Shown: one piece after another, positions 1-64,000 of the stretch | Layout of the letters: every line of letters starts with the position of its first letter | How positions within the stretch are numbered: the stretch's first letter is position 1 | DNA from: Eledone cirrhosa | Taxonomy: Eukaryota | Length of the DNA: 64,000 nt | Assembly (NCBI GenBank): GCA_964016885.1 | Contig: OZ024740.1 | Location: 367,722,001-367,786,000, forward strand | Reading direction: 5' to 3' | Translations under genes and position numbers: made by a program | The notes under the pieces: generated by a model | Told to the model about the DNA's origin: nothing | What the model saw: only the letters and a program-made list of their open reading frames with translations | Database searches by the model: none

Positions 1-345
1 TCATCCACTAACACTAAAGAGTGGGACGTTCCAAGAAAGGTCTCCAGACGCCGGAAGAAATCCGGCCGCCCTGCTCCTGTCGGGGCATAGACGGCCACTA
101 GCCTGAAAGCTTGCCCATCTCTGCTGGTCACGTCCAGCACCTCCAACTTACCTTCTGGATCCAGGAAGATCGCCCGTATGGCGAGATCCAACCTTTCCGA
201 AAAAGCACAGCAACTCCTTCCCCCGATCCAGGATGGCTGGGAGATGCGTAGACATCGTAGCCGCCGAAGATCGGCCCGTGCTTCGGCGATTTTGGTCTCA
301 CTGATGGCCACTACATATATGCTGCCTATTCTGAGTGAGGTCATG
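1..345 (-). pseudogene. APE-type endonuclease N-terminus of LINE ORF2 (frameshifted)
   Basis: Manual translation gives VVAISETK, GVAVLFRK, LDPEGKLEVLDV and FRLVAVYAPTGAGRPDFFRRLETFL..SLVLVD, which are typical L1/Tx1 APE motifs. Confidence 0.8.
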
Positions 346-951
346 TTGAAATGGAGTGGAAAAGATGGGAAAGACCACTTACCTTACTTCTCGTAGAGGA
401 AGGATGGTTTCTCCATCCTTTTCACTGATTGTGGCCTCCTCCAGAACGATGTCCTTATAAATCCTCGTGGAGAGTGCTTGTCAGAAAACTCCGATACCTT
501 TGGGAATTTTTGTTTTAGTGTCGTGTACATTTTCTGTGTTATGCGAGTGATTTGTATGTGTGGAGGTGGTGTGAACTTTGGGGTTGTTGTGTAGTCTTTT
601 TCTGTGATGCTGGTGTTGTGTTGGATGCAGTGTAATCATTGGTTGTTGTTCAAATTTAATGCTGTGTAGTGTGTATCGTTTTGGTTGTTTTGTTTTGTTT
701 GCGTTTGTTGTGGGTTTATTTCTGTTTCGCTTTTTGGTGAATTTTCTGGTGTTGATGATGGTGGTGTTGGGGTTAATCATGGTGATGGTGTTGGTGTTTG
801 TGGTGATGGGGTTGCTGATGCTGGTATGGACGGTGGCATAGCTGTCCTAACTTTTTTGTTTGATAGTTTATTTGTTTCTCTCTGTATTTTGTTTTTGGAG
901 GGGGAGGATAGTGAATTTTTTCCTTTTTGGTTTCTTTTTTTCTTTTTTCTT

Positions 952-2290
952 CTATACCGTTTCCCACTCCTCGTCGTCACAATCTGTCTCCAGTTGTGAT
1001 AGGCCGGGGAGTGCAAAATCCTCCACAGGCATTGGTTTTGGTTGTGGCGTGGTGGATGGTGTAGGCGCTGGTGCTAGTTCTAGCGCGTTTTGTGGTGGTG
1101 GTGTTGGTTTTGCTACTGTTGCTGGGGTTGTTACTATTACAGTTGCTTCTGTTGTTGCTGCTACAGTTGTTGCTGCCATTTCTGCTGCTGGTGGTGTTGA
1201 TGGTTGAGTCATTGGCGTGGGTAAGAGAGGTGGCTTCAACCTTTTAGCCTGAGGGAAGAAAGCCCTTAGGTGGGTTCCTTGACCACAAACAACACACCTA
1301 GGCCTTCTGCCTTCGACGATTACGGTGAGGTGGCTGCCGTCAGTGAGGTCTATTACCTCTGGGATCTCCTCAATGCTTTTTTGGTCCGATTGGATCAGGA
1401 GCTCCATCCCAGATCCGGACCAGTTCTCCTGCTTTTCCTTCGCTATTTCGATTATCTTGGTGTTGGCTTCGAAGTCGGCGAGGACGGCAGCTATTAGCCA
1501 GGCAATTTCGATGTCCGGTGGACCGTGGCTCACCCTGATCTTCACGAATCTCTGGCCACAATAGCTTGGGACGAGTGTGAAGTCGTCACTTCTTACGGGG
1601 GCCATGCAGTGTTCTCTAACCTCCTGTGGTGTTTCAAAGAACACGTCTACTGTTCCATATTTCTGCCCACGTCTGATGTTGTTTTCTTTTGCCCACACAT
1701 GTCCCAAAGATTTTGGATTTGGGACTCGGATGCCGGTTCTACTCGGCGCGATTTTATATTAATCGTCCAATAGGACACGGTGCATAGGCGCCGATGGTAC
1801 ATTTTATTATGTGGGGGGGGGGGGTGAGGCTGACCCTGTACCCATCTTTCTTTACCATTTCTTTGGCTTCTTCTAATTCCTCCTGAGTTACCGTGAATGC
1901 TTCGCACTTTTTTGCTACTCTCGTAAAACTCAGGGTGGTTTTCTTAATTTCATTGTTGCTGTTGTTGTTATCGTTATTTTTGTTATTGTTAATTTTAGTT
2001 TCAGTTGTAGTGGTGGTCGCGTCAGTGGTGTTCGGTGTGAAAGAGTTCATTTTGGTTGAATTCATTTCGATATCACCAGTTAATTTATTTTTTTCTTTTG
2101 TTTCTGTTGTCGCTGTGGTGGTGGTGGTGGTGGCGGCTTTAACACCTGCAGTCATTGGTAATGGCGGGAAATGAATGTCTGCCTGAGACAAATTTAAAAT
2201 ATTGCTACTGCTTATATTTTTAGTGTTGGCAAACGTAGTAATATTTAGAATGGTTGTGTCGATGTGAGGTGTTAGTTTGTGAGTCGTCAA
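952..2290 (-). pseudogene. LINE ORF1 (gag-like) with degenerate zinc knuckle
   Basis: ORFs 1754-2290 and 952-1707 are joined by frameshifts. VIVEGRRPRCVVCGQGTHLRAFFP is a CX2CX4HX4C knuckle with the last Cys lost. A Pro/Thr-rich region follows, then EEWETV. Confidence 0.8.
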
Positions 2291-2483
2291 TGATTTTTTA
2301 AAGAAAAATCTTTGTTTGATAATTATAAAAGTTTAAATTTTTGAGTGTCTTTTTACGAAAACAATGTATGTGCACTTATATGCAGTTAACTATAAAAATT
2401 TTCCAATAATGGCCATTTTAAACAACTGGAAATAACAAACTTTTGCGGAGCTCACGATAATACGATTTACTACGTAGGTCGCC

Positions 2484-2536
<53 letters not shown>

Positions 2537-2701
2537 TAATGATTTCTTTATTTCTTTCTTTATTTTAATAATAATAATTAATATTTAATATATATAGATA
2601 TAATCCTGGTCGAGCCCTCTTCGGATTTTAGTCTCCACATTTATATAAATATATATAAAACCCGTAGATTAATTTGGCCATATAATATATATAAATATGT
2701 A

Positions 2702-2752
<51 letters not shown>

Positions 2753-2807
2753 GTGAGGTTTTTTTTACAAAATGAAAAATAACCGAGGTGTCCTACACGA
2801 GTGAAAG

Positions 2808-3096
2808 TATAAAGAAAAAGAGATGAAATCGAAAATGCAACTGGAGTCTTATTTTTTTAAAAATATATATATTTATTTGGCTCCTGTACCGGTTTCGCAG
2901 TTCTTCTGCTTTTCAAAAGGTGAGTTGAGATGGAGGGTCTGTGGTTTTTCTCACATCTGAGAAAAACCACAGACCCTCCATCTCAACTCACCTTTTGAAA
3001 AGCAGAAGAACTGCGAAACCGGTACAGGAGCCAAATAAATATATATATTTAAAAAAAAATAAGACTCCAGTTGCATTTTCGATTTCATCTCTTTTT

Positions 3097-3103
<7 letters not shown>
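2808..3103. repeat. Near-perfect palindrome (arms ~146 bp, 4-nt centre) of Penelope pLTR-like sequence between (TA)n tracts
   Basis: Arm 2808-2953 is the reverse complement of 2958-3103. Confidence 0.95.
2991..3028 (+). ncRNA. Degenerate minimal type I hammerhead ribozyme (mirror copy 2883-2920 on minus)
   Basis: CCTt-TTGAAAA-GCAG aagaa CTGC-GAAA-CCGG-TA-cAGG followed by AATAAA. Stem II and palindromic stem III are intact; the core has decayed from CTGAAGA. Confidence 0.6.
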
Positions 3104-3165
<62 letters not shown>

Positions 3166-3289
3166 TAAATCTACCAAAATATACGCTAGTGTCCAATTCG
3201 TATGAAGAACTCAATGTAATCCGAATATCATGAAAATAGAAGATGCATTCAAAAGTTTTCGATGAAAATCACAGGAAAACAGAGTCAAG

Positions 3290-3393
3290 ATAAATTAATA
3301 AAAACAATGAATAAAAACAAAGAACAAGTTCCTTATATTTTTTAATATAAGGAACTTATTCTTTGTTTTTATTCATTGTTTTTATTCATTTAT
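3290..3393. repeat. AT-rich palindrome (~50-bp arms) abutting (TA)n
   Basis: ataaaaacaatgaataaaaacaaagaacaagttccttatatt is mirrored by aatataaggaacttattctttgtttttattcattgtttttat. Confidence 0.85.
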
Positions 3394-3509
3394 ATATATA
3401 TATATATATATAGATTTTGAGTTTATGTTGGTTGTATACCAACACCTCAGTATGCAGGCTGGAGCACTCGACGAAGTGCGCAGGTTGGTTTGGTTACTCC
3501 GGAGTAGTG

Positions 3510-3731
3510 TAAAATAAAGTTAAATAAAAGTCAAATGATTAAAATTTAGCTTCGTTTATTACTGCTATATATATTTCAGTGACAGCCATCTTTGGCTGTG
3601 ACCTCTTCAGGCAGTTTGAATTAGTATTTCAAACTGCCTGAAGAGGTCACAGCCAAAGATGGCTGTCACTGAAATATATATACCAGTAATAAACGAAGCT
3701 CAATTTTAATCATTTGACTTTTATTTAACTT

Positions 3732-3738
<7 letters not shown>
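3510..3738. repeat. Palindrome (arms ~110 bp, 7-nt loop) of Penelope pLTR containing two hammerheads
   Basis: 3510-3620 is the reverse complement of 3628-3738. Flanked by (TA)n. Confidence 0.95.
3561..3615 (-). ncRNA. Minimal type I hammerhead ribozyme, intact core (mirror copy 3633-3687 on plus has one stem I mismatch)
   Basis: ACTGC-CTGAAGA-GGTCACAGCCA aaga TGGCTGTCACT-GAAA-TATATA-TA-GCAGT, then AATAAA. Confidence 0.88.
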
Positions 3739-3823
<85 letters not shown>

Positions 3824-3829
3824 TTAGTT

Positions 3830-4150
3830 TGCGGGTTGTTACTATTCCACTCGTGTTTTCTTTTCTATCTTCTCTTATATGTGTAGACTCAGTAATGTTT
3901 CTGAGTGTTGCAACAGTTCTGTGTGTAGATAACATCATTATTTCTATGCTCTCTATTGACTCCCCGTGTTCCCGTTTTGTAAGTTGGGATAGCACTGATC
4001 ATCTTTTCTCCACATCATGTTCTCGCCAGTTTTTCTACATTCCCTCACTATGGCTACACTCTGTCTCTCCTCTGTATATCGCAGTCTTCTTCTTCACCAT
4101 CACTCTATGCATTTCATCCAATATAAAACTGTTCTACTAATTTCATCCTT
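3830..4150 (-). pseudogene. Penelope-like GIY-YIG endonuclease remnant
   Basis: Manual translation: VLYWMKCIE...KKKTAIYRGETECS...REH...SVLSQLTKREHG...TLRNITESTHIRE..EN, with stops and frameshifts. Confidence 0.6.
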
Positions 4151-4439
4151 ATGTTTGTTTTTGTCTAATGCGCTTTTAAAATTATACGCTATTTTACTTC
4201 TAGGGACATCATTGACGAACATAACACTGTTATGTTTGGCTGTCATATCATGAGCTGCTTTTCCTTAGTTCTTTGTACACTATTCCATGATTTGCTCCTA
4301 TATAGTGGGCAAATCGCATACGCGTCCTTCTACCCAATGGTTTTATATTTATACATGGCTTATTTGTATACCCTGATCCCGTCTATCTGGTTGTAACCAG
4401 AGAACTGCACACACATATGTGAATGTGTGGCGTTATTCC

Positions 4440-4845
4440 AAATCCATCGGAGCAATCCATTTTGACAGCTTGTCTTTGCGATCGTATTCCTTCTTACATT
4501 ACTCAATGTTCGTGATCATACGTAATGGTAGGAACTAACATTAAATTGAAAATAGTGAGCTTGGCATTTACAGTTAACCCCGTATTTTGATGACCTTGTA
4601 TTGAAGCTGGCCAATTGTTACAACTTTATCCGGCAATTCACGGATTCAATTCAGCCTCCTACATTGCACCATTTATGAAAATGCATCCGCGATAGTTGAA
4701 ATTCTCCACCTGCATGAATGGAACTTTACACACATGTAGACTGCACTGCAAAGGCTCTTTTCAGAGTGGGGTTCCACTGATTTGTGTCACTGATTTTCAC
4801 TCATAACTTGTAGCACTCTGCAGCAAACATCATAAGCTCCCAAAT
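4440..4845 (-). pseudogene. Old RTE-clade (Rex3/Expander-like) RT C-terminal remnant
   Basis: MQVENFNYRGCIF...AKLTIFNLMLVPTITYDHEH*VM*EGIRSQRQAVKM matches the RTE pattern QVEKFKYLG...AKL.IF....P.LTYG.E.W. Confidence 0.65.
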
Positions 4846-5290
4846 CTAAAACAGAATGTAGCTTGTCTCTTTTGCAAACTATAATTAAAATAAGATAAAA
4901 CTAAAGTTAGCGTTGTCTCATGAATGAACTTATACAGCCCCATTTCCTCTTTAGCAGTACGTTAATTCTTTCAACATCTCGTTATTCCTCTTCTCTCGCG
5001 TTTAACCTACGCATCTTTTTCTCTCTATTAGCCCTTTTCTCTCTTCTTTTAACTCCTTTCTACTTCTCACATCACTCTTTCTCCCTCCCTTCCACAATCT
5101 GATTCTCTTTTCTTTCTTTCTCAATCCCCCTTTCAATCTCTTTCCCTCCTTCTTGAAAACGGAGTAAGAAAGCTGCAAATCAAATCACCAGATTTTTCGA
5201 TATGCATACGGAAATATGCACAATTGAATTTAAATATATTGATTGCTTGTACATTTTGACCATTTCTTATCCGTGATGTAGTGTATATAT

Positions 5291-5397
5291 TTGTGTGTGT
5301 GTTTGTGTCTGTGTGAGTGTCTCTGTGTGTACGTGTGTGTGTATATGTGTGTGTCTCTCTCTGTGCGTGTGTGTGTGTTTGTGTGTGTGTGTATGTA

Positions 5398-5482
<85 letters not shown>
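5291..5482. repeat. (GT)n microsatellite
   Basis: Directly visible. Confidence 0.95.
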
Positions 5483-5485
<3 letters not shown>

Positions 5486-6189
5486 TTTTGCAAGATTCTT
5501 GGGTGTGAAATCGTGAATTGAAATCAAGATTGTTTTATTTCGGGATGGTCATGTTGTCAGTGTTGCCTATAAAAAATAAAACACATTTTTTACTTCATTT
5601 TTATTAACAGTTATTCGTCAGTTCTTCAAAGTGCTTTCGTCACACATTGTCACTCAAAGGTCAAAAAGACCCCCAGGGAAGTATGGAGCATGTGGAACCC
5701 AGCGATACAGACCACCGAAAACAACGACCAGGTGAGAAAAATGATCACACATGCGTTGGGAGTATTTAAAGTACTCGAGGAGCCATGTATTTAAGTTCAA
5801 TAATAAATCATATGCTCAATTATAGTTCATCAGGTTTGGCCAATCTGTTCTTGGTGTGGTGGGACATGAGACTCTCAACCATGTTGATGATATCAATATA
5901 GAAGTGAATACCCTCGCGAGTCAGTACCCATGAACCTAACCACAGCAACTATAGACTACCAGTGTTAAACACAGAACTCTAAGTAACTGATATATCAGAG
6001 TTCAGCTATCTCAGATAGGGCAGAGTTCAATGTTCTGGTGACGGACCTGGTAAGGGGAATAAGTATTGTGCCACGAACATGTGATCTCACATGATTAAAT
6101 AAAGAGAAAGTGATCTCCGACTAGCACTTGATAAGCTAGTTGTCGAGTTCTGCATGCTTTTAATGAACACGTGTCCTCTCAAGGAAGGC

Positions 6190-6285
6190 GGCTCATTTCA
6201 CTCTACATGTGAATGAAGTTCCACACAAGCAGTTGGAGAAATTCAAGTATCTCGAAGCCGTGATTACAAGTGTTGGAAGAAAGAG
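6190..6285 (+). pseudogene. RTE-clade RT fragment
   Basis: LHVNEVPHKQLEKFKYLEAVITSVGR. Confidence 0.55.
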
Positions 6286-6304
6286 GTTGAATAAGAAGCA
6301 GTAG

Positions 6305-6679
6305 CAATAACAAAAGGATTAGTAGCAATAGCAAGATTGGAATATGTTCTTTAATTCCCCACAAATGCATATCTGTCCCCTTTTCCATCTCTACAGCTAT
6401 TTTACTCCACTTACTCCATTAGTAATTATAACTATCAACTAATAATTTTATTTTGCGACATTGTGGCTGACCTGCTGTCAAAATCACTGAATTGTTTTGT
6501 GAATTAACCCACTAGAATAGTAGTAGTAGTGGTAGTGGTGGTGATGGTGGTGGTGGTGATGCTGGTGGTGGTGGTGGTGGTGGTATTGGCGATGGTGTTG
6601 TTGGAGGTGGTTGTGCTGTTAGTAGTGGATGTGACGGTAGTAGTAGTAGATGAACGAGGAAGAAGAAGAAGAAGAAGAA

Positions 6680-6726
<47 letters not shown>

Positions 6727-6750
6727 AGAAGAAGAAGAAGAAGAAGAAGA
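6305..6750 (+). repeat. ~430-bp segment duplicated at 12203-12584, including (GGT)n and (GAA)n tracts
   Basis: Shared blocks such as caatagcaagattggaatatgtt, ccatctctacagctattttactcca, ttagtaattataactatcaactaataattttattt and ggcgatggtgttgttggaggtggttgtgctgttagt. Confidence 0.85.
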
Positions 6751-6819
6751 AAAAAAGTCGAAGAAGAAAAAGAAAAGAAAAAGAAAAAGAAAAAGAAAAA
6801 GAAAAAGAAACAACATAAT

Positions 6820-7009
6820 AATAATTGTTTCTACTTTTGGCACAAGGCCAGCAATTACCCAGTGCATTACTGGTACTTTATTTTATCGACCCCGTAAGGA
6901 TGAATGGCAAAGTAAACCTCGGCGGGATTTGAACTCAGAATGGCAAGGACCGTAACTCTATGCGTCAAAGCATGGCGTCCGACCCACTACCGATACTGCC
7001 AATCCACCA
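6820..7009 (-). mobile_element. tRNA-derived SINE, full length
   Basis: A box TGGCAGTATCGG, B box GAGTTCAAATCC, central CTTTGCCWTTCATCCTTACGGGGTCGATAAAATAAAGTACC (resembles the Meta/MESC-type SINE domain, from memory), tail GGCCTTGTGCCAAAAGTAGAAACAATT. Confidence 0.9.
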
Positions 7010-7011
7010 AT

Positions 7012-9708
7012 AATAATGATTTAATTTATTAGACACAAGGGCCGACATGTAAGGGGACAATATAAAGACAGGGTCAGTGTGGCTTTACAATAAGGTCGAG
7101 CAAAATTGCTCAATGGCAAGACTAATTTAACACTGAAGATATTAAAATATAAAAATAAACTATGCATAAATATAACAAAATAAATTCTCCGATAGGGGGA
7201 GGACGACCCTGGGGTGAATCAGGTACCCCACCAATCCTGAACCACCCTGCGCTTCTAGGGCACCCAGGGAGAGCTACCCTCTCTTCAAGTTAGCTAGCCT
7301 ATAGGCGCATTGTCATTCTCGGACCATTCTTCCCACATTCATCCACCTTTTAGCAAATGTACTAGGGGGCAGCACTTCTCTCTCCACCCTCACCTTCCTT
7401 TCCAGCTGAAACTTGAAGAAGGATTGGCCGAAGAGAAAAGTGTCTGTCTTCAGTCCTTTTAATCTGGTCCACCATATAACCTCTTTCGCAACGGCCACCA
7501 GACAGACGAACATTTCCTGCTCTTCCTGACCTTAGGAAGGCGGCGGGTCGATATTCACTATGGACTCGGTCGATAGTCGGATTCGTTCCGCACTTGACAG
7601 TAGCTGTTTGATATAACACCACAGGTCAGTAATGTACGGACATTGGATAAGTGCGTGCAGAACGGTTTCGTCGTTCTGTGCGCATCTTGGGCAGGTCCGT
7701 CTGACAGCACTTCTGTGCCTGTAGAGTTTATCCCGAACCGGCAGTGCCTCCCGGTAGCACTGTCGAGCGAGGGATTTCTGGAAATTGTCCATCGTCCCCG
7801 GCTCCAAAGTCCTCCGGTACAGACTTGCCAGTTCGACTTCGTCGAGGCCCAAAGCTTCTCCGGTGGCGTCATTGCACATGCCCACCACTAATCCTCTATA
7901 GAACTCGAGAGTGGAAGTTCCACTGATCGCATTGCCCGCTTGGTAGAAGGCAGTGAGTGCCTGGCAACATTCCAGGTGCCAGTCACCCAGTCTCGGTCTC
8001 TTCTTGACCCAGGACTGCAGCTCAGTCAAAGAAACGAGCTGCGGAAAGGCTCGTCGGATAAACAGCGACCACACCTGTTAACCGTTTAGGCAGAATATCT
8101 GGAGATGTCGCAGCCTCAACGTATGTCTGCGCATCATTAGCCACGGCATGCCCAGCCCTCCGCGTAGAGGGTGCTGGCAGCAGATGGACCGGCTCACCAA
8201 CTGAACTTGTCCCCTCCACAATAATTTGAAGAGGAGCCGTTCCAACTTGACGAGGCGCGATGTACGCATTCGCCACCTTCGCGCGACCTTTCAGTGATAG
8301 CTTCCTCCCAGCCCATTTTTGGATGAGACTGGATACTCTGCTCGGTACCTCGTCCCAATTCTTTTCCACCTGGAGGTCTGGTCCGAACCAAACCCCGAGC
8401 AACTTTACCGGTCCGCCCGTCCAGCGCCCTCGAAGCTGTTGGATGGCATAGGCTTGCCTCTCCAGGTTCTGAGCTGCAAACCCACCGACTTTTCCGGGTT
8501 AAGTTTGGCTCCTGTCAACCTTTCATATTCCTTCAATAAGGTGCCAACCCCCTCGATTTCTGAGGTGTCCGACACCATCACGGCAATGGCGTCCGCATAA
8601 GCCGACACCGCCTTTCCACGTCCCGGTTTGAGCGGGATGCAGTGCAACAGCTCCAGCTTCCGCAGTAAAGGCTAGAGAATCAATACGTAGAGAAGGGAAG
8701 AGAGAGTGCACCCTTGACGGACCGATTGGGAGAGCCGAAATAGTTCCGAGAGGTGGCCATTAACCTTGACCACAGAGCGTGTGCCGCTGCAGGTTCTGAA
8801 GACAGAGCCGAAGCCAGCCGCTTTGAGGACAAACTCCAGATACCGATGGTCGACCTTATCAAATGCTTTCGATTGATCTAAATTGATCAGTGCCCCACTG
8901 CAGCCAGGTTTACACTCGACCCTCTCTATGATGTATTGCATGAGGTGGAGATTGTCGTGTATGGACCTGGCTGGGATTGCGCAAGTTTGCGCCTCCCCAA
9001 CCAAATCCTCGACGACAAGCGCCAATCTCTTTGCTAACACCTTGGCCCAAATCTTAAACTCTGTGTTGAACATAGTTATGGGCCTAAGTTGTCTAATGTA
9101 TCCCTCTTGTTCACTTCTTTCCTTATCAGCGTCACCACACCCCGCTCACAGAACTGAGAATACTCCCATTCTGCTGCCAGTTGCCCTAGAGTGCTTTGAG
9201 GAGATCGGAGAACAAGTCTGGCATATATACGTAAAGCGCGTAGGGCAGGCCATCCAAACAGGGTGACTTGTGCCTCATGCAACCGACAAGGGCGTCCTGA
9301 ATTTCGGCTGAAGTAATCGGCCTTTCGCAGCGCTCAGCGTCGACCGGCGACATGCGCGTCAAGCCGTCAAGGTAGGGACACAAATCCGCTACTCTGTCTG
9401 ACTCGCCACTCTCCCCGAACAACCGAGCAAAGTGCTGGCGAAAGGCGAAAGCTGCAAATCAAATCACCAGATATTTCGATATGCATACGTAAATATGCAC
9501 AACCGCTTGGAATCGCTTATTTCCCACATCCGCTTGGAATTGTTTACCTCGTGTCCGTCTCGGTCCGCTACACGCTGCGCCTCCGCCACGCGGGCCCATC
9601 GAACAGCTTTGGTGCCCTCGTTACTCAGCGCACGCGCCTTAGCTCTGACAAGGCAACCTTCGTGTTTCGCATTGAAGAAGTGGTATAATGCCATTCTCGC
9701 CGCTAGCA
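7012..9708 (-). mobile_element. 5'-truncated L1/Tx1-clade LINE: disrupted RT, C-terminal CCHC, 3'UTR ending in (ATT)n
   Basis: KSPCLDGLP, NTEFKIWAKVLAKRL, LDQSKAFDKVDH, VRQGCTLS, AYADAI, HPLRGGLGMP, CPRCAQNDETVLHALIQCP. Many frameshifts. The 5' end abuts (GAA)n. Confidence 0.92.
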
Positions 9709-10277
9709 CAAGAAGAAGAAGAAGAAGAAGAAGAAGAAGAAGAAGAAGAAGAACCAATGATTTACACGTTTATTCAGTTATGAGTTTGTGTTGTCTCAAC
9801 TCAAACAATAATTACTTTCTTTATTTCTTTTTCATACATTCGATTACTTTTGCATGCTTTCAAATATTGAACTCTAGCAATTTTGTTTAATGTTTTCCAT
9901 ATACAGACCATCTTCAGTGTATGTGTGTGCATGTGTGTTTGCGTGGATGCGTATCTGTGTGTGAGCGTGTATGTGTGTGCGTGTGTGTGTGTGTGAGCGT
10001 GAGGTAGTGTGTGTGTATGTGTGTGTGTGTATGTGAATGTGTGTGTCTCGACAGGTGATGTTGATATCAACAAACTATAGCATACTACCCAACGATGTAA
10101 GGCAGTTCAGTTTCCAGCATATATATATGTGCGTGTGTGTGTATATATATATATATAAATGTGTTTTTGTGTATGCATATATATATGTGCATGTGTGTGT
10201 GTATATATATATATATATATGTGGGTATTTGTGATCTATATACACTGGTCATAGAAACACACTCATACACCCCCCTC

Positions 10278-10316
<39 letters not shown>

Positions 10317-10610
10317 ACACCAGCAGCTCTCTCTCTCTTTTCCATACTCCTTCTCTGTCTCCCCTCTCTCGCTATTTCAATCTACTCTCTCACAACAACT
10401 ATCTCTCCCCCCCTCTCTCTCTATGTTGATGTAGGTACCCGGAAGAACCCCATATCTCGGGAACCAGTGCTCCATTTAAGCGAAAAGTGTTTTATTCCAT
10501 TTGTATTCCCATTTCAGGTTCAACTTCCCTTCAAAGTATTTCCCCATTATGCACCCTTTTGGCTGTATTACATTACAGACAAGGAAGTAAGCATTCACAG
10601 AATCGTAGAA

Positions 10611-10664
<54 letters not shown>

Positions 10665-11289
10665 ATGTGTATGTATATATATATGTTTGTATATATGCAT
10701 GTGTGTGTGCATTGTATAGAAATTTACATAATTATAATAGTTATTTAGATATAATACCATGCACACATAATTGACATAACACCCTCCTTCAACTCTTGTC
10801 TACACGCGATGTTACGTTTTAAACGTAGCCTGCGACATCTGTGTGCATGAACATCCATTAAATTTAAGCTTTATTTTGTTGTTCATTAATTGTGCTTTCT
10901 CCATCTCCCAATTGTACTGTTTATTTATAAATTTCAAATTTCTTGTATATCATTCATTGCCAGACATTAATGTCAATGACTTGCTTTCTCTAGATTTCAC
11001 TAACTTGATATATATGTACACATAATTGATATGATGCAATTGCCCCCCCCCCCCCCCACACACACACACACTTGTACACACAGAGAAATTCACATTCAAT
11101 CACATATAATATATGTGGTAAGATACCACAATGTTAGTTCTGCGATTTGGTTTTGTTTATACATTTTAGATACATTAAAATATGTCCCAAACTTCAGCAC
11201 ATGTTTATATCGTAAAATAGTTTGGCCTTATCTAGTAATAAAAGCAATCATTATCAGGAGAGTTAGCATATAAGTATAAGCCTTCTCTC

Positions 11290-12050
11290 AAATCCAATAA
11301 ATATCTTTGATGCATCGATAAAAGCTCGTGTAACCCACAATAAAACCAGTAAGTTAACAAACCGTTCTTCAAATGCGGATATCTTTGACAGGATAGCTCC
11401 CTACTAAGCTAGAGCCAGAGAAAATAGCACTTTAAAGATAAAATACATTTCGCTGACCACACCCGAGTAATAGAAATAATAGAAATAATTACAAAATTAT
11501 AAGGCTTTCATCCCCACATCACAATTGATGACACCTACAATGTAGGTAAACTATTCTTATCTCTTATAGAGAGGTATTTCCCTGTATGTTACAAATATAG
11601 AAAGAAATTTAAAAAATGTAAGGTTACAAACAGCTACTCCTGTGCGGACAATGTTAGATGATCTATTCGAATCAAATCCAAGAGCTCTTACACAGCAGAT
11701 TTCCCCCGCAGAAAACAATAGACGTGCTCCCAAGCCGAACATCCAATGTCTTGATGTATACGACAAAGATCATTATGAAGCGTCTAGACCTAGCCCAGGA
11801 GGTCAAGACCTATATGCGAATATCGGGAAGCAGTTTCAAAAGCCCCTTCATAAACTACGGGATGACCTTTAGAAACCAGGAAAGATTCAACTAAGCTAGC
11901 TAGACATGTTCACGATATCTAGGATTGCCTACACACTAACATGTTAACGTGTGCATCTGCAATGCTGCAACAAACTCAGTTTGAAACGAGGCTATGTAAT
12001 ACAACATATATGAGACACTTTACTGAATAACGTTGAGAATTAGTATCCGA
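11290..12050 (+). pseudogene. Degenerate Penelope-like element: RT thumb plus GIY-YIG
   Basis: KLTNRSSNADIFDRIAPY; NVGKLFLSLIERYFP...KVTNSYSCADNV; SNVLMY...KTYMRISGSSFKSPFINYGMTFRN...STKLARHV. Confidence 0.75.
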
Positions 12051-14717
12051 TATTTTAGGAGAAAATATATCTATAAAAAGACGGAATAATCACATGTGGT
12101 GCATCTTTTATCTTTGATAACCTTGATCAGGTTATGATGGTAAACAACAATTATAGGAATTGACTCTAATTTAAATAAACAAGTAAGGTCAGAAGCAATA
12201 GCATTAACAAAGGGACTGGTAACAATAGCAAGATTGGAATATGTTATGTATTTCCCCACAAGTGTATTTGTCATCTTTTCCATCTCTACAGCTATTTTAC
12301 TCCATTAGTAATTATAACTATCAACTAATAATTTTATTTGGCCGCATTTTGGTTAACCTGCTTTCAAAATTACTGAATATTGTTTTGTGAATAGCAGTAG
12401 TAGTGTTAGTGGTGGTGATGGTGGTGATGGTGGTGATGGTGATGCTGGTGGTGCTGTTGGTGTTGTTGGTGGTGGCGGTGGTGATATGGGCGATGGTGTT
12501 GTTGGAGGTGGTTGTGCTGTTAGTGGGGGATGTGGTGGTGGTGTTAATAGTAATAGAAGAAGAAGAAGAAGAAGAAGAAGAAGACACTGTAACAAAAACA
12601 GCGGGTGTGTATACGGGGAATTTATTCAGGCTAATGAGCAGTAAAGATTATTTGCTGCGTTGTTCATTTGCAAGATTGCACAATAGTTGTATTTATTCCA
12701 GTTCATTAGACGAATACAATAATTTAGACCAACGATAGTGTAAAGTATGTAATGCAAATTATGCAGACATCCATGGGAAATCACACCAAGTAGAAGACAT
12801 TCAAATACATTATATGAACAAATTTTTTATACACGGGCACACAGGCGTAGATAGAAACAAATATAAAAGAAATACCGTCACACATGTTCATATATATATA
12901 TATATACAAGATTGTGCATGTAGTCAGCGTGCAGGAGCCTGAGTGTTCGTGCGTGTGAGTGCGTGTCCGTATATATCTGAATTAACAAATTCGCTGTATG
13001 ATTTTGGCAGCATCTTCTCTGTCGTAATCATTCGCCTCATGTATCTGGTTAAAGGAAATTTCGGATTAAGCTAGACATCAAGTCATAATTAATGGCTAAG
13101 AGACAGTTATCCCATAGACAACTCCACGGCTATGACTCAAGGAATAATGTAATTTTCCTCAAATTCTAAACTAAAGCATTATTTCATAACATTGTACATT
13201 CTTGCACGTTATTTATTTCACCAAATATCATGAAATACTTACAGACCAAACATTAACAGTGGCAGTCAAAGCAATAAACATGTTAATTCTATTTTAGACG
13301 ACGTATATTGTAACGTGGATAACGATGCAAGAACACAGGACAATTTGGTACTGAAACATTAACCTACAGATTAGTGATTGATATACTGTTGGCATCACGA
13401 TATATCAGATAACTTAATCTCACTTGGCACATTTGAACAGCCGATGTCACCTACCTGTCATTGCTTTTCTGTAGTGGGGTATAATTGACTTTTGTAAACT
13501 TCTGAATTTTTATAGAGTTGAATGTTTCATTTTACTGATAGTTAAATGTCTAGAGACATAAATGAGCAGAATTAATCAGGGTGACACAGAATGCATAAAA
13601 GCTGAATATGGCAATACTCTATATTTAGTGGTTTATTATAACGGTAAATACTCTCAATATGAAACTTTCGACAATAATAAACATACACGCTAGAAATTGA
13701 TACCTACATTTCTCAAATATTACACCTTTTTAGTGATGCAGAATAATATGTATTTAGAAATAAAGAAATGTAGCTCAAAGATGATTCTAGCTTAACATTT
13801 ATTCGTCTGTGATTATGTAGCCGGGTAACGATACTTTAACTACATTTCGATTACTAGTCTGTTTAGATTTACAGATCTCTTTATTAGTTAAGCTTGATAT
13901 AAGAATGAATATCTACAGCACAGTTTCATTTGTAATAAAGTCCTCAGCATGTCACATTAAATGAAGCATGCACGTAAAAATACGTAAGGGCACTCAGTAC
14001 TGCTACTTATAATAGCAATATGACTTATTTATTTTAAATAGTATCCAACTATGCATTTTTGAGGGGCATTTTCCTTCATTCCCAGCGATTTCCACATATA
14101 ACCCTTGTCTTTTATATTATTTGAGCTGCTCAGAATCCGTTTGAATATCACGCATTCTCAATCATTTTGATTTCGGTTTCGGCTTGAGGTGATTCATATA
14201 CTTTGCCAAACACTCAACCAAATGCTAAGCAATTATTAGCTCTGGGATATTTTTAATGTGAATAATGGATAAATTGAAAAATATTGTTTAGCGGTTTAAA
14301 CAATCCAAGAATTTGTAATTAATAAATGCTTTATGTTTACGCTTGCTTCAACGAAGTCCTGTTTGTCTTATTCTCCCACCCTGGAAATATTTGTCGAGAA
14401 ACTACATGAGCTCGTAAATGTTGAAAGGCATACTATAGTATTGCCTCTGAACGCCTATCAAGCTGAACATTATTTCTGTAGAGCCATGGTTTAATAGCAA
14501 AAGACGGGGTAAACTGCCAGAAAATATAGTATAGTACATTTCTCGGGTTCGGAAAGTAAATTAAACTTGATTAATGGAACATACTCTATCAGTATAACAA
14601 CTGTGAACCAGACGTATAAAGTATGCATTTGGAACAAGCTCATAAACCTACATTTGGAGCTTCCACCCAAACATGTGTGTATGTGTGTACGCATGTCTGT
14701 CTGTATGTATATGTGTT

Positions 14718-14754
<37 letters not shown>

Positions 14755-14757
<3 letters not shown>

Positions 14758-15312
14758 ACATGGTCTGGTCGTTGGTGACTAAACTGGCAACCCCACTAAG
14801 GTTTCTTGGTGAGGAAGGTGACTTTGGACATCCTGCAGGACTAAAATCAAAACCTGTCAAAGGGCAAATGAGCTCTTAAGAGTCAATGGCCATCCAAAAT
14901 CACCGGGAGAGATGACCCCTAAGCTTTTGTCAAGGCAGAATTCTAGGAGAAGGAAAACTCTGATATAACGACTCCAACTCTGATGGCATCCAATGATGTT
15001 GACGTGTTCTTCTTTTTGGTAAATATCATCTTGGTTAAGTGAGTGGGACTGGCTTTGTGCAGTGCCTATGCTCACTATAAAAGCTTCACGGCACAGGCAT
15101 TGCTTTATATCTGGAGATATCCCTTCACTTGTCGTCACATGGTACCATGGGCTCAGCACTATGTGTCAATAATTGTCACAAGTGTAGTGTTTTTACCAAA
15201 GTTTTCAAGTCGCTGGCTGGACTAAAAAGTCACACTCGTAGGGGTTCAGTAGACGTTCTCCTACATGGATATAAAGTAGTGGCCGTACTCGAAAACGAGT
15301 TGGCAACCACCA
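14755..15312 (+). mobile_element. Bipartite non-autonomous RTE derivative (RTE 5'UTR fused to RTE 3' end), inserted in (TA)n
   Basis: RTE 5'UTR-type motif CTAGGAGAAGGAAAACTC. The 3' part encodes FKSLAGLKSHTR (compare FGSLAGLKSHIR at ~51840) and ends GGCCGTACTCGAAAACGAGTTGGCAACCACCAT, like 52111-52143. Confidence 0.75.
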
Positions 15313-15486
15313 TATATATATATTTAGAGTACTGTGTATATATTCTAAGATAATAACATTTTGCTCCTGTGCAATATTAAATAATAATTTCGTGTGAAAT
15401 ATAAGAATTTATGAAATAATTAATATAATAACCTATATAAGTATATATATATATATATATATTTCAAACGAAATTATTCAGGAATG

Positions 15487-15605
15487 TTTCAGGAATATTC
15501 AATGGAAATATATTGTGCTATCAAACGTGGTGGACGGTGGTATTTCAAACTAATATTTAAATGAGTAGTTATTTCGATTTACATTTCTTCTTCATTTACA
15601 GTGTT

Positions 15606-15685
<80 letters not shown>

Positions 15686-15809
15686 TATAAACACTGTAAA
15701 TGAAGAAGAAATGTAAATCGAAATAACTACTCATTTAAATATTAGTTTGAAATACCACCGTCCACCACGTTTGATAGCACAACATATTTCCATTGAATAT
15801 TCCTGAAAT
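15487..15809. repeat. Inverted repeat (arms ~120 bp) centred on a (TA)n tract
   Basis: tttcaggaatattcaatgg...tttacagtgtttata, then (TA)n, then tataaacactgtaaa...ccattgaatattcctgaaa. Confidence 0.92.
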
Positions 15810-18677
15810 ACTACTTGCATAATTTCCCAACCCAAAATATCATCAGAATCCATCCTAATTGCTAGTCAACACAAGCTATTTTGTAAGTAATAATTTGTTT
15901 TACAGTTAACATAACGTAATCATGTAAATTATAATGTAGAAGCGTTTTCTTTCTATAATTTCCATTTAATCGAAATAGACTTCCTTCCCTAGTAACAAGT
16001 TTAAAATCGAATTATCAGGTGAAACGCGTTTTTAGGCTACTACTTTTCTCATAGGTAGATGCTTTTCAGATTTCACAATTTTATATCTCATAAAAATATC
16101 TAATTGTTCATGAAACTTTTGTTTTTTTTCTTTTTGTCAATCGCCTACGGATATTTATTTCCACAATTTGTTTACATCGCAAATTTCATTGTCGCTTTTT
16201 ATAGGTCTTCAAATTTCGTTTCTCGACCCGTTGTTAGTTTTTCACGATTTCACAATTTTAAATATAAGGAAGGTGAGAAAAAAGAAAATGTCCGCATCTA
16301 ACAAAAACAAAATATCTCTAGGTGGTAACAATTTACGATTTTGTTAAATCGTTTTATATGCGAAATTTTTCTTTAATATAGAATACAAATTAAGGATGCT
16401 ATAAATAGAATCAGTGTTTTATTGAAAACAGAAACAAATTTGAGAATTCTATTTTTTTCCAATAAATCATGCATCGGTGTATGTTGAAATCATAAGGATC
16501 TTTCTCAAAGGAACATATATTTCAATGACTGTTACATTGTTTTGTTGCACATAGCTGTACAAAAACTGAATATTTGTCTATCAAAGCTAATAGTTTGAGT
16601 GATTTATGCGATGACATTTCACCCGTTAATCTGGTACTGCGCAAACACCCACGGCAAAATTCAGTGTTTATTTTTCGTTTCCATGGCAACATTGACTATG
16701 TGTATTGTGAATGTTGGGAAATAGTTGCTTATACTTCCTACTATTTTTCATTTGCGAGTGTGGTAGGTCTATTGTATTGCTGTAGATTAGCTCAAGATCT
16801 CCGCTATTGAATAGAATTGTGCATTGACGAAAGACCTTCACGCTCAAATCGTTCAGTCTACATTCATATCCCTTACTACATTATCAAATGTATTCTTTCT
16901 TTGATTCATGTTTATGGCTCGGGTTGTATCTGATGTTCCTCGACTGGTTGTTCGTATATGATGTACATTCGTGTCAGGTCAGCCCTTTAAAAAAAATATT
17001 CAATCATGATAATTCCTTCTTTTGACTCCTGCAATGTTTAACTAGGACTATGCCATTCAAAGTACGTTCCGTTTAACTTGCATGCTAAGATATGTTTTTT
17101 TGTGAGATTTATTCATATGACTCAAATTTGGGAACGTGTTTTGGGGGCTACCTTTTATCTAATATCAGATGCTTGTGGTAGAACTCAAACCGTGGATTAT
17201 CCAGAATATGTTTGAAATATACCACATTCATATCCCAGCTAGACAATATGACGCCAACAAGCGAGCTGTTATATTCTCTCTCGTCCTGGTAATAAATAAT
17301 CTTCAAAATGGACACATTGGAGAATGTCCTTGGATTCTCTACAATTAGGAAATCACCAATGTTCGTATGTCTATCAAGGTTTGAACAAAATCAAACCAGA
17401 AGAACAAACAAACAATAATAACTTAGTCAATGATACAAAAGATATTGCTTCTATTTTTGCCTGTGTCTATATTTCAAAATATAGATACAGGCGAAAGTTG
17501 AAGCAATATCAATGATCGGGTTTGTTTTGATCAATGTTATGAATCGCTCAAAGTGACAGGTAAATGTAAAGGAAATGTAAAGGTCATGCACTGATTGAGT
17601 TTGCATTTAAATATGTTTAACATACAACATCCAACAGCTAAGGGAAAAAAGCAGAAACAGCTTTTGTCGGCTGTCGCATGGTAACGAGATCGAGGTTTGT
17701 TTTAAGTGCAGAGTATATTATGTTACTAGCTAGAGGCAGGTCTAGTTTTCGAATGGGTATCTAAGCACCATAGACATATACAAATTAGACTAGCAACCAA
17801 TATAGACATGTAAATCTTCAGGCCTATATCGATAAACATATGTAATGTTTTGGCAGATATGTCGCTAGCTGGTAAAATAAACCCCACCTTCCATGTTTGC
17901 ATGTTCCTTATACTAGTTATATCTACAAAGATCATACCAAACAACAAATATGCTTTGCTCTATAGACTTTCCTGTCAAACTCCAAATAGGAACCATCCGG
18001 AAATAACTCATAATGTAGGGTATACTTATATATATATATGTATATATCGATAAATAAACTGTAAAAGATAATTGCCTCCAAATTCCTCGTTCATTAATGC
18101 ATTGTCATTAACTAAACAGTTTCTAATGTTCAGTAGATCAAGTAGATTTTTTTACATGAATATAATTTAATTCTGCATATATACGCTTGTGCTGCCGAAC
18201 ATATGTATAGATCAACAATTTAAAACTATGATAATATTCCAAGGAATATATATTTTAATTAGTTCTTTTTATTATATTTCTTTTCACTGAATTTAATAAA
18301 CTTCAAAATATATTTGATCTAGAAAAATCCCTCCCTAGACATATATATAGGAAATATTCTATAAAAAAACACTATTAAGAAGCAGAAAATATCATCAAAG
18401 AAATAAACGTATTATTCGACTCTTTCAAGATTGCTATGACGGCTAGGTATTTATTTCATTTTCTGGTGAATGGAGCTTTATTAAATATTTTATTTCCAGC
18501 ATTCAATTTATAATTTTAACAAGCGACTGCAATTAGAGACATATATTTTATCAAGCTTATGCTTGATTCAAATGCTGAAAACTATTTTCAGAGAGACAGT
18601 TGATGTAAGATTATAGGTTTTTGGTCACTTAGCCGATATTTAGAAATAAACCATTTTATTATTTATATCTACCCTGA

Positions 18678-18897
18678 GGGCCGTTGATTGGCAGTATCGG
18701 TACAGCAACGAACAACATGCTTTTTGGCATAGAGTTACAGTCTTTTACGATCCGAGTTCATATCCTGCCGAGGTTAACTTTGCCTTTCATCCTTACGGGG
18801 TCGATATAATACAGTACCAGTAATGCAGTTGGTCGATTTGATCGACTTTCCTCTCCCTCAAAGGTATTGGCCTTGTGCCTAAATCTCAAACCAATAT
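18678..18897 (+). mobile_element. tRNA-derived SINE, diverged full-length copy
   Basis: A box, B box, central domain and GGCCTTGTGCC tail. Confidence 0.85.
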
Positions 18898-20020
18898 TTA
18901 TACCTACCTTAATGATTTCGATCGTTTTCCCGTCATCATCAAATATCATATTCCTGTATATGTTCCTTGTATTGAATACCAAGAAGTCTTATAATGGATA
19001 ACAATATGATTCGAAACGTATTTTCTTAGATGTGATTTTATTAGTAATGGTATATAAGTAGATGATATTTAAAGACGGTCGGAGAACAACTAATCAAAAC
19101 TATAAATTTGCCTGATTGAGTCGATTTCATAATTGTAATCAACTATAACACCTCACTCCAAATATACCTGCATGGCAATACGAAAGATGAATAATTAGAG
19201 TATATAGGTATCATAAAATACACAGGCGTAAAATATGTATGGTTTATTTATATCAAAATCGATCGCAATTGTAGAAAAAATTCGCTAATATTATAAAATG
19301 CAAAAACTCATGAACAATAAATGTATAAAGAACTTTTCCAAGCAACTGATTCTCCAATATACATTCCATTTAACATAAACATTTTATTTAATTTGGATTC
19401 TAATAATTGCAATTATTTTTTTATACACAGAAACATGCTATGACTGGAGGGATAGATCGTGACTACCATATCATATTATATATTATTAGTGCCGAATTTG
19501 AAGCAAATTGGATTTGACTGAGAAGAGAAAACTATAATTAATTATTCTCCATTAAGATCTGTACGAAACAATTACTACAAAGCCATTAAATAGCTATTGA
19601 TTTTATACATGCATTGTCAATTGGATGAACATAGCAAAGGTTTGAAGTATACTTCCTGTGTGTTTCTACAGAAGTAGTTGCCGTGCGTTCATGTTATATG
19701 GTTTATGTTATACGGTTAAAATTTAAATAGTGGCTTTTCATTTTGCTGAATATCTAGACGGCAAACCATACATGCTGTAGGAAAATTATGATCAGCAAAA
19801 GGTACGAAAACATATTAATATATCTAATATAATTATAATAGACGTGCACATAATAATTAGAGGAAATGAATTATTAACCAAATAGAGGACTGGTATCAGT
19901 TTCCTTAAATTGTATATCAGCTAAGTTTACCGATATTTATACTTTACATCATACACACAGAAACGACGGTGACCTGCAATATCATTAAAAAAACAGAAAA
20001 AGATGTTTAAAAAAAATACA

Positions 20021-20248
20021 TTAGCCCTTCAGCATTTAAACCGGCCATATCCGGCCAGAATTCTCTGACGTATTTCTGTTTAAACCAGCGATAACCAGCT
20101 GCTGATACTTATGGTAAGGTATTGTTCTCAAAATATATAATATCAAAATCTCATAGATTAGATATCATGTGAGATAGTTATCTGAGATAAAGTGTTTACT
20201 TTGAAATACAATAGTAAATATAAAGTAATGTAAATGTTAAAGTGTTAA
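20021..20248. mobile_element. MITE with TTAA ends (piggyBac-type termini)
   Basis: TTAgCCCTTcAGCATTTA ... TAAATGtTAAAGtGTTAA form imperfect terminal inverted repeats. Confidence 0.6.
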
Positions 20249-20358
20249 ACGATCAGGTAACCCAGTACGAATAACAAGGCGTGGATGGACGGTAAGACAA
20301 TAACGCCCAGAGAGAAATGAAGAAAGCGACTTCCTCCAAAGGTGTTATCCGGTCATAG

Positions 20359-20729
20359 AAAGAAGTATTTGTGTGTAGGTTGGCTTATATCCTGCCACTA
20401 TTTCACGTGGGGGAGGGGGGGGGGGGTAAACAAAAATGCGTGTGTGTTACAACCAATATCAAAATTTGAAAGATTTGAAAAATATTATCTGAAGTAAGAA
20501 AACTGTGTCAGAATCGAGAAGTGTAAAAAATTACAACTCTTACACTATCATCGAGTGGTGCGTTTAAGGGCAAATGAGATAAAAGTGGAATGTAAAAGAC
20601 CAAAACTTGGGTGTCAACAACGGAAATGCAAAGGACTACAGTTCGTATTTCGGCATAAAGTACATATGCGCATATGTCAACGCACATCGTTGCAAGCACA
20701 CACGCACAAACACAGACTCAGGTGCATTC
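20359..20729. repeat. Left arm of an old ~370-bp inverted duplication (right arm 22618-23022)
   Basis: For example tgtcaacgcacatcgttgcaagcacacacgcacaaacacag is mirrored by ctgtgtttgtgcgtgtgtgcttgcaacgatgtgcgttgaca. Confidence 0.88.
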
Positions 20730-20730
20730 A

Positions 20731-20774
<44 letters not shown>

Positions 20775-20919
20775 ACACACACATACATGCAAGCATCTAT
20801 GTATAATTTTAAACAACCGTATCTATGTATGGACATATGTATAAGTATGTGTTGCTACAGGAGTCGATTGTTGCAGGTGTAGAGGTGGTGCGTGTGTGTG
20901 TGTGTGGGGGGGGGGGGGG

Positions 20920-21957
20920 GTTACCTTGGGTTCGGTGTGTTGGGGCTACTGTCCCTATAGCTTGAGGGAAGTTCCCATCGCAATGTGTTGTTATTGTCCA
21001 TATAGCTTGAGGAAGCTCCGGTTCTGAGGTGTCTATATGTACCGAAGAAGTCAGTTCTGAGGTTTATTAGGCTGCTTCCACCGCTGAGTATCTCGAGGGA
21101 CTCGATCAGACATAGTTTGCAGATGCCAGATCCCCCTATATCAAGTGGTACTTTCCTGATTTTGGACCAGACCAGAGAGTACGGGGTCCTGTCCAGCTTG
21201 AGCTTCCAGATCAGTTCGGAAAGAGCCGTACTTTTCCTATTGTCCTCCCTATTAAAGTAATGGCGATGGTTATACCATCGTTCTTTGAAGCTCGTTCATG
21301 TGGCCCCTATGTAAAGGTGCTCAGAGTTGTGTTTTTTTTTACTCTACATCCGTATATTAAGTTCTTCCTTAGGCATTTATTACTAAGGGGACATAATGTG
21401 GGGGTTCTGCAGTTGCAGGAGTTGGTCGACCCCTGAGTGCCTAATGTGGGGTCCGCTGAGTAGGGTGGGTTGTATCACGTGATTTTTCTACGTCTATTCC
21501 TAAGTGGGTGGATTGAGCGTGCTGTGGGCTGTTGGGGAGTTGTTGGGTTGCTAGTGGTTCCCGCATTCTTGCATCCCCTTTGGGGGTTATGTGTGTTGCA
21601 GGATTCCCGCCCGTACCTGTGGGGTGGTTGTTGCTCACGCTGGGAGTTCTACAATGGGATGATCCTTCATCCGTCCTTCTTCATGTCTTGCGGTTGGGGG
21701 CTTGGGCCCGGGTGGTTAGTATCACCCCTGAGACCGCTACACGTACTGGGTTTCATCTCATGGCTAGGTGTACGCGTCCTTTTCGCTAATGTGGTGGTGT
21801 TGGGTACATGGTTTTTAGTGGTTTCTGCTGTGCCTCTACTGTTAAAGCCCCCCCCCCCCCTCCCGGATATCGTGGGTCGGGGGGTCGATGGGCTATGATT
21901 ATCATGGCGCGTCGGACTATAAGATATATTTTGGACATGCACCGCCTTATTTAGAGC
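20920..21957 (-). mobile_element. 5'-truncated Penelope-like element (Neptune-type Zn-finger linker plus GIY-YIG endonuclease)
   Basis: ISYSPT, a Pro/Thr-rich insert, NSCNCRTPTLCPLSNKCLRKNLIY, then HLYIGAT*TSFKERWYNHRHYFNREDNRKSTALSELIWKLK...CKLCLIESLEIL. Confidence 0.88.
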
Positions 21958-22019
21958 TGCTCTAAAATAAGGCGGCGCATGGCCGTATGTGTGTGTGCGT
22001 ATATAATGTGTGAGTGTAG

Positions 22020-22090
<71 letters not shown>

Positions 22091-22096
<6 letters not shown>

Positions 22097-22617
22097 GAGA
22101 AGAAAGAATACTGCGTGGTTGCACATGGGTTACATATGATAAAAATAGTCCTCCGTCAGTGATTTTTCAACCTTCATTGGTATTTCATCGCTTTAAAAAA
22201 TCATATACCTCCGGTTGGTTCGAGCAATAGCTAAACGGTAGGGTAGGAAGTGAGAAGGGGAGAAACAGCGAGTGAGTGAGTGGAAGTGCGAGGAAGAGGC
22301 CAGTCGAGAGAAAGTGTAACTGACAGAGGGGGCGAAAGAAGGTGAGAGAAACAGAGAGAGCGGGGAAGCAGTAAGAGAGAAACAGACAAACGCAGCTGAG
22401 GAAAATATATATAAAAAACATGAAAATAAAGAATACTGCGTGGTTGCACATGGGTTACATATGATAAAAATAGTCCTTCGTCAGTGATTTTCCAACCTTC
22501 ATTGGTATTTCATCGCTTTAAAAATCATATACCTCCGGTTGGTGCGAGCAATATCTAAATAAAGCTATTGGGACAAGTAAATCGCGTAAAGCGAGCGAGA
22601 CAGTAAACAACAGGGAG
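22091..22617 (-). repeat. ~1.6 tandem units (~325 bp) of a pLTR/retrozyme-like repeat with permuted hammerhead motifs at 22148-22218 and 22473-22542
   Basis: Direct repeat offset ~325 bp. Homologous to the 27.1-29.5 kb unit. The 3' end abuts (TA)n. Confidence 0.85.
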
Positions 22618-23029
22618 GATTGCACCTGAGCCTGTGTTTGTGCGTGTGTGCTTGCAACGATGTGCGTTGACATACACGCATATGTACTTTATGCCGAAAT
22701 AGCAACTGTAGTCCTTTGCATTTCCAGATTTTGATACTCAAGTTTTTGATGTTTTACACCCCACTTTCATCTCATTTGCTCTTAAAACGCACCACACGAT
22801 GATAGTATAAGAATTGTAATTCTATACACTTCTCGTTTCTGATACACAGGTTTTCTACTTCAGTTAATATTTTTCAAATGTTTCAAATGTTGATATTGGT
22901 TGTAAGACACACGCATTTTTTATTTTTTATTTTTTATTTTTTTATTTTTTTATTTGTTTGCCCCAAATCACCACGTGAAATGGAGGCAGGATATATGCCA
23001 ACCTACACACACAAATTCTTCTGAACATA

Positions 23030-23457
23030 GCAGCAGCACACTAAAGCTGACCCCTTAACACCACTACCTCTACCAACACAATGGAGGAGGTCAGCTGTAC
23101 TTAAAGAAAAACAACTACAACAGATTGTCTTGCCTCACAAACATTTCTATAGACTTTTGACTGAGGAATGTTCTCAAAACTGACCAATGGGAGGCGAGAG
23201 TGTCCTATGAAGCCGAAATTCGTTTGTTCTAACTCATATGATTCCAGTTCCTCAGAGAAATAACAACACAACCAGGAGCTGGACGTATCGATATATCGAC
23301 GGAGTAAAACACAATTACAAACATTTGTATCTGTCTTTCCCACAACAATTCGGACTACCAGAAGAGGTCACAGCCAATGATGGCTGTCACCGAAATATAT
23401 ATAGCAGTATATTTATAATTTATAATAAACTAAGCCACATTTTACACATTTGACTTA
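23030..23457 (+). mobile_element. Penelope 3' fragment: GIY-YIG C-terminus plus pLTR with hammerhead (23354-23408)
   Basis: HHYLYQHNGG, RNVLKTDQWEARVSYEAEI and NQEL, then ACTAC-CAGAAGA-GGTCACAGCCA atga TGGCTGTCACC-GAAA-TATATA-TA-GCAGT (same family as 3561-3687). Confidence 0.72.
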
Positions 23458-24990
23458 ATTTCTTCGTGAATGATCTGAAACTCTATGCCAAGAACATGGA
23501 TGGGATAAAGAAATATCTTGACCTGGTTACAACATACTCATATATGGAGAGTTTGGCCAAGATATAGGAATGGAGTTTGGCCAAGATAAATGCACATATA
23601 TGCCTGTAAAGCGGGGAAAAACAACAATCCAATCTAGCCACATTTGTATCAATGGCCTAACTGTTTCACCAATATCTGACGGGGACTGCTACTGATGCCT
23701 GGGGATAGATGGGAACATATCCTATAATGGTACCTAATAAGGAACGCGTAACCAGGGACTACTATACACGATTAAGAAAGATATGGTCATCGGAACTCTC
23801 TGCGCAAAAATAAAAAGTGGCTCACAATGTGTTTGGAATACTCAATTGGAAGATAGACGAAATTCGAGCGATTGATGTTAGAACTCGAAAAATACTAAAC
23901 AACACCAGAAACTTCCACTTCAACAGTGTCATAGACCGGCTTTACTTGAAACATAAGCAGGGAGGCAGAGGCCTCACATCAATCCAGACAGCATTTGAAT
24001 GTCCCATCATATCCATCCGATAACATCTACGAACCTCATAGCGTAGGAGCCCGTCTCTCGAGCAAGTCTATCTGCATGAAACTGATAAGATCATGAGAGT
24101 TCGGAAGGAACTCCTCGAGAGGTATTCCCTGGGTGATAATCAAAAACTCACACCCAGGGAAGTTGCTCAGCAGTATCGCAGTGAATCTATACAGGACAAA
24201 CTGGATTCTTATCAACAACAAATCATGCATGGATATGTTGCCAGGAAGCTCCTATGAGGCATACTGTAGTGGCCAAAACATTGTACATTACAATCCGTAG
24301 AAAAAATATCCCCGATACTAAACACATTAAAAGCTACAGCAATGTGGAAGACATACGTATACATAATAGGAAAGAGTACTGGAAGAATGTTCCAGTAAAA
24401 AACCCAATAAAATGCAGGCATAATAGACCAGATATTATAATATGGGACAGGCAAAAGAAGGCATGCACAGTAGTGGAAGTTAGCTGGCCAGCAGATGCCA
24501 ATATAATATCAAATATTAGCGAAAACGAGAATATTTATGCAGAACTGATGAAAAATCTGCAGATACTCCACCCTGACAATACCTTCAGATGTATGCCTGT
24601 GATTATTTGGGCACTGGGATATGTTAGTAACTGCCTCAATACAAATCTTGAGAATCTAGGCTTCACAGGAACAGAAAGAACACAACTAGTTAGGAAATTA
24701 CAAGTACAATCCATTAATGGAACAGTAAAAATATGTAAAACGTTCCAAAAATGTTGCATGTAATACCTGCATATACACACGTATCGATACTAAGCATACA
24801 TGCACACGTACAACTCGAAACATACACATACATACATACAATAACATCCATATCTCCACATGCAGGCAGACATGCAGACATATCTGCCTAGTTGATGTTG
24901 TGTAAATTCCAATGAGAGAGTCTTGTGTCTGTTACAGACCGTCTTTCTCTCTACTGGCAAAACATTGTGAAATTATAAAACTAGAAGAAT
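23458..24990 (+). mobile_element. R4/Dong-type RLE non-LTR retrotransposon, 5'-truncated, disrupted, with an internal deletion
   Basis: FFVNDLKLYAKN, IDRLYLKHKQGGRGL and HNRPDIIIWDRQKKACTVVEVS (PD-D/E endonuclease). Ends at (CATA)n. Confidence 0.88.
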
Positions 24991-25001
24991 ATACATACAT
25001 A

Positions 25002-25145
25002 CGTCTCGACGGCTATTTCTGGACTCAGTCAAGAAATAGCCGTCGAAACGGCTTGAGCTCTGCCGTCGGAGTTAAACATTTTCCTATCACCCACTCTACT
25101 ACCCTAAGTATTGCGTACTCTGGTGCGCCATGGTCCATCTGGTTC
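25002..25145 (+). mobile_element. Short pLTR-like fragment with the 3' half of a hammerhead and a 5' fold-back hairpin
   Basis: Hairpin 25002-25050. GAAA-CGGC ttgagctct GCCG-TC at 25045-25067. Ends at (TA)n. Confidence 0.55.
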
Positions 25146-25163
25146 CTTACCACAACTCTTTCG

Positions 25164-25221
<58 letters not shown>

Positions 25222-25224
25222 GTG

Positions 25225-25265
<41 letters not shown>

Positions 25266-27009
25266 GCGCGCGAGCGCGTGTGTGTAGTAAGGTGCGCACT
25301 ATAAACTGAAGTGTATGATTTATAGGTTTTATAAGTTATAGGTTTTATTATGCAATTTACGTATGTATGTATATGTGTTACGCTCAGCATCTTGGTCCCG
25401 CTCGACTGCATGGAGAATACAATGCCCAATGAAGACGTGGTGCTCTCAACTGCGCGCTTCCAGCTCCGCTCAGATAGCCGTGTGCAGGGATGTGGTTCAG
25501 AGGTGGTGGGAGCTAGAATGCCGGAAGTTTCAGTTGATACATGCTCTACCACAAACTCATCAGAGAGCGGCTGATACTTTCATGAAATTTATATATAAAA
25601 ATGAAATATGCATATAAAAATTATAGTTTAAAATGTTTTATATACATTTTACCGGTGTGAATTGCACCATCCGTAGTTCACCTGAAATATGATTTGCCGT
25701 ATTTCATTTAATTTTCTTAGGTTGATACATATATACCAGTAACCAATTTACTTGCTATATATCTCTCTCTTATAAATACCTGGGTCTACCAACCCACTCA
25801 AAATTAATATGAAAATTCTCGACAAATAAAATTTATTTTCACAAGATACCATATTAGATTACATTCTTCTTAAGTCTTAATGGCTTCAAATACACAAATG
25901 TTTATGATGTGTCTGTCTACACAAGAAGCTGATTTTATTAGCTAGCACCACAATCACTATTCAGGACGTGCTAGTGACTGACTTCGGTATATGTCGATCA
26001 ACCAATTTTGTTTGAAATTATGAATTTTTTGAAACTATTATGAAACAACTCACTGGCACTATGCGTCACCAATAGCTGGTAACAGAGACAATGTTTCCTC
26101 TTCAATCATATTCAGTTGAGCTGCGTTAGGCTAAAATTAGACATAAACGTCATTCACGCTCAGATACATAAAAGATACTGCATTATTGATGACGGCTGCG
26201 ATGAGAAAAGGAAAAAAAAAAGAAAACATTATATCGAATTGGATAGGAAATAAGGAAAAAGAACAAAAATACATATAGTGAAAGGAAGGATGAAAAGAGA
26301 AGGAAAGTATTGCAACCTTCAAACGTTGTTAGATTTCAATTTTTCTTCCTAAGCCCATCTATTCAACATTAAAAGATGCCATATAAACATTCTGAGATTC
26401 TATCCTACTTTCTATACCCCACTCTTAATATATTCCGCTCTCTTCTAAATTCAACAAGGAATGAAAAAGGATACCATAAAGAGCGAAAATGAACAGTGGA
26501 AGTTGAAAAAAAAAGAAACTAAAAATATGAGAAATGGTGAAATTGTTCAGTGAAATGCTGTGTGGGTTGATCCATTATTTCAAAATTTCTGATTAGAATC
26601 TTTATTTATCCAAAGTAACAAAAGATATAATGTATTGAATTAAACCTGTTCTTGGCCTCTGATAATATCAAACCTTTTCAGTTAAGTAGAATCACAACTG
26701 AACTTATATGTAAGCAGACAGTGAAAAAAGAAACACGATATATCAATAGTGTTATCACAAATTTATTTCACTAAATGCATTCTATGTCCAATTCTCGTGC
26801 GTTGCGAAGGACGAAATGCCTCTATGCAAATATTTAAAACATGGTTTAAATTCTATGAATTTAATGAATTTAAATTCTATGAATTTAATATCTCTTCCTG
26901 AGATGAATAGATTTTCACCTATACAGTTTATGACGTTTTATTAGGAACAAGTTTACCCTTCATTGATATTGATCAGCTCTAACTACAAAATCAGTACTTC
27001 CGTTGCCAA

Positions 27010-27116
<107 letters not shown>

Positions 27117-27140
27117 TTATATATATATATATATATATAT

Positions 27141-29461
27141 ATTCACCTAGCTTATGCTAACAGAATAACTATGAAGCTTGTTCCCTTCCTTCTACGGTTA
27201 GCTATCCTCTTTGTTGTTATCTTGTTTCACTCGCCTTACGCGTTTTAATTGTCCTAATAACTTAATTTAGTTATTATTGCACCGACGTGAGGTATATGAT
27301 TTTTAATGCAATGAAATATCTATGATCGTCGGCAAATCACTGATGAGGGACTTATTTTATTACATGTTATCCATGTGCAACCAGCAGTATTCTTCTCCCC
27401 ATTTTTTCACATATATTTACCTACTGCGATTCTGTTTTTTTCTCTCTCTCTCTCTCTCTCTTACTGCTCCCTCGCTCTCTCTGTTTCTCCTACTTTCTTT
27501 CGCCCCCTCTGTCATGTCAGTTAACTCTTCCTCACACTTCCACTCACTCACTCACTGTTTCTTCTCTTCTCACTTCACCCCGTTCGCGACGAAATCATTT
27601 TCTCTCTTTCTCACATTTGAATTCGCTCCTGAAAGGTCTTTTTTCTAAGCGCTCATATATTCACCTAGCTTATGCTACAGAATAACTATGAAGCTTGTTC
27701 CCTTCCTTCTACGGTTAGCTATCCTCTTTGTTGTTATCTTGTTTCACTCGCTTTACGCGTTTTAATTGTCCTAATAACTTAATTTAGTTATTATTGCACC
27801 GACGTGAGGTATATGATTTTTAATGCAATGAAATATCTATGATCGTCGGCAAATCACTGATGAGGGACTTATTTTATTACATGTTATCCATGTGCAACCA
27901 GCAGTATTCTTCTCCCCATTTTTCACATATATTTACCTACTGCGATTCTGTTTTTTTCTCTCTCTCTCTCTCTCTTACTGCTCCCTCGCTCTCTCTGTTT
28001 CTCCTACTTTCTTTCGCCCCCTCTGTTATGTCAGTTAACTCTTCCTCACACTTCCACTCACTCACTCACTGTTTCTCCTCTTCTCACTTCACCCCGTTCG
28101 CGACGAAATCATTTTCTCTCTTTCTCACATTTGAATTCGCTCCTGAAAGGTCTTTTTTCTAAGCGCTCATATATTCACCTAGCTTATGCTAACAGAATAC
28201 CTATGAAGCTTGTTCCCTTCCTTCTACGGTTAGCTATCCTCTTTGTTGTTATCTTGTTTCACTCGCTTTACGCGTTTTAATTGTCCTAATAACTTAATTT
28301 AGTTATTATTGCACCGACATGAGGTATATGATTTTTAATGCAATGAAATATCTATGATCGTCGGCAAATCACTGATGAGGGACTTATTTTATTACATGTT
28401 ATCCATGTGCAACCAGCAGTATTCTTCTCCCCATTTTTCACATATATTTACCTACTGCGATTCTGTTTTTTTCTCTCTCTCTCTCTTACTGCTCCCTCGC
28501 TCTCTCTGTTTCTCCTACTTTCTTTCGCCCCCTCTGTCATGTCAGTTAACTCTTCCTCACACTTCCACTCACTCACTCACTGTTTCTCCTCTTCTCACTT
28601 CACCTCGTTCGCGACGAAATCATTTTCTCTCTTTCTCACATTTGAATTCGCTCCTGAAAGGTCTTTTTTCTAAGCGCTCATATATTCACCTAGCTTATGC
28701 TAACAGAATAACTATGAAGCTTGTTCCCTTCCTTCTACGGTTAGCTATCCTCTTTGTTGTTATCTTGTTTCACTCGCTTTACGCGTTTTAATTGTCCTAA
28801 TAACTTAATTTAGTTATTATTGCACCGACGTGAGGTATATGATTTTTAATGCAATGAAATATCTATGATCGTCGGCAAATCACTGATGAGGACTTATTTT
28901 ATTACATGTTATCCATGTGCAACCAGCAGTATTCTTCTCCCCATTTTTTCACATATATTTACCTACTGCGATTCTGTTTTTTCTCTCTCTCTCTCTCTCT
29001 TACTGCTCCCTCGCTCTCTCTGTTTCTCCTACTTTCTTTCGCCCCCTCTGTCATGTCAGTTAACTCTTCCTCACACTTCCACTCACTCACTCACTGTTTC
29101 TCCTCTTCTCACTTCACCCCGTTCGCGACGAAATCATTTTCTCTCTTTCTCACATTTGAATTCGCTCCTGAAAGGTCTTTTTTCTAAGCGCTCATATATT
29201 CACCTAGCTTATGCTAACATAATAACTATGAAGCTTGTTCCCTTCCTTCTACGGTTAGCTATCCTCTTTGTTGTTATCTTGTTTCACTCGCTTTACGCGT
29301 TTTAATTGTCATAATAACTTAATTTAGTTATTATTGCACCGACGTGAGGTATATGATTTTTAATGCAATGAAATATCTATGATCGTCGGCAAATCACTGA
29401 TGAGGGACTTATTTTATTACATGTTATCCATGTGCAACCAGCAGTATTCTTCTCCCCATTT

Positions 29462-29465
<4 letters not shown>
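27141..29465 (+). repeat. Tandem array of ~4.5 x 511-517 bp units in (TA)n; each unit carries a permuted hammerhead/K-turn motif
   Basis: Motif starts at 27282, 27799, 28314, 28825 and 29339. Units are nearly identical apart from (CT)n length and a few SNPs. Confidence 0.95.
27282..27351 (+). ncRNA. Candidate non-circularly permuted hammerhead ribozyme with kink-turn (representative copy)
   Basis: CCGACG-TGA-GGTAT-A/TGATTT-ttaatgcaat-GAAA-TATC-TAT-GAT-CGTCGG-c-AAATCA-CTGATGA-GGGAC. Stems I and III and the K-turn pair and covary with the 22-kb copies. Confidence 0.65.
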
Positions 29466-29541
<76 letters not shown>

Positions 29542-29542
29542 T

Positions 29543-29574
<32 letters not shown>

Positions 29575-30081
29575 TATATACATGGAAAAAATGAAATTTC
29601 ATTTCTCACTCTTAGTACGGCTGATAATTAAATATAAGTATGTAAAGGTACATACATATATGTATACATACGTACAGTAGTATGTATATTCATACATATA
29701 TGCCCACATATATATATATATGTACGTATGGGTTTAACGAACATTTATTATAATGCTCGGTTTGTTTGTAAACAAACAGCCCGAATTATTAGTCGTACAA
29801 TGTTCGGCAATCATCGTTGCCATTTTGTTCAACACTGACAAAGGAACGATGTACTAGTTTCTAGCTTATTTGCTGTCATCAGCACCGTATCCCTTCCTGT
29901 CAGTTGATTGGACGTTTGAAAGTATATACTTTCCTTATGCATATTAACGGCTGAGCAGCCTAATTTGCATATCGAGTGACTTAGTCGGCCGGGCGTACCG
30001 AAAACGATATATACGTACATATATATATATATATGTGTACATGTATGTATGTATATACATACTACTGTACGTATACATACT

Positions 30082-30152
<71 letters not shown>

Positions 30153-30516
30153 CATAAATATATCGACAGTTGCATACATAAATTTACATCTGTAATTGTA
30201 TACAAATATTATATACACAATAATTCCAACAACCAAATTCAGAATCAATATTGATGCCCGTGAGTTCAATGCCGTGATCTATACTGTAGTAGATGGCCAT
30301 ATGTAGGTGATTCCCAATTAGTGAAACACAATATGGGAATTGCGATTTAGTTGTATCTTATTAAATTTATATTATCTTTGTTATCGATATTTTTAATGAT
30401 TTCCTTGCTTCACATAGCAGTTACTTCAATCCTAATATGCGGCATAGTAGATCTATATTTGGTGAGTTCACTTATAATAGATACAATTTCTCAATTAATG
30501 TCTCAAATATAAGATA

Positions 30517-31232
30517 CTAGCATTAAAGCCCGGCGTTTGGTCGGGGTTAGTAAGTTACCAAAGTTAGGTTGCACCACCCATTTTATGGCAACACTTTTTG
30601 TCTGCCAGGCACTGGGTGAATGAATTGCATACCTTGAGTGCCGAAGCAGGAGCTGCGCCAGCAGTGGCAATTGTAGTTTCGCCTATGGATATTATCTCTG
30701 TGCAAAGAAATGTTGAACTTTATTGTTTCACAGTACTTGCGCAACACGCGCGTAGACGATGCCAGCCGAACAACAGAGCTGCGATGGAGTTGTTCTGCAT
30801 GGTTGTCTAATGTGTGTTTTCTAAATTTAAGACAGTAGTGAGGGGTGTGATATGGGGGAGAGCGAGCTGCTGTTTCTAGCAGGTTTAGTTACCTCATAGG
30901 GGATATGTTCTCTGAATTTACGACAGTAGGGAGTTGTGTGATATGGGGGAGAGTTAGTTGCTGTTTCTAGCAGGTTTAGTGATCTCATTGAGGATATTAT
31001 TGTGTATAGTAAATGAACTGATACTTCTTTCTTCCACGTTCGTTGATAGATGTATTAAAACAGATTTATCGCTATTTTTGTTGTTGAATACTTGTATCTG
31101 TTTCTTTTGAATAATTGTTGTTTCGTATGAAATGTAATAAGTTCTCTTTGTCATTGAAGTAAATAAATGTTTGACCGTTCCACACTCAAAAACAAACGTT
31201 CCCTCTCTCTCTCCCTCTCACTCTCTTTCTCG

Positions 31233-31277
<45 letters not shown>

Positions 31278-31851
31278 TCACTCTCTTAAAGTTTGTAAGT
31301 TTAATCATCATCATCATCATCATCATCATCATTATCTATTAAAGGCAGATTGTTGTTGTTGTGTGTGTGTGCATGTTCCATGTTTATACATTTGCACAAT
31401 TCCAAACCGATTCGACTCAACGTCTGTAAGAATGCTGTAAATGGTCTACCTTAAGTCAACGACTATTTATTTCATTCAAACTCACCCACAATTACGTAAA
31501 TAATCGATAAAACTAAATACATGACGCTTTACCCTTCTAATACATTCAGATTACCTCACTCTACTCCCCTTAAAATTCGATAAAACTACATGAATGCTGC
31601 AACTTTCTCTGATGAAATCTGAGAGAAGATATCTGAATGTATTAGAGGGGTAAAGCGTCATGTATTTAGTTTTATCGATTATTTCCGTAAATATGGGTGA
31701 GTTTGAATAGAATAAAGAGTCGTTGACCTAAATTCGACCATTTACAACATTCTTACAGACTTTGAGTCGAATCGGTTTGAAATTGTGCAAATGTATAAAC
31801 ATGGAACAGGCGCACACACACACACAACAACAACAACCTGCCTTTTATAGA
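30517..31851 (-). mobile_element. Probable non-autonomous Helitron
   Basis: Minus strand starts A|TCTATAAAAGGCAG plus (TTG)n(TG)n and ends with an imperfect hairpin CCCGaccaaacgcCGGG followed by CTAG|T. Internal ~92-bp tandem repeat at 30829-30998. Confidence 0.55.
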
Positions 31852-31858
31852 TAACGAT
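31328..31858. repeat. Inverted repeat, arms ~220 bp (31328-31551 / 31631-31858), 79-bp spacer
   Basis: Arms are reverse complements with scattered mismatches. Confidence 0.92.
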
Positions 31859-34143
31859 TCTTCTTTTAAATACATGAACGAGTTTTTTTGCCTATTCCTT
31901 TCTTTACACCAATCAAATAAGGAACATTTTACAATAGATTTTTTTTAGCAAGCTTCCTCTTTTTAGAATAAAGTTGCTTATTGATTCACCGAAATATCTA
32001 GGTTCAGTACATTGTCATATACTGTCATTGTCTGCTTAAAAAAACATAATATTTTACGACGTTCATTTGATTAGACTGTTGGGTCAGTTATTTTATTATG
32101 TGTATGATGTACATGGCTTTATTACTTTGACCATAAACACTATTGTTACTTTTAGTCGAAAGTTGGATGAAGAAAATTTGCACATTTTAGATGACTGTAT
32201 ATCGTAATTTTTAGGGTCAATTCTTTGAGTAAATCTTGTTAAGTATTTTCAGAAGCTATTTGCCTTCTCGCCATTTACCACGTAGATATTACAATATTGT
32301 TGTCTCTAAAATTCCCTTCTATGCCAATCGGAATTCTGTGATGATAAACTTTCCTTCTCAACCGGTGGTTGTCTTACATTTCTTATCAGGCACATAAAGA
32401 GGTGCAGAGAAATTTGTGTTGTTGGATGTTCATTCATTTTCATACTATTTACGAAAACGGATTTAGAGGGAGGGACACTGTGATAGGAATTGCAATTGCA
32501 ATTATCAATATTTTCAATCCCTGCTTTCTCAATCTTCCATTACTGCTCGTTTAATACCTTCTGCATTTTCATTTCATCCAATAAGTAACATTCTAATTTA
32601 ATTGTCCACCTCTAGGTGTTACAACCAAGAGATTCCTTTTCAAATAGATTTATGCCTAAATCTAGACTTTTTTACATTTTCCCTACTACAATATTTGGAA
32701 AATTTCATAGGCTCATGTTGTGTTTTTCTTTACACAAACTAACAATAACATTTTCCTTTGGAAGCTTCCATCATTAATGCAAACAAAATTCCCTAACCAA
32801 CGTATCTGCCACTTAATGACAATAGATCTAATTGTAAGGTATCAAATCTTTGTCAAACCTCTGTATTAGGTGTCTCCATTTAATACCTAGGCCCTACCGT
32901 GTGCACACTTTGTGGAATTTCTCACGCATTAGTGAGTTGGCCATGTTGCTTAACTATATAACACATCTGGAAGCTCGCATGTCTCATACAGTTATATTTA
33001 TACTTATCGTACGATCACACTCTTTTCACTAATTGTTCAAATGCAGTATATCCGCATCTAAACAGGATATCTGCATCTAAACAGTATATCTGCAGCTAAA
33101 CATTATATATGCATCTAAACTCCCGCAACCCGATAGACTACTACACAGATATATACACGTATCTACTACTTCCAGGCTAATCCCATTCAAATATATATTA
33201 AACACACCATAATGGGACCCTGGAGCTGGCGTCTATATAGTCTTCCTCTTAGATAAGCTCATAGTGATTCCGAAACATGCTTCAAGAGATTTATTCATAA
33301 AAAAAGGATCCGTGTATTAATAAGATCGGTAATACCACGTTTACTATGAAATAGTTCAAGGAAATTAGTATTAATAGAAAATCCAACGATCCTTTCCTAA
33401 TTTTTAACCCTAGGTTTCCGATACAAAACAGTGTGCAATAAAATTAACCCACAACTAGTTGTCATTCAATTGACAAAACGCATCTCTGAAAGTGCCGGTA
33501 TGCCAAATTACTATTGCTGCAGTACAGTAAGTACCAGCACATTTCTCCGTTATAGTTTGTCAACACTATTTAAATGTCTCCTGGCATTCCACTTTTTGGC
33601 AGATGAAATTCTGTTCTACATTTATGGAACCGTCCTTATTCTTAGTATAATAAACAGTTCTGTACGCAAATAATATTTAGTGCACCTTTTCTCCCAAGTT
33701 ATTGAGTAAGCGGTGTGCTTACGTAATAACTTGGGCTCGGCTAGAAAAGGTGCACCCAGTTGCCAGTATCTCAAAAGTAAACCATCTCTCATGAAGACAT
33801 GTCAACGATGTTAGAATGAGACTCTAACCACCATATATGCATATTTTAAATGTACACTCCTAGTTTATCTAAATAGAGCCCCATGCCTCCATCATCATAA
33901 CACTTTGTAGAAGTACAAAGCGTGTGGACCTATGCATGTGATGCTGCTCTTAAAAAGGTAGCCGATAAAGGATAAACACCTCCACAGGACCTGAAACACG
34001 ATGTCACGCACCGGCCATACAATATCTATGAATGTGAGGCATATATACATATATTCATACATACACAGACATTCACATACGCGCACAGAGAAACAGACAT
34101 GCTTGGTTATTTGCATAACTATATGGATAGAAATACATACATG

Positions 34144-34177
<34 letters not shown>

Positions 34178-34879
34178 CACGCACACGCACACACACACAC
34201 ACACACACACGCACCTCTATATGTGTGTGTACATCTATGTTTATATGTGTGTTTCTGTGCATACATTCAGAAAGCATATATTTAAACCTATTTCTATTTA
34301 CACTATGCCATATTAATTTTCTTATAGCTCCTTATTGATTTTTCTCTGTGGCTAGGTTCACAACTAAATCTGTGAAATGTTTTAGCGATCATTCGTGCAG
34401 AATTAATTTTGACTTACTATATTTTAAGACATTTCTGGCATAGAAAGTTTTTAGATCAGCATGTGTATCATTGAAGCGACGGCAAATTTGAGTTATGGGA
34501 TCCAACAGCTTACAAAATAATCTTCCCTTTCTCAAATATTCAGGATATCCAGCTGGTGTAGTGTACAGAACTACAAGAATTCCATCACAAATATAACTCT
34601 ATCCATCCCTCTCGCAAATTCTCTCTCTCTCTCTCTCACTCTATATGCAGACAGAAAGCGTGGGAGAAAGTGGGAGAAAGAGTGAAAGAAAGAGAGAAAG
34701 CGATAGATAGAGAGAAATAAAAATAGAAATAAAGAGATAGATAGAAATCAAGAGAGAAAGAGCGAGATAGAGAGAAAAAAGTGGAAATAGAGAGAAAGAG
34801 AGAGAGAGATAAAAGAGAGCGAGTGAAAGCTCAGGATTAACAGTTTGAAGTTTGTAAAATAATTATTTAGCAGAGGACT

Positions 34880-35063
34880 GGCTGTGGATTGGCAGTATCG
34901 GTAGAGGGTCAGACGCCATGATTTGCAGCACAGTTAGGTCCGTTTACGAACTGAGTTCAAATCCCGCGGAGGTTAACTTTGCCTTTCATCCTTACGGGGT
35001 CGATAAAATAAAGTACCAGTAATACACTGGTATAATTGATGGCCTTGTGCCAAAAGTAGAAAC
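34880..35063 (+). mobile_element. tRNA-derived SINE with 19-bp TSD
   Basis: AATTATTTAGCAGAGGACT (34861-34879) and AATTATTTATCAGAGGACT (35064-35082). Confidence 0.92.
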
Positions 35064-35281
35064 AATTATTTATCAGAGGACTTGATTCTTGGGGTAGTAG
35101 AGTATAAAAATATTAGAGAGCCGAGTCATCGACTCTCTCTCTATCTCTCTCTCGCCCTCTCTCTTATATATATATATAACATTAGAATTTTATTTCTCAA
35201 CGTAGCACAGCTGATACATAAAAGTTAGTATTCATCCGTTCACACACCCACGCACATACACACGCACACAGACACACACAG

Positions 35282-35331
<50 letters not shown>

Positions 35332-36512
35332 CTACGGAATGTTGTGAAGGCTTCTACATAACCCGGACACATTCTCCTAAGTTGTAGAAAACTTATAATG
35401 AAACAATTGTTTGGAAAAGGAGATATATTTTAATTATGTCTCATATAAAATACTACTACTGGCCTTCCGCAAAATACATATAGTTAGCACCCCAAACGTA
35501 AAATTGGGATTATACTAAGGTATATTCTAATGTTTGTTGAGTGAGATGGAAGCCAGTCAGAGTATATCTTAAGGCTTTCTCTGTTAATGTATTGAGTATA
35601 TATATATATACACATAATACAAACACACGCATACAAACTTATACACATATAGATTACTTTTCCCAAATATCATTTTATTATACACTGATAAATTATTCCT
35701 TCATTGAGCAAAACTGGTATTGTTTGGACTCCCTCACGTGTATGTCTATACTTTTGTATTAAATTATATACAGACAAATAGCCGGTTTCAAACATAGAAA
35801 TAAGATTGTAATTTTGACAAATACGTATGTTTGTATATGTTTGTAGGCATGTATAAATGTTAACCATAGTTGTCTGCATCTGTTAGCAGATTTAGATGAT
35901 TTGTTGACATGTCTATCTCTTTTGAGCACCATGTACGCTGTTATTTCTTGTTACTGGATTGCAAAAGTATATCTGTCAAAGAAAGAACTAATAGACCTGC
36001 CTGTGGTCCAGGTTGACTACTTTCCCTATCTATATTAATCTCACTTGGAAGCTCTCAGGCAACATAGTCATGCATGACTTATTAGTGATAAGCATGCAGC
36101 TTTACATCCAAGCATTCGTTTTGGTATGGCTATGGAATTTCTATAAATGTATGTATATGTATTTATGTATATATGTAGGTATGTATATATATATATATAT
36201 ATATGTATGTGTGCGCGTCTGTGTATGTATGTATAATATATGTTTGTAAGCATGTATGTATATATGTATGTTTATGTGGCTGCGTGTGTGTACGTGTGTG
36301 TGTGTGGAGATATGTATGTAATTGCTTGCGGGGATCGCGATGTTTTGAATAATATATACATCCATAATACGCAGTTATTATTTGCTAAATTTCTGGAATG
36401 TTTAATATATATTTAGACTTCCCTGAATGGACTGTACTTATAAGTTCTTAATTATGTACGTATATATGTATGTATATATGTATTATATTTTTGCATGTAT
36501 GTATAGAAATAA

Positions 36513-37004
36513 CCGGGCTGGATATCCGATCGTGCGGTTAAACCACTGGGGGTGAATGACCCCTAGTGTTTGTCAGGGCATTCTTCTAGGAGAAGGCAAC
36601 TCAGGAAACTGGGATAACTCCAACATAAAACCTGCGGCTCAGTAGTTACCGATGATGTTGATATTATCTTCCTTTCGGGTTATAGCTACTGGTGCTCAGA
36701 GAGTGGGATTGGCTCAGTGCACAGCTTTTCCTCACCTTCAACAAATCTTCACGCACAGGCATTGCACGATAGCATTGATTGATAATTATTAATAATTGTT
36801 TCTACTTTTGGCACAAGGCCAGTAATTACTGGTACTTTATTTTATCGACACCGTAAGGATGAAAGGCAAAGTCAACCTCGGCGGGATTTGAACTCAGATC
36901 GTAAAGAGACGTAACTATGCTGGCAAGCATGGCGTCCGACCCTCTACCGATACTGCCAATCCACCGCCCTTTATTAATAATGTTATATCGTGCAATGGCC
37001 ATAC
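36513..37004 (+). mobile_element. Second bipartite RTE derivative, interrupted by a SINE and truncated at (TATG)n
   Basis: ATGACCCCTA, TTCTAGGAGAAGG, GAGTGGGA and GCACAGGCATTGC are shared with 14755-15312. It resumes TATCGTGCAATGGCCATAC (RTE 3' end). Confidence 0.65.
36797..36969 (-). mobile_element. tRNA-derived SINE with TTATTAATAAT TSD
   Basis: A and B boxes, central domain, tail. TSD at 36786-36796 and 36971-36981. Confidence 0.9.
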
Positions 37005-37039
37005 ATGTATGTATGTATGTATGTATGTATGTATGTATG

Positions 37040-39263
37040 TTATCTCTTTCTCTTAATTTCGAGTTTATTTTTTTGACCGACTACCTTCCTGGTGGCAAGG
37101 TTGTAAAATAAAAGCAATTGTCATCCCTTGAATCGCAAGAATGTTTTGCAAATCCAAGTTCAGTCATACTTTGGTCCAAGCGGGTTGGTATATAACCCGT
37201 AGCTCCAATAATTATGGGTATGAAGCTAAAGGTGTATCTTGGATACTGGATTTGTAAACTCCTCATGAATGGTCCGTAGATGTCCTCCTTCTCCTGTATT
37301 TTTCTGACAACGTTTACATCAAGTGGGCAGCTGAACTCCACAACAGAACACGTTTTCAATGTGCGGTCCCAAACAACAATATCAGGTCGGTTGTGCTTTA
37401 ATTTGGTGCAGTTTTAATTTTCAGGTTTAACCAGTATTCCTTAGTGCCATCTGTCTCAATATATTCTTCCTCGTTTGTTGTTAATTTTGTTTTCCGAAGT
37501 GCGTTCCAGATGGTTCTAGCTATCCCATCGTGTTTCATGGGGAGGTAGTAGCGAGATGACATTCTTTCGCAGCTGGCACCAATGTGGCTTACATCCTCGA
37601 TCTTTGTTTTACATAGCCTACATTTATTGTCACCTGATGACCCTCCCCTTTTGTGCACCAGATATTTGGTAGGGAGTTCTTGTTCCTGTATTGCATATAG
37701 ATATACCTCAAGGTGTGATGTCATAAACTTGTCGGAACTCCATGCCAGACTTTTTAAGTGGTTTATCCTCTCTCTGGTCTGTGTTTTACGTCTCAAGTAT
37801 CCATGCACAACTTTTTCTGTAAATTGGTCAAGTTTTTCATCTTGTTTAATCATTGAATAGGATCTTCCGATTTCTCTGGGTGAGAGATTTATATCAGGCT
37901 TTATTCCATATCTCTCTTCCAGATCAGTGGCTATTCTAATGATATTTTCATGGTCATAAACCTGGGCAATATGGTTGCCAACCTTTTTCCTCTGTTGAAG
38001 ATGTTGCTTCAGTGTTACTATCCGGGTCTCATATGATGTTAATATGGATTTTAGACCCCGGCCACCTTCCTTGCGTGAGAAGTATAGCCTATCCACATCA
38101 CCATTGATGTTAAAGTTCCCAGTAACACTGAGACGTTTGCGAGTTCTAACATCCATCTGACTTAGTTCTTGCAATGACCAGTTCAGCAGGCCAAATGTTG
38201 GCGTTAGAATTGACACAGCATAAGTATTGTGGGCAATGTATTTGTTGTACGCTGACAGTTCTGATGACCATATTTTCTTTACTCTTCTGAGATATTCAGT
38301 TCTGGTTCCCTCCTTATTTATGGGTCCATCATATCTGACATTCTCATCCTGTTCAAGATATCTGTAGTTGTCACCTGACTGTAGAGGTTGTATTGTCAGG
38401 TCGTTCATCTTCCACGTTTTACTGCCAAATATGCACACTTGGACTCACCAAATTTCATTTTGATGTCTGTTGAAAATTGTGTAATGAGGTCCAATTGTTT
38501 CTTGATGTCATTGATATTTGGCCCATACAACTTCAGGTCATCAACAAAGAAAAGATGGGAGTCACTTCTGGACTCACTTCTTTGTATACCTTATTTCCTA
38601 AGTAGGTAAGATAGTGGATTTTGTGAGAGAAGGAAGAGTAGCACTGACAAGCTATCACCCTGAAAGATGCCCTTCTGGTAATGTATCTTATCAGTCTTAA
38701 CTTGCTCCTTCTCACCTCTAAGGATCAAATTGGTGTATCAGTTCTTGGTCAGACGTTTAACAGCAGCTACCAGTGGTTGTGGGATTTTGGCTAACTGTAA
38801 AGCCTTAACAATCCACCCATGAGGTACACTATCAAATGCTTTTTGATAGTCCAGCCACACCACAGTCATGTTTCTGCGATTCTTTGTTGTTTTTTCTTGA
38901 ACCATTTTATTAGATAGTAGGTGATCCATGCAAACCCACACGTCCCTCTTTCCACCAGCTTGCTCAGGTGTTATGATGTTGTTGGTAGCACAGTGATCCT
39001 GTAAGAACAGGTTAAGGCACCCAGTATATAATTTATACATGAGGTTATGGCAGGCTATTGGGCGGTAATTTTTAGCAAGGGTGGTTTGGCTATTTTTTTG
39101 GAATGAGGAGAGTAGTGGCAGTTGATAACCTTATGGGCAGTTCTTGTGTGCCTTTAATGGTTTCTGTAAACAGCCGTATGAGATCTTGCCGATAGAAAGT
39201 GAAATTCTTCAACCAGTATCCTGTAATGAGGTCTAGGCCTGGTGATTTCCTATTCGACATTTT
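37040..39263 (-). mobile_element. R4/Dong-type RLE LINE (second family), 5'-truncated, flanked by (CATA)n on both sides
   Basis: WLDYQKAFDSVPHGW, FVDDLKLY, VDRLYFSRKEGGRGL, CRLCKTKIEDVSHIGASC, HNRPDIVVWD, VVEFSCP. Confidence 0.92.
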
Positions 39264-39364
39264 CTGTATGTATGTATGTATGTATGTATGTATGTATGTA
39301 TGTATGTATGTATGTATGTATGTATGTATGTATGTATGTATGTATGGATGTATGTATGTACGTA

Positions 39365-40222
39365 TGTTATTGTGGTTTTATAATTTTACAAATGTTTGCC
39401 AATAGAGAGAGAGTCGGTTTCTAACATAGACACAAGACTGTCTCATTGGAATTTACACAGCATCAACTAGGTAGATATGTATGCATGTCTGCATGCATGT
39501 GTAGATATGGATGGTATTGTATGTGTGGATGTGTGTTTTGTGTTGTATGTGTGCATGTGTATATGCTTTGTATCTGTACATGTGTATATGCAGTTATTAG
39601 ATGCAGACATTTTGGGATGTTTTACATATTTGTACTGTTCCATTAATGGATTGTACTGTTAATTTCCTAACTAGTTGTGTTCTTTCTGTTCCTGTGAGGC
39701 CCAGCTTCTCAAGATTAGTATTGAAGCAGTTAGTAACATATCCCAGTGCCCCAATAATCACAGGCATAAATCTGAAGGTATAATCAGGATGGAGTCTCTG
39801 CAGATTTTTCATCAGTTCTGCATAAATATTTTCCTTTTCGCTAATCTTTGATATTATATCGGCATCTGGTGGACAGCTAACTTCCACTACAGTGCATGCC
39901 TTCTTTTCCCTGTCCCATATCATAATATCTGGTCTGACATGCTTGCATTTTATAGGGGTTTTTACTGGAAAATTCCACCAGTACTCTTTCATATTATGTA
40001 TATGTACGTCTTCCAAACTGCTGTAGCTTTTAATGTGTTTATTATCGGGGCTATCTTTTCTACGGATTGCATTGTACAGTGTTTTGGCTACTACAGCATG
40101 CCTCATATGCAGATAGTACTGCGATGATATGGGTGGCACATTCGATGTTAATTCTGCAGAGTCTGCACTTGTTATCAAATCAAGGTGTTTTGCCTGCATC
40201 TCTATCTCTTTTGTGAATCAGG
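39365..40222 (-). mobile_element. R4/Dong-type RLE LINE 3' fragment (same family as 23458-24990), flanked by (CATA)n
   Basis: ORF 39597-40199 is highly similar to 24254-24763 (RPDIMIWDREKKACTVVEVSCP). The 3'UTR is shared. Confidence 0.9.
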
Positions 40223-41175
40223 TATGTATGTATGTATGTATGTATGTATGTATGTATGTATGTATGTATGTATGTATGTATGTATGTATGTATGTATATG
40301 TATGTATACATCTATGTATGTTTTTACTGTGTTCTTTGTTCATTGCCTTTCTCTCTGAAATGTAGCTATTATGAAGCCTTCTATATTAGTAAAATCTTTT
40401 AGCGTTATCTTTGCTGTTGCATTCGAACGTATCATAGAGCGGGAGGTGAATTATTCAACAGCAAGCCTTCATTATAATTTAACATTAGAAAAATCAGGTT
40501 TACGTAAATTGAAGGACAGTAAATCTACGAAGTAATCATTCCTGGAGCATTATGTATCAGCAAAATATAGAAAAAAATCTCCTTATTTGCGCTGAACATC
40601 CGCTGGCTTCGACGACGAGTGGTAGTTATTATTGTTGCTGTTGTCGTTTAATACCAAGCTCGTCCTGATACAATAAACCTCTGTGACCTGGCTAATATTT
40701 AGATAGCACACATCGGACTACTTCAGCGTATTAGTAGTAGCAACTGATTAGATTTTGAAATACACGCACATGAAAATAACGTGTAAGTACCCATAACGTA
40801 GTTCTCAGGGAGATCTAGAATAACGTAATGTGTGGAAAAAAATTGGGACTTCCGACTATAGGTATGACTAATATTTTCCATCTCATTGGAATAGAGGAGC
40901 CTGAATAAAATATCTCGCTCCAAGCCACAAGGCACTGTCTCAGATGGAATTGACCATAAGCATACACGTCCCGGCAGGTGACAAGCCCCACACTTTGTGT
41001 TAAGTAGTAATTATTCGGTAAACGAGCAATCGTTGCCTAGAAAATAGAGGCTAGTGATTTTATCACCTGATCTAACCACCAGAAATATTACATTGGTTGT
41101 ATGATTCCAAATATAATTGCCAATAAACATTTTCATCTCCATGCAACATACAAACCGAAAGCATTAATATATAAT

Positions 41176-41360
41176 TGTTTCTACTTTAGGCACAAGGCCA
41201 GCAATTACCCAGTGCATTACTGGTACTTTATTTTATCGACCTCGTAAGATTGAAAGGCAAAGTTAACCTCGGCGTGATTTGAACTCAGAATGTAAAGGGA
41301 CGCAACTATGCTAGAAAGCATGGCGTCCGACCCTCTACCGATACTGCCAATTCACCGCCA
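41176..41360 (-). mobile_element. tRNA-derived SINE with ~24-bp TSD
   Basis: AAACCGAAAGCATTAATATATAAT on both sides. Confidence 0.92.
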
Positions 41361-41524
41361 TTAAACCGAAAGCATTAATATATAATGCTACAGTAAATCT
41401 GTCAGATGCTGTCTAAATGTATCATGAAAGATCAATACAAAAACCTTCATGTTCAGATAAAATACCAGCTCTCCACCTTTTCCCTAATATACCTGAAAGC
41501 TTAAAATCAGGACTATTAATAAAA

Positions 41525-41870
41525 TAATTGTTTCTACTTTTGGCACAAGGCCAGCAATTACCAGTGCATTACTGGTACTTTATTTTATCGACCCCGGAAG
41601 GATGAAAGGCAAAGTTAACCTCGGCGGAATTTGAACTATTAATAAAATAATGCTTTCTCATATAGGCACAAGGAGAGCAATTTTGGGGGAGGGGAAAGTC
41701 GATTAAATCGACCCAGTGCGTGACTGGTATTTTATTTTATCGACACGTAAGGATGTAAAGCAAAGTTAACCTCAGCGGGATTTGAACTCAGATCATAAAG
41801 GGCCGTAACTCTATGCTGAAAGGCATGGCGTCCGACCCTCCTATTAATTAAATAATGTCAATCCACCGTC
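41525..41870 (-). mobile_element. Two tandem SINE copies (5'-truncated copy with ACTATTAATAAAATAAT TSD, then a near full-length copy)
   Basis: Central domain and tail are present twice. Confidence 0.85.
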
Positions 41871-42949
41871 CTATTAATTAAATAATGATAACATAAAGCA
41901 TTGATGGGAAATCTAAGCTGTCCAAGAACGAGAGAGATAACCTCTATAACATATTGTTAACATCAGACATTATTTTAAGTTAAACGTATCTGCAGCGGAA
42001 CCACTCAGAAGAAAGGCTGTCATCGCATTATTCAGTGACATACTATTTTTGAAATTCAGTGACATACTATTCCAACGTTGATACACGATAATTTACAATA
42101 AATATGATTCAAATCATTTTCGTTTTTCATAAGAATGTCCTGGATAGTTTTCTTATGGACGTTTAATTTCTTTTATGGCTAGAATTGTTCTTGTCTTTGG
42201 TAATACATATCTCAATTATTTTGTAGAGAATGTCGCGAGTACATCAAATCTCAGTCGTTGGATTTAAATACATTATGCTACCTGTAGTTCTTATAACAAT
42301 GTAATGAACAATTTATATTTTTTTTGACTCTAGCTCATTGTGTACCCTCTTTTATCAATTTTGGTGGATTTGATTTTGTGTGCTTCTTTAAAATTTTCCA
42401 ATTAAGGACAAAACAGCAACAATATTAATTGATCACAACTCGCAAGCAACATGTAATTACTAGAGATAATTCTTATGAACATAATTACGATGATGCGTGT
42501 TATGAAGGTCTGATTATTTATTGTCCAATTGAACCGTTAGAAACAGTAAATTCTTTATTTCACCAACCACGCAAACAGTTATTGCCTTATCCATGAATAA
42601 CTCTACGATTCTATAATAGTAAAGTGTACGGTAGAATACTTGTTGTATTGGAAGAATTTTAATTAATTTATATTACACCACTAATGATAAAGCAATCACT
42701 ACTTAAATGTGTGATGCGGAATAAATTGAAAAAAAATACACTACTCGGGTTAGTAACGAAGTTTGTATTAAAATAATAATGTAAATATATGGAATTCAAT
42801 GGTAAATAAATCTGATCATTGGAAGTAGGGTGACAAATCTTGGCATTAGGTGAGGTTATTAGAACCCACCAGCAGAACATATTATAACCGTGATTGTAGA
42901 ATAAATAAAGAATAAATCAAGATTGTAGAATAAATAAAGAAATATCAGA

Positions 42950-43610
42950 CTATCGTGAATGGACATTGGAGTTAGCATTAAAGAAAATACTAACTAAATC
43001 ATTTTAAACTCCGGAGTTATCTTTCCCGTGGTACTGAAGAGGATATCATTGAATAAGTTAAATATTCGAATCAGGATCTTAGTCTTTGTACGTCGTATAT
43101 ACTCATCTCTATGTTCTTGTGGGGATTTTCCAGAAACAATTTGGCACTATTTCTTCCAATGTAGAATCAATTCGTCTGAGAGAGATAACATATTGAAACA
43201 AATCCCCCCCCCCCCCCCAAAAAAAAAAATACCAATATTGGAAGATCAATGTGCGGTTAAAGATCTAACATATATGAACAAAATATTTGTAGGCTACGAA
43301 AGAATTCAACAACATAAACTTCTATGTTTTACAGAGTCCCTTGTTTCCTTTTTTCCATTTCTTTATCATTTTCTTATGTATAATCTGTCACCCAATGGCC
43401 TACAATGTTTGAAATAAAAAAAAAAAATCTCTTTAATCATTTAAAAAAAATGTTATTTATTTTTTTCTGTTTTTTTCTTTTTTTCAAATTTGTTACTTGC
43501 CTCGCAAGCTCTTTTTAATTGTCAATTGTAAGGAGTATTCGATACTTCCTCTAGCCTGTCATGTATTTCTCATTCTATACGAACATTTAAATTGATTAAA
43601 TAAATAAATA
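42950..43610 (+). mobile_element. Old LINE (CR1/L2-like) 3' end
   Basis: SSLCSCGDFPETIWHYFFQCRINSSERDNIL is a C-terminal CCHC motif. The 3'UTR ends in (TAAA)n. Confidence 0.55.
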
Positions 43611-44575
43611 TATATATACATATATATATTTATACATATATATTTACATACACAGTCACTCATGCAATCACACACACAAACACACACGCACCAACACGCA
43701 CACATACAGACACACACATATAATATTTCAGCATGTCCCGCAAAAATGTATACACACTTTGTTTACATGCACAGGCAATATTTATTAGAATGCACAGCTT
43801 TTCCACCAAATAAAATGACCGATAAACATAATTCCATTGTATGTAAACAATCAAAAATGTTTACATAATTTAGATAATGCATATAAAACAGAATTTACTT
43901 TAATGCATTTTTTAAATTTTGTTGTCTATATATTTTGGGGTGACATCTTTTGGAGAGTGTCATACTGTTTGAAGAAAGAGCATGAGAAGATGAAGACCTC
44001 ACACCTACCAAAACGACCCTGCGTTATCTCTTAAAGCCTAGACGATCTAAGAATGAATAAGTTACCATCTCTATGATCACGTCACTCCAAACCTATGGCC
44101 TCTTAGCTCTCCATATCTCAGTCTGTTGGACTACTGCGTAATGGCATAATTGAGAAGGAAGTGAAGCAACGCTCCCATAACACTATAATATAGATGAAAA
44201 GCCTCATAACTAACACAATGTCCAACATAGTTATAGATCATCCGATTCGGACATGACACCGTATTAGACTTCGTGTTAAAGCAGTCATGAGTACTAACAT
44301 CAGATTCCTTACACACATTTTTGGGGAAAGATTAAATCAAAATGCATGTCAATTGCCCTTCAAATAATTCTCTTATTTCATGAATTATGCGTCTTTCACT
44401 AACTTACTACTAATATTCTCAAGGAACAGCAAATTTATAAGAAGAGAAATAGAGGGGATAATGTTTGTAGGGAAAACACGAGTGTATTTGAGTATGATAT
44501 ATCTCTTCACTGTCTGTATATATCTATATATACATAAACATGCACCCCACCGCCATATATATATATGTGTGTTTC

Positions 44576-44613
<38 letters not shown>

Positions 44614-44999
44614 TGCGCGTGTGTATGAGTGTGTGTCTGTATGTATGTGTGTGTGGGTGTATAGATTAATTTGATTTAAGTAACAAGAGGCCCCGGTCTC
44701 GTGATATTTGTTTAAAGTTCCATTGTTGCAAAAACACACTATATGTAATTCAACAGCGTGGTTACGTAAGATCCTCGCAAAATCAAGACGTTCAAATTGC
44801 ATCATAATTACTTAATCAATAAAAGGAAGTAAGGCAAATACAAATAGAGAATAGAGAAAACGTTTAATTGGGAGATCGCCTGCGAAATCGCTGTTATTGT
44901 TTTGGCAGACCATCTCCATATTTACTTGCATGCATATATACATCTCTATAACCCATTCCCACCATATATATATATATAAATATATGCTCCACATATACG

Positions 45000-45442
45000 C
45001 TCCACATATGACGTATTATCTTCGTTTTTTTCGTTCATTGCCAGAGAACGTCTCTATGCACCACCTAAGAGAACATTAGTCTACGACCTCTTTTATACCA
45101 TAAACGTGGTTCTGTCTTTGCGCGTAATTGCTTTTCACCGCTCCTATTAATGACGTATTATATTCGTTTTTTCCCGTTCTTAGCCAGCGAACGTTTGCAC
45201 GAACCAAAGTATCGTCTTCCTGTCTTCCTCCGGTTGCAACGTTTTTTGAAATATCCAGTTCTGCGTTTACAGATTGACTTTGTTAGTTTCAGAAGATCCC
45301 GTTAAGGGTGAAAGCAACGATTCTTTGCTTAAACTTTGATCTGTTATTTTAATAAATATTTGCTCTACGGTTCTTATATATTTGATATATATTTATCCTT
45401 ATCGAGCCCTCTTTGGATTTTAGTCTTCACATTTATTATTAT

Positions 45443-45447
<5 letters not shown>
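45000..45447 (+). mobile_element. pLTR-like element with variant type I hammerhead (45285-45335); its 3' terminus recurs at 2600-2645, 46236-46297 and 52925-52985
   Basis: AGTTT-CAGAAGA-TCCC gttaa GGGT-GAAA-GCAA cgattct TTGC-TT-AAACT, then AATAAA. Terminus TCGAGCCCTCTTTGGATTTTAGTCTTCACATTTAT followed by (TA)n. Confidence 0.7.
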
Positions 45448-45478
<31 letters not shown>

Positions 45479-45481
<3 letters not shown>

Positions 45482-46115
45482 TCTTTTCTCTCGATTACTT
45501 GGTCTCGAACTTAAGTTCTATTATCGAGTGGTCTTGGATTTCTTACCTATAGTTGCTCGCACATTGCTCGGTTTGTGTTTTTTTCGCTGTGACCATTCTT
45601 CTCGCCACTTCTACCTTCCTATTTCGCCACTTTTTACTCTCCCCCTCTTTCTCCCCCCTTTTCTCCCTATCTACTCTTACCCCACTTTCTTCCTCTCTTT
45701 TTCTCCTTCTCACTGACCGTTTAGCAATTCTCTTCTCACTCACAACTGCGGCGATCGGACGTGTGATTTTTCTCTCGATTACTCGATCTCGAACTTAAGT
45801 TCTATTATCGAGTGGTCTTGGATTCCCTACCTATAGTTGCTCGAAAATTGCCCCGTTTGTGTTTTTTTCGCTGTTTTGTTACTGCTTGTCATTTCTTCCC
45901 GTTTGCTTTCCTTCCCTCCCTCCTTCGTTTTCCCAATAACTTATCCAGTTATTGACCCCATGTGGTGAAATGGTATCTTGTCTTTAAAGCGTAGAAATAT
46001 CCTAGATGCCAAGTAGAGAACTGATGAGGACCCCCCCCCCCCTGTTCTTGCTTTCTTCGTGTTCTCACTGCATTTTAAGTTACCTTAAAAGCAACTACAG
46101 AGCCATTTCTATTCT

Positions 46116-46118
<3 letters not shown>
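45479..46118 (+). repeat. Diverged relative of the permuted-hammerhead repeat (motif 45963-46031), with an internal ~283-bp-offset duplication
   Basis: GGTAT-C/TTGTCT-ttaaagcgta-GAAA-TATC-CTA-GAT-GCCA-agt-AGAGAA-CTGATGA-GGAC. Flanked by (TA)n. Confidence 0.65.
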
Positions 46119-46155
<37 letters not shown>

Positions 46156-46424
46156 ATATATATATATATATATAGATATATATATATATAGTTTAAGCAA
46201 AGAATCGCTGCTTTCACCCTTAACGGGATCTTCTGATATATATTTATCCTTATCGAGCCCTCTTTGGATTTTAGTCTTCACATTTATTATTATTACTATA
46301 TATATATATATATATATGATTATATATACCAGACCAGCCAACCTCTAAAAATCATAACGAGGAGCATATAAAAATGTGCCTTAAAAGGGGGAGAAATGGG
46401 GCAAAATGGAAAGATTTTACATAA

Positions 46425-46635
46425 TTGTTTCTACTTTAGGCACAATGCCAGCAATTACCCAGTGCATTACTGGTACTTTATTGTATCGACCCCGTAAGGA
46501 TGAAAGGCAAAGTCAACCTCGGCGGGATTTGAACTCAGATCGTAAAGGGACGTACGATCTGAGTTCAAATCACGCCGAAGTTGACTTTGCCTTTCATCCT
46601 TACGGGGTCGATAAAATAAGTACCCGTAATGCACT
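46425..46635 (-). mobile_element. 5'-truncated SINE with fold-back inverted duplication inside a 17-bp TSD
   Basis: GGAAAGATTTTACATAA flanks both sides. 46553-46635 is the reverse complement of part of 46460-46545. Confidence 0.88.
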
Positions 46636-47014
46636 GGAAAGATTTTACATAACGAAAGCTATACTGACTGGGAGACTTGACAGGTTTGACATACATATAT
46701 GGATACATAGAATATACATTTCTTATTGTCAAATACTATTTTGTATATGATTTTATATATGCTTAGTATCTGTACTCGTATATTGTATGAATTAATGATA
46801 ACGACACACATAATTGAAGAGTGAATTATGAGGACATTCTAATCCTAATGCTAATATAATTAAATTAGAGATTGTTCCCTGTAATGTACATAATTTATAT
46901 TTAGTTAGATATTATTTTTTTCACATGACTCCGATAGAAGATATAGATTTATATTTACAGAATGAGAACTCTTTCTGAAATTCTATTTCGGGATGTATTG
47001 TAGACCCGTTATTA

Positions 47015-47125
47015 AGCCGGATAGAATGCTTTGCGGTGAACGTTTACTCTCTCTGTTTTCTGAGTTCAAAACCCACTGAGGCCAAATTTGCCTTTCATCC
47101 ATTCGAGGTCGATAAAAAAGAGTAA
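47015..47125 (+). mobile_element. Degenerate SINE fragment
   Basis: CTGAGTTCAAAACCC..TTTGCCTTTCATCCATTCGAGGTCGATAAAA. Confidence 0.7.
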
Positions 47126-48212
47126 CAATCTGGTATTGTGGTCCAAATTTCTTTCATAGCTCTTTCTCACTTGCTTTCCCTATCTCTCTTTCGTTCTCTT
47201 CATGAAATCCTTATTCAGACCTGGAGAAGTAATGGGCTCCACCAGGTTTTAAAATGTCCTAGAAACCCGATATCTCAATACGGTTCCCCTATGAATTTCC
47301 CTGGAGTTACGAGACCATGCGTCCATAAAACTTTGATTTTAAATAATTGTTTCTTCTATACGCTTCAACTTCTCTTGAAACAGTTATTGATGTTATACGT
47401 TCTAGATATATTCTCTGCTACTGTATGTGTATTGATACCAGATTTTGAGACTTGGTGGTTGAAATAAGATTAATGACATAGATATAAATTTTTGCTGAAG
47501 AATGTCTAATTCTATTAGAATTTCTCTGCACATTTCCAGCAAAGTAATTCTTGTAATATTCTATTCCTCTTTTATAAAATATTCAGTTTATGAACATACT
47601 CATCAGTTAAATGACATAAATAAACAACATAAAAAGTACAGTGTCCTATCTCATCCTTTTCGTTTGCATTATTCATTATTGTTCAAGTAAAATCAGGAAA
47701 TGATTTTGTGAAACTTATGATATTATGTATTACTAATTCCTCAACAATATACGTGTATATGCTTAAATAATGAACGAATTTAAAGACCATTATAGTAACA
47801 TTATTTATATTACTGGTGCGACAATTGTCTGGGAAATATGCATCTTATATCCCCCCCCCCCACACACACACACAAACACACAACCATACACACAAGCAGC
47901 GTAACATATATGTACACACATATATCTATGTGTGTGTACATGCACCTATATTTGTTCTACACCTTGACGCGGTAGATGCTATACGACGCTCATTAGAACA
48001 GTGGTGTTGAATCCGACCTATCTGTAGTCTAGGTTGATATGAAAAGAACGAAATAGTAAAGTGCATTATATTTTGTTAACATGTTATTAATGTAGTCACA
48101 CCGTAGCAGAATAATCCTATTATAAAATATTACATCCCTGATTTTATTCGATAGATCAGTTCATTTTTATTTTGTTTTAACAATTATTTTCACTATACTT
48201 TTAATAGCATAG

Positions 48213-48313
48213 TGTCGATAAAATAAAGTACCAGTAATGCACTGGAGTCGATTTAATTGACTTCCCCCTTCCCGAAAAATTGTTGGCCTTGTGCCTAAAT
48301 CTGAAACCAATAG
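48213..48313 (+). mobile_element. 5'-truncated SINE with TTTTAATAGCATAGTG TSD
   Basis: 3' half of the SINE plus a duplicated flank. Confidence 0.85.
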
Positions 48314-48844
48314 TTTTAATAGCATAGTGATGATGTAATAGTGACGAGAAATGTTCCAGTGTTCTAACGCATTGTATTAGCCTCGTTGTATAAAGAGAAA
48401 AATACTAGATTGCAAAACTCAAATTTGAAGAGAGGGAGCATTCCCAAAAGTATAGTTTCCAACGTTTTACACTCCTACTCCTAAACTTTCAGTTCTGCCT
48501 ATATGGATCATAACAAATCAAATATTTCAGAAGAAATACTGTTTTGAATGAATTAAAATATTTCAATGTGCTATTTCAAAATAACTGGAATATTTACTCG
48601 AAAATAGTCATGTCTCTTTATTACAATGGGCATAAATCTAGATTTTGTATTGATGAATAAGTAGCACCACTTTTATTACCTTAGTCTCCTAATATATTCC
48701 TATATATTCCGAAGCAAATATCAATACATTTGTCCTGGTTACAAAGGAGATGATAGTCGCCTGAATTGGTAAATATAAACGTTTTCTGAACAAAAACTAC
48801 AAATTCAGTCGTCGTAATTTTTCGGGAGACCTATTGTGAAATAA

Positions 48845-48938
48845 TAGTTTCTGAATTAGGCACAATGCCATCAATTTATGGGGTGGGGAATATTTTAAAT
48901 CGACACCAATGCGTTACTGGTACTTTATTTTATTGACC
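48845..48938 (-). mobile_element. 5'-truncated SINE fragment
   Basis: taggcacaatgcc...actggtactttattttattgacc. Confidence 0.7.
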
Positions 48939-49410
48939 ATATGGTGAAATAATGACCACATGCAGATGACTCTGAAAACACTCCACTTGAGTAAAACATA
49001 CACACATTGGCCATTTTGAGTTACCTCTCTGTAATTAGCATACTGCTGAATGTGAATTTAAAAAAAACAAACAAGACAATAATAATTAGAGAATTTCCAA
49101 AACCATCTCAGAAAATAATGCAATTACCAATTACTTGATATATCATTCATACTTTGCTTTCATAGTGAGTTATTGTTTGTTTAATGAATAACGAGAAACA
49201 AACGAAACGGATTTTTTTCTGCAGAAATTGTAAAGTTTCAGATATTTCATGAATTGGTTTGCTATATTAGAAAGGTGTTGTATAGAAAGGAATATTCTTT
49301 CATATACCCATGCATACATATATACGTAAATGTGCTTACATACATCACACACAAATATATACCAATCACACGCATATATACATACGAACATACACACTCA
49401 CATGTATACA

Positions 49411-49533
<123 letters not shown>

Positions 49534-50044
49534 GTGTGTGTGTGTGTGAGAGAGATATAGATAAAGATATAGATATAGATATTTGTGTATAACGAAATAC
49601 GAAACTATTTTGAATTTTTCACCTTCTCTTGCAAAGCAGCTTTAAAAGAGAGAAATGAAAATTCAAAGAATATAATAGTTATGGTAAAATGCCCTGCGCA
49701 ATATATATTAAAGCACACACATGATTAGTGTATAAGTAACAATAATTCATTTTTCCCTTGAGTATACATCTCTAATGAACTACATAAAAACAAATATTCA
49801 TTATTGATAATCTATTTGAAGCAATGTTGAATACACGTGGTCCAGTCCAAAATTAATTAACAAACACACACATAAAACTTTTGTATGTATATATATATAT
49901 GTATGTATGTATGTATGTGTGTGTGTGTATTTGTATGTATGTGTAAATCTATGTAAGTATCTATGTGTATATGTAAGTAGGTATTTATGTATGTAAATAC
50001 CCACAGACACACACATATAAATATATTATATTATATATATGTGT

Positions 50045-51893
50045 GATGGGCTAATGAATCCGTGCCTGAGGACTGGAGAGATGCAGTAATGGTGGTCTTG
50101 TACAAGGGAAAGGGTAACAGGAATGATTGTGGGAACTACAGAGGTATATCATTGCTTTCTGTCGTGGGGAAAGTTTTATGTAGGGTGCTTCTGGACCGTC
50201 TGCTGACACACATTGCAGATTGTGTCCTTCCTGAAAGTCAATCTGGTTTTCGTGTTGGACGCGGCACTACTGATATGATCTTCTCAGCTAGACAGCTCCA
50301 GGAGAAGTGCATTGAACAGGGCTTGGATCTGTATCAGGTTTTTGTCGATCTGACAAAGGCTTTCGATACTGTCAACAGAGATGCATTATGGAAGGTTCTC
50401 CAGAAACTTGGTTGCCCTGATAAGTTCCTTGCTTTAGTTAGGTCTTTCCATGACGACATGAAGGCTTGGGTTAATGTCGGAGGTAACATGTCGGAGCCTA
50501 TCTCAGTAAAAAATGGAGTGAAACAGGGGGATATTCCAGCACCGACCCTGTTTGCCATATACTTTGCAATGGTTTTCTGTATTGCATTCAGGAATTGCGA
50601 GCATGGTGTTTACATCCGATATCGAACCTCAGGCAGCATATTTAACATCAGGCGCTTTGCTGCGAAGACAAAAGTATTTACATCAGTCATAAGAGACCTC
50701 TTGTATGCAGATGATTGCGATCTTGTAGCACACACAGAGAGTGATATGCAGCACATTTTGAATGTATTTTCTGACGCTTGCACTGCCCTGGGTTTGACTG
50801 TCAGTCTCAAGAAAACCGTCGTCATGTACCAACCTGCACCTGGTAGGCAGTACACTGAACCAAACATCTATGTGTATGGCAAACGACTTGGAGTGGTTGA
50901 TCAGTTTGTCTACCTGGGAAGCACTGTCAATCGATACGGCAACCTTGACAGTGAAATCTCACTTAGGATTAGGAAAGCAAGTGATGCTTTCGGAAAGCTA
51001 GAAAGGCGACTCTGGGGTCGGCGAGACATATGCAGGAGGACAAAGGTAAAGGTGTACAGGGCATGTGTACTCTCTTGTCTTCTTTATGCCTGCGAGACCT
51101 GGGTCACATATCGACGCCACCTTAAGCAATTGGAGCGTTTCCATCAGATGTGTCTCAGACGGATACATGGCGTTCGCTGGAGGGACCACATCAGTGATGT
51201 CGAGATTTTGGAAAGCTCTATGTGTGACAGTATAGAAGCTCTTGTGCTTAAGCAGCGACTCCGTTGGAGTGGTCACCTTGCCAGGATGAAGGATTCTAGA
51301 ATACCAAAACAACTCTTCTATGGAGAGTTGGTTAAAGGAAAACGACCGCCACATAAACCAAAAAAGAGGTATAAGGATTCCTTGAAGGCCTCTCTGAAAG
51401 ACGCTAACATCTCTGCTGATACATGGGAAAATATTGCTGCTGATCGTAATAAATGGAGAAAGACTGTATATGAGGGAAAAGTTGCCTTTGAGGCATCTCG
51501 AATCGCACACGAGAAAGTAAAGCGGGACGTGAGGAAGGGTATTGCTGTTGCACTTCCAGACGGCGAGGGTCCTCCTATGTTTCTGACATGCAGCGTCTGT
51601 GCGAGACTCTGCCTAAGCAAAGCTGGACTCGAAAGTCATCTTCGCAGTCATAAAGTAAGACCAGTGGTTGACTACCAGGCTGCTGTTGGAGATGCTACTC
51701 ATCATGCTTGCCAAACATGTGGTAGAGAATGTAAATCAGCAGGAGGACTCAAGCGACATGCAAAAGTACACGAACTCCAACCACAGCCGACTATTCCCAG
51801 TAAATGTTTTGGTTGCCGACTCTGTGCAAGACATTTTGGATCATTGGCTGGGCTAAAAAGCCACATTCGATCGCAGCACTGTTAGTTGCTATC

Positions 51894-51933
<40 letters not shown>

Positions 51934-52066
51934 GCTTATGTGCGTGCGTGTGTGTGTATATATATATGAATATGTATATTATTATTGTTGTTGTCGTTGT
52001 TATTATTATTGCTATTATTATTATTATTATTATTGTTGTTGTTGTTGTTGTTGTTGTTATTATTAT

Positions 52067-52104
<38 letters not shown>

Positions 52105-52143
52105 TGCAATGGCCATACTCGATAACGAGGGGGCAGCCATCAT
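50045..52143 (+). mobile_element. 5'-truncated RTE-clade (BovB-like) LINE inserted in (TA)n
   Basis: Open RT frame, microsatellite-filled 3'UTR, terminal stem-loop CTCG ataa CGAG. Confidence 0.95.
50062..51885 (+). CDS. RTE reverse transcriptase (N-terminally truncated, no endonuclease) with three C-terminal C2H2 zinc fingers
   Basis: NYRGISLL, ESQSGFR, FVDLTKAFD, GVKQG, LLYADD, FVYLGS, LRWSGHLARM. Fingers CSVC..H..H, CQTC..H..H and CRLC..H...H. Uninterrupted 607 aa. Confidence 0.93.
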   Translation: MPEDWRDAVMVVLYKGKGNRNDCGNYRGISLLSVVGKVLCRVLLDRLLTHIADCVLPESQSGFRVGRGTTDMIFSARQLQEKCIEQGLDLYQVFVDLTKAFDTVNRDALWKVLQKLGCPDKFLALVRSFHDDMKAWVNVGGNMSEPISVKNGVKQGDIPAPTLFAIYFAMVFCIAFRNCEHGVYIRYRTSGSIFNIRRFAAKTKVFTSVIRDLLYADDCDLVAHTESDMQHILNVFSDACTALGLTVSLKKTVVMYQPAPGRQYTEPNIYVYGKRLGVVDQFVYLGSTVNRYGNLDSEISLRIRKASDAFGKLERRLWGRRDICRRTKVKVYRACVLSCLLYACETWVTYRRHLKQLERFHQMCLRRIHGVRWRDHISDVEILESSMCDSIEALVLKQRLRWSGHLARMKDSRIPKQLFYGELVKGKRPPHKPKKRYKDSLKASLKDANISADTWENIAADRNKWRKTVYEGKVAFEASRIAHEKVKRDVRKGIAVALPDGEGPPMFLTCSVCARLCLSKAGLESHLRSHKVRPVVDYQAAVGDATHHACQTCGRECKSAGGLKRHAKVHELQPQPTIPSKCFGCRLCARHFGSLAGLKSHIRSQHC

Positions 52144-52667
52144 GTATATATATATATATATATATGTATATTTATACATATATATATTATATATATATAT
52201 ATATACAGAAGAGAGAGAAAAAAGATAAAGAAAGAGAGAGAAAAAAGATAGAAACATAGAGGGATACGCAGATAGAGATAATAGATAGATAGAGGGAGAG
52301 AGAGAAAAACAGTGAGAGAGAGAAAACAATGAGAGAGAGAGGCTGAGGGAGGAGATGTGAATACTTATGTGTTAGTGTTTGTGTTTGGCCCAATTATATT
52401 TCATACTGGTGTTCTTATTTTTGTTGTTTTAGAGTCTTTTCTCTGAAACATTGATCTATATTTTCTGATGAGTTTTTCTTTTATAGCATAATACATTTAA
52501 ATATGTCATTCTTCTCAGCAATTTATTTATATTGTGAATGTTCTCCTAAAATGCGTTGTGACTGGGAGAATCATTACGCTCCTGGCGTTTTTGGTATTAT
52601 TTTATGTATCATAAATACACACGCACACACATACACAGATGCGCACTCACACACGCACGCGCATACG

Positions 52668-52762
<95 letters not shown>

Positions 52763-52980
52763 GAAAAGTATAAAAATTATTGTGAGCATGAAGCCAACAG
52801 TATTCCATAATATATAAGTGACTATAGCGTCATAATGGAAAAATAGTTAACGTAAGATGTGGGAAAATAATTCAAACTCAATTCAAAAAGAATCAGGATA
52901 TACATTCATCCACAGAATTATATACATATATTATCCTTATCGTGCCCTCTTTGGATTTTAGTCTTCACATTTATTATTAT

Positions 52981-53079
<99 letters not shown>

Positions 53080-53165
53080 GTAGGAGGTGAGTTTTATTGT
53101 AGTACAATAAAGCAATGCAGATATCGGATAAGAAGAACTCTACAGTTTGTGGGACTGGAGTATAC

Positions 53166-54249
53166 ATAATATATAAGAACAAAAGATGGTTAAAGGAGTT
53201 CCATGTATTTTATTATGCGCATTTCAAAAACAAATATCATCATGCAATAATATTTGTGTTTTCATCAGATAAAACAGGAGGACATGATATGAAGGCTAAA
53301 AAACACTTGTGGATAGTTCAGTTTTAAATCAACATATGAGAAGTAGTTTTAGATTGATGTGTGATATTGGGAAAAATATTTTATTTAGAGGGGGGGATGA
53401 AAAAAAGAGGAGGAGATGAGAGTGAAGGTGGGGAGGGAGGAGTATAGTGAGGAAGGATGAGATAGGAGGAGAGATGGGTGATAGAGAGAGAGAGATAGTT
53501 TTTATAACTGAGAAAGATATATTGTTTTACATAGAGAGGTTGAAAACCGTTGGAAGATAATGTATAAATTAAAAGAATTTGAAAATTAACGAAGAGAAAA
53601 AGAGAAAAATGTGTGCGAAGAAAGAGAAGGAGTTAATATGTATTGAGAATAATGAGTTAGATGATAGGGAGAAAGGATTAATGAATTGCGCGTGAATATT
53701 CTAACGTCAAAAAAAAAATGAATATGTTTACGAAGGATTTTTATAAGGTGATATAGAGTAAGAATGTGTTGTATTATGTAATAATTGATTCTATGTTCTC
53801 TTTCTTCGCACACATTTTTCTCTTTTTCTCTTCGTTAATTTTCAAATTCTTTTAATTTATACATTATCTTCCAACGGTTTTCAACCTCTCTATGTAAAAC
53901 AATATATCTTTCTCAGTTATAAAAACTATCTCTCTCTCTCTATCACCCATCTCTCCTCCTATCTCATCCTTCCTCACTATACTCCTCCCTCTCCACCTTC
54001 ACTCTCATCTCCTCCTCTTTTTTTCATCCCCCCCCTCTAAATAAAATATTTTTCCCAATATCACACATCAATCTACAACTACTTCTCATATGTTGATTTA
54101 AAACTGAACTATCCACCAGTGTTTTTTAGCCTTCATATCATGTCCTCCTATTTTATCTGATGAAAACACAAATATTATTGCATGATGATATTTGTTTTTG
54201 AAATGCGCATATTAAAATACATGGAAGTCCTTTAACCATCTTTTGTTCT

Positions 54250-54259
<10 letters not shown>
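53166..54259. repeat. Long inverted repeat: arms ~463 bp (53166-53628 / 53796-54259), 167-bp spacer, pLTR-like, between (TA)n tracts
   Basis: Arms are reverse complements with about six mismatches by eye. Confidence 0.97.
53208..53274 (-). ncRNA. Minimal type I hammerhead ribozyme, intact (mirror copy 54149-54219 on plus has one stem I mismatch)
   Basis: TTTTAT-CTGATGA-AAACACAAATATTATT gcat GATGATATTTGTTTTT-GAAA-TGCGCA-TA-ATAAAA. Confidence 0.9.
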
Positions 54260-54281
<22 letters not shown>

Positions 54282-54306
54282 TACATATATATATATATAT
54301 AGATAG

Positions 54307-54387
<81 letters not shown>

Positions 54388-56105
54388 TATAAAATATATT
54401 TATGGATGTATGTATGTAAAGATACAAATGCCTAACGTCAGATAGAAGTGCTTTCCAAGTTTTGTAAATTATACACATTTCCATGCAACCCAAATATGCC
54501 AAGTAGTGAAAGAAACTATCCGTTAACTGAAGCCATTCCTGTAAATATCAGAATAAACTTGTCCTTATAGTATATGTATATAGCCAATTAACTTGTTGAA
54601 TATATATACGTGCCTGGTGTTGAAACATGCTTGATGTTTCAGGAATATTCCATTGTTTTTGTTAATTTTTGGATTTTTTGTATATACTTAGATCTGCTCA
54701 GACTTTATTAATTCTCAACAGTTCATCCTTTTCATAAATTAATGGGAGATTTGATATTGAGAACATTCTATGGATAGTCACAATTAACTAAATGTTAAAC
54801 GTTTGCTCATCTAGAAAATTCATAATCATAAGAATTAAAATAGGATGAAAAGCTGGTTAACAAAATTATATTTGTCAGAAAGCCAATGCTCTTCATATAT
54901 ATTCAATGTACCTATTTTCATTAGAAGCAGGTATATAGCTGCTAACGTTTTAGGGTTAGCTGGTTAATGCATACATGGAAATCAGCTGGATGTTTTATAG
55001 TGAACAATCTTGTACTTATCGTGATGAAGAGGAATAACTATAAAGTTGTTTTACATGACAGTAACGAAATGCTGAAAAAAAAAGCTGAAACGCCAGTTTG
55101 TAGAAAATACCAGCATATATATTTTAACCTGAACTATTTCGTTTTAGTACCGTACTTAGAAACGAATCATTTGGTGTTTTGTGGGACATTGAAATTGTAA
55201 TATATTTAGTTTCTGTTTAACTGACTGTTTCTAACAGAACATTCAGAGGCATGATATAACTGTAAAAGTAACTAAAACATGTTTTATAAAACTGGGTTTT
55301 AATGAATATCTGATCTGGTCAAAATTCATATATATTGTTTATAGAAAATGTAAGAATACCAAACTCAGGTAAGTCTGTAACAATAGTCGATTGCTATGAA
55401 TGAAAAGTTCGAAAATCACATTATTTAAACTAAAGGTTGAAAAAAAAAGCGATCAGAAATCGCCGCCTCAAAGAATGCAACAACGTATCAGTCTAATTCC
55501 GCTCGAAGGCTCTAATCGTTTAGATAAATAACTTCTGACACACATTCCTTGAAGCTACGTGTGAGCATATTGGATGTAAAAACAAAAAAAAGACCCACCC
55601 CTACAATAAAAAAAAGAAGAAAAAACCTATCGAATATTGGTTGATATGGAATTCTTCTTAGAAAATATAGAAATCACAAACGCAGGAAATACGGAAAGAT
55701 CAGACAATTGCTCGAAATAATATTCTAGAAAACCGGATAAAATGCCCCAAGGATCGGGAACATTGGCAGTTGCCGCTAAGAAATATCGAATTCCATATTC
55801 CTCGAAAAACGGACTAATATATAGAATATTATGTATTTACTTGCACTATATCTGGTTATAGCCTTTTGTATACCAGCCTATAATGAAACTGTGCACAAAA
55901 TAAAATAAAATATAAATACAACATAAATTCAAAATACAGTAAGCTTATCTGTTGGGTGAACAAGTCAGGTAACTTAGAATGCGAATCTGTAACGAAAACA
56001 AGGCTTATTCATTATTGTCCTCTCTCTGTCTCTGTATCTTCCTTTCTTCCTTTCCTTCCATTTTTATTTGTTTCTTTATATATTTCTCTTTCGCTCGGTC
56101 TACCT

Positions 56106-56265
<160 letters not shown>

Positions 56266-56757
56266 ATATATATATATATATATTTGTGAGTGTATTGGCT
56301 CATGCGTTACTGTGTGTGCCAGTGTGTGTGCTGATATTTGTGCATTACAGAACACGTTTCTTATTATTGCGATTATATCTAAATATGTTTTCTAAATTAG
56401 CGTGTATGTGATTGTGTCACTAAATTTATATATTCATATTTGCATATATATATGTTTAGATTTACAGCGTATATAATATTTCCATATATATCGTTCGTTC
56501 TACTTATAGCTGAAATATAATGTAACAATTCTGCAAAATTAGCCATATGATATCTTATTGCTTTTGCATCAACAAGTCATTCATAACAAAGCTGTTCAGT
56601 CGGAATTTTGGTGAAACACATATTTACAGTGACATTTATGGAGATGGATACACACTACTTTGGTATTGTAACTGAGATGTTGGCGCCACTCTAATCCTTC
56701 AATTTATTAAGAAATATTAAATGCCTTATATTCTAATATTGCAGCAGCAGCAGAACC

Positions 56758-56815
<58 letters not shown>

Positions 56816-57358
56816 AGATATCTTCTGAAATGCACAGTATTTTGGATACAAAATAAATATAAATTTCTCCTTACCTATCATTCTCATAAAAAAATTCTGA
56901 TATAAAACAATGTGTAAACCATAGAGAATATTTGATTCAGTCTGATCCATGATTATTCAATCCCCTAGAAACAGCAGTAATTCTTATCTTAGAATTTATC
57001 GATTTTAATCAATGAATGATGCATTAATCAACGTAGTACTCGATACACAATTCCTGAAAAAATCGCATGGGCCATGCTCATTGAACATTTTTGAATAATC
57101 TATCAATTTTTTATACCATTTCTTATGATATTAATCAATTAATTTTAATTTTATATAATAATTCGGTTTACGTAGAGCACTTATAATGGGGTAAATAACA
57201 AACTGGTAATTTCCGGTTTCCCCCACAAATAGATGGATATTCTAGCCGCATTGAAACGTCCGTACTAATGTATGAATAAATAATAATGATAACTGAAGTT
57301 TTCTCGAATTTTGAATTATATATACACACACATACACAAACAAAAACACACACATAAG

Positions 57359-57429
<71 letters not shown>

Positions 57430-57440
57430 ACATATACACC

Positions 57441-57498
<58 letters not shown>

Positions 57499-59464
57499 AA
57501 CACATACACACATATATATACGTGTGTATGCATGTGTGTGTCTGTCTGTGTGTGTGTATATATATATATTTAATCTATTAGAATAAGGAACACCTTTCCT
57601 TTCATACATATTATAATGAACACACGGCTGTATTCCAGTATAATATTGAAAAAAAAATGTTTTTCCTATTCCATTATTATTTTCTATACTTTGTTTGAAA
57701 CACTAGCTTTCTTAAATCCACGTATCTCCTAAAGTTTCGTCGCCCTCAGTCCTCTATCTTAGGAATCAGCATGGTTACGCTTCTGATGCATTGGTCAAAT
57801 CTTGGCTTCGTTATTTCTTGCCTGTAAAATGTAGGAGACGCTGGAAGGTTGATTCGCGAATTAATCTATATTATCAAGTATTAAAAAGCATTTTATTTTT
57901 CTTACTGTTATTCCTTTCGTGAAATTCAGTTTACAAAGTTTTATAAATAATATAGAAATATTAGTTTATATATTTCTACATACAATTATATTTTTGATTA
58001 AAATAAGTTTATATGATTATTTAAAATCACCTTATATTGGCTTTTGCAGTCATTGGAAAGTTTTCAGAAAGTACATGAACCAAAGTTCTTATCAAACACC
58101 TGTCAAGGCATATTAATAATTATTAATTGATTTCCCGAGCGTATTTTCTATGAAGACTTTCTGACACTTGTTTTCATTATTCTTCGAACTTACAAGTTTC
58201 TATTCACAGTATAGAGACCGAATGTACCAGAATGTTCATCTGTTTATGAAAGTGTTCATTATACGCATGTGCTTATATAATAGAAACACTATTATCCTGT
58301 TCCTCATATCACGTAGAGAATGTGCTATTCCTATCGATCCGAATGACGTTCACGAGTTATCTGATTGTTGTTGAAGTTGAAGTACATCACATAATATTCT
58401 TGGAAAACAGTTTGTATTAACAAATCGTCTTCTATCTCTTCAAGCACTATATTATCAGTCTGTCTTTCTCTTTAATGTAAATTTGCCAGAACGAGCTGGA
58501 AATAAACTTCTGAATGTATATTTATAAATTACGATTTAGTGACCTCAAATTGAATTACTGTATATTCGGGTAAGGAAGAAAATTATAGTTTTATCATTCA
58601 ACGTCCATCTTTTAGCCTCCTATAACTTGATAGTATGGAAATAATCCCTGTGTAATTACTTTTATAAAGCATGTAGTTTTCGATTATACAAATTACTTTA
58701 ATTTAACATATATCAGCTGTCTATACTTAACTGCATGTTAATTGAATGTTAACTGTATAATTTATAGATGTTCTTATTATCACCTCAATATCCATGTCTC
58801 CATGTAAAGTAACCATATTGACTTATATTAATAGAACTAATTCTGGTTCAAATTACACGCGGAGTAATATTCTAACTTGAAAAAAACGAATCGTATTTAA
58901 TGGAAGCATTCAGCACCGAACCTTGTCAGTATTACATGTTGCACTTGAACTGCAAACAAATAAACCATACGACTCACAGCTGATATCATACGAAATTTAG
59001 AATCGTGTCTCATTGACGTATCACAGCCTAGACTAACTGTAGCACTCTTCAACTTCAACTTCAATATTTGAACTGTCCAATCGATACCATTCTGACTAAA
59101 GATACCACTCCAATTAGATGACAGTCGATCAACATGAAATATTTTTCTGAGAATTCTTAATTACTTCGTCTAAACTCCCAGTACACGAATATAAATGAAT
59201 ATCTCTTTGTTAATGATATAGTTGAATATAGCTTCTTGCAGACACCATTACTGGTAGTTTTAAACACAAATATAGATAGAATGTTTCGTGCTCAGAATAT
59301 TGATGTTTGATTAACTAAGATATTTTCCTCCGTCAATGACTTCCTAATAAACAAAGTTCTAGATTTCGCTCATGCAATTTACATTTACGAGGAGTTGGTT
59401 GGACTAATAATTTATATATTCAATTATTAATGATTTGTATCCATTTTAAAAACATCATGCATAT

Positions 59465-60156
59465 CCTGTCTCACTCGCTTTACGCGTTTTAATTGTCCTA
59501 ATAACTTAATTTAGTTATTATTGCACCGACGTGAGGTATATGATTTTTAATGCAATGAAATATCTATGATCGTCGGCAAATCACTGATGAGGGACTTATT
59601 TTATTACATGTTATCCATGTGCTACCAGCAGTATTTTTCTCCCCATTTTATCACCTAAACTGCGATTCTGTTTTTTTCTCTCTCTCTCTCTTACTGCTCC
59701 CCCATTCTCTCTGTTTCTCCTACTTTCTTTCGCCCCCTCTGTCATGTCAGTTAACTCTTCCTCACACTTCCACTCACTCACTCACTGTTTCTCCTCTCCT
59801 CACTTCACCCCGTTCGCAGCGAAAGCAATTTCTCTCTTTCTTACATTGCATTCGTTCGGGAAAGGTCTTTTTTCTAAGCGCTCATATATTCACCTAGCTT
59901 ACGCTAACAGAATAACTATGAAGCTTGTTTCCTTCCTCTACAGTTAGCTCTACTCTTTGTTGTTTTCCTGTCTCACTCACTTTACGCGTTTTAATTGTCC
60001 TAATAACTTAATTTAGTTATTATTGCACCGACGTGAGGTATATGATTTTTAATGCAATGAAATATCTATGATCGTCGGCAAATCACTGATGAGGGACTTA
60101 TTTCATTACATGTTATCCATGTGCTACCAGCAGTATTTTTCTCCCCATTTTATCAC
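59465..60156 (+). repeat. ~1.4 units (502-bp period) of the same permuted-hammerhead repeat; motifs at 59526-59595 and 60028-60097
   Basis: High identity to the 27141-29465 unit. The same 3' end abuts (TA)n. Confidence 0.93.
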
Positions 60157-60735
60157 ATATATATATATATATTTATATATATATATATATATATATACAT
60201 TTATGTTTATCTGCCAATTATTTCGAATACAATATTGGTGCTTTCCAGGTACACAATTAAGATATGCCACTTCGCATATAGAAATACAAAATTCCAAGCA
60301 ATGTTGAGTATATGATACATTGCTGTCAATAAATTATAGAATATTATTTAATTACATTGAATAACGGGAGAAGTAATATTTTTTATAAAGATATTCATGA
60401 CATTGATAATTATTAAAAAAAAAAGTATAATGAAATTAATTATAAATGTAATCACGCGCATACGTATATAGACTATACATTTACACACACACACACACAC
60501 ACACTCAAAATATGTCAACATGAATGGACCTGTTATTTTTATCTGAAGGCATTTTTACCAATAATTCCCGCCTGTCCCCTCAATCTATCTTAATTCTCAT
60601 TCTTTCCTTTGGTGAAGGATTAGAGTCCGAATGGTTAGGCCCTCTTCTTGCTATATCAAGCGTTAACCTAATATATCCCTTCTATATTCTGTACCGATTG
60701 TGTAGTTAATTCTGTTTACCTTTTACATACCTACA

Positions 60736-61054
<319 letters not shown>

Positions 61055-61085
61055 ATCACAACTCGTGCGTCACACCTATATATTT

Positions 61086-61131
<46 letters not shown>

Positions 61132-62419
61132 GCATACATACATAGATATATACATATATATATATATGTACACATATATTCCACTCGATATTTGCCGCAT
61201 ATGTCTGAAACGGATTTCGTATTCACGTTGATCAATAATTGAGTATAATTTGATTAATTAACATACACTCAAGCCGTTATGATTTATATGCTGAGTGAAA
61301 TTACATCCCGTCAGATGCTCCTTGTTTCACATCATAGCTCGCCTAAATAACCTTCTTGCTTGGTTGGAACTAGATAAGACATGGACACACAACTAATTAG
61401 GCGCTTCAATTTACGTTGAAACATGAATGTCAATAACTTAAAATCTTCTAAGATTTATGAATGTTTATGAACTTGTAACCCCATACGATTTATAGGATGA
61501 AACACCCCATCCCCTCAATGACCGACGGGCGTAAAATAAAGCCGATAACTACAAGATAACAAATGCATAATAGCTAACATCCTGTAACACATAATTTTGT
61601 TAGAATACTAGTATCCATAATTGTCAAGTGTATGAAAAAAGTTAAATGATCTTCAATGTAATCTTATAGATATTGTAGGATAGCTAAATATCAGAGTTGA
61701 GATATATATGGCCCTTTTATTCAATTTTCAGCTCAATAATATATCGCTTGTAAATAGCTCCTTAATAGCTAAGATTAAATATAGACTCCAAAAAATGTTT
61801 GAAACACACATTCTTTTTAAATGTCAATAAACGTATAAGAGGTTGCACCAGTTACTGTCGATCATTTATTGGGAAACAACTTTAGGTAGGCTGTTGTCAG
61901 AGAAAAATCAATCAAAGATTCTACTAGCATGTCCCGACTTTCAATCACCTTTAAATGAAATGAAGTCCTCGGGCACCATATATGAACTCTAAAAAAACAA
62001 CAAAAGATGTTCCGAAACTATATATCAACAGACAAACGGGTGGTGTATTGCAAAGATGACAAAAAACTTTGCTGGAAACAGACACGTAAATCTAAACACA
62101 ACGTAGCTAGATAGAAAATCTCACGCTTATAATAAAGTTACAATAAATCAGTCACTGATATATAAAATGACACAGCATTGTTACGCATGGCTTATTCCAA
62201 TTAATATAACACTAACTTCACATAACATTCATTCTAGGAAATGAACGAATCAATTCAAACACACATCTCCTTACACGAAACCAGTTTTTAAGAAGCTGTG
62301 AGGCTTATCCCAATTCTCTAACCACGAATATATATATAACTTTCTGAATATCATCTGTCCTCCTCTTCCATTCCTACGATTTAATGTGAATATCACTAAA
62401 TATTCTGTACATGATGGCA

Positions 62420-62484
<65 letters not shown>

Positions 62485-62511
62485 ATAACACATACGCACT
62501 CACACACTAAA

Positions 62512-62548
<37 letters not shown>

Positions 62549-62634
62549 CACATATATATATATATACACATATATATATATATATATATACACATATATA
62601 TATATATACACATATATATATATATACATATATG

Positions 62635-62666
<32 letters not shown>

Positions 62667-62675
62667 CATATATAT

Positions 62676-62725
<50 letters not shown>

Positions 62726-62932
62726 GTACTTGATCTGATTAGCCTCATTTGCATATGGAGCTGTGTAAGTTGGCTCACCTAAAGAGTAGAAATAAAATTT
62801 AGCTCCGATATAGCAGTATACATAGAGGTATATGAATATCGTATATGAAAAGATATCCGGTATGTGTATATATATAAATATACATATATATATGTGTGTG
62901 AGCGTGCGTGTGCGTGTGTGCATATGTGTCTG

Positions 62933-62979
<47 letters not shown>

Positions 62980-62980
<1 letters not shown>

Positions 62981-63383
62981 ACATATAATGTCAGCTAACT
63001 GCGATGACCATCAACATATAAAATGTCGTTGCGTGTTGCTGCCACTGGATAAATGCGTTGCAAAGAAACTTCAAACCGCGCGCCCTGAATATCTTAAAAG
63101 ACACAATTTAGTTCCACCAAGATAACACCCCAGTGAGAAAATTTGCTCCGAACGAAATGCCCGGGTCCGAAGGAACCTGCAGCTGTAGAATCAGCCAGAT
63201 CCATACAATGATCATGTCTCGAGCTACCTGCCGGCGAAACAATTGTAACACGCAATAAACTGTGTCCAGATGCATCGCTGATTTTTCGTTTTTTTATTAT
63301 ATCTAGACTCCGCTCTGTATGAATATTGAATGCTAATTTTGGCATACCGCCTATGGAAGCACCATAGCTACCATTATACACAC

Positions 63384-63385
<2 letters not shown>
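62980..63385 (+). mobile_element. pLTR-like insertion in (TA)n with a hammerhead 3' half
   Basis: GC-GAAA-CAATTG-TA-ACACGC-AATAAA at 63234-63259. No intact CTGANGA found upstream. Confidence 0.4.
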
Positions 63386-63478
<93 letters not shown>

Positions 63479-64000
63479 TAGATAGATATATACATATATA
63501 AACGTGTCTGAGTGCGTGTGATAGTTTAAATTCCATTTTGGTTGTGTAGGTTTTAATATATTTTTGGCATTTCATTGAATTTCTAAATACTTACTTCCAC
63601 TTACTAATATTGCGACAATTCATATAAAAATACATTATTTTGAATGCCCGGTTTGCATCAGCAAAATAGCCAATTAAATGTATTCATCAACATTTTAGTG
63701 AGCGTTTAATTACTGGAGGAAATCCGACTGAAATTTATTTACATTCTTAATTTCCTTTGAGTCAGTACACGTAGAGAACAAATGGGCATGCTCTTTTGTT
63801 GTTTTAGTTGTTTTAGTTGTTCAAACATAGGTATACATGTTAAGTGTAGAGCAAATTTACTAGTGGCATAATGTCTAGTTCCATTCGAACGTGTTCTTCC
63901 TTGTTATGATAGTGTACGTAAACTATTCTTCTGAGGAAGATTTAGTTACTATTTCTAAGAATCAGTCTGGTTTGAAGGGGCTCACTTGCTGATACAGAAT

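Follow-up and report, generated by a model that had tools for sequence, protein, structure and literature searches.

A tandem array in the Eledone cirrhosa genome as a candidate non-autonomous Naiad-type element with a predicted split hammerhead ribozyme

Introduction

Naiads are Penelope-type elements (PLEs) that insert at (TA)n and occur as partial tandems; the accessible part of PMC8557442 reports no canonical hammerhead ribozyme in them and marks ten as 'HHR_core' and eight as 'HHR_half_core'. Hammerheads with their blocks in non-circular order have been reported almost only from metatranscriptomes and metagenomes, according to the sections of PMC10085705 consulted here. As described there, ribozymes of type SGC cleave in vitro, and in known hammerheads at most 1-2 nt lie between CUGAnGA and stem II. 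Our literature search, which covered few subscription journals, found no paper that describes a stem II detached in this way, or Naiads with permuted hammerheads. The words 'Naiad' and 'ribozyme' are never used in the accessible part of an octopus repeat annotation of 2026; for alternative hammerhead forms, the consulted part of a ribozyme paper from the same year refers only to the 2023 work and two others; and the consulted part of PMC10162972 holds nothing on a detached stem II.

Here, we describe a tandem array in a stretch of 64,000 nucleotides (the window), which is AT-rich, eukaryotic-looking and rich in microsatellites and broken LINEs. We propose that the array is a non-autonomous Naiad-type PLE with a split hammerhead, whose cleaved monomers would be circularised and copied round by a Naiad reverse transcriptase (RT)/GIY-YIG protein in trans. 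Judging from sequence, we give this reading a probability of about 0.5.

Results and discussion

Tandem array and insertions

The full units of array A (Table 1) are identical at 506/511 to 512/514 aligned bases (~99%), with 39% GC and a + strand of 68% pyrimidine. Identity to array A is ~93% for insertion B and ~77% for insertion C. A coding function was rejected, as frames on the + strand, 138-151 aa long, have low complexity and do not run on from unit to unit, and ARAGORN gave no tRNA-derived SINE head in the element. No promoter was recognised. The 5' ends differ among the three insertions, and the 3' ends of the array, B and C lie 62, 64 and 63 nt past CUGANGA, each at (TA)n. An earlier note on this DNA had described a 4.5-mer of near-identical non-coding units, which the unit boundaries and the identities above bear out in the sequence as assembled, and three insertions sharing a 3' end at (TA)n and differing in 5' end and unit number, which also holds; its distance of 55-60 nt past CUGANGA is corrected by our values. 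Random 3' ends, which the note named as grounds for refutation, were not found, the 3' end being fixed in all three insertions and a preferred one in raw reads.

Table 1 Positions of the array, its predicted ribozyme parts, the related insertions and the target tracts in the window
Feature	Position	Strand	Remark
Tandem array A	27139..29466	+	4 full units + 5' half unit, 4.5 units; non-coding
Array A full units	27139-27656, 27657-28170, 28171-28681, 28682-29195	+	518, 514, 511, 514 nt
Array A 5' half unit (unit 5)	29196-29466	+	~271 nt
Left (TA)n tract	27015..27142	.	13-nt interruption at 27107-27119
Right (TA)n tract	29466..29580	.	identical 13-nt interruption at 29532-29544
Insertion B	59462..60156	+	1.4 units, period 502 nt, 2 intact predicted ribozymes, end at (TA)n
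Insertion C	22090..22623	-	diverged subfamily, 1.65 units, period 324 nt, end at (TA)n
Predicted split hammerhead, unit 1	27276..27346	+	predicted cut after 27296
Detached stem II 5' strand, unit 2	27793..27798	+	pairs with 27824-27829
Outer helix P0 5' strand, unit 2	27799..27804	+	pairs with 27844-27849
Block S, unit 2	27807..27819	+	stem III 3' strand 27807-27812, predicted cleavage nucleotide A27813, stem I 5' strand 27814-27819
Block G, unit 2	27824..27838	+	stem II 3' strand 27824-27829, GAAA 27830-27833, stem III 5' strand 27833-27838
P0 3' strand, stem I 3' strand and CUGAUGA, unit 2	27844..27863	+	27844-27849, 27851-27856 and 27857-27863
Predicted split hammerhead, unit 3	28308..28378	+	predicted cut after 28328; one P0 pair broken
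Predicted split hammerhead, unit 4	28819..28889	+	predicted cut after 28839
Predicted split hammerhead, unit 5	29333..29403	+	predicted cut after 29353; element end 62 nt beyond

The 13-nt interruption occurs in only 2 of the 19 long AT tracts of the window, both flanking array A, and is followed by 23 nt on the left flank and 24 nt on the right. As it is common to both (TA)n flanks, these flanks likely represent a target-site duplication of 36 to ~100 nt. All eight substitutions in array A (0.34% per base) are private to one unit, as expected from a single synthesis event on one template. Each insertion, moreover, has its own period (514, 502 and 324) and its own variants shared within the locus.

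The element was also searched for in independent DNA data, where the unit was partly present in 13 runs from 9 studies, with half its words or more in four; none of the 13 is recorded as RNA, which is neutral as to expression. Reads and contigs were compared for 4 of 17 runs on the list. Organism A contributed 1,177 contigs and 3,234 reads that fit the unit, with depth peaking over the predicted ribozyme. The element family is abundant. The unit-to-unit junction was recovered in four contigs of X2, seven reads (three starts) in X15 and one contig of organism B. At the 3' end, 198 raw reads exit the unit into (AT)n at 27932 and 190 exit at 27914 into a short spacer followed by (TA)n, these being RAD reads that may derive from few loci. 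As junctions and 3' exits both occur in independent runs, neither the tandem form nor the preference for this 3' end is confined to the present assembly, and the junctions also speak against the artefact in array length that the earlier note had allowed for. These data also bear on the view that the 4.5-mer arose by duplication at the DNA level after a short insertion, or by assembly inflation. One homopolymer indel common to the adjacent units 2 and 3 would fit that view, but differences particular to it occur in every unit, no two units have a substitution in common, and the array begins and ends at different unit phases inside the duplicated target. Together with the junctions outside this assembly, this leaves duplication or inflation hardly credible.

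Predicted split hammerhead

A descriptor allowing all six block orders gave eight matches in the window, all in S-G-C order, and found no type I, II or III hammerhead inside the unit. Stems I and III have 5-8 bp in these matches, and stem II has only 1 bp after CUGANGA. The GAAA-side strand has its 6-bp partner upstream, and after this partner comes a further helix of 6 bp, P0, with stem III inside it. The layout therefore opens, 5' to 3', with the detached stem II strand, P0 and a block of stem III strand, cut site and stem I strand, and closes with a block of stem II strand, GAAA and stem III strand, then P0, and finally the stem I strand with CUGANGA. Hammerhead nucleotides are numbered following general usage; so numbered, the predicted split ribozyme corresponds to type SGC with the chain opened again between A9 and stem II.

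The predicted cuts in array A fall after 27296, 27813, 28328, 28839 and 29353, at a spacing of 517/515/511/514, which is exactly where the earlier note had placed them and its 511-517-nt monomers. In insertion B, cuts are predicted after 59540 and 60042; in insertion C, ribozyme C1 is intact, with a predicted cut at 22528, and C2 (site 22204) has its last core A changed to G. Rfam gave no match at the gathering score across the window; a threshold of E up to 5, applied to 27600-28700, added just two snoRNA matches, taken as chance, and no hammerhead. Of the earlier reading of this locus, the non-coding, hammerhead-bearing, (TA)n-targeted tandem element of Penelope type stands; what it had not noticed is that the ribozyme departs from the type I form known from retrozymes and canonical Penelope pLTRs in its non-circular S-G-C order and detached stem II strand.

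The full layout, written as a five-element descriptor, matches eight of the nine copies, C2 being excluded by its core change. It was found in none of 1,836 dinucleotide shuffles of the window (stems I and III alone: 40 matches) and in none of 89 unrelated loci from pattern scans (6 viral and 83 metagenome stretches); a looser viral pattern scan returned at least 120 stretches. With stems relaxed to 4 bp, the sole pass among 209 loci was AT-rich bacterial coding DNA (L025), which was rejected, and this false positive means that the relaxed descriptor is unspecific.

Covariation was assessed in eight copies, six of them distinct, with unit 5 left out. Paired cells amounted to 93.8%, versus 26-46% in slid controls. 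Both sides of a pair changed once in stem II and twice in P0, one side changed once in stem III, and stem I was invariant; the stem II event is a compensatory U-A to C-G change in the copies of insertion C, at 22 kb, where two registers (4 or 6 bp) are possible for stem II. These in-window changes follow one split (A/B versus C), essentially two lineages and hence few events, and a pair-count measure of covariation was not significant (114/500). Paired changes also appear in reads, where T27795C occurs together with A27827G (stem II) and G27801A together with C27847T (P0). In organism B, a depth of 8.29 is common to the compensatory changes of stem II and P0 and to a stem III change from G-U to G-C, which points to their lying on the same contigs. 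We conclude that the element very probably has a conserved hammerhead-derived fold, and that the predicted ribozyme probably cleaves.

In ViennaRNA folds of the array units with their 3' flank, a rival hairpin hiding CUGAUGA was favoured (probability 0.79-0.91). In C1, P0 and stem III dominate (0.69-0.99) and the rival hairpin is not preferred. Such nested folding cannot score the pseudoknotted stems I and II. Within 27843-27863, the P0 3' strand can pair with CUGAUGA (7 bp) in array units, a pairing that is absent in subfamily C and possibly acts as an off switch.

Proposed link to Naiads

Naiad 3' UTRs were compared by eye in the accessible part of File S5 of PMC8557442. The split layout, in unrelated letters, occurs in at least 11 of the 54 Naiad consensus 3' UTRs, spanning ctenophore to octopus; three Acropora and two Octopus records are near copies, leaving about eight independent cases among the 11. 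Of 15 3' ends read whole, seven have the layout (Naiad-3_Chem, Movir-2, so named by file order, before Plae, then Plae, EuTe, Obim, Ovul and Esco, the last with a weak stem II), seven have no such motif and one is unresolved. Motif passages added Bfor, Amil, Aacu and Anas; for the four CUGANGA variants searched, the matches listed made up 45/62, 15/23, 15/25 and 43/43. Helix lengths, given as II/P0/III/I, are 6/5/5/6 in Ovul, 6/10/13/6 in Amil, 6/8/6/5 in Plae, 6/7/6/4 in Movir-2, 6/5/10/5 in EuTe, 4/9/5/5 in Chem-3 and 6/15/7/2 in Bfor. Naiad_Ovul ends ~70 nt past CUGANGA, at (AT)n. The first pair of stem II in hammerheads is usually G-C. By eye, the upstream strand supplies such a G-C first pair in 7/8 species-level Naiads, and the stretch directly after CUGANGA pairs as stem II in 0/8.

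Other forms were seen in the same file. Complete type-CSG hammerheads occur in at least seven nematode Naiad records (Nbra-1, -2, -3, Hcon and Hpol by header, two more by file position), and one record (part 17) shows an SGC form with a long insert. In the 3' UTRs of Naiad-1 and -2 of Clytia, CUGANGA is absent; two different stretches, conserved between them and structured in appearance, may represent another ribozyme.

It is conceivable that the split structure no longer cleaves and is kept as a recognition fold for a retrotransposon protein. The full break between CUGANGA and stem II is beyond the range described in the consulted part of PMC10085705, the monomer geometry, by reasoning, looks strained, and many Naiads in the accessible records multiply without a visible motif. 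However, in the examples compared by eye, CUGANGA (N = U, C or G), GAAA and a UH site (H = A, C or U) recur from phylum to phylum, and binding alone needs no such conservation of the core, so we regard a mere recognition fold as rather improbable.

The element has the (TA)n target, fixed 3' end, 5' truncation and partial tandem structure of Naiads, but these are also found in Hydra and other PLEs and are therefore not diagnostic. No Naiad ORF or RT motif was found within the window, autonomous Naiads being marked by an N-terminal GIY-YIG, CxC and DKA, and two element motifs had no exact match in the published Naiad 3' UTRs accessible in PMC8557442. Naiad membership is suggested by ribozyme layout and target, not by sequence. 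That the element is a Penelope-type retroelement we hold with high confidence; that its partner is a Naiad appears reasonably probable.

Beside insertion C, two (TA)n tracts enclose a Penelope-like endonuclease fragment at 20990-21500 (-), which is broken and internally deleted. Its motifs (RRKIT-YNPP, CNC...CPL...C, YIG, CKLCL) look Hydra-clade-like by eye against the accessible alignments of PMC8557442, and its longest frame had no Pfam match. This fragment, at 21 kb, was rejected as a direct parent, as it is Hydra-like by eye and has no DNA in common with the unit. The element might have been mobilised by another PLE clade such as Hydra, having only the ribozyme layout in common with Naiads: the fragment adjoins insertion C on the same strand, and Hydra-1_Obim also prefers (TA)n. 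Hydra elements, however, bear ordinary type I hammerheads (File S2 rows), and the fragment is set apart from insertion C by (TA)33, which makes a Hydra partner very improbable.

Neighbouring repeats

Other repeats of the window were recorded in passing. Segments 20432-20729 and 22618-22920 form an 89% identical inverted pair of ~300 nt that flanks both the Hydra-like fragment and insertion C. The pair probably belongs to a palindromic element, with both insertions placed in its central (TA)n. Further long near-perfect inverted repeats, some around (TA)n, lie at 2808-3103, 3510-3738, 15470-15826, 31328-31858, 46459-46637 and 52986-54424. An open 611-aa reverse transcriptase frame at 50047-51885 (+), which we take to be RTE-like, has an RVT_1 match (E 3e-31) and C-terminal C2H2 zinc fingers and looks young. 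A dispersed repeat of ~190 nt, SINE-like in size and without a tRNA by ARAGORN, occurs in both orientations (6816-7008, 18679-18848, 34879-35073, 36785-36971, 41163-41890, 46418-46640). LINE fragments with zf-RVT and a C-terminal restriction-like endonuclease motif lie at 37398-39130 (-), 39354-40107 and 24253-25002, including two diverged 3' fragments in opposite orientation.

Proposed copying mechanism

In the mechanism that we propose, each unit of a multimeric transcript would undergo one cleavage, most likely in an inter-unit reaction in which the loop of one unit receives CUGANGA and the partners of stems I and II from the P0 hairpin base of another. Linkers of 0-4 nt connect P0 to the far ends of stems I and II, and in several examples P0 also extends stem III, 0-2 nt intervening on one strand (in EuTe, 15 bp with one bulge). 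Cleavage between units is favoured because P0, running nearly unbroken into stem III, looks too rigid to bridge to the tops of stems I and II within one unit. By geometric reasoning, a single unit seems unable to close the P0/stem III cage, and so rigid a cage likely implies either inter-unit cleavage or P0 as an off state. Monomers may still be cleaved, since a similar geometric puzzle is reported for a few SGC ribozymes in the consulted part of PMC10085705.

The 511-517-nt monomers would then be ligated to circles, a lone circle being slow to cut. The endonuclease would nick (TA)n, and the RT would start internally, ~113 nt downstream of the cut and beside a short AUAU, go round the circle and stop at random, leaving 1.4, 1.65 or 4.5 units. 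The predicted cut lies 113 nt upstream of the element 3' end and no insertion is without an intact cut site. As only 113 nt of cDNA could be made from a linear monomer after cleavage, the template would be a ligated circle or an uncut multimer. Internal RT initiation, shown for another PLE in the consulted part of PMC11167929, would explain the fixed 3' end on either. Unit B1 has no internal AUAU, which counts against the initiation step. In the Anolis PLE, according to the same part of that paper, insertion in vitro did not require cleavage, and no reads ended at the cut.

The same element and ribozyme could instead be copied from an uncut linear multimer transcribed from an existing array, with slow or 5'-trimming cleavage and no circle. 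This would agree with the intact cut sites spanned by all insertions, with unprocessed RNA as the main substrate in the Anolis PLE (PMC11167929, consulted part), with the poor cleavage of minimal PLE hammerheads in vitro (PMC4209133, consulted part) and with the fold hiding CUGAUGA in array units. It presupposes, however, an array with 4.5 or more identical units as its source, and the substitutions are star-like (8/8 private); the locus-specific periods and shared variants would be given directly by a single-monomer template. We consider copying from an uncut multimer unlikely and lean slightly towards a circular template.

If the predicted ribozyme holds, the published statement that Naiads lack hammerheads would change, and the split form would explain reports of Naiads without them. 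So would the statement that, bar one weak bacterial candidate, non-circular hammerheads are absent from genomes of known organisms and have six block orders only. Among natural ribozymes, an architecture broken between A9 and stem II would be new. More tentatively, we suggest an undescribed seventh hammerhead permutation, with CUGANGA and stem II broken apart and firing by inter-unit docking, in Naiads and their non-autonomous circles; with the nematode CSG forms, non-circular hammerheads would then be high-copy in animal genomes and invisible to type I-III searches. Rolling-circle copying, if true, would explain the partial tandems of PLEs. With the layout as a descriptor, a class of hidden repeats becomes searchable, and the element offers a small non-coding substrate for asking whether PLE tandems arise by rolling-circle reverse transcription.

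Comparison with known systems

Among the known systems, each taken as described in the accessible parts of the sources cited, Naiads are alike in their (TA)n target, fixed 3' end, 5' truncation and partial tandems, and the split layout looks alike by eye in at least 11 consensus 3' UTRs, including Naiad_Ovul, Obim and Esco. The element differs in having no ORF and a unit of 0.3-0.5 kb, compared with 3.4-4.4 kb in Naiads (PMC8557442), and no primary-sequence match to the Naiad consensus sequences was found.

Type-SGC hammerheads such as HRIMA-1 (PMC10085705) have the S-G-C order, the short linker between stems I and II, all core nucleotides and a fourth helix linking the far ends of stems I and II, as here; CUGANGA, GAAA, the UH site and stems I and III are all present in the element. 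Unlike type SGC, whose block C is unbroken, the element has only 1 bp of stem II strand 3' of CUGANGA and its 6-bp partner upstream, the stem II 5' strand being cut from CUGANGA and placed at the 5' end, which no permutation of the six permits. The fourth helix here closes onto stem III on both strands, in contrast to type SGC, and type SGC is known only from metatranscriptomes (PMC10085705), whereas the present case lies in a eukaryotic genome.

Non-LTR retrozymes of animals (PMC7229834; bioRxiv 10.64898/2026.07.22.740005) are non-coding, low-GC tandems with one hammerhead core per unit, as is the short element described here (GC < 50%), and they are alike in their long target duplication and proposed PLE dependence. 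They are, however, defined by type I (CGS) hammerheads, whereas the element shows S-G-C order only and no Rfam match, and their monomer RNAs, linear and circular, measure ~170-400 nt against predicted monomers of 502-517 nt (324 in subfamily C). Finally, the minimal dimeric hammerheads of canonical PLE pLTRs (PMC4209133) are PLE-borne and probably need two copies, as proposed here, but their missing stem III is formed between copies, whereas in the element stem III is full and the proposed exchange would take place at stems I and II.

Follow-up and report, generated by a model that had tools for sequence, protein, structure and literature searches.

What stands in for stem II in a hammerhead whose core blocks are out of order? 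The question arises in the genome of Eledone cirrhosa, where a stretch of 64,000 nucleotides (the window) holds hammerhead core blocks at 45972-46027 in the non-circular order S-G-C. No circular permutation yields this order, which Eckert et al. (PMC10085705) call "type SGC". Non-circular hammerhead permutations are known, in the relevant portion of that paper, from metatranscriptomes, from metagenomes and from one doubtful bacterial case.

The repeat and its hammerhead core

The motif lies in a non-coding, pyrimidine-rich insertion (subfamily C), which occupies 45479..46117 (+) between two (TA)n runs and contains an internal 107-nt duplication (45484-45590 and 45768-45874). The element is multi-copy, appearing at 80% likeness on 1,476, 1,302 and 1,399 contigs in three runs. 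One contig per run jumps back from 46030 to 45713; the copy in the window is solo. Two sister subfamilies carry the same motif nearby. Subfamily A forms a tandem array of 511-517-nt units at 27137..29466 (+), with five motif copies (31-32 of 32 pairs), (TA)n on both sides and mutual differences between units of 2-4 substitutions plus 3-8 gap positions. A second A array at 59462..60165 (+) has two intact motifs, and subfamily B (22090..22623, minus strand) has one near-intact and one splint-less copy. A and C are about 64% identical over some 100 nt around the motif. The 3' ends of all four insertions lie at (TA)n, 62, 62, 64 and 90 nt beyond the core.

A sequence-free descriptor of the S-G-C structure matched 10 loci in the window (seven A copies in the two arrays, two B copies on the minus strand and one C copy), against a mean of 0.05 and a maximum of 1 in 100 dinucleotide shuffles; this descriptor was composed after the copies had been seen, and the 10 loci represent only three independent subfamilies. 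No Pfam-matching coding frame was found in any of the window's insertions, no open reading frame or motif of the GIY-YIG plus reverse transcriptase kind in or near the C insertion, and no Naiad peptide motif or coding remnant in a six-frame search of the window. A tRNA-like head was not found on the repeat either. The Rfam scan returned no ribozyme family among 120 matches up to E 1, only microsatellite-driven miRNA and snoRNA noise, and folds 3' of the core were insignificant or borderline (z -1.9, -0.65 and +1.0).

The window is rich in microsatellites and contains LINE-type reverse transcriptases. A 607-aa reverse transcriptase frame at 50062-51885 has C2H2 zinc fingers at its end, and an Atlas search with the nearby reverse transcriptase matched only eukaryotic families. 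Two broken LINE 3' ends, at 24253-25002 (+) and 39354-40107 (-), are 88% identical; their peptide, without a Pfam match, resembles a restriction-like endonuclease domain. The flanks of the C insertion (45289-45477 and 46190-46328) contain a duplication of 47 nt in inverted orientation and another of 95 nt in direct orientation, resembling the rearranged ends of Penelope-like insertions. A 63-nt direct repeat also flanks the insertion; it is present elsewhere in the window too, and we do not claim it as a target duplication. Just 3' of the C motif, at 46418-46637, stands an inverted pair of an abundant, SINE-like repeat of 135-190 nt, to which about ten more sites across the window show related matches.

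The hammerhead core is complete in the C copy, with CUGANGA at 46021-27, GAAA at 45994-97, the A15.1-U16.1 pair (45976/45997) and, between stems III and I, AUC as NUH cleavage triplet (45975-77). Block S (45972..45977) comprises the 3' strand of stem III (45972-45976, with U16.1) and C17 at 45977, after which cleavage is predicted by analogy with ordinary hammerheads. Block G (45994..46001) joins GAAA to the 5' strand of stem III (5/5 pairs), and block C (46015..46027) joins the 5' strand of stem I (46015-46020) to the CUGAUGA core. An alternative cleavage register at GUA, two bases upstream, would turn the third pair of stem III into a G.A mismatch and was rejected. An earlier note, made by a model from the letters alone, had described the permuted order with GAAA, CTGATGA, GGAC and an AUC triplet, and all of these are where it saw them. 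Its stem I is equally accurate, TTgTCT/AGAGAA pairing at 5 of 6 positions (45978-45983/46015-46020) with a single G.G at 45980/46018. The motif does not begin at 45963, where the note's span starts, but 32 nt earlier, at 45931.

Pairings in place of stem II

A direct stem II, in which the 3' flank of CUGANGA would pair with the 5' flank of GAAA, is absent; 2 of 6 pairs can form in A and C and 3 of 6 in B, non-contiguous from the core, and the 10.1-11.1 pair of a canonical stem II is missing in the C copy (G opposite A). The flanks of the core pair separately with an upstream splint, making helix a (45931-33/46028-30) and helix b (45955-58/45989-92). The strands of the motif, all on the plus strand, run in the order a, hairpin P, b, c, bend, S, linker, b', G, bend, c', C and a'. 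Splint segment a (TCC, 45931..45933) pairs with the GGA of a' (46028..46030, within GGAC at 46028-46031) over 3 bp in C and 4 bp in A and B. Hairpin P (45934..45954) has 8 bp and leaves no spare base between a and b; its z score is -6.5, and 0 of 200 shuffles were equally stable. Splint segment b (45955..45958) pairs with GCGT of b' (45989..45992), with 3/4 pairs in the C copy and 4/4 with the majority G at 45957. The splint, hairpin P as fourth arm and the end of the core are predicted to make a four-way junction that replaces stem II, and G46028 would occupy the 10.1 position, paired by the splint.

The remaining strands would bend stem III back towards stem I. Helix c (45960..45965 with c' at 46008..46013) is a distal extension of stem III, holding 2/6 pairs in the C copy and 6/6 with majority letters. 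Between the two is a K-turn-like bend whose bulged strand (46002..46007) has a 3-nt bulge, G1b, A2b and 3b, and whose other strand (45966..45971) has 3n, G2n, A1n and three further nucleotides that are absent in A and B. The 3-nt bulge followed by tandem G.A / A.G pairs is present in the C copy (46002-06 with 45967-68); the continuity of the non-bulged strand in a standard K-turn fails there, at 45969-71, and is kept in A and B. These are the extra bases for which the earlier note had called the K-turn imperfect. The stretch 45966-45977 also resembles the S strand of Octopus Naiads with the cleavage register shifted by two bases, and it may be, as a speculation, that the three extra bases are a relic of such a shift. 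The 3' strand of stem I (45978..45983), with three compensatory pairs relative to A and B, is followed by the unpaired TTAA(A) linker (45984..45988), which leads to helix b and is kept in A, B and C and, by eye, in Acropora Naiads.

We scored 32 pairs, in helices a, P, b, c, III and I, and counted them by coordinates because MAFFT misregisters b and c in the C copy. Five A copies keep 32/32 and two 31/32; the better B copy keeps 31/32, the truncated one 24/32 and the C copy 25/32. Compensatory changes across A, B and C affect 10 of the 32 pairs (two in b, five in c and three in I), or 11 with the outer pair of P, which is T-A in A and C-G in B and C. Helix a is invariant among the window copies and varies only across Naiad records read by eye. 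The sequences upstream of A and B passed the splint test, against 89 and 130 of 20,000 random window pieces; the C copy failed it by one C.C mismatch. Plain MFE folds of A and B form helix a and hairpin P unaided, and that of the C copy differs from the hammerhead fold. We are highly confident that the secondary structure of the splinted motif is correct. The second B copy (22134-22260, minus strand) lacks segment a of the splint along with half of P, and its A9 is changed to G; this natural splint-less form is probably dead. What remains of its P arm exactly complements the 5' arm of the first B copy.

These pairings bear on what the earlier note had proposed for the linker and the post-core GGAC, namely that the two, conserved yet not complementary, contact each other by non-Watson-Crick means and so substitute for stem II. 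That they stand in for stem II holds good. The mutual contact is not supported, each having a Watson-Crick partner upstream: GCGT pairs with 45955-58, with two compensatory pairs and a mismatch repaired in the family majority, and GGA pairs with TCC at 45931-33. Only the TTAA(A) linker stays single-stranded and could be free for tertiary contacts.

The family-majority letters come, unphased, from contigs at 80% likeness in three runs of one sample in one study. Of the 40 differences listed, 11 lie between 45925 and 46018. Six affect positions for which pairing is predicted (45957, 45960, 45963, 46008, 46011 and 46018; shares 0.91-0.98), and five concern loops or sequence beyond the motif. Each of those six restores a Watson-Crick pair, and together they take the count from 25/32 to 31/32, with a chance of 0.0014 (Watson-Crick only) or 0.022 (with G.U) that all six would do so. 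The C.C mismatch of helix b, whose pairing was proposed before these letters were seen, is G-C in 95-97% of depth. Position 46018 reads C in 96-97% of depth, and the G.G mismatch at 45980/46018 is peculiar to the C copy. The earlier note had made its reading depend on stems I and III pairing across the subfamily, and with majority letters they do, at 6/6 and 5/5.

The C copy is thus decayed and its subfamily intact in pairing. Since it failed the splint test and keeps 2/6 pairs in helix c, this copy is probably impaired, and full activity is doubtful. The imperfect K-turn seems a trait of the subfamily and not decay; no deletion of the three extra bases occurs among the differences listed. Loose contig ends at 45955 and 45974, low in agreement, suggest that a minority form may lack these bases.

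The fold in Naiads and among known hammerheads

Naiads are Penelope-like elements described as lacking canonical hammerheads and often targeting (TA)n, and some hold core words that fit no descriptor and are flagged 'HHR_half_core' or 'HHR_core' in the portion of Craig et al. (2021, PMC8557442) that concerns them. We searched the core words in their consensus file (CTGATGA at places 1-55 of 62, CTGACGA at 23/23, CTGAAGA at 1-30 of 43 and CTGAGGA at 25/25); the remaining CTGATGA and CTGAAGA places fall after the Naiad file by part number, and words split across line ends are missed. Read by eye and not computed, the same a-P-b-c-S-b'-G-c'-C-a' fold is present in the 3' region of at least 9 of the 54 Naiad consensus records. 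These are Naiad_Obim and Naiad_Ovul of Octopus, Amil, Aacu and Anas of Acropora, 3_Chem of Clytia, one Morbakka record, Plae of an acanthocephalan and 4_Dst of an ostracod; Esco and Bfor fit in part. By the same reading of the 54 records, the motif was recognised in none from bivalves or nematodes, and the nematode records show a C-before-G order. Still other records (PMC8557442 supplement, parts 9, 17 and 18) have different structured 3' motifs, some with the core words in G-S-C order.

In the records with the fold, the helices measure about 3-8 (a), 4-8 (P), 4-6 (b), 5-9 (c), 5-13 (III) and 4-6 bp (I), and the sequence differs in every helix. Because each record has its own helix sequence, helix a covaries at this depth. 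The links from b to c and from c' to I have 1-2 nt and that from I to b' has 1-7 nt. The closest match is with the two Octopus records, which share the 5-bp stem III and the 3-nt K-turn. Their bend is a standard K-turn, that of Acropora and Plae a plain bulge, and that of Morbakka and Clytia carries an insert or hairpin on the S strand; the extra S-strand bases of the C copy therefore have parallels. Measured against the kink-turn as such (PMC5061560), A, B, C and the Octopus Naiads have the 3-nt bulge and then tandem G.A, 3b.3n being U.U in A and A.G in B and C having three extra nucleotides on the non-bulged strand, whereas the other Naiads use the plain bulge, insert or hairpin. Judging from these sequences, the splinted S-G-C fold is likely the overlooked self-cutting RNA of Naiads. 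The portion of Craig et al. (PMC8557442) on Naiads describes no permuted fold for them.

The two features by which we judged dependence on Naiads, a 3' end at (TA)n and a shared 3' RNA motif (compared by eye), are both present in the window's repeats, and we consider it probable that Naiads mobilise them. The two kinds of element share the (TA)n target and the fold in the 3' region, read by eye; Naiads are 3.4-4.4 kb long and encode EN-RT (Craig et al., 2021, PMC8557442), whereas the window repeat is non-coding and about 0.5-0.6 kb long. Subfamily A consists of non-coding tandem units that each carry a hammerhead, as retrozymes do. Non-coding tandem layout with (TA)n ends is that of non-autonomous retrozyme-like repeats. 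Cervera and de la Pena are said to have worked on the non-LTR retrozymes of animals. Such retrozymes likewise have non-coding tandem units with one hammerhead each, as monomers and multimers, and their mobilisation by Penelope-like elements has been proposed (bioRxiv 10.64898/2026.07.22.740005). They are defined, in the part of that preprint on their delimitation, by type I (C-G-S) hammerheads, unlike the S-G-C motif here; its pipeline would therefore miss the S-G-C form.

Two other hammerhead groups invite comparison. HRIMA-1 of type SGC shares with the window motif the S-G-C order, an intact core and a short linker from stem I to the stem II side, but possesses a genuine stem II together with a distinct stem I-II helix, and is described, where Eckert et al. 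(2023, PMC10085705) treat its structure, without a multi-stem core junction. The window motif differs in its splint-built four-way junction, its bent and extended stem III and its place in an animal genome. The HRIMA-1 stem I-II helix is absent here: 5' of stem I the strand is paired with c, and 3' of the core it is paired with the splint. Minimal type I hammerheads of Penelope-like elements share the weak or missing stem II, but have canonical order, a tiny palindromic stem III and no splint. Two such loci, canonical in order, lie in the window (3510-3738 and 52986-54424), in inverted repeats as in Penelope-like element ends, with cores at 3610 and 53268 (minus strand) mirrored at 3638 and 54157. 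Because a direct stem II is missing, we file the motif, which is hammerhead-like with SGC order, under neither the canonical families nor HRIMA-1.

The relevant portion of Eckert et al. (PMC10085705) reports type SGC from metatranscriptomes and none from genomes of known organisms, although RefSeq was searched; patterns that require stem II would miss a splinted form. Our own pattern matched 12 viral and 7 metagenome sequences, of which 0/19 have the post-core GGAC and 1/19 (L008) the 5/6 stem I, and we take these as chance. In a literature search that covered few subscription papers, no permuted or splinted hammerhead was reported in Naiads, octopus or other animals.

Mechanism, alternatives and significance

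Taken together, the locus is probably a decayed SGC hammerhead core with a splint-built stem II, the likely self-cleaving 3' ribozyme of a non-autonomous, Naiad-mobilised repeat. In the proposed mechanism, the splint a-P-b would pair with the strand 3' of CUGAUGA (helix a) and with the strand 5' of GAAA (helix b), and the tandem G.A pairs of the core would stack on the a/P/b junction, on helix a or b, and not on a continuous stem II. Hammerheads with a one-pair stem II are active, in the pertinent part of PMC3088659, and a splinted junction is therefore plausible, if unproven. SGC order requires the strand leaving stem III to travel to the distal end of stem I, a point far away in the crystal structure (PMC10085705, section on connectivity), and K-turns bend a duplex to about 50 degrees (PMC5061560, in part). 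Stem III would here be bent at the K-turn-like loop, and helix c would run back to the distal ends of stem I and helix b. There c, stem I and helix b would form a distal three-way junction with linkers of 1, 1 and 5 nt. This would tether stems I and II next to each other, a role that loop-loop contacts have in ordinary hammerheads. The bend of subfamily A (3b.3n U.U) may, by analogy with box C/D, need a K-turn-binding protein; for those of B (A.G) and of the C majority (3b = C), ions alone could suffice for folding. Folding of K-turns in ions is governed by the 3b.3n rule (PMC4382518, in part). Type-SGC hammerheads cleave in vitro (PMC10085705, in part), and we think it likely, from the sequences compared, that the motif family self-cleaves. 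If tandem transcripts are cut in this way, unit-length RNA would be set free for a Naiad reverse transcriptase to copy into (TA)n.

The same fold might instead be a hammerhead-derived 3' recognition signal that does not cleave, for the Naiad reverse transcriptase or a K-turn-binding protein. Such a signal would suit the loss of both the continuous stem II and the canonical 10.1-11.1 pair and the constant distance to the 3' end, and 8/9 Xenopus retrozyme elements tested did not cleave (bioRxiv 2026.07.22.740005, in the portion on cleavage). We regard it as unlikely, because CUGANGA, GAAA, A15.1-U16.1 and an NUH triplet (AUA, AUC, GUA or UUC) remain constant while all helices vary, the pattern expected of selection on catalysis.

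A cleaving form could also span units or molecules, with block C and a' meeting the splint, S and G of the next unit (order C-S-G), or with two RNAs swapping strands as in Penelope dimers. Subfamily A does lie in tandem arrays, and Penelope-like hammerheads have reportedly been cited as cleaving as dimers. Yet about 100 nt suffice for helices a and I to close locally, linker lengths are kept, solo copies and single Naiad 3' ends contain all partners, and stem III is not palindromic. This makes a between-unit form quite improbable, and its local geometry would be identical anyway.

Very little speaks for the linker and GGAC as a non-Watson-Crick tertiary substitute for stem II beside incidental upstream complementarity. 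It is true that helix a has few pairs and does not vary among the window copies and that TTAA is conserved without a partner, but helix b covaries (2/4 pairs) and is repaired in the family majority, and the GGAC and GCG letters vary in other Naiad records where their splint pairing does not. That short words of a low-complexity repeat fell into this order by chance is ruled out by covariation and next to incredible given the shuffled descriptor counts, the pair counts and the recurrence in four animal phyla, although CTGATGA alone is expected about ten times per window.

Given the splinted, self-cleaving hammerhead as the preferred reading, we find it fairly likely that an active hammerhead of non-circular permutation, with a splint four-way junction, a fold-back at a K-turn or bulge and a three-junction cage, occurs in Naiads from four or more animal phyla and in the retrozyme-like elements that parasitise them. 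If true, eukaryotic genomes would gain their first covarying non-circular RNA permutation, and Naiads could no longer be regarded as lacking hammerheads. The 'HHR_core' and 'HHR_half_core' flags, left without explanation for Naiads (PMC8557442, in the part cited above), would be accounted for, and the link between retrozymes and Penelope-like elements would extend to Naiads. In structural terms, stem II would prove able to do without a continuous helix, and a K-turn would emerge as a solution to the SGC connectivity problem noted by Eckert et al. (PMC10085705, same section). A whole class would have been missed by descriptor searches demanding stem II. The spread of such a form through animal genomes, probably at very high copy number, would mean that the permutation is old and widespread.
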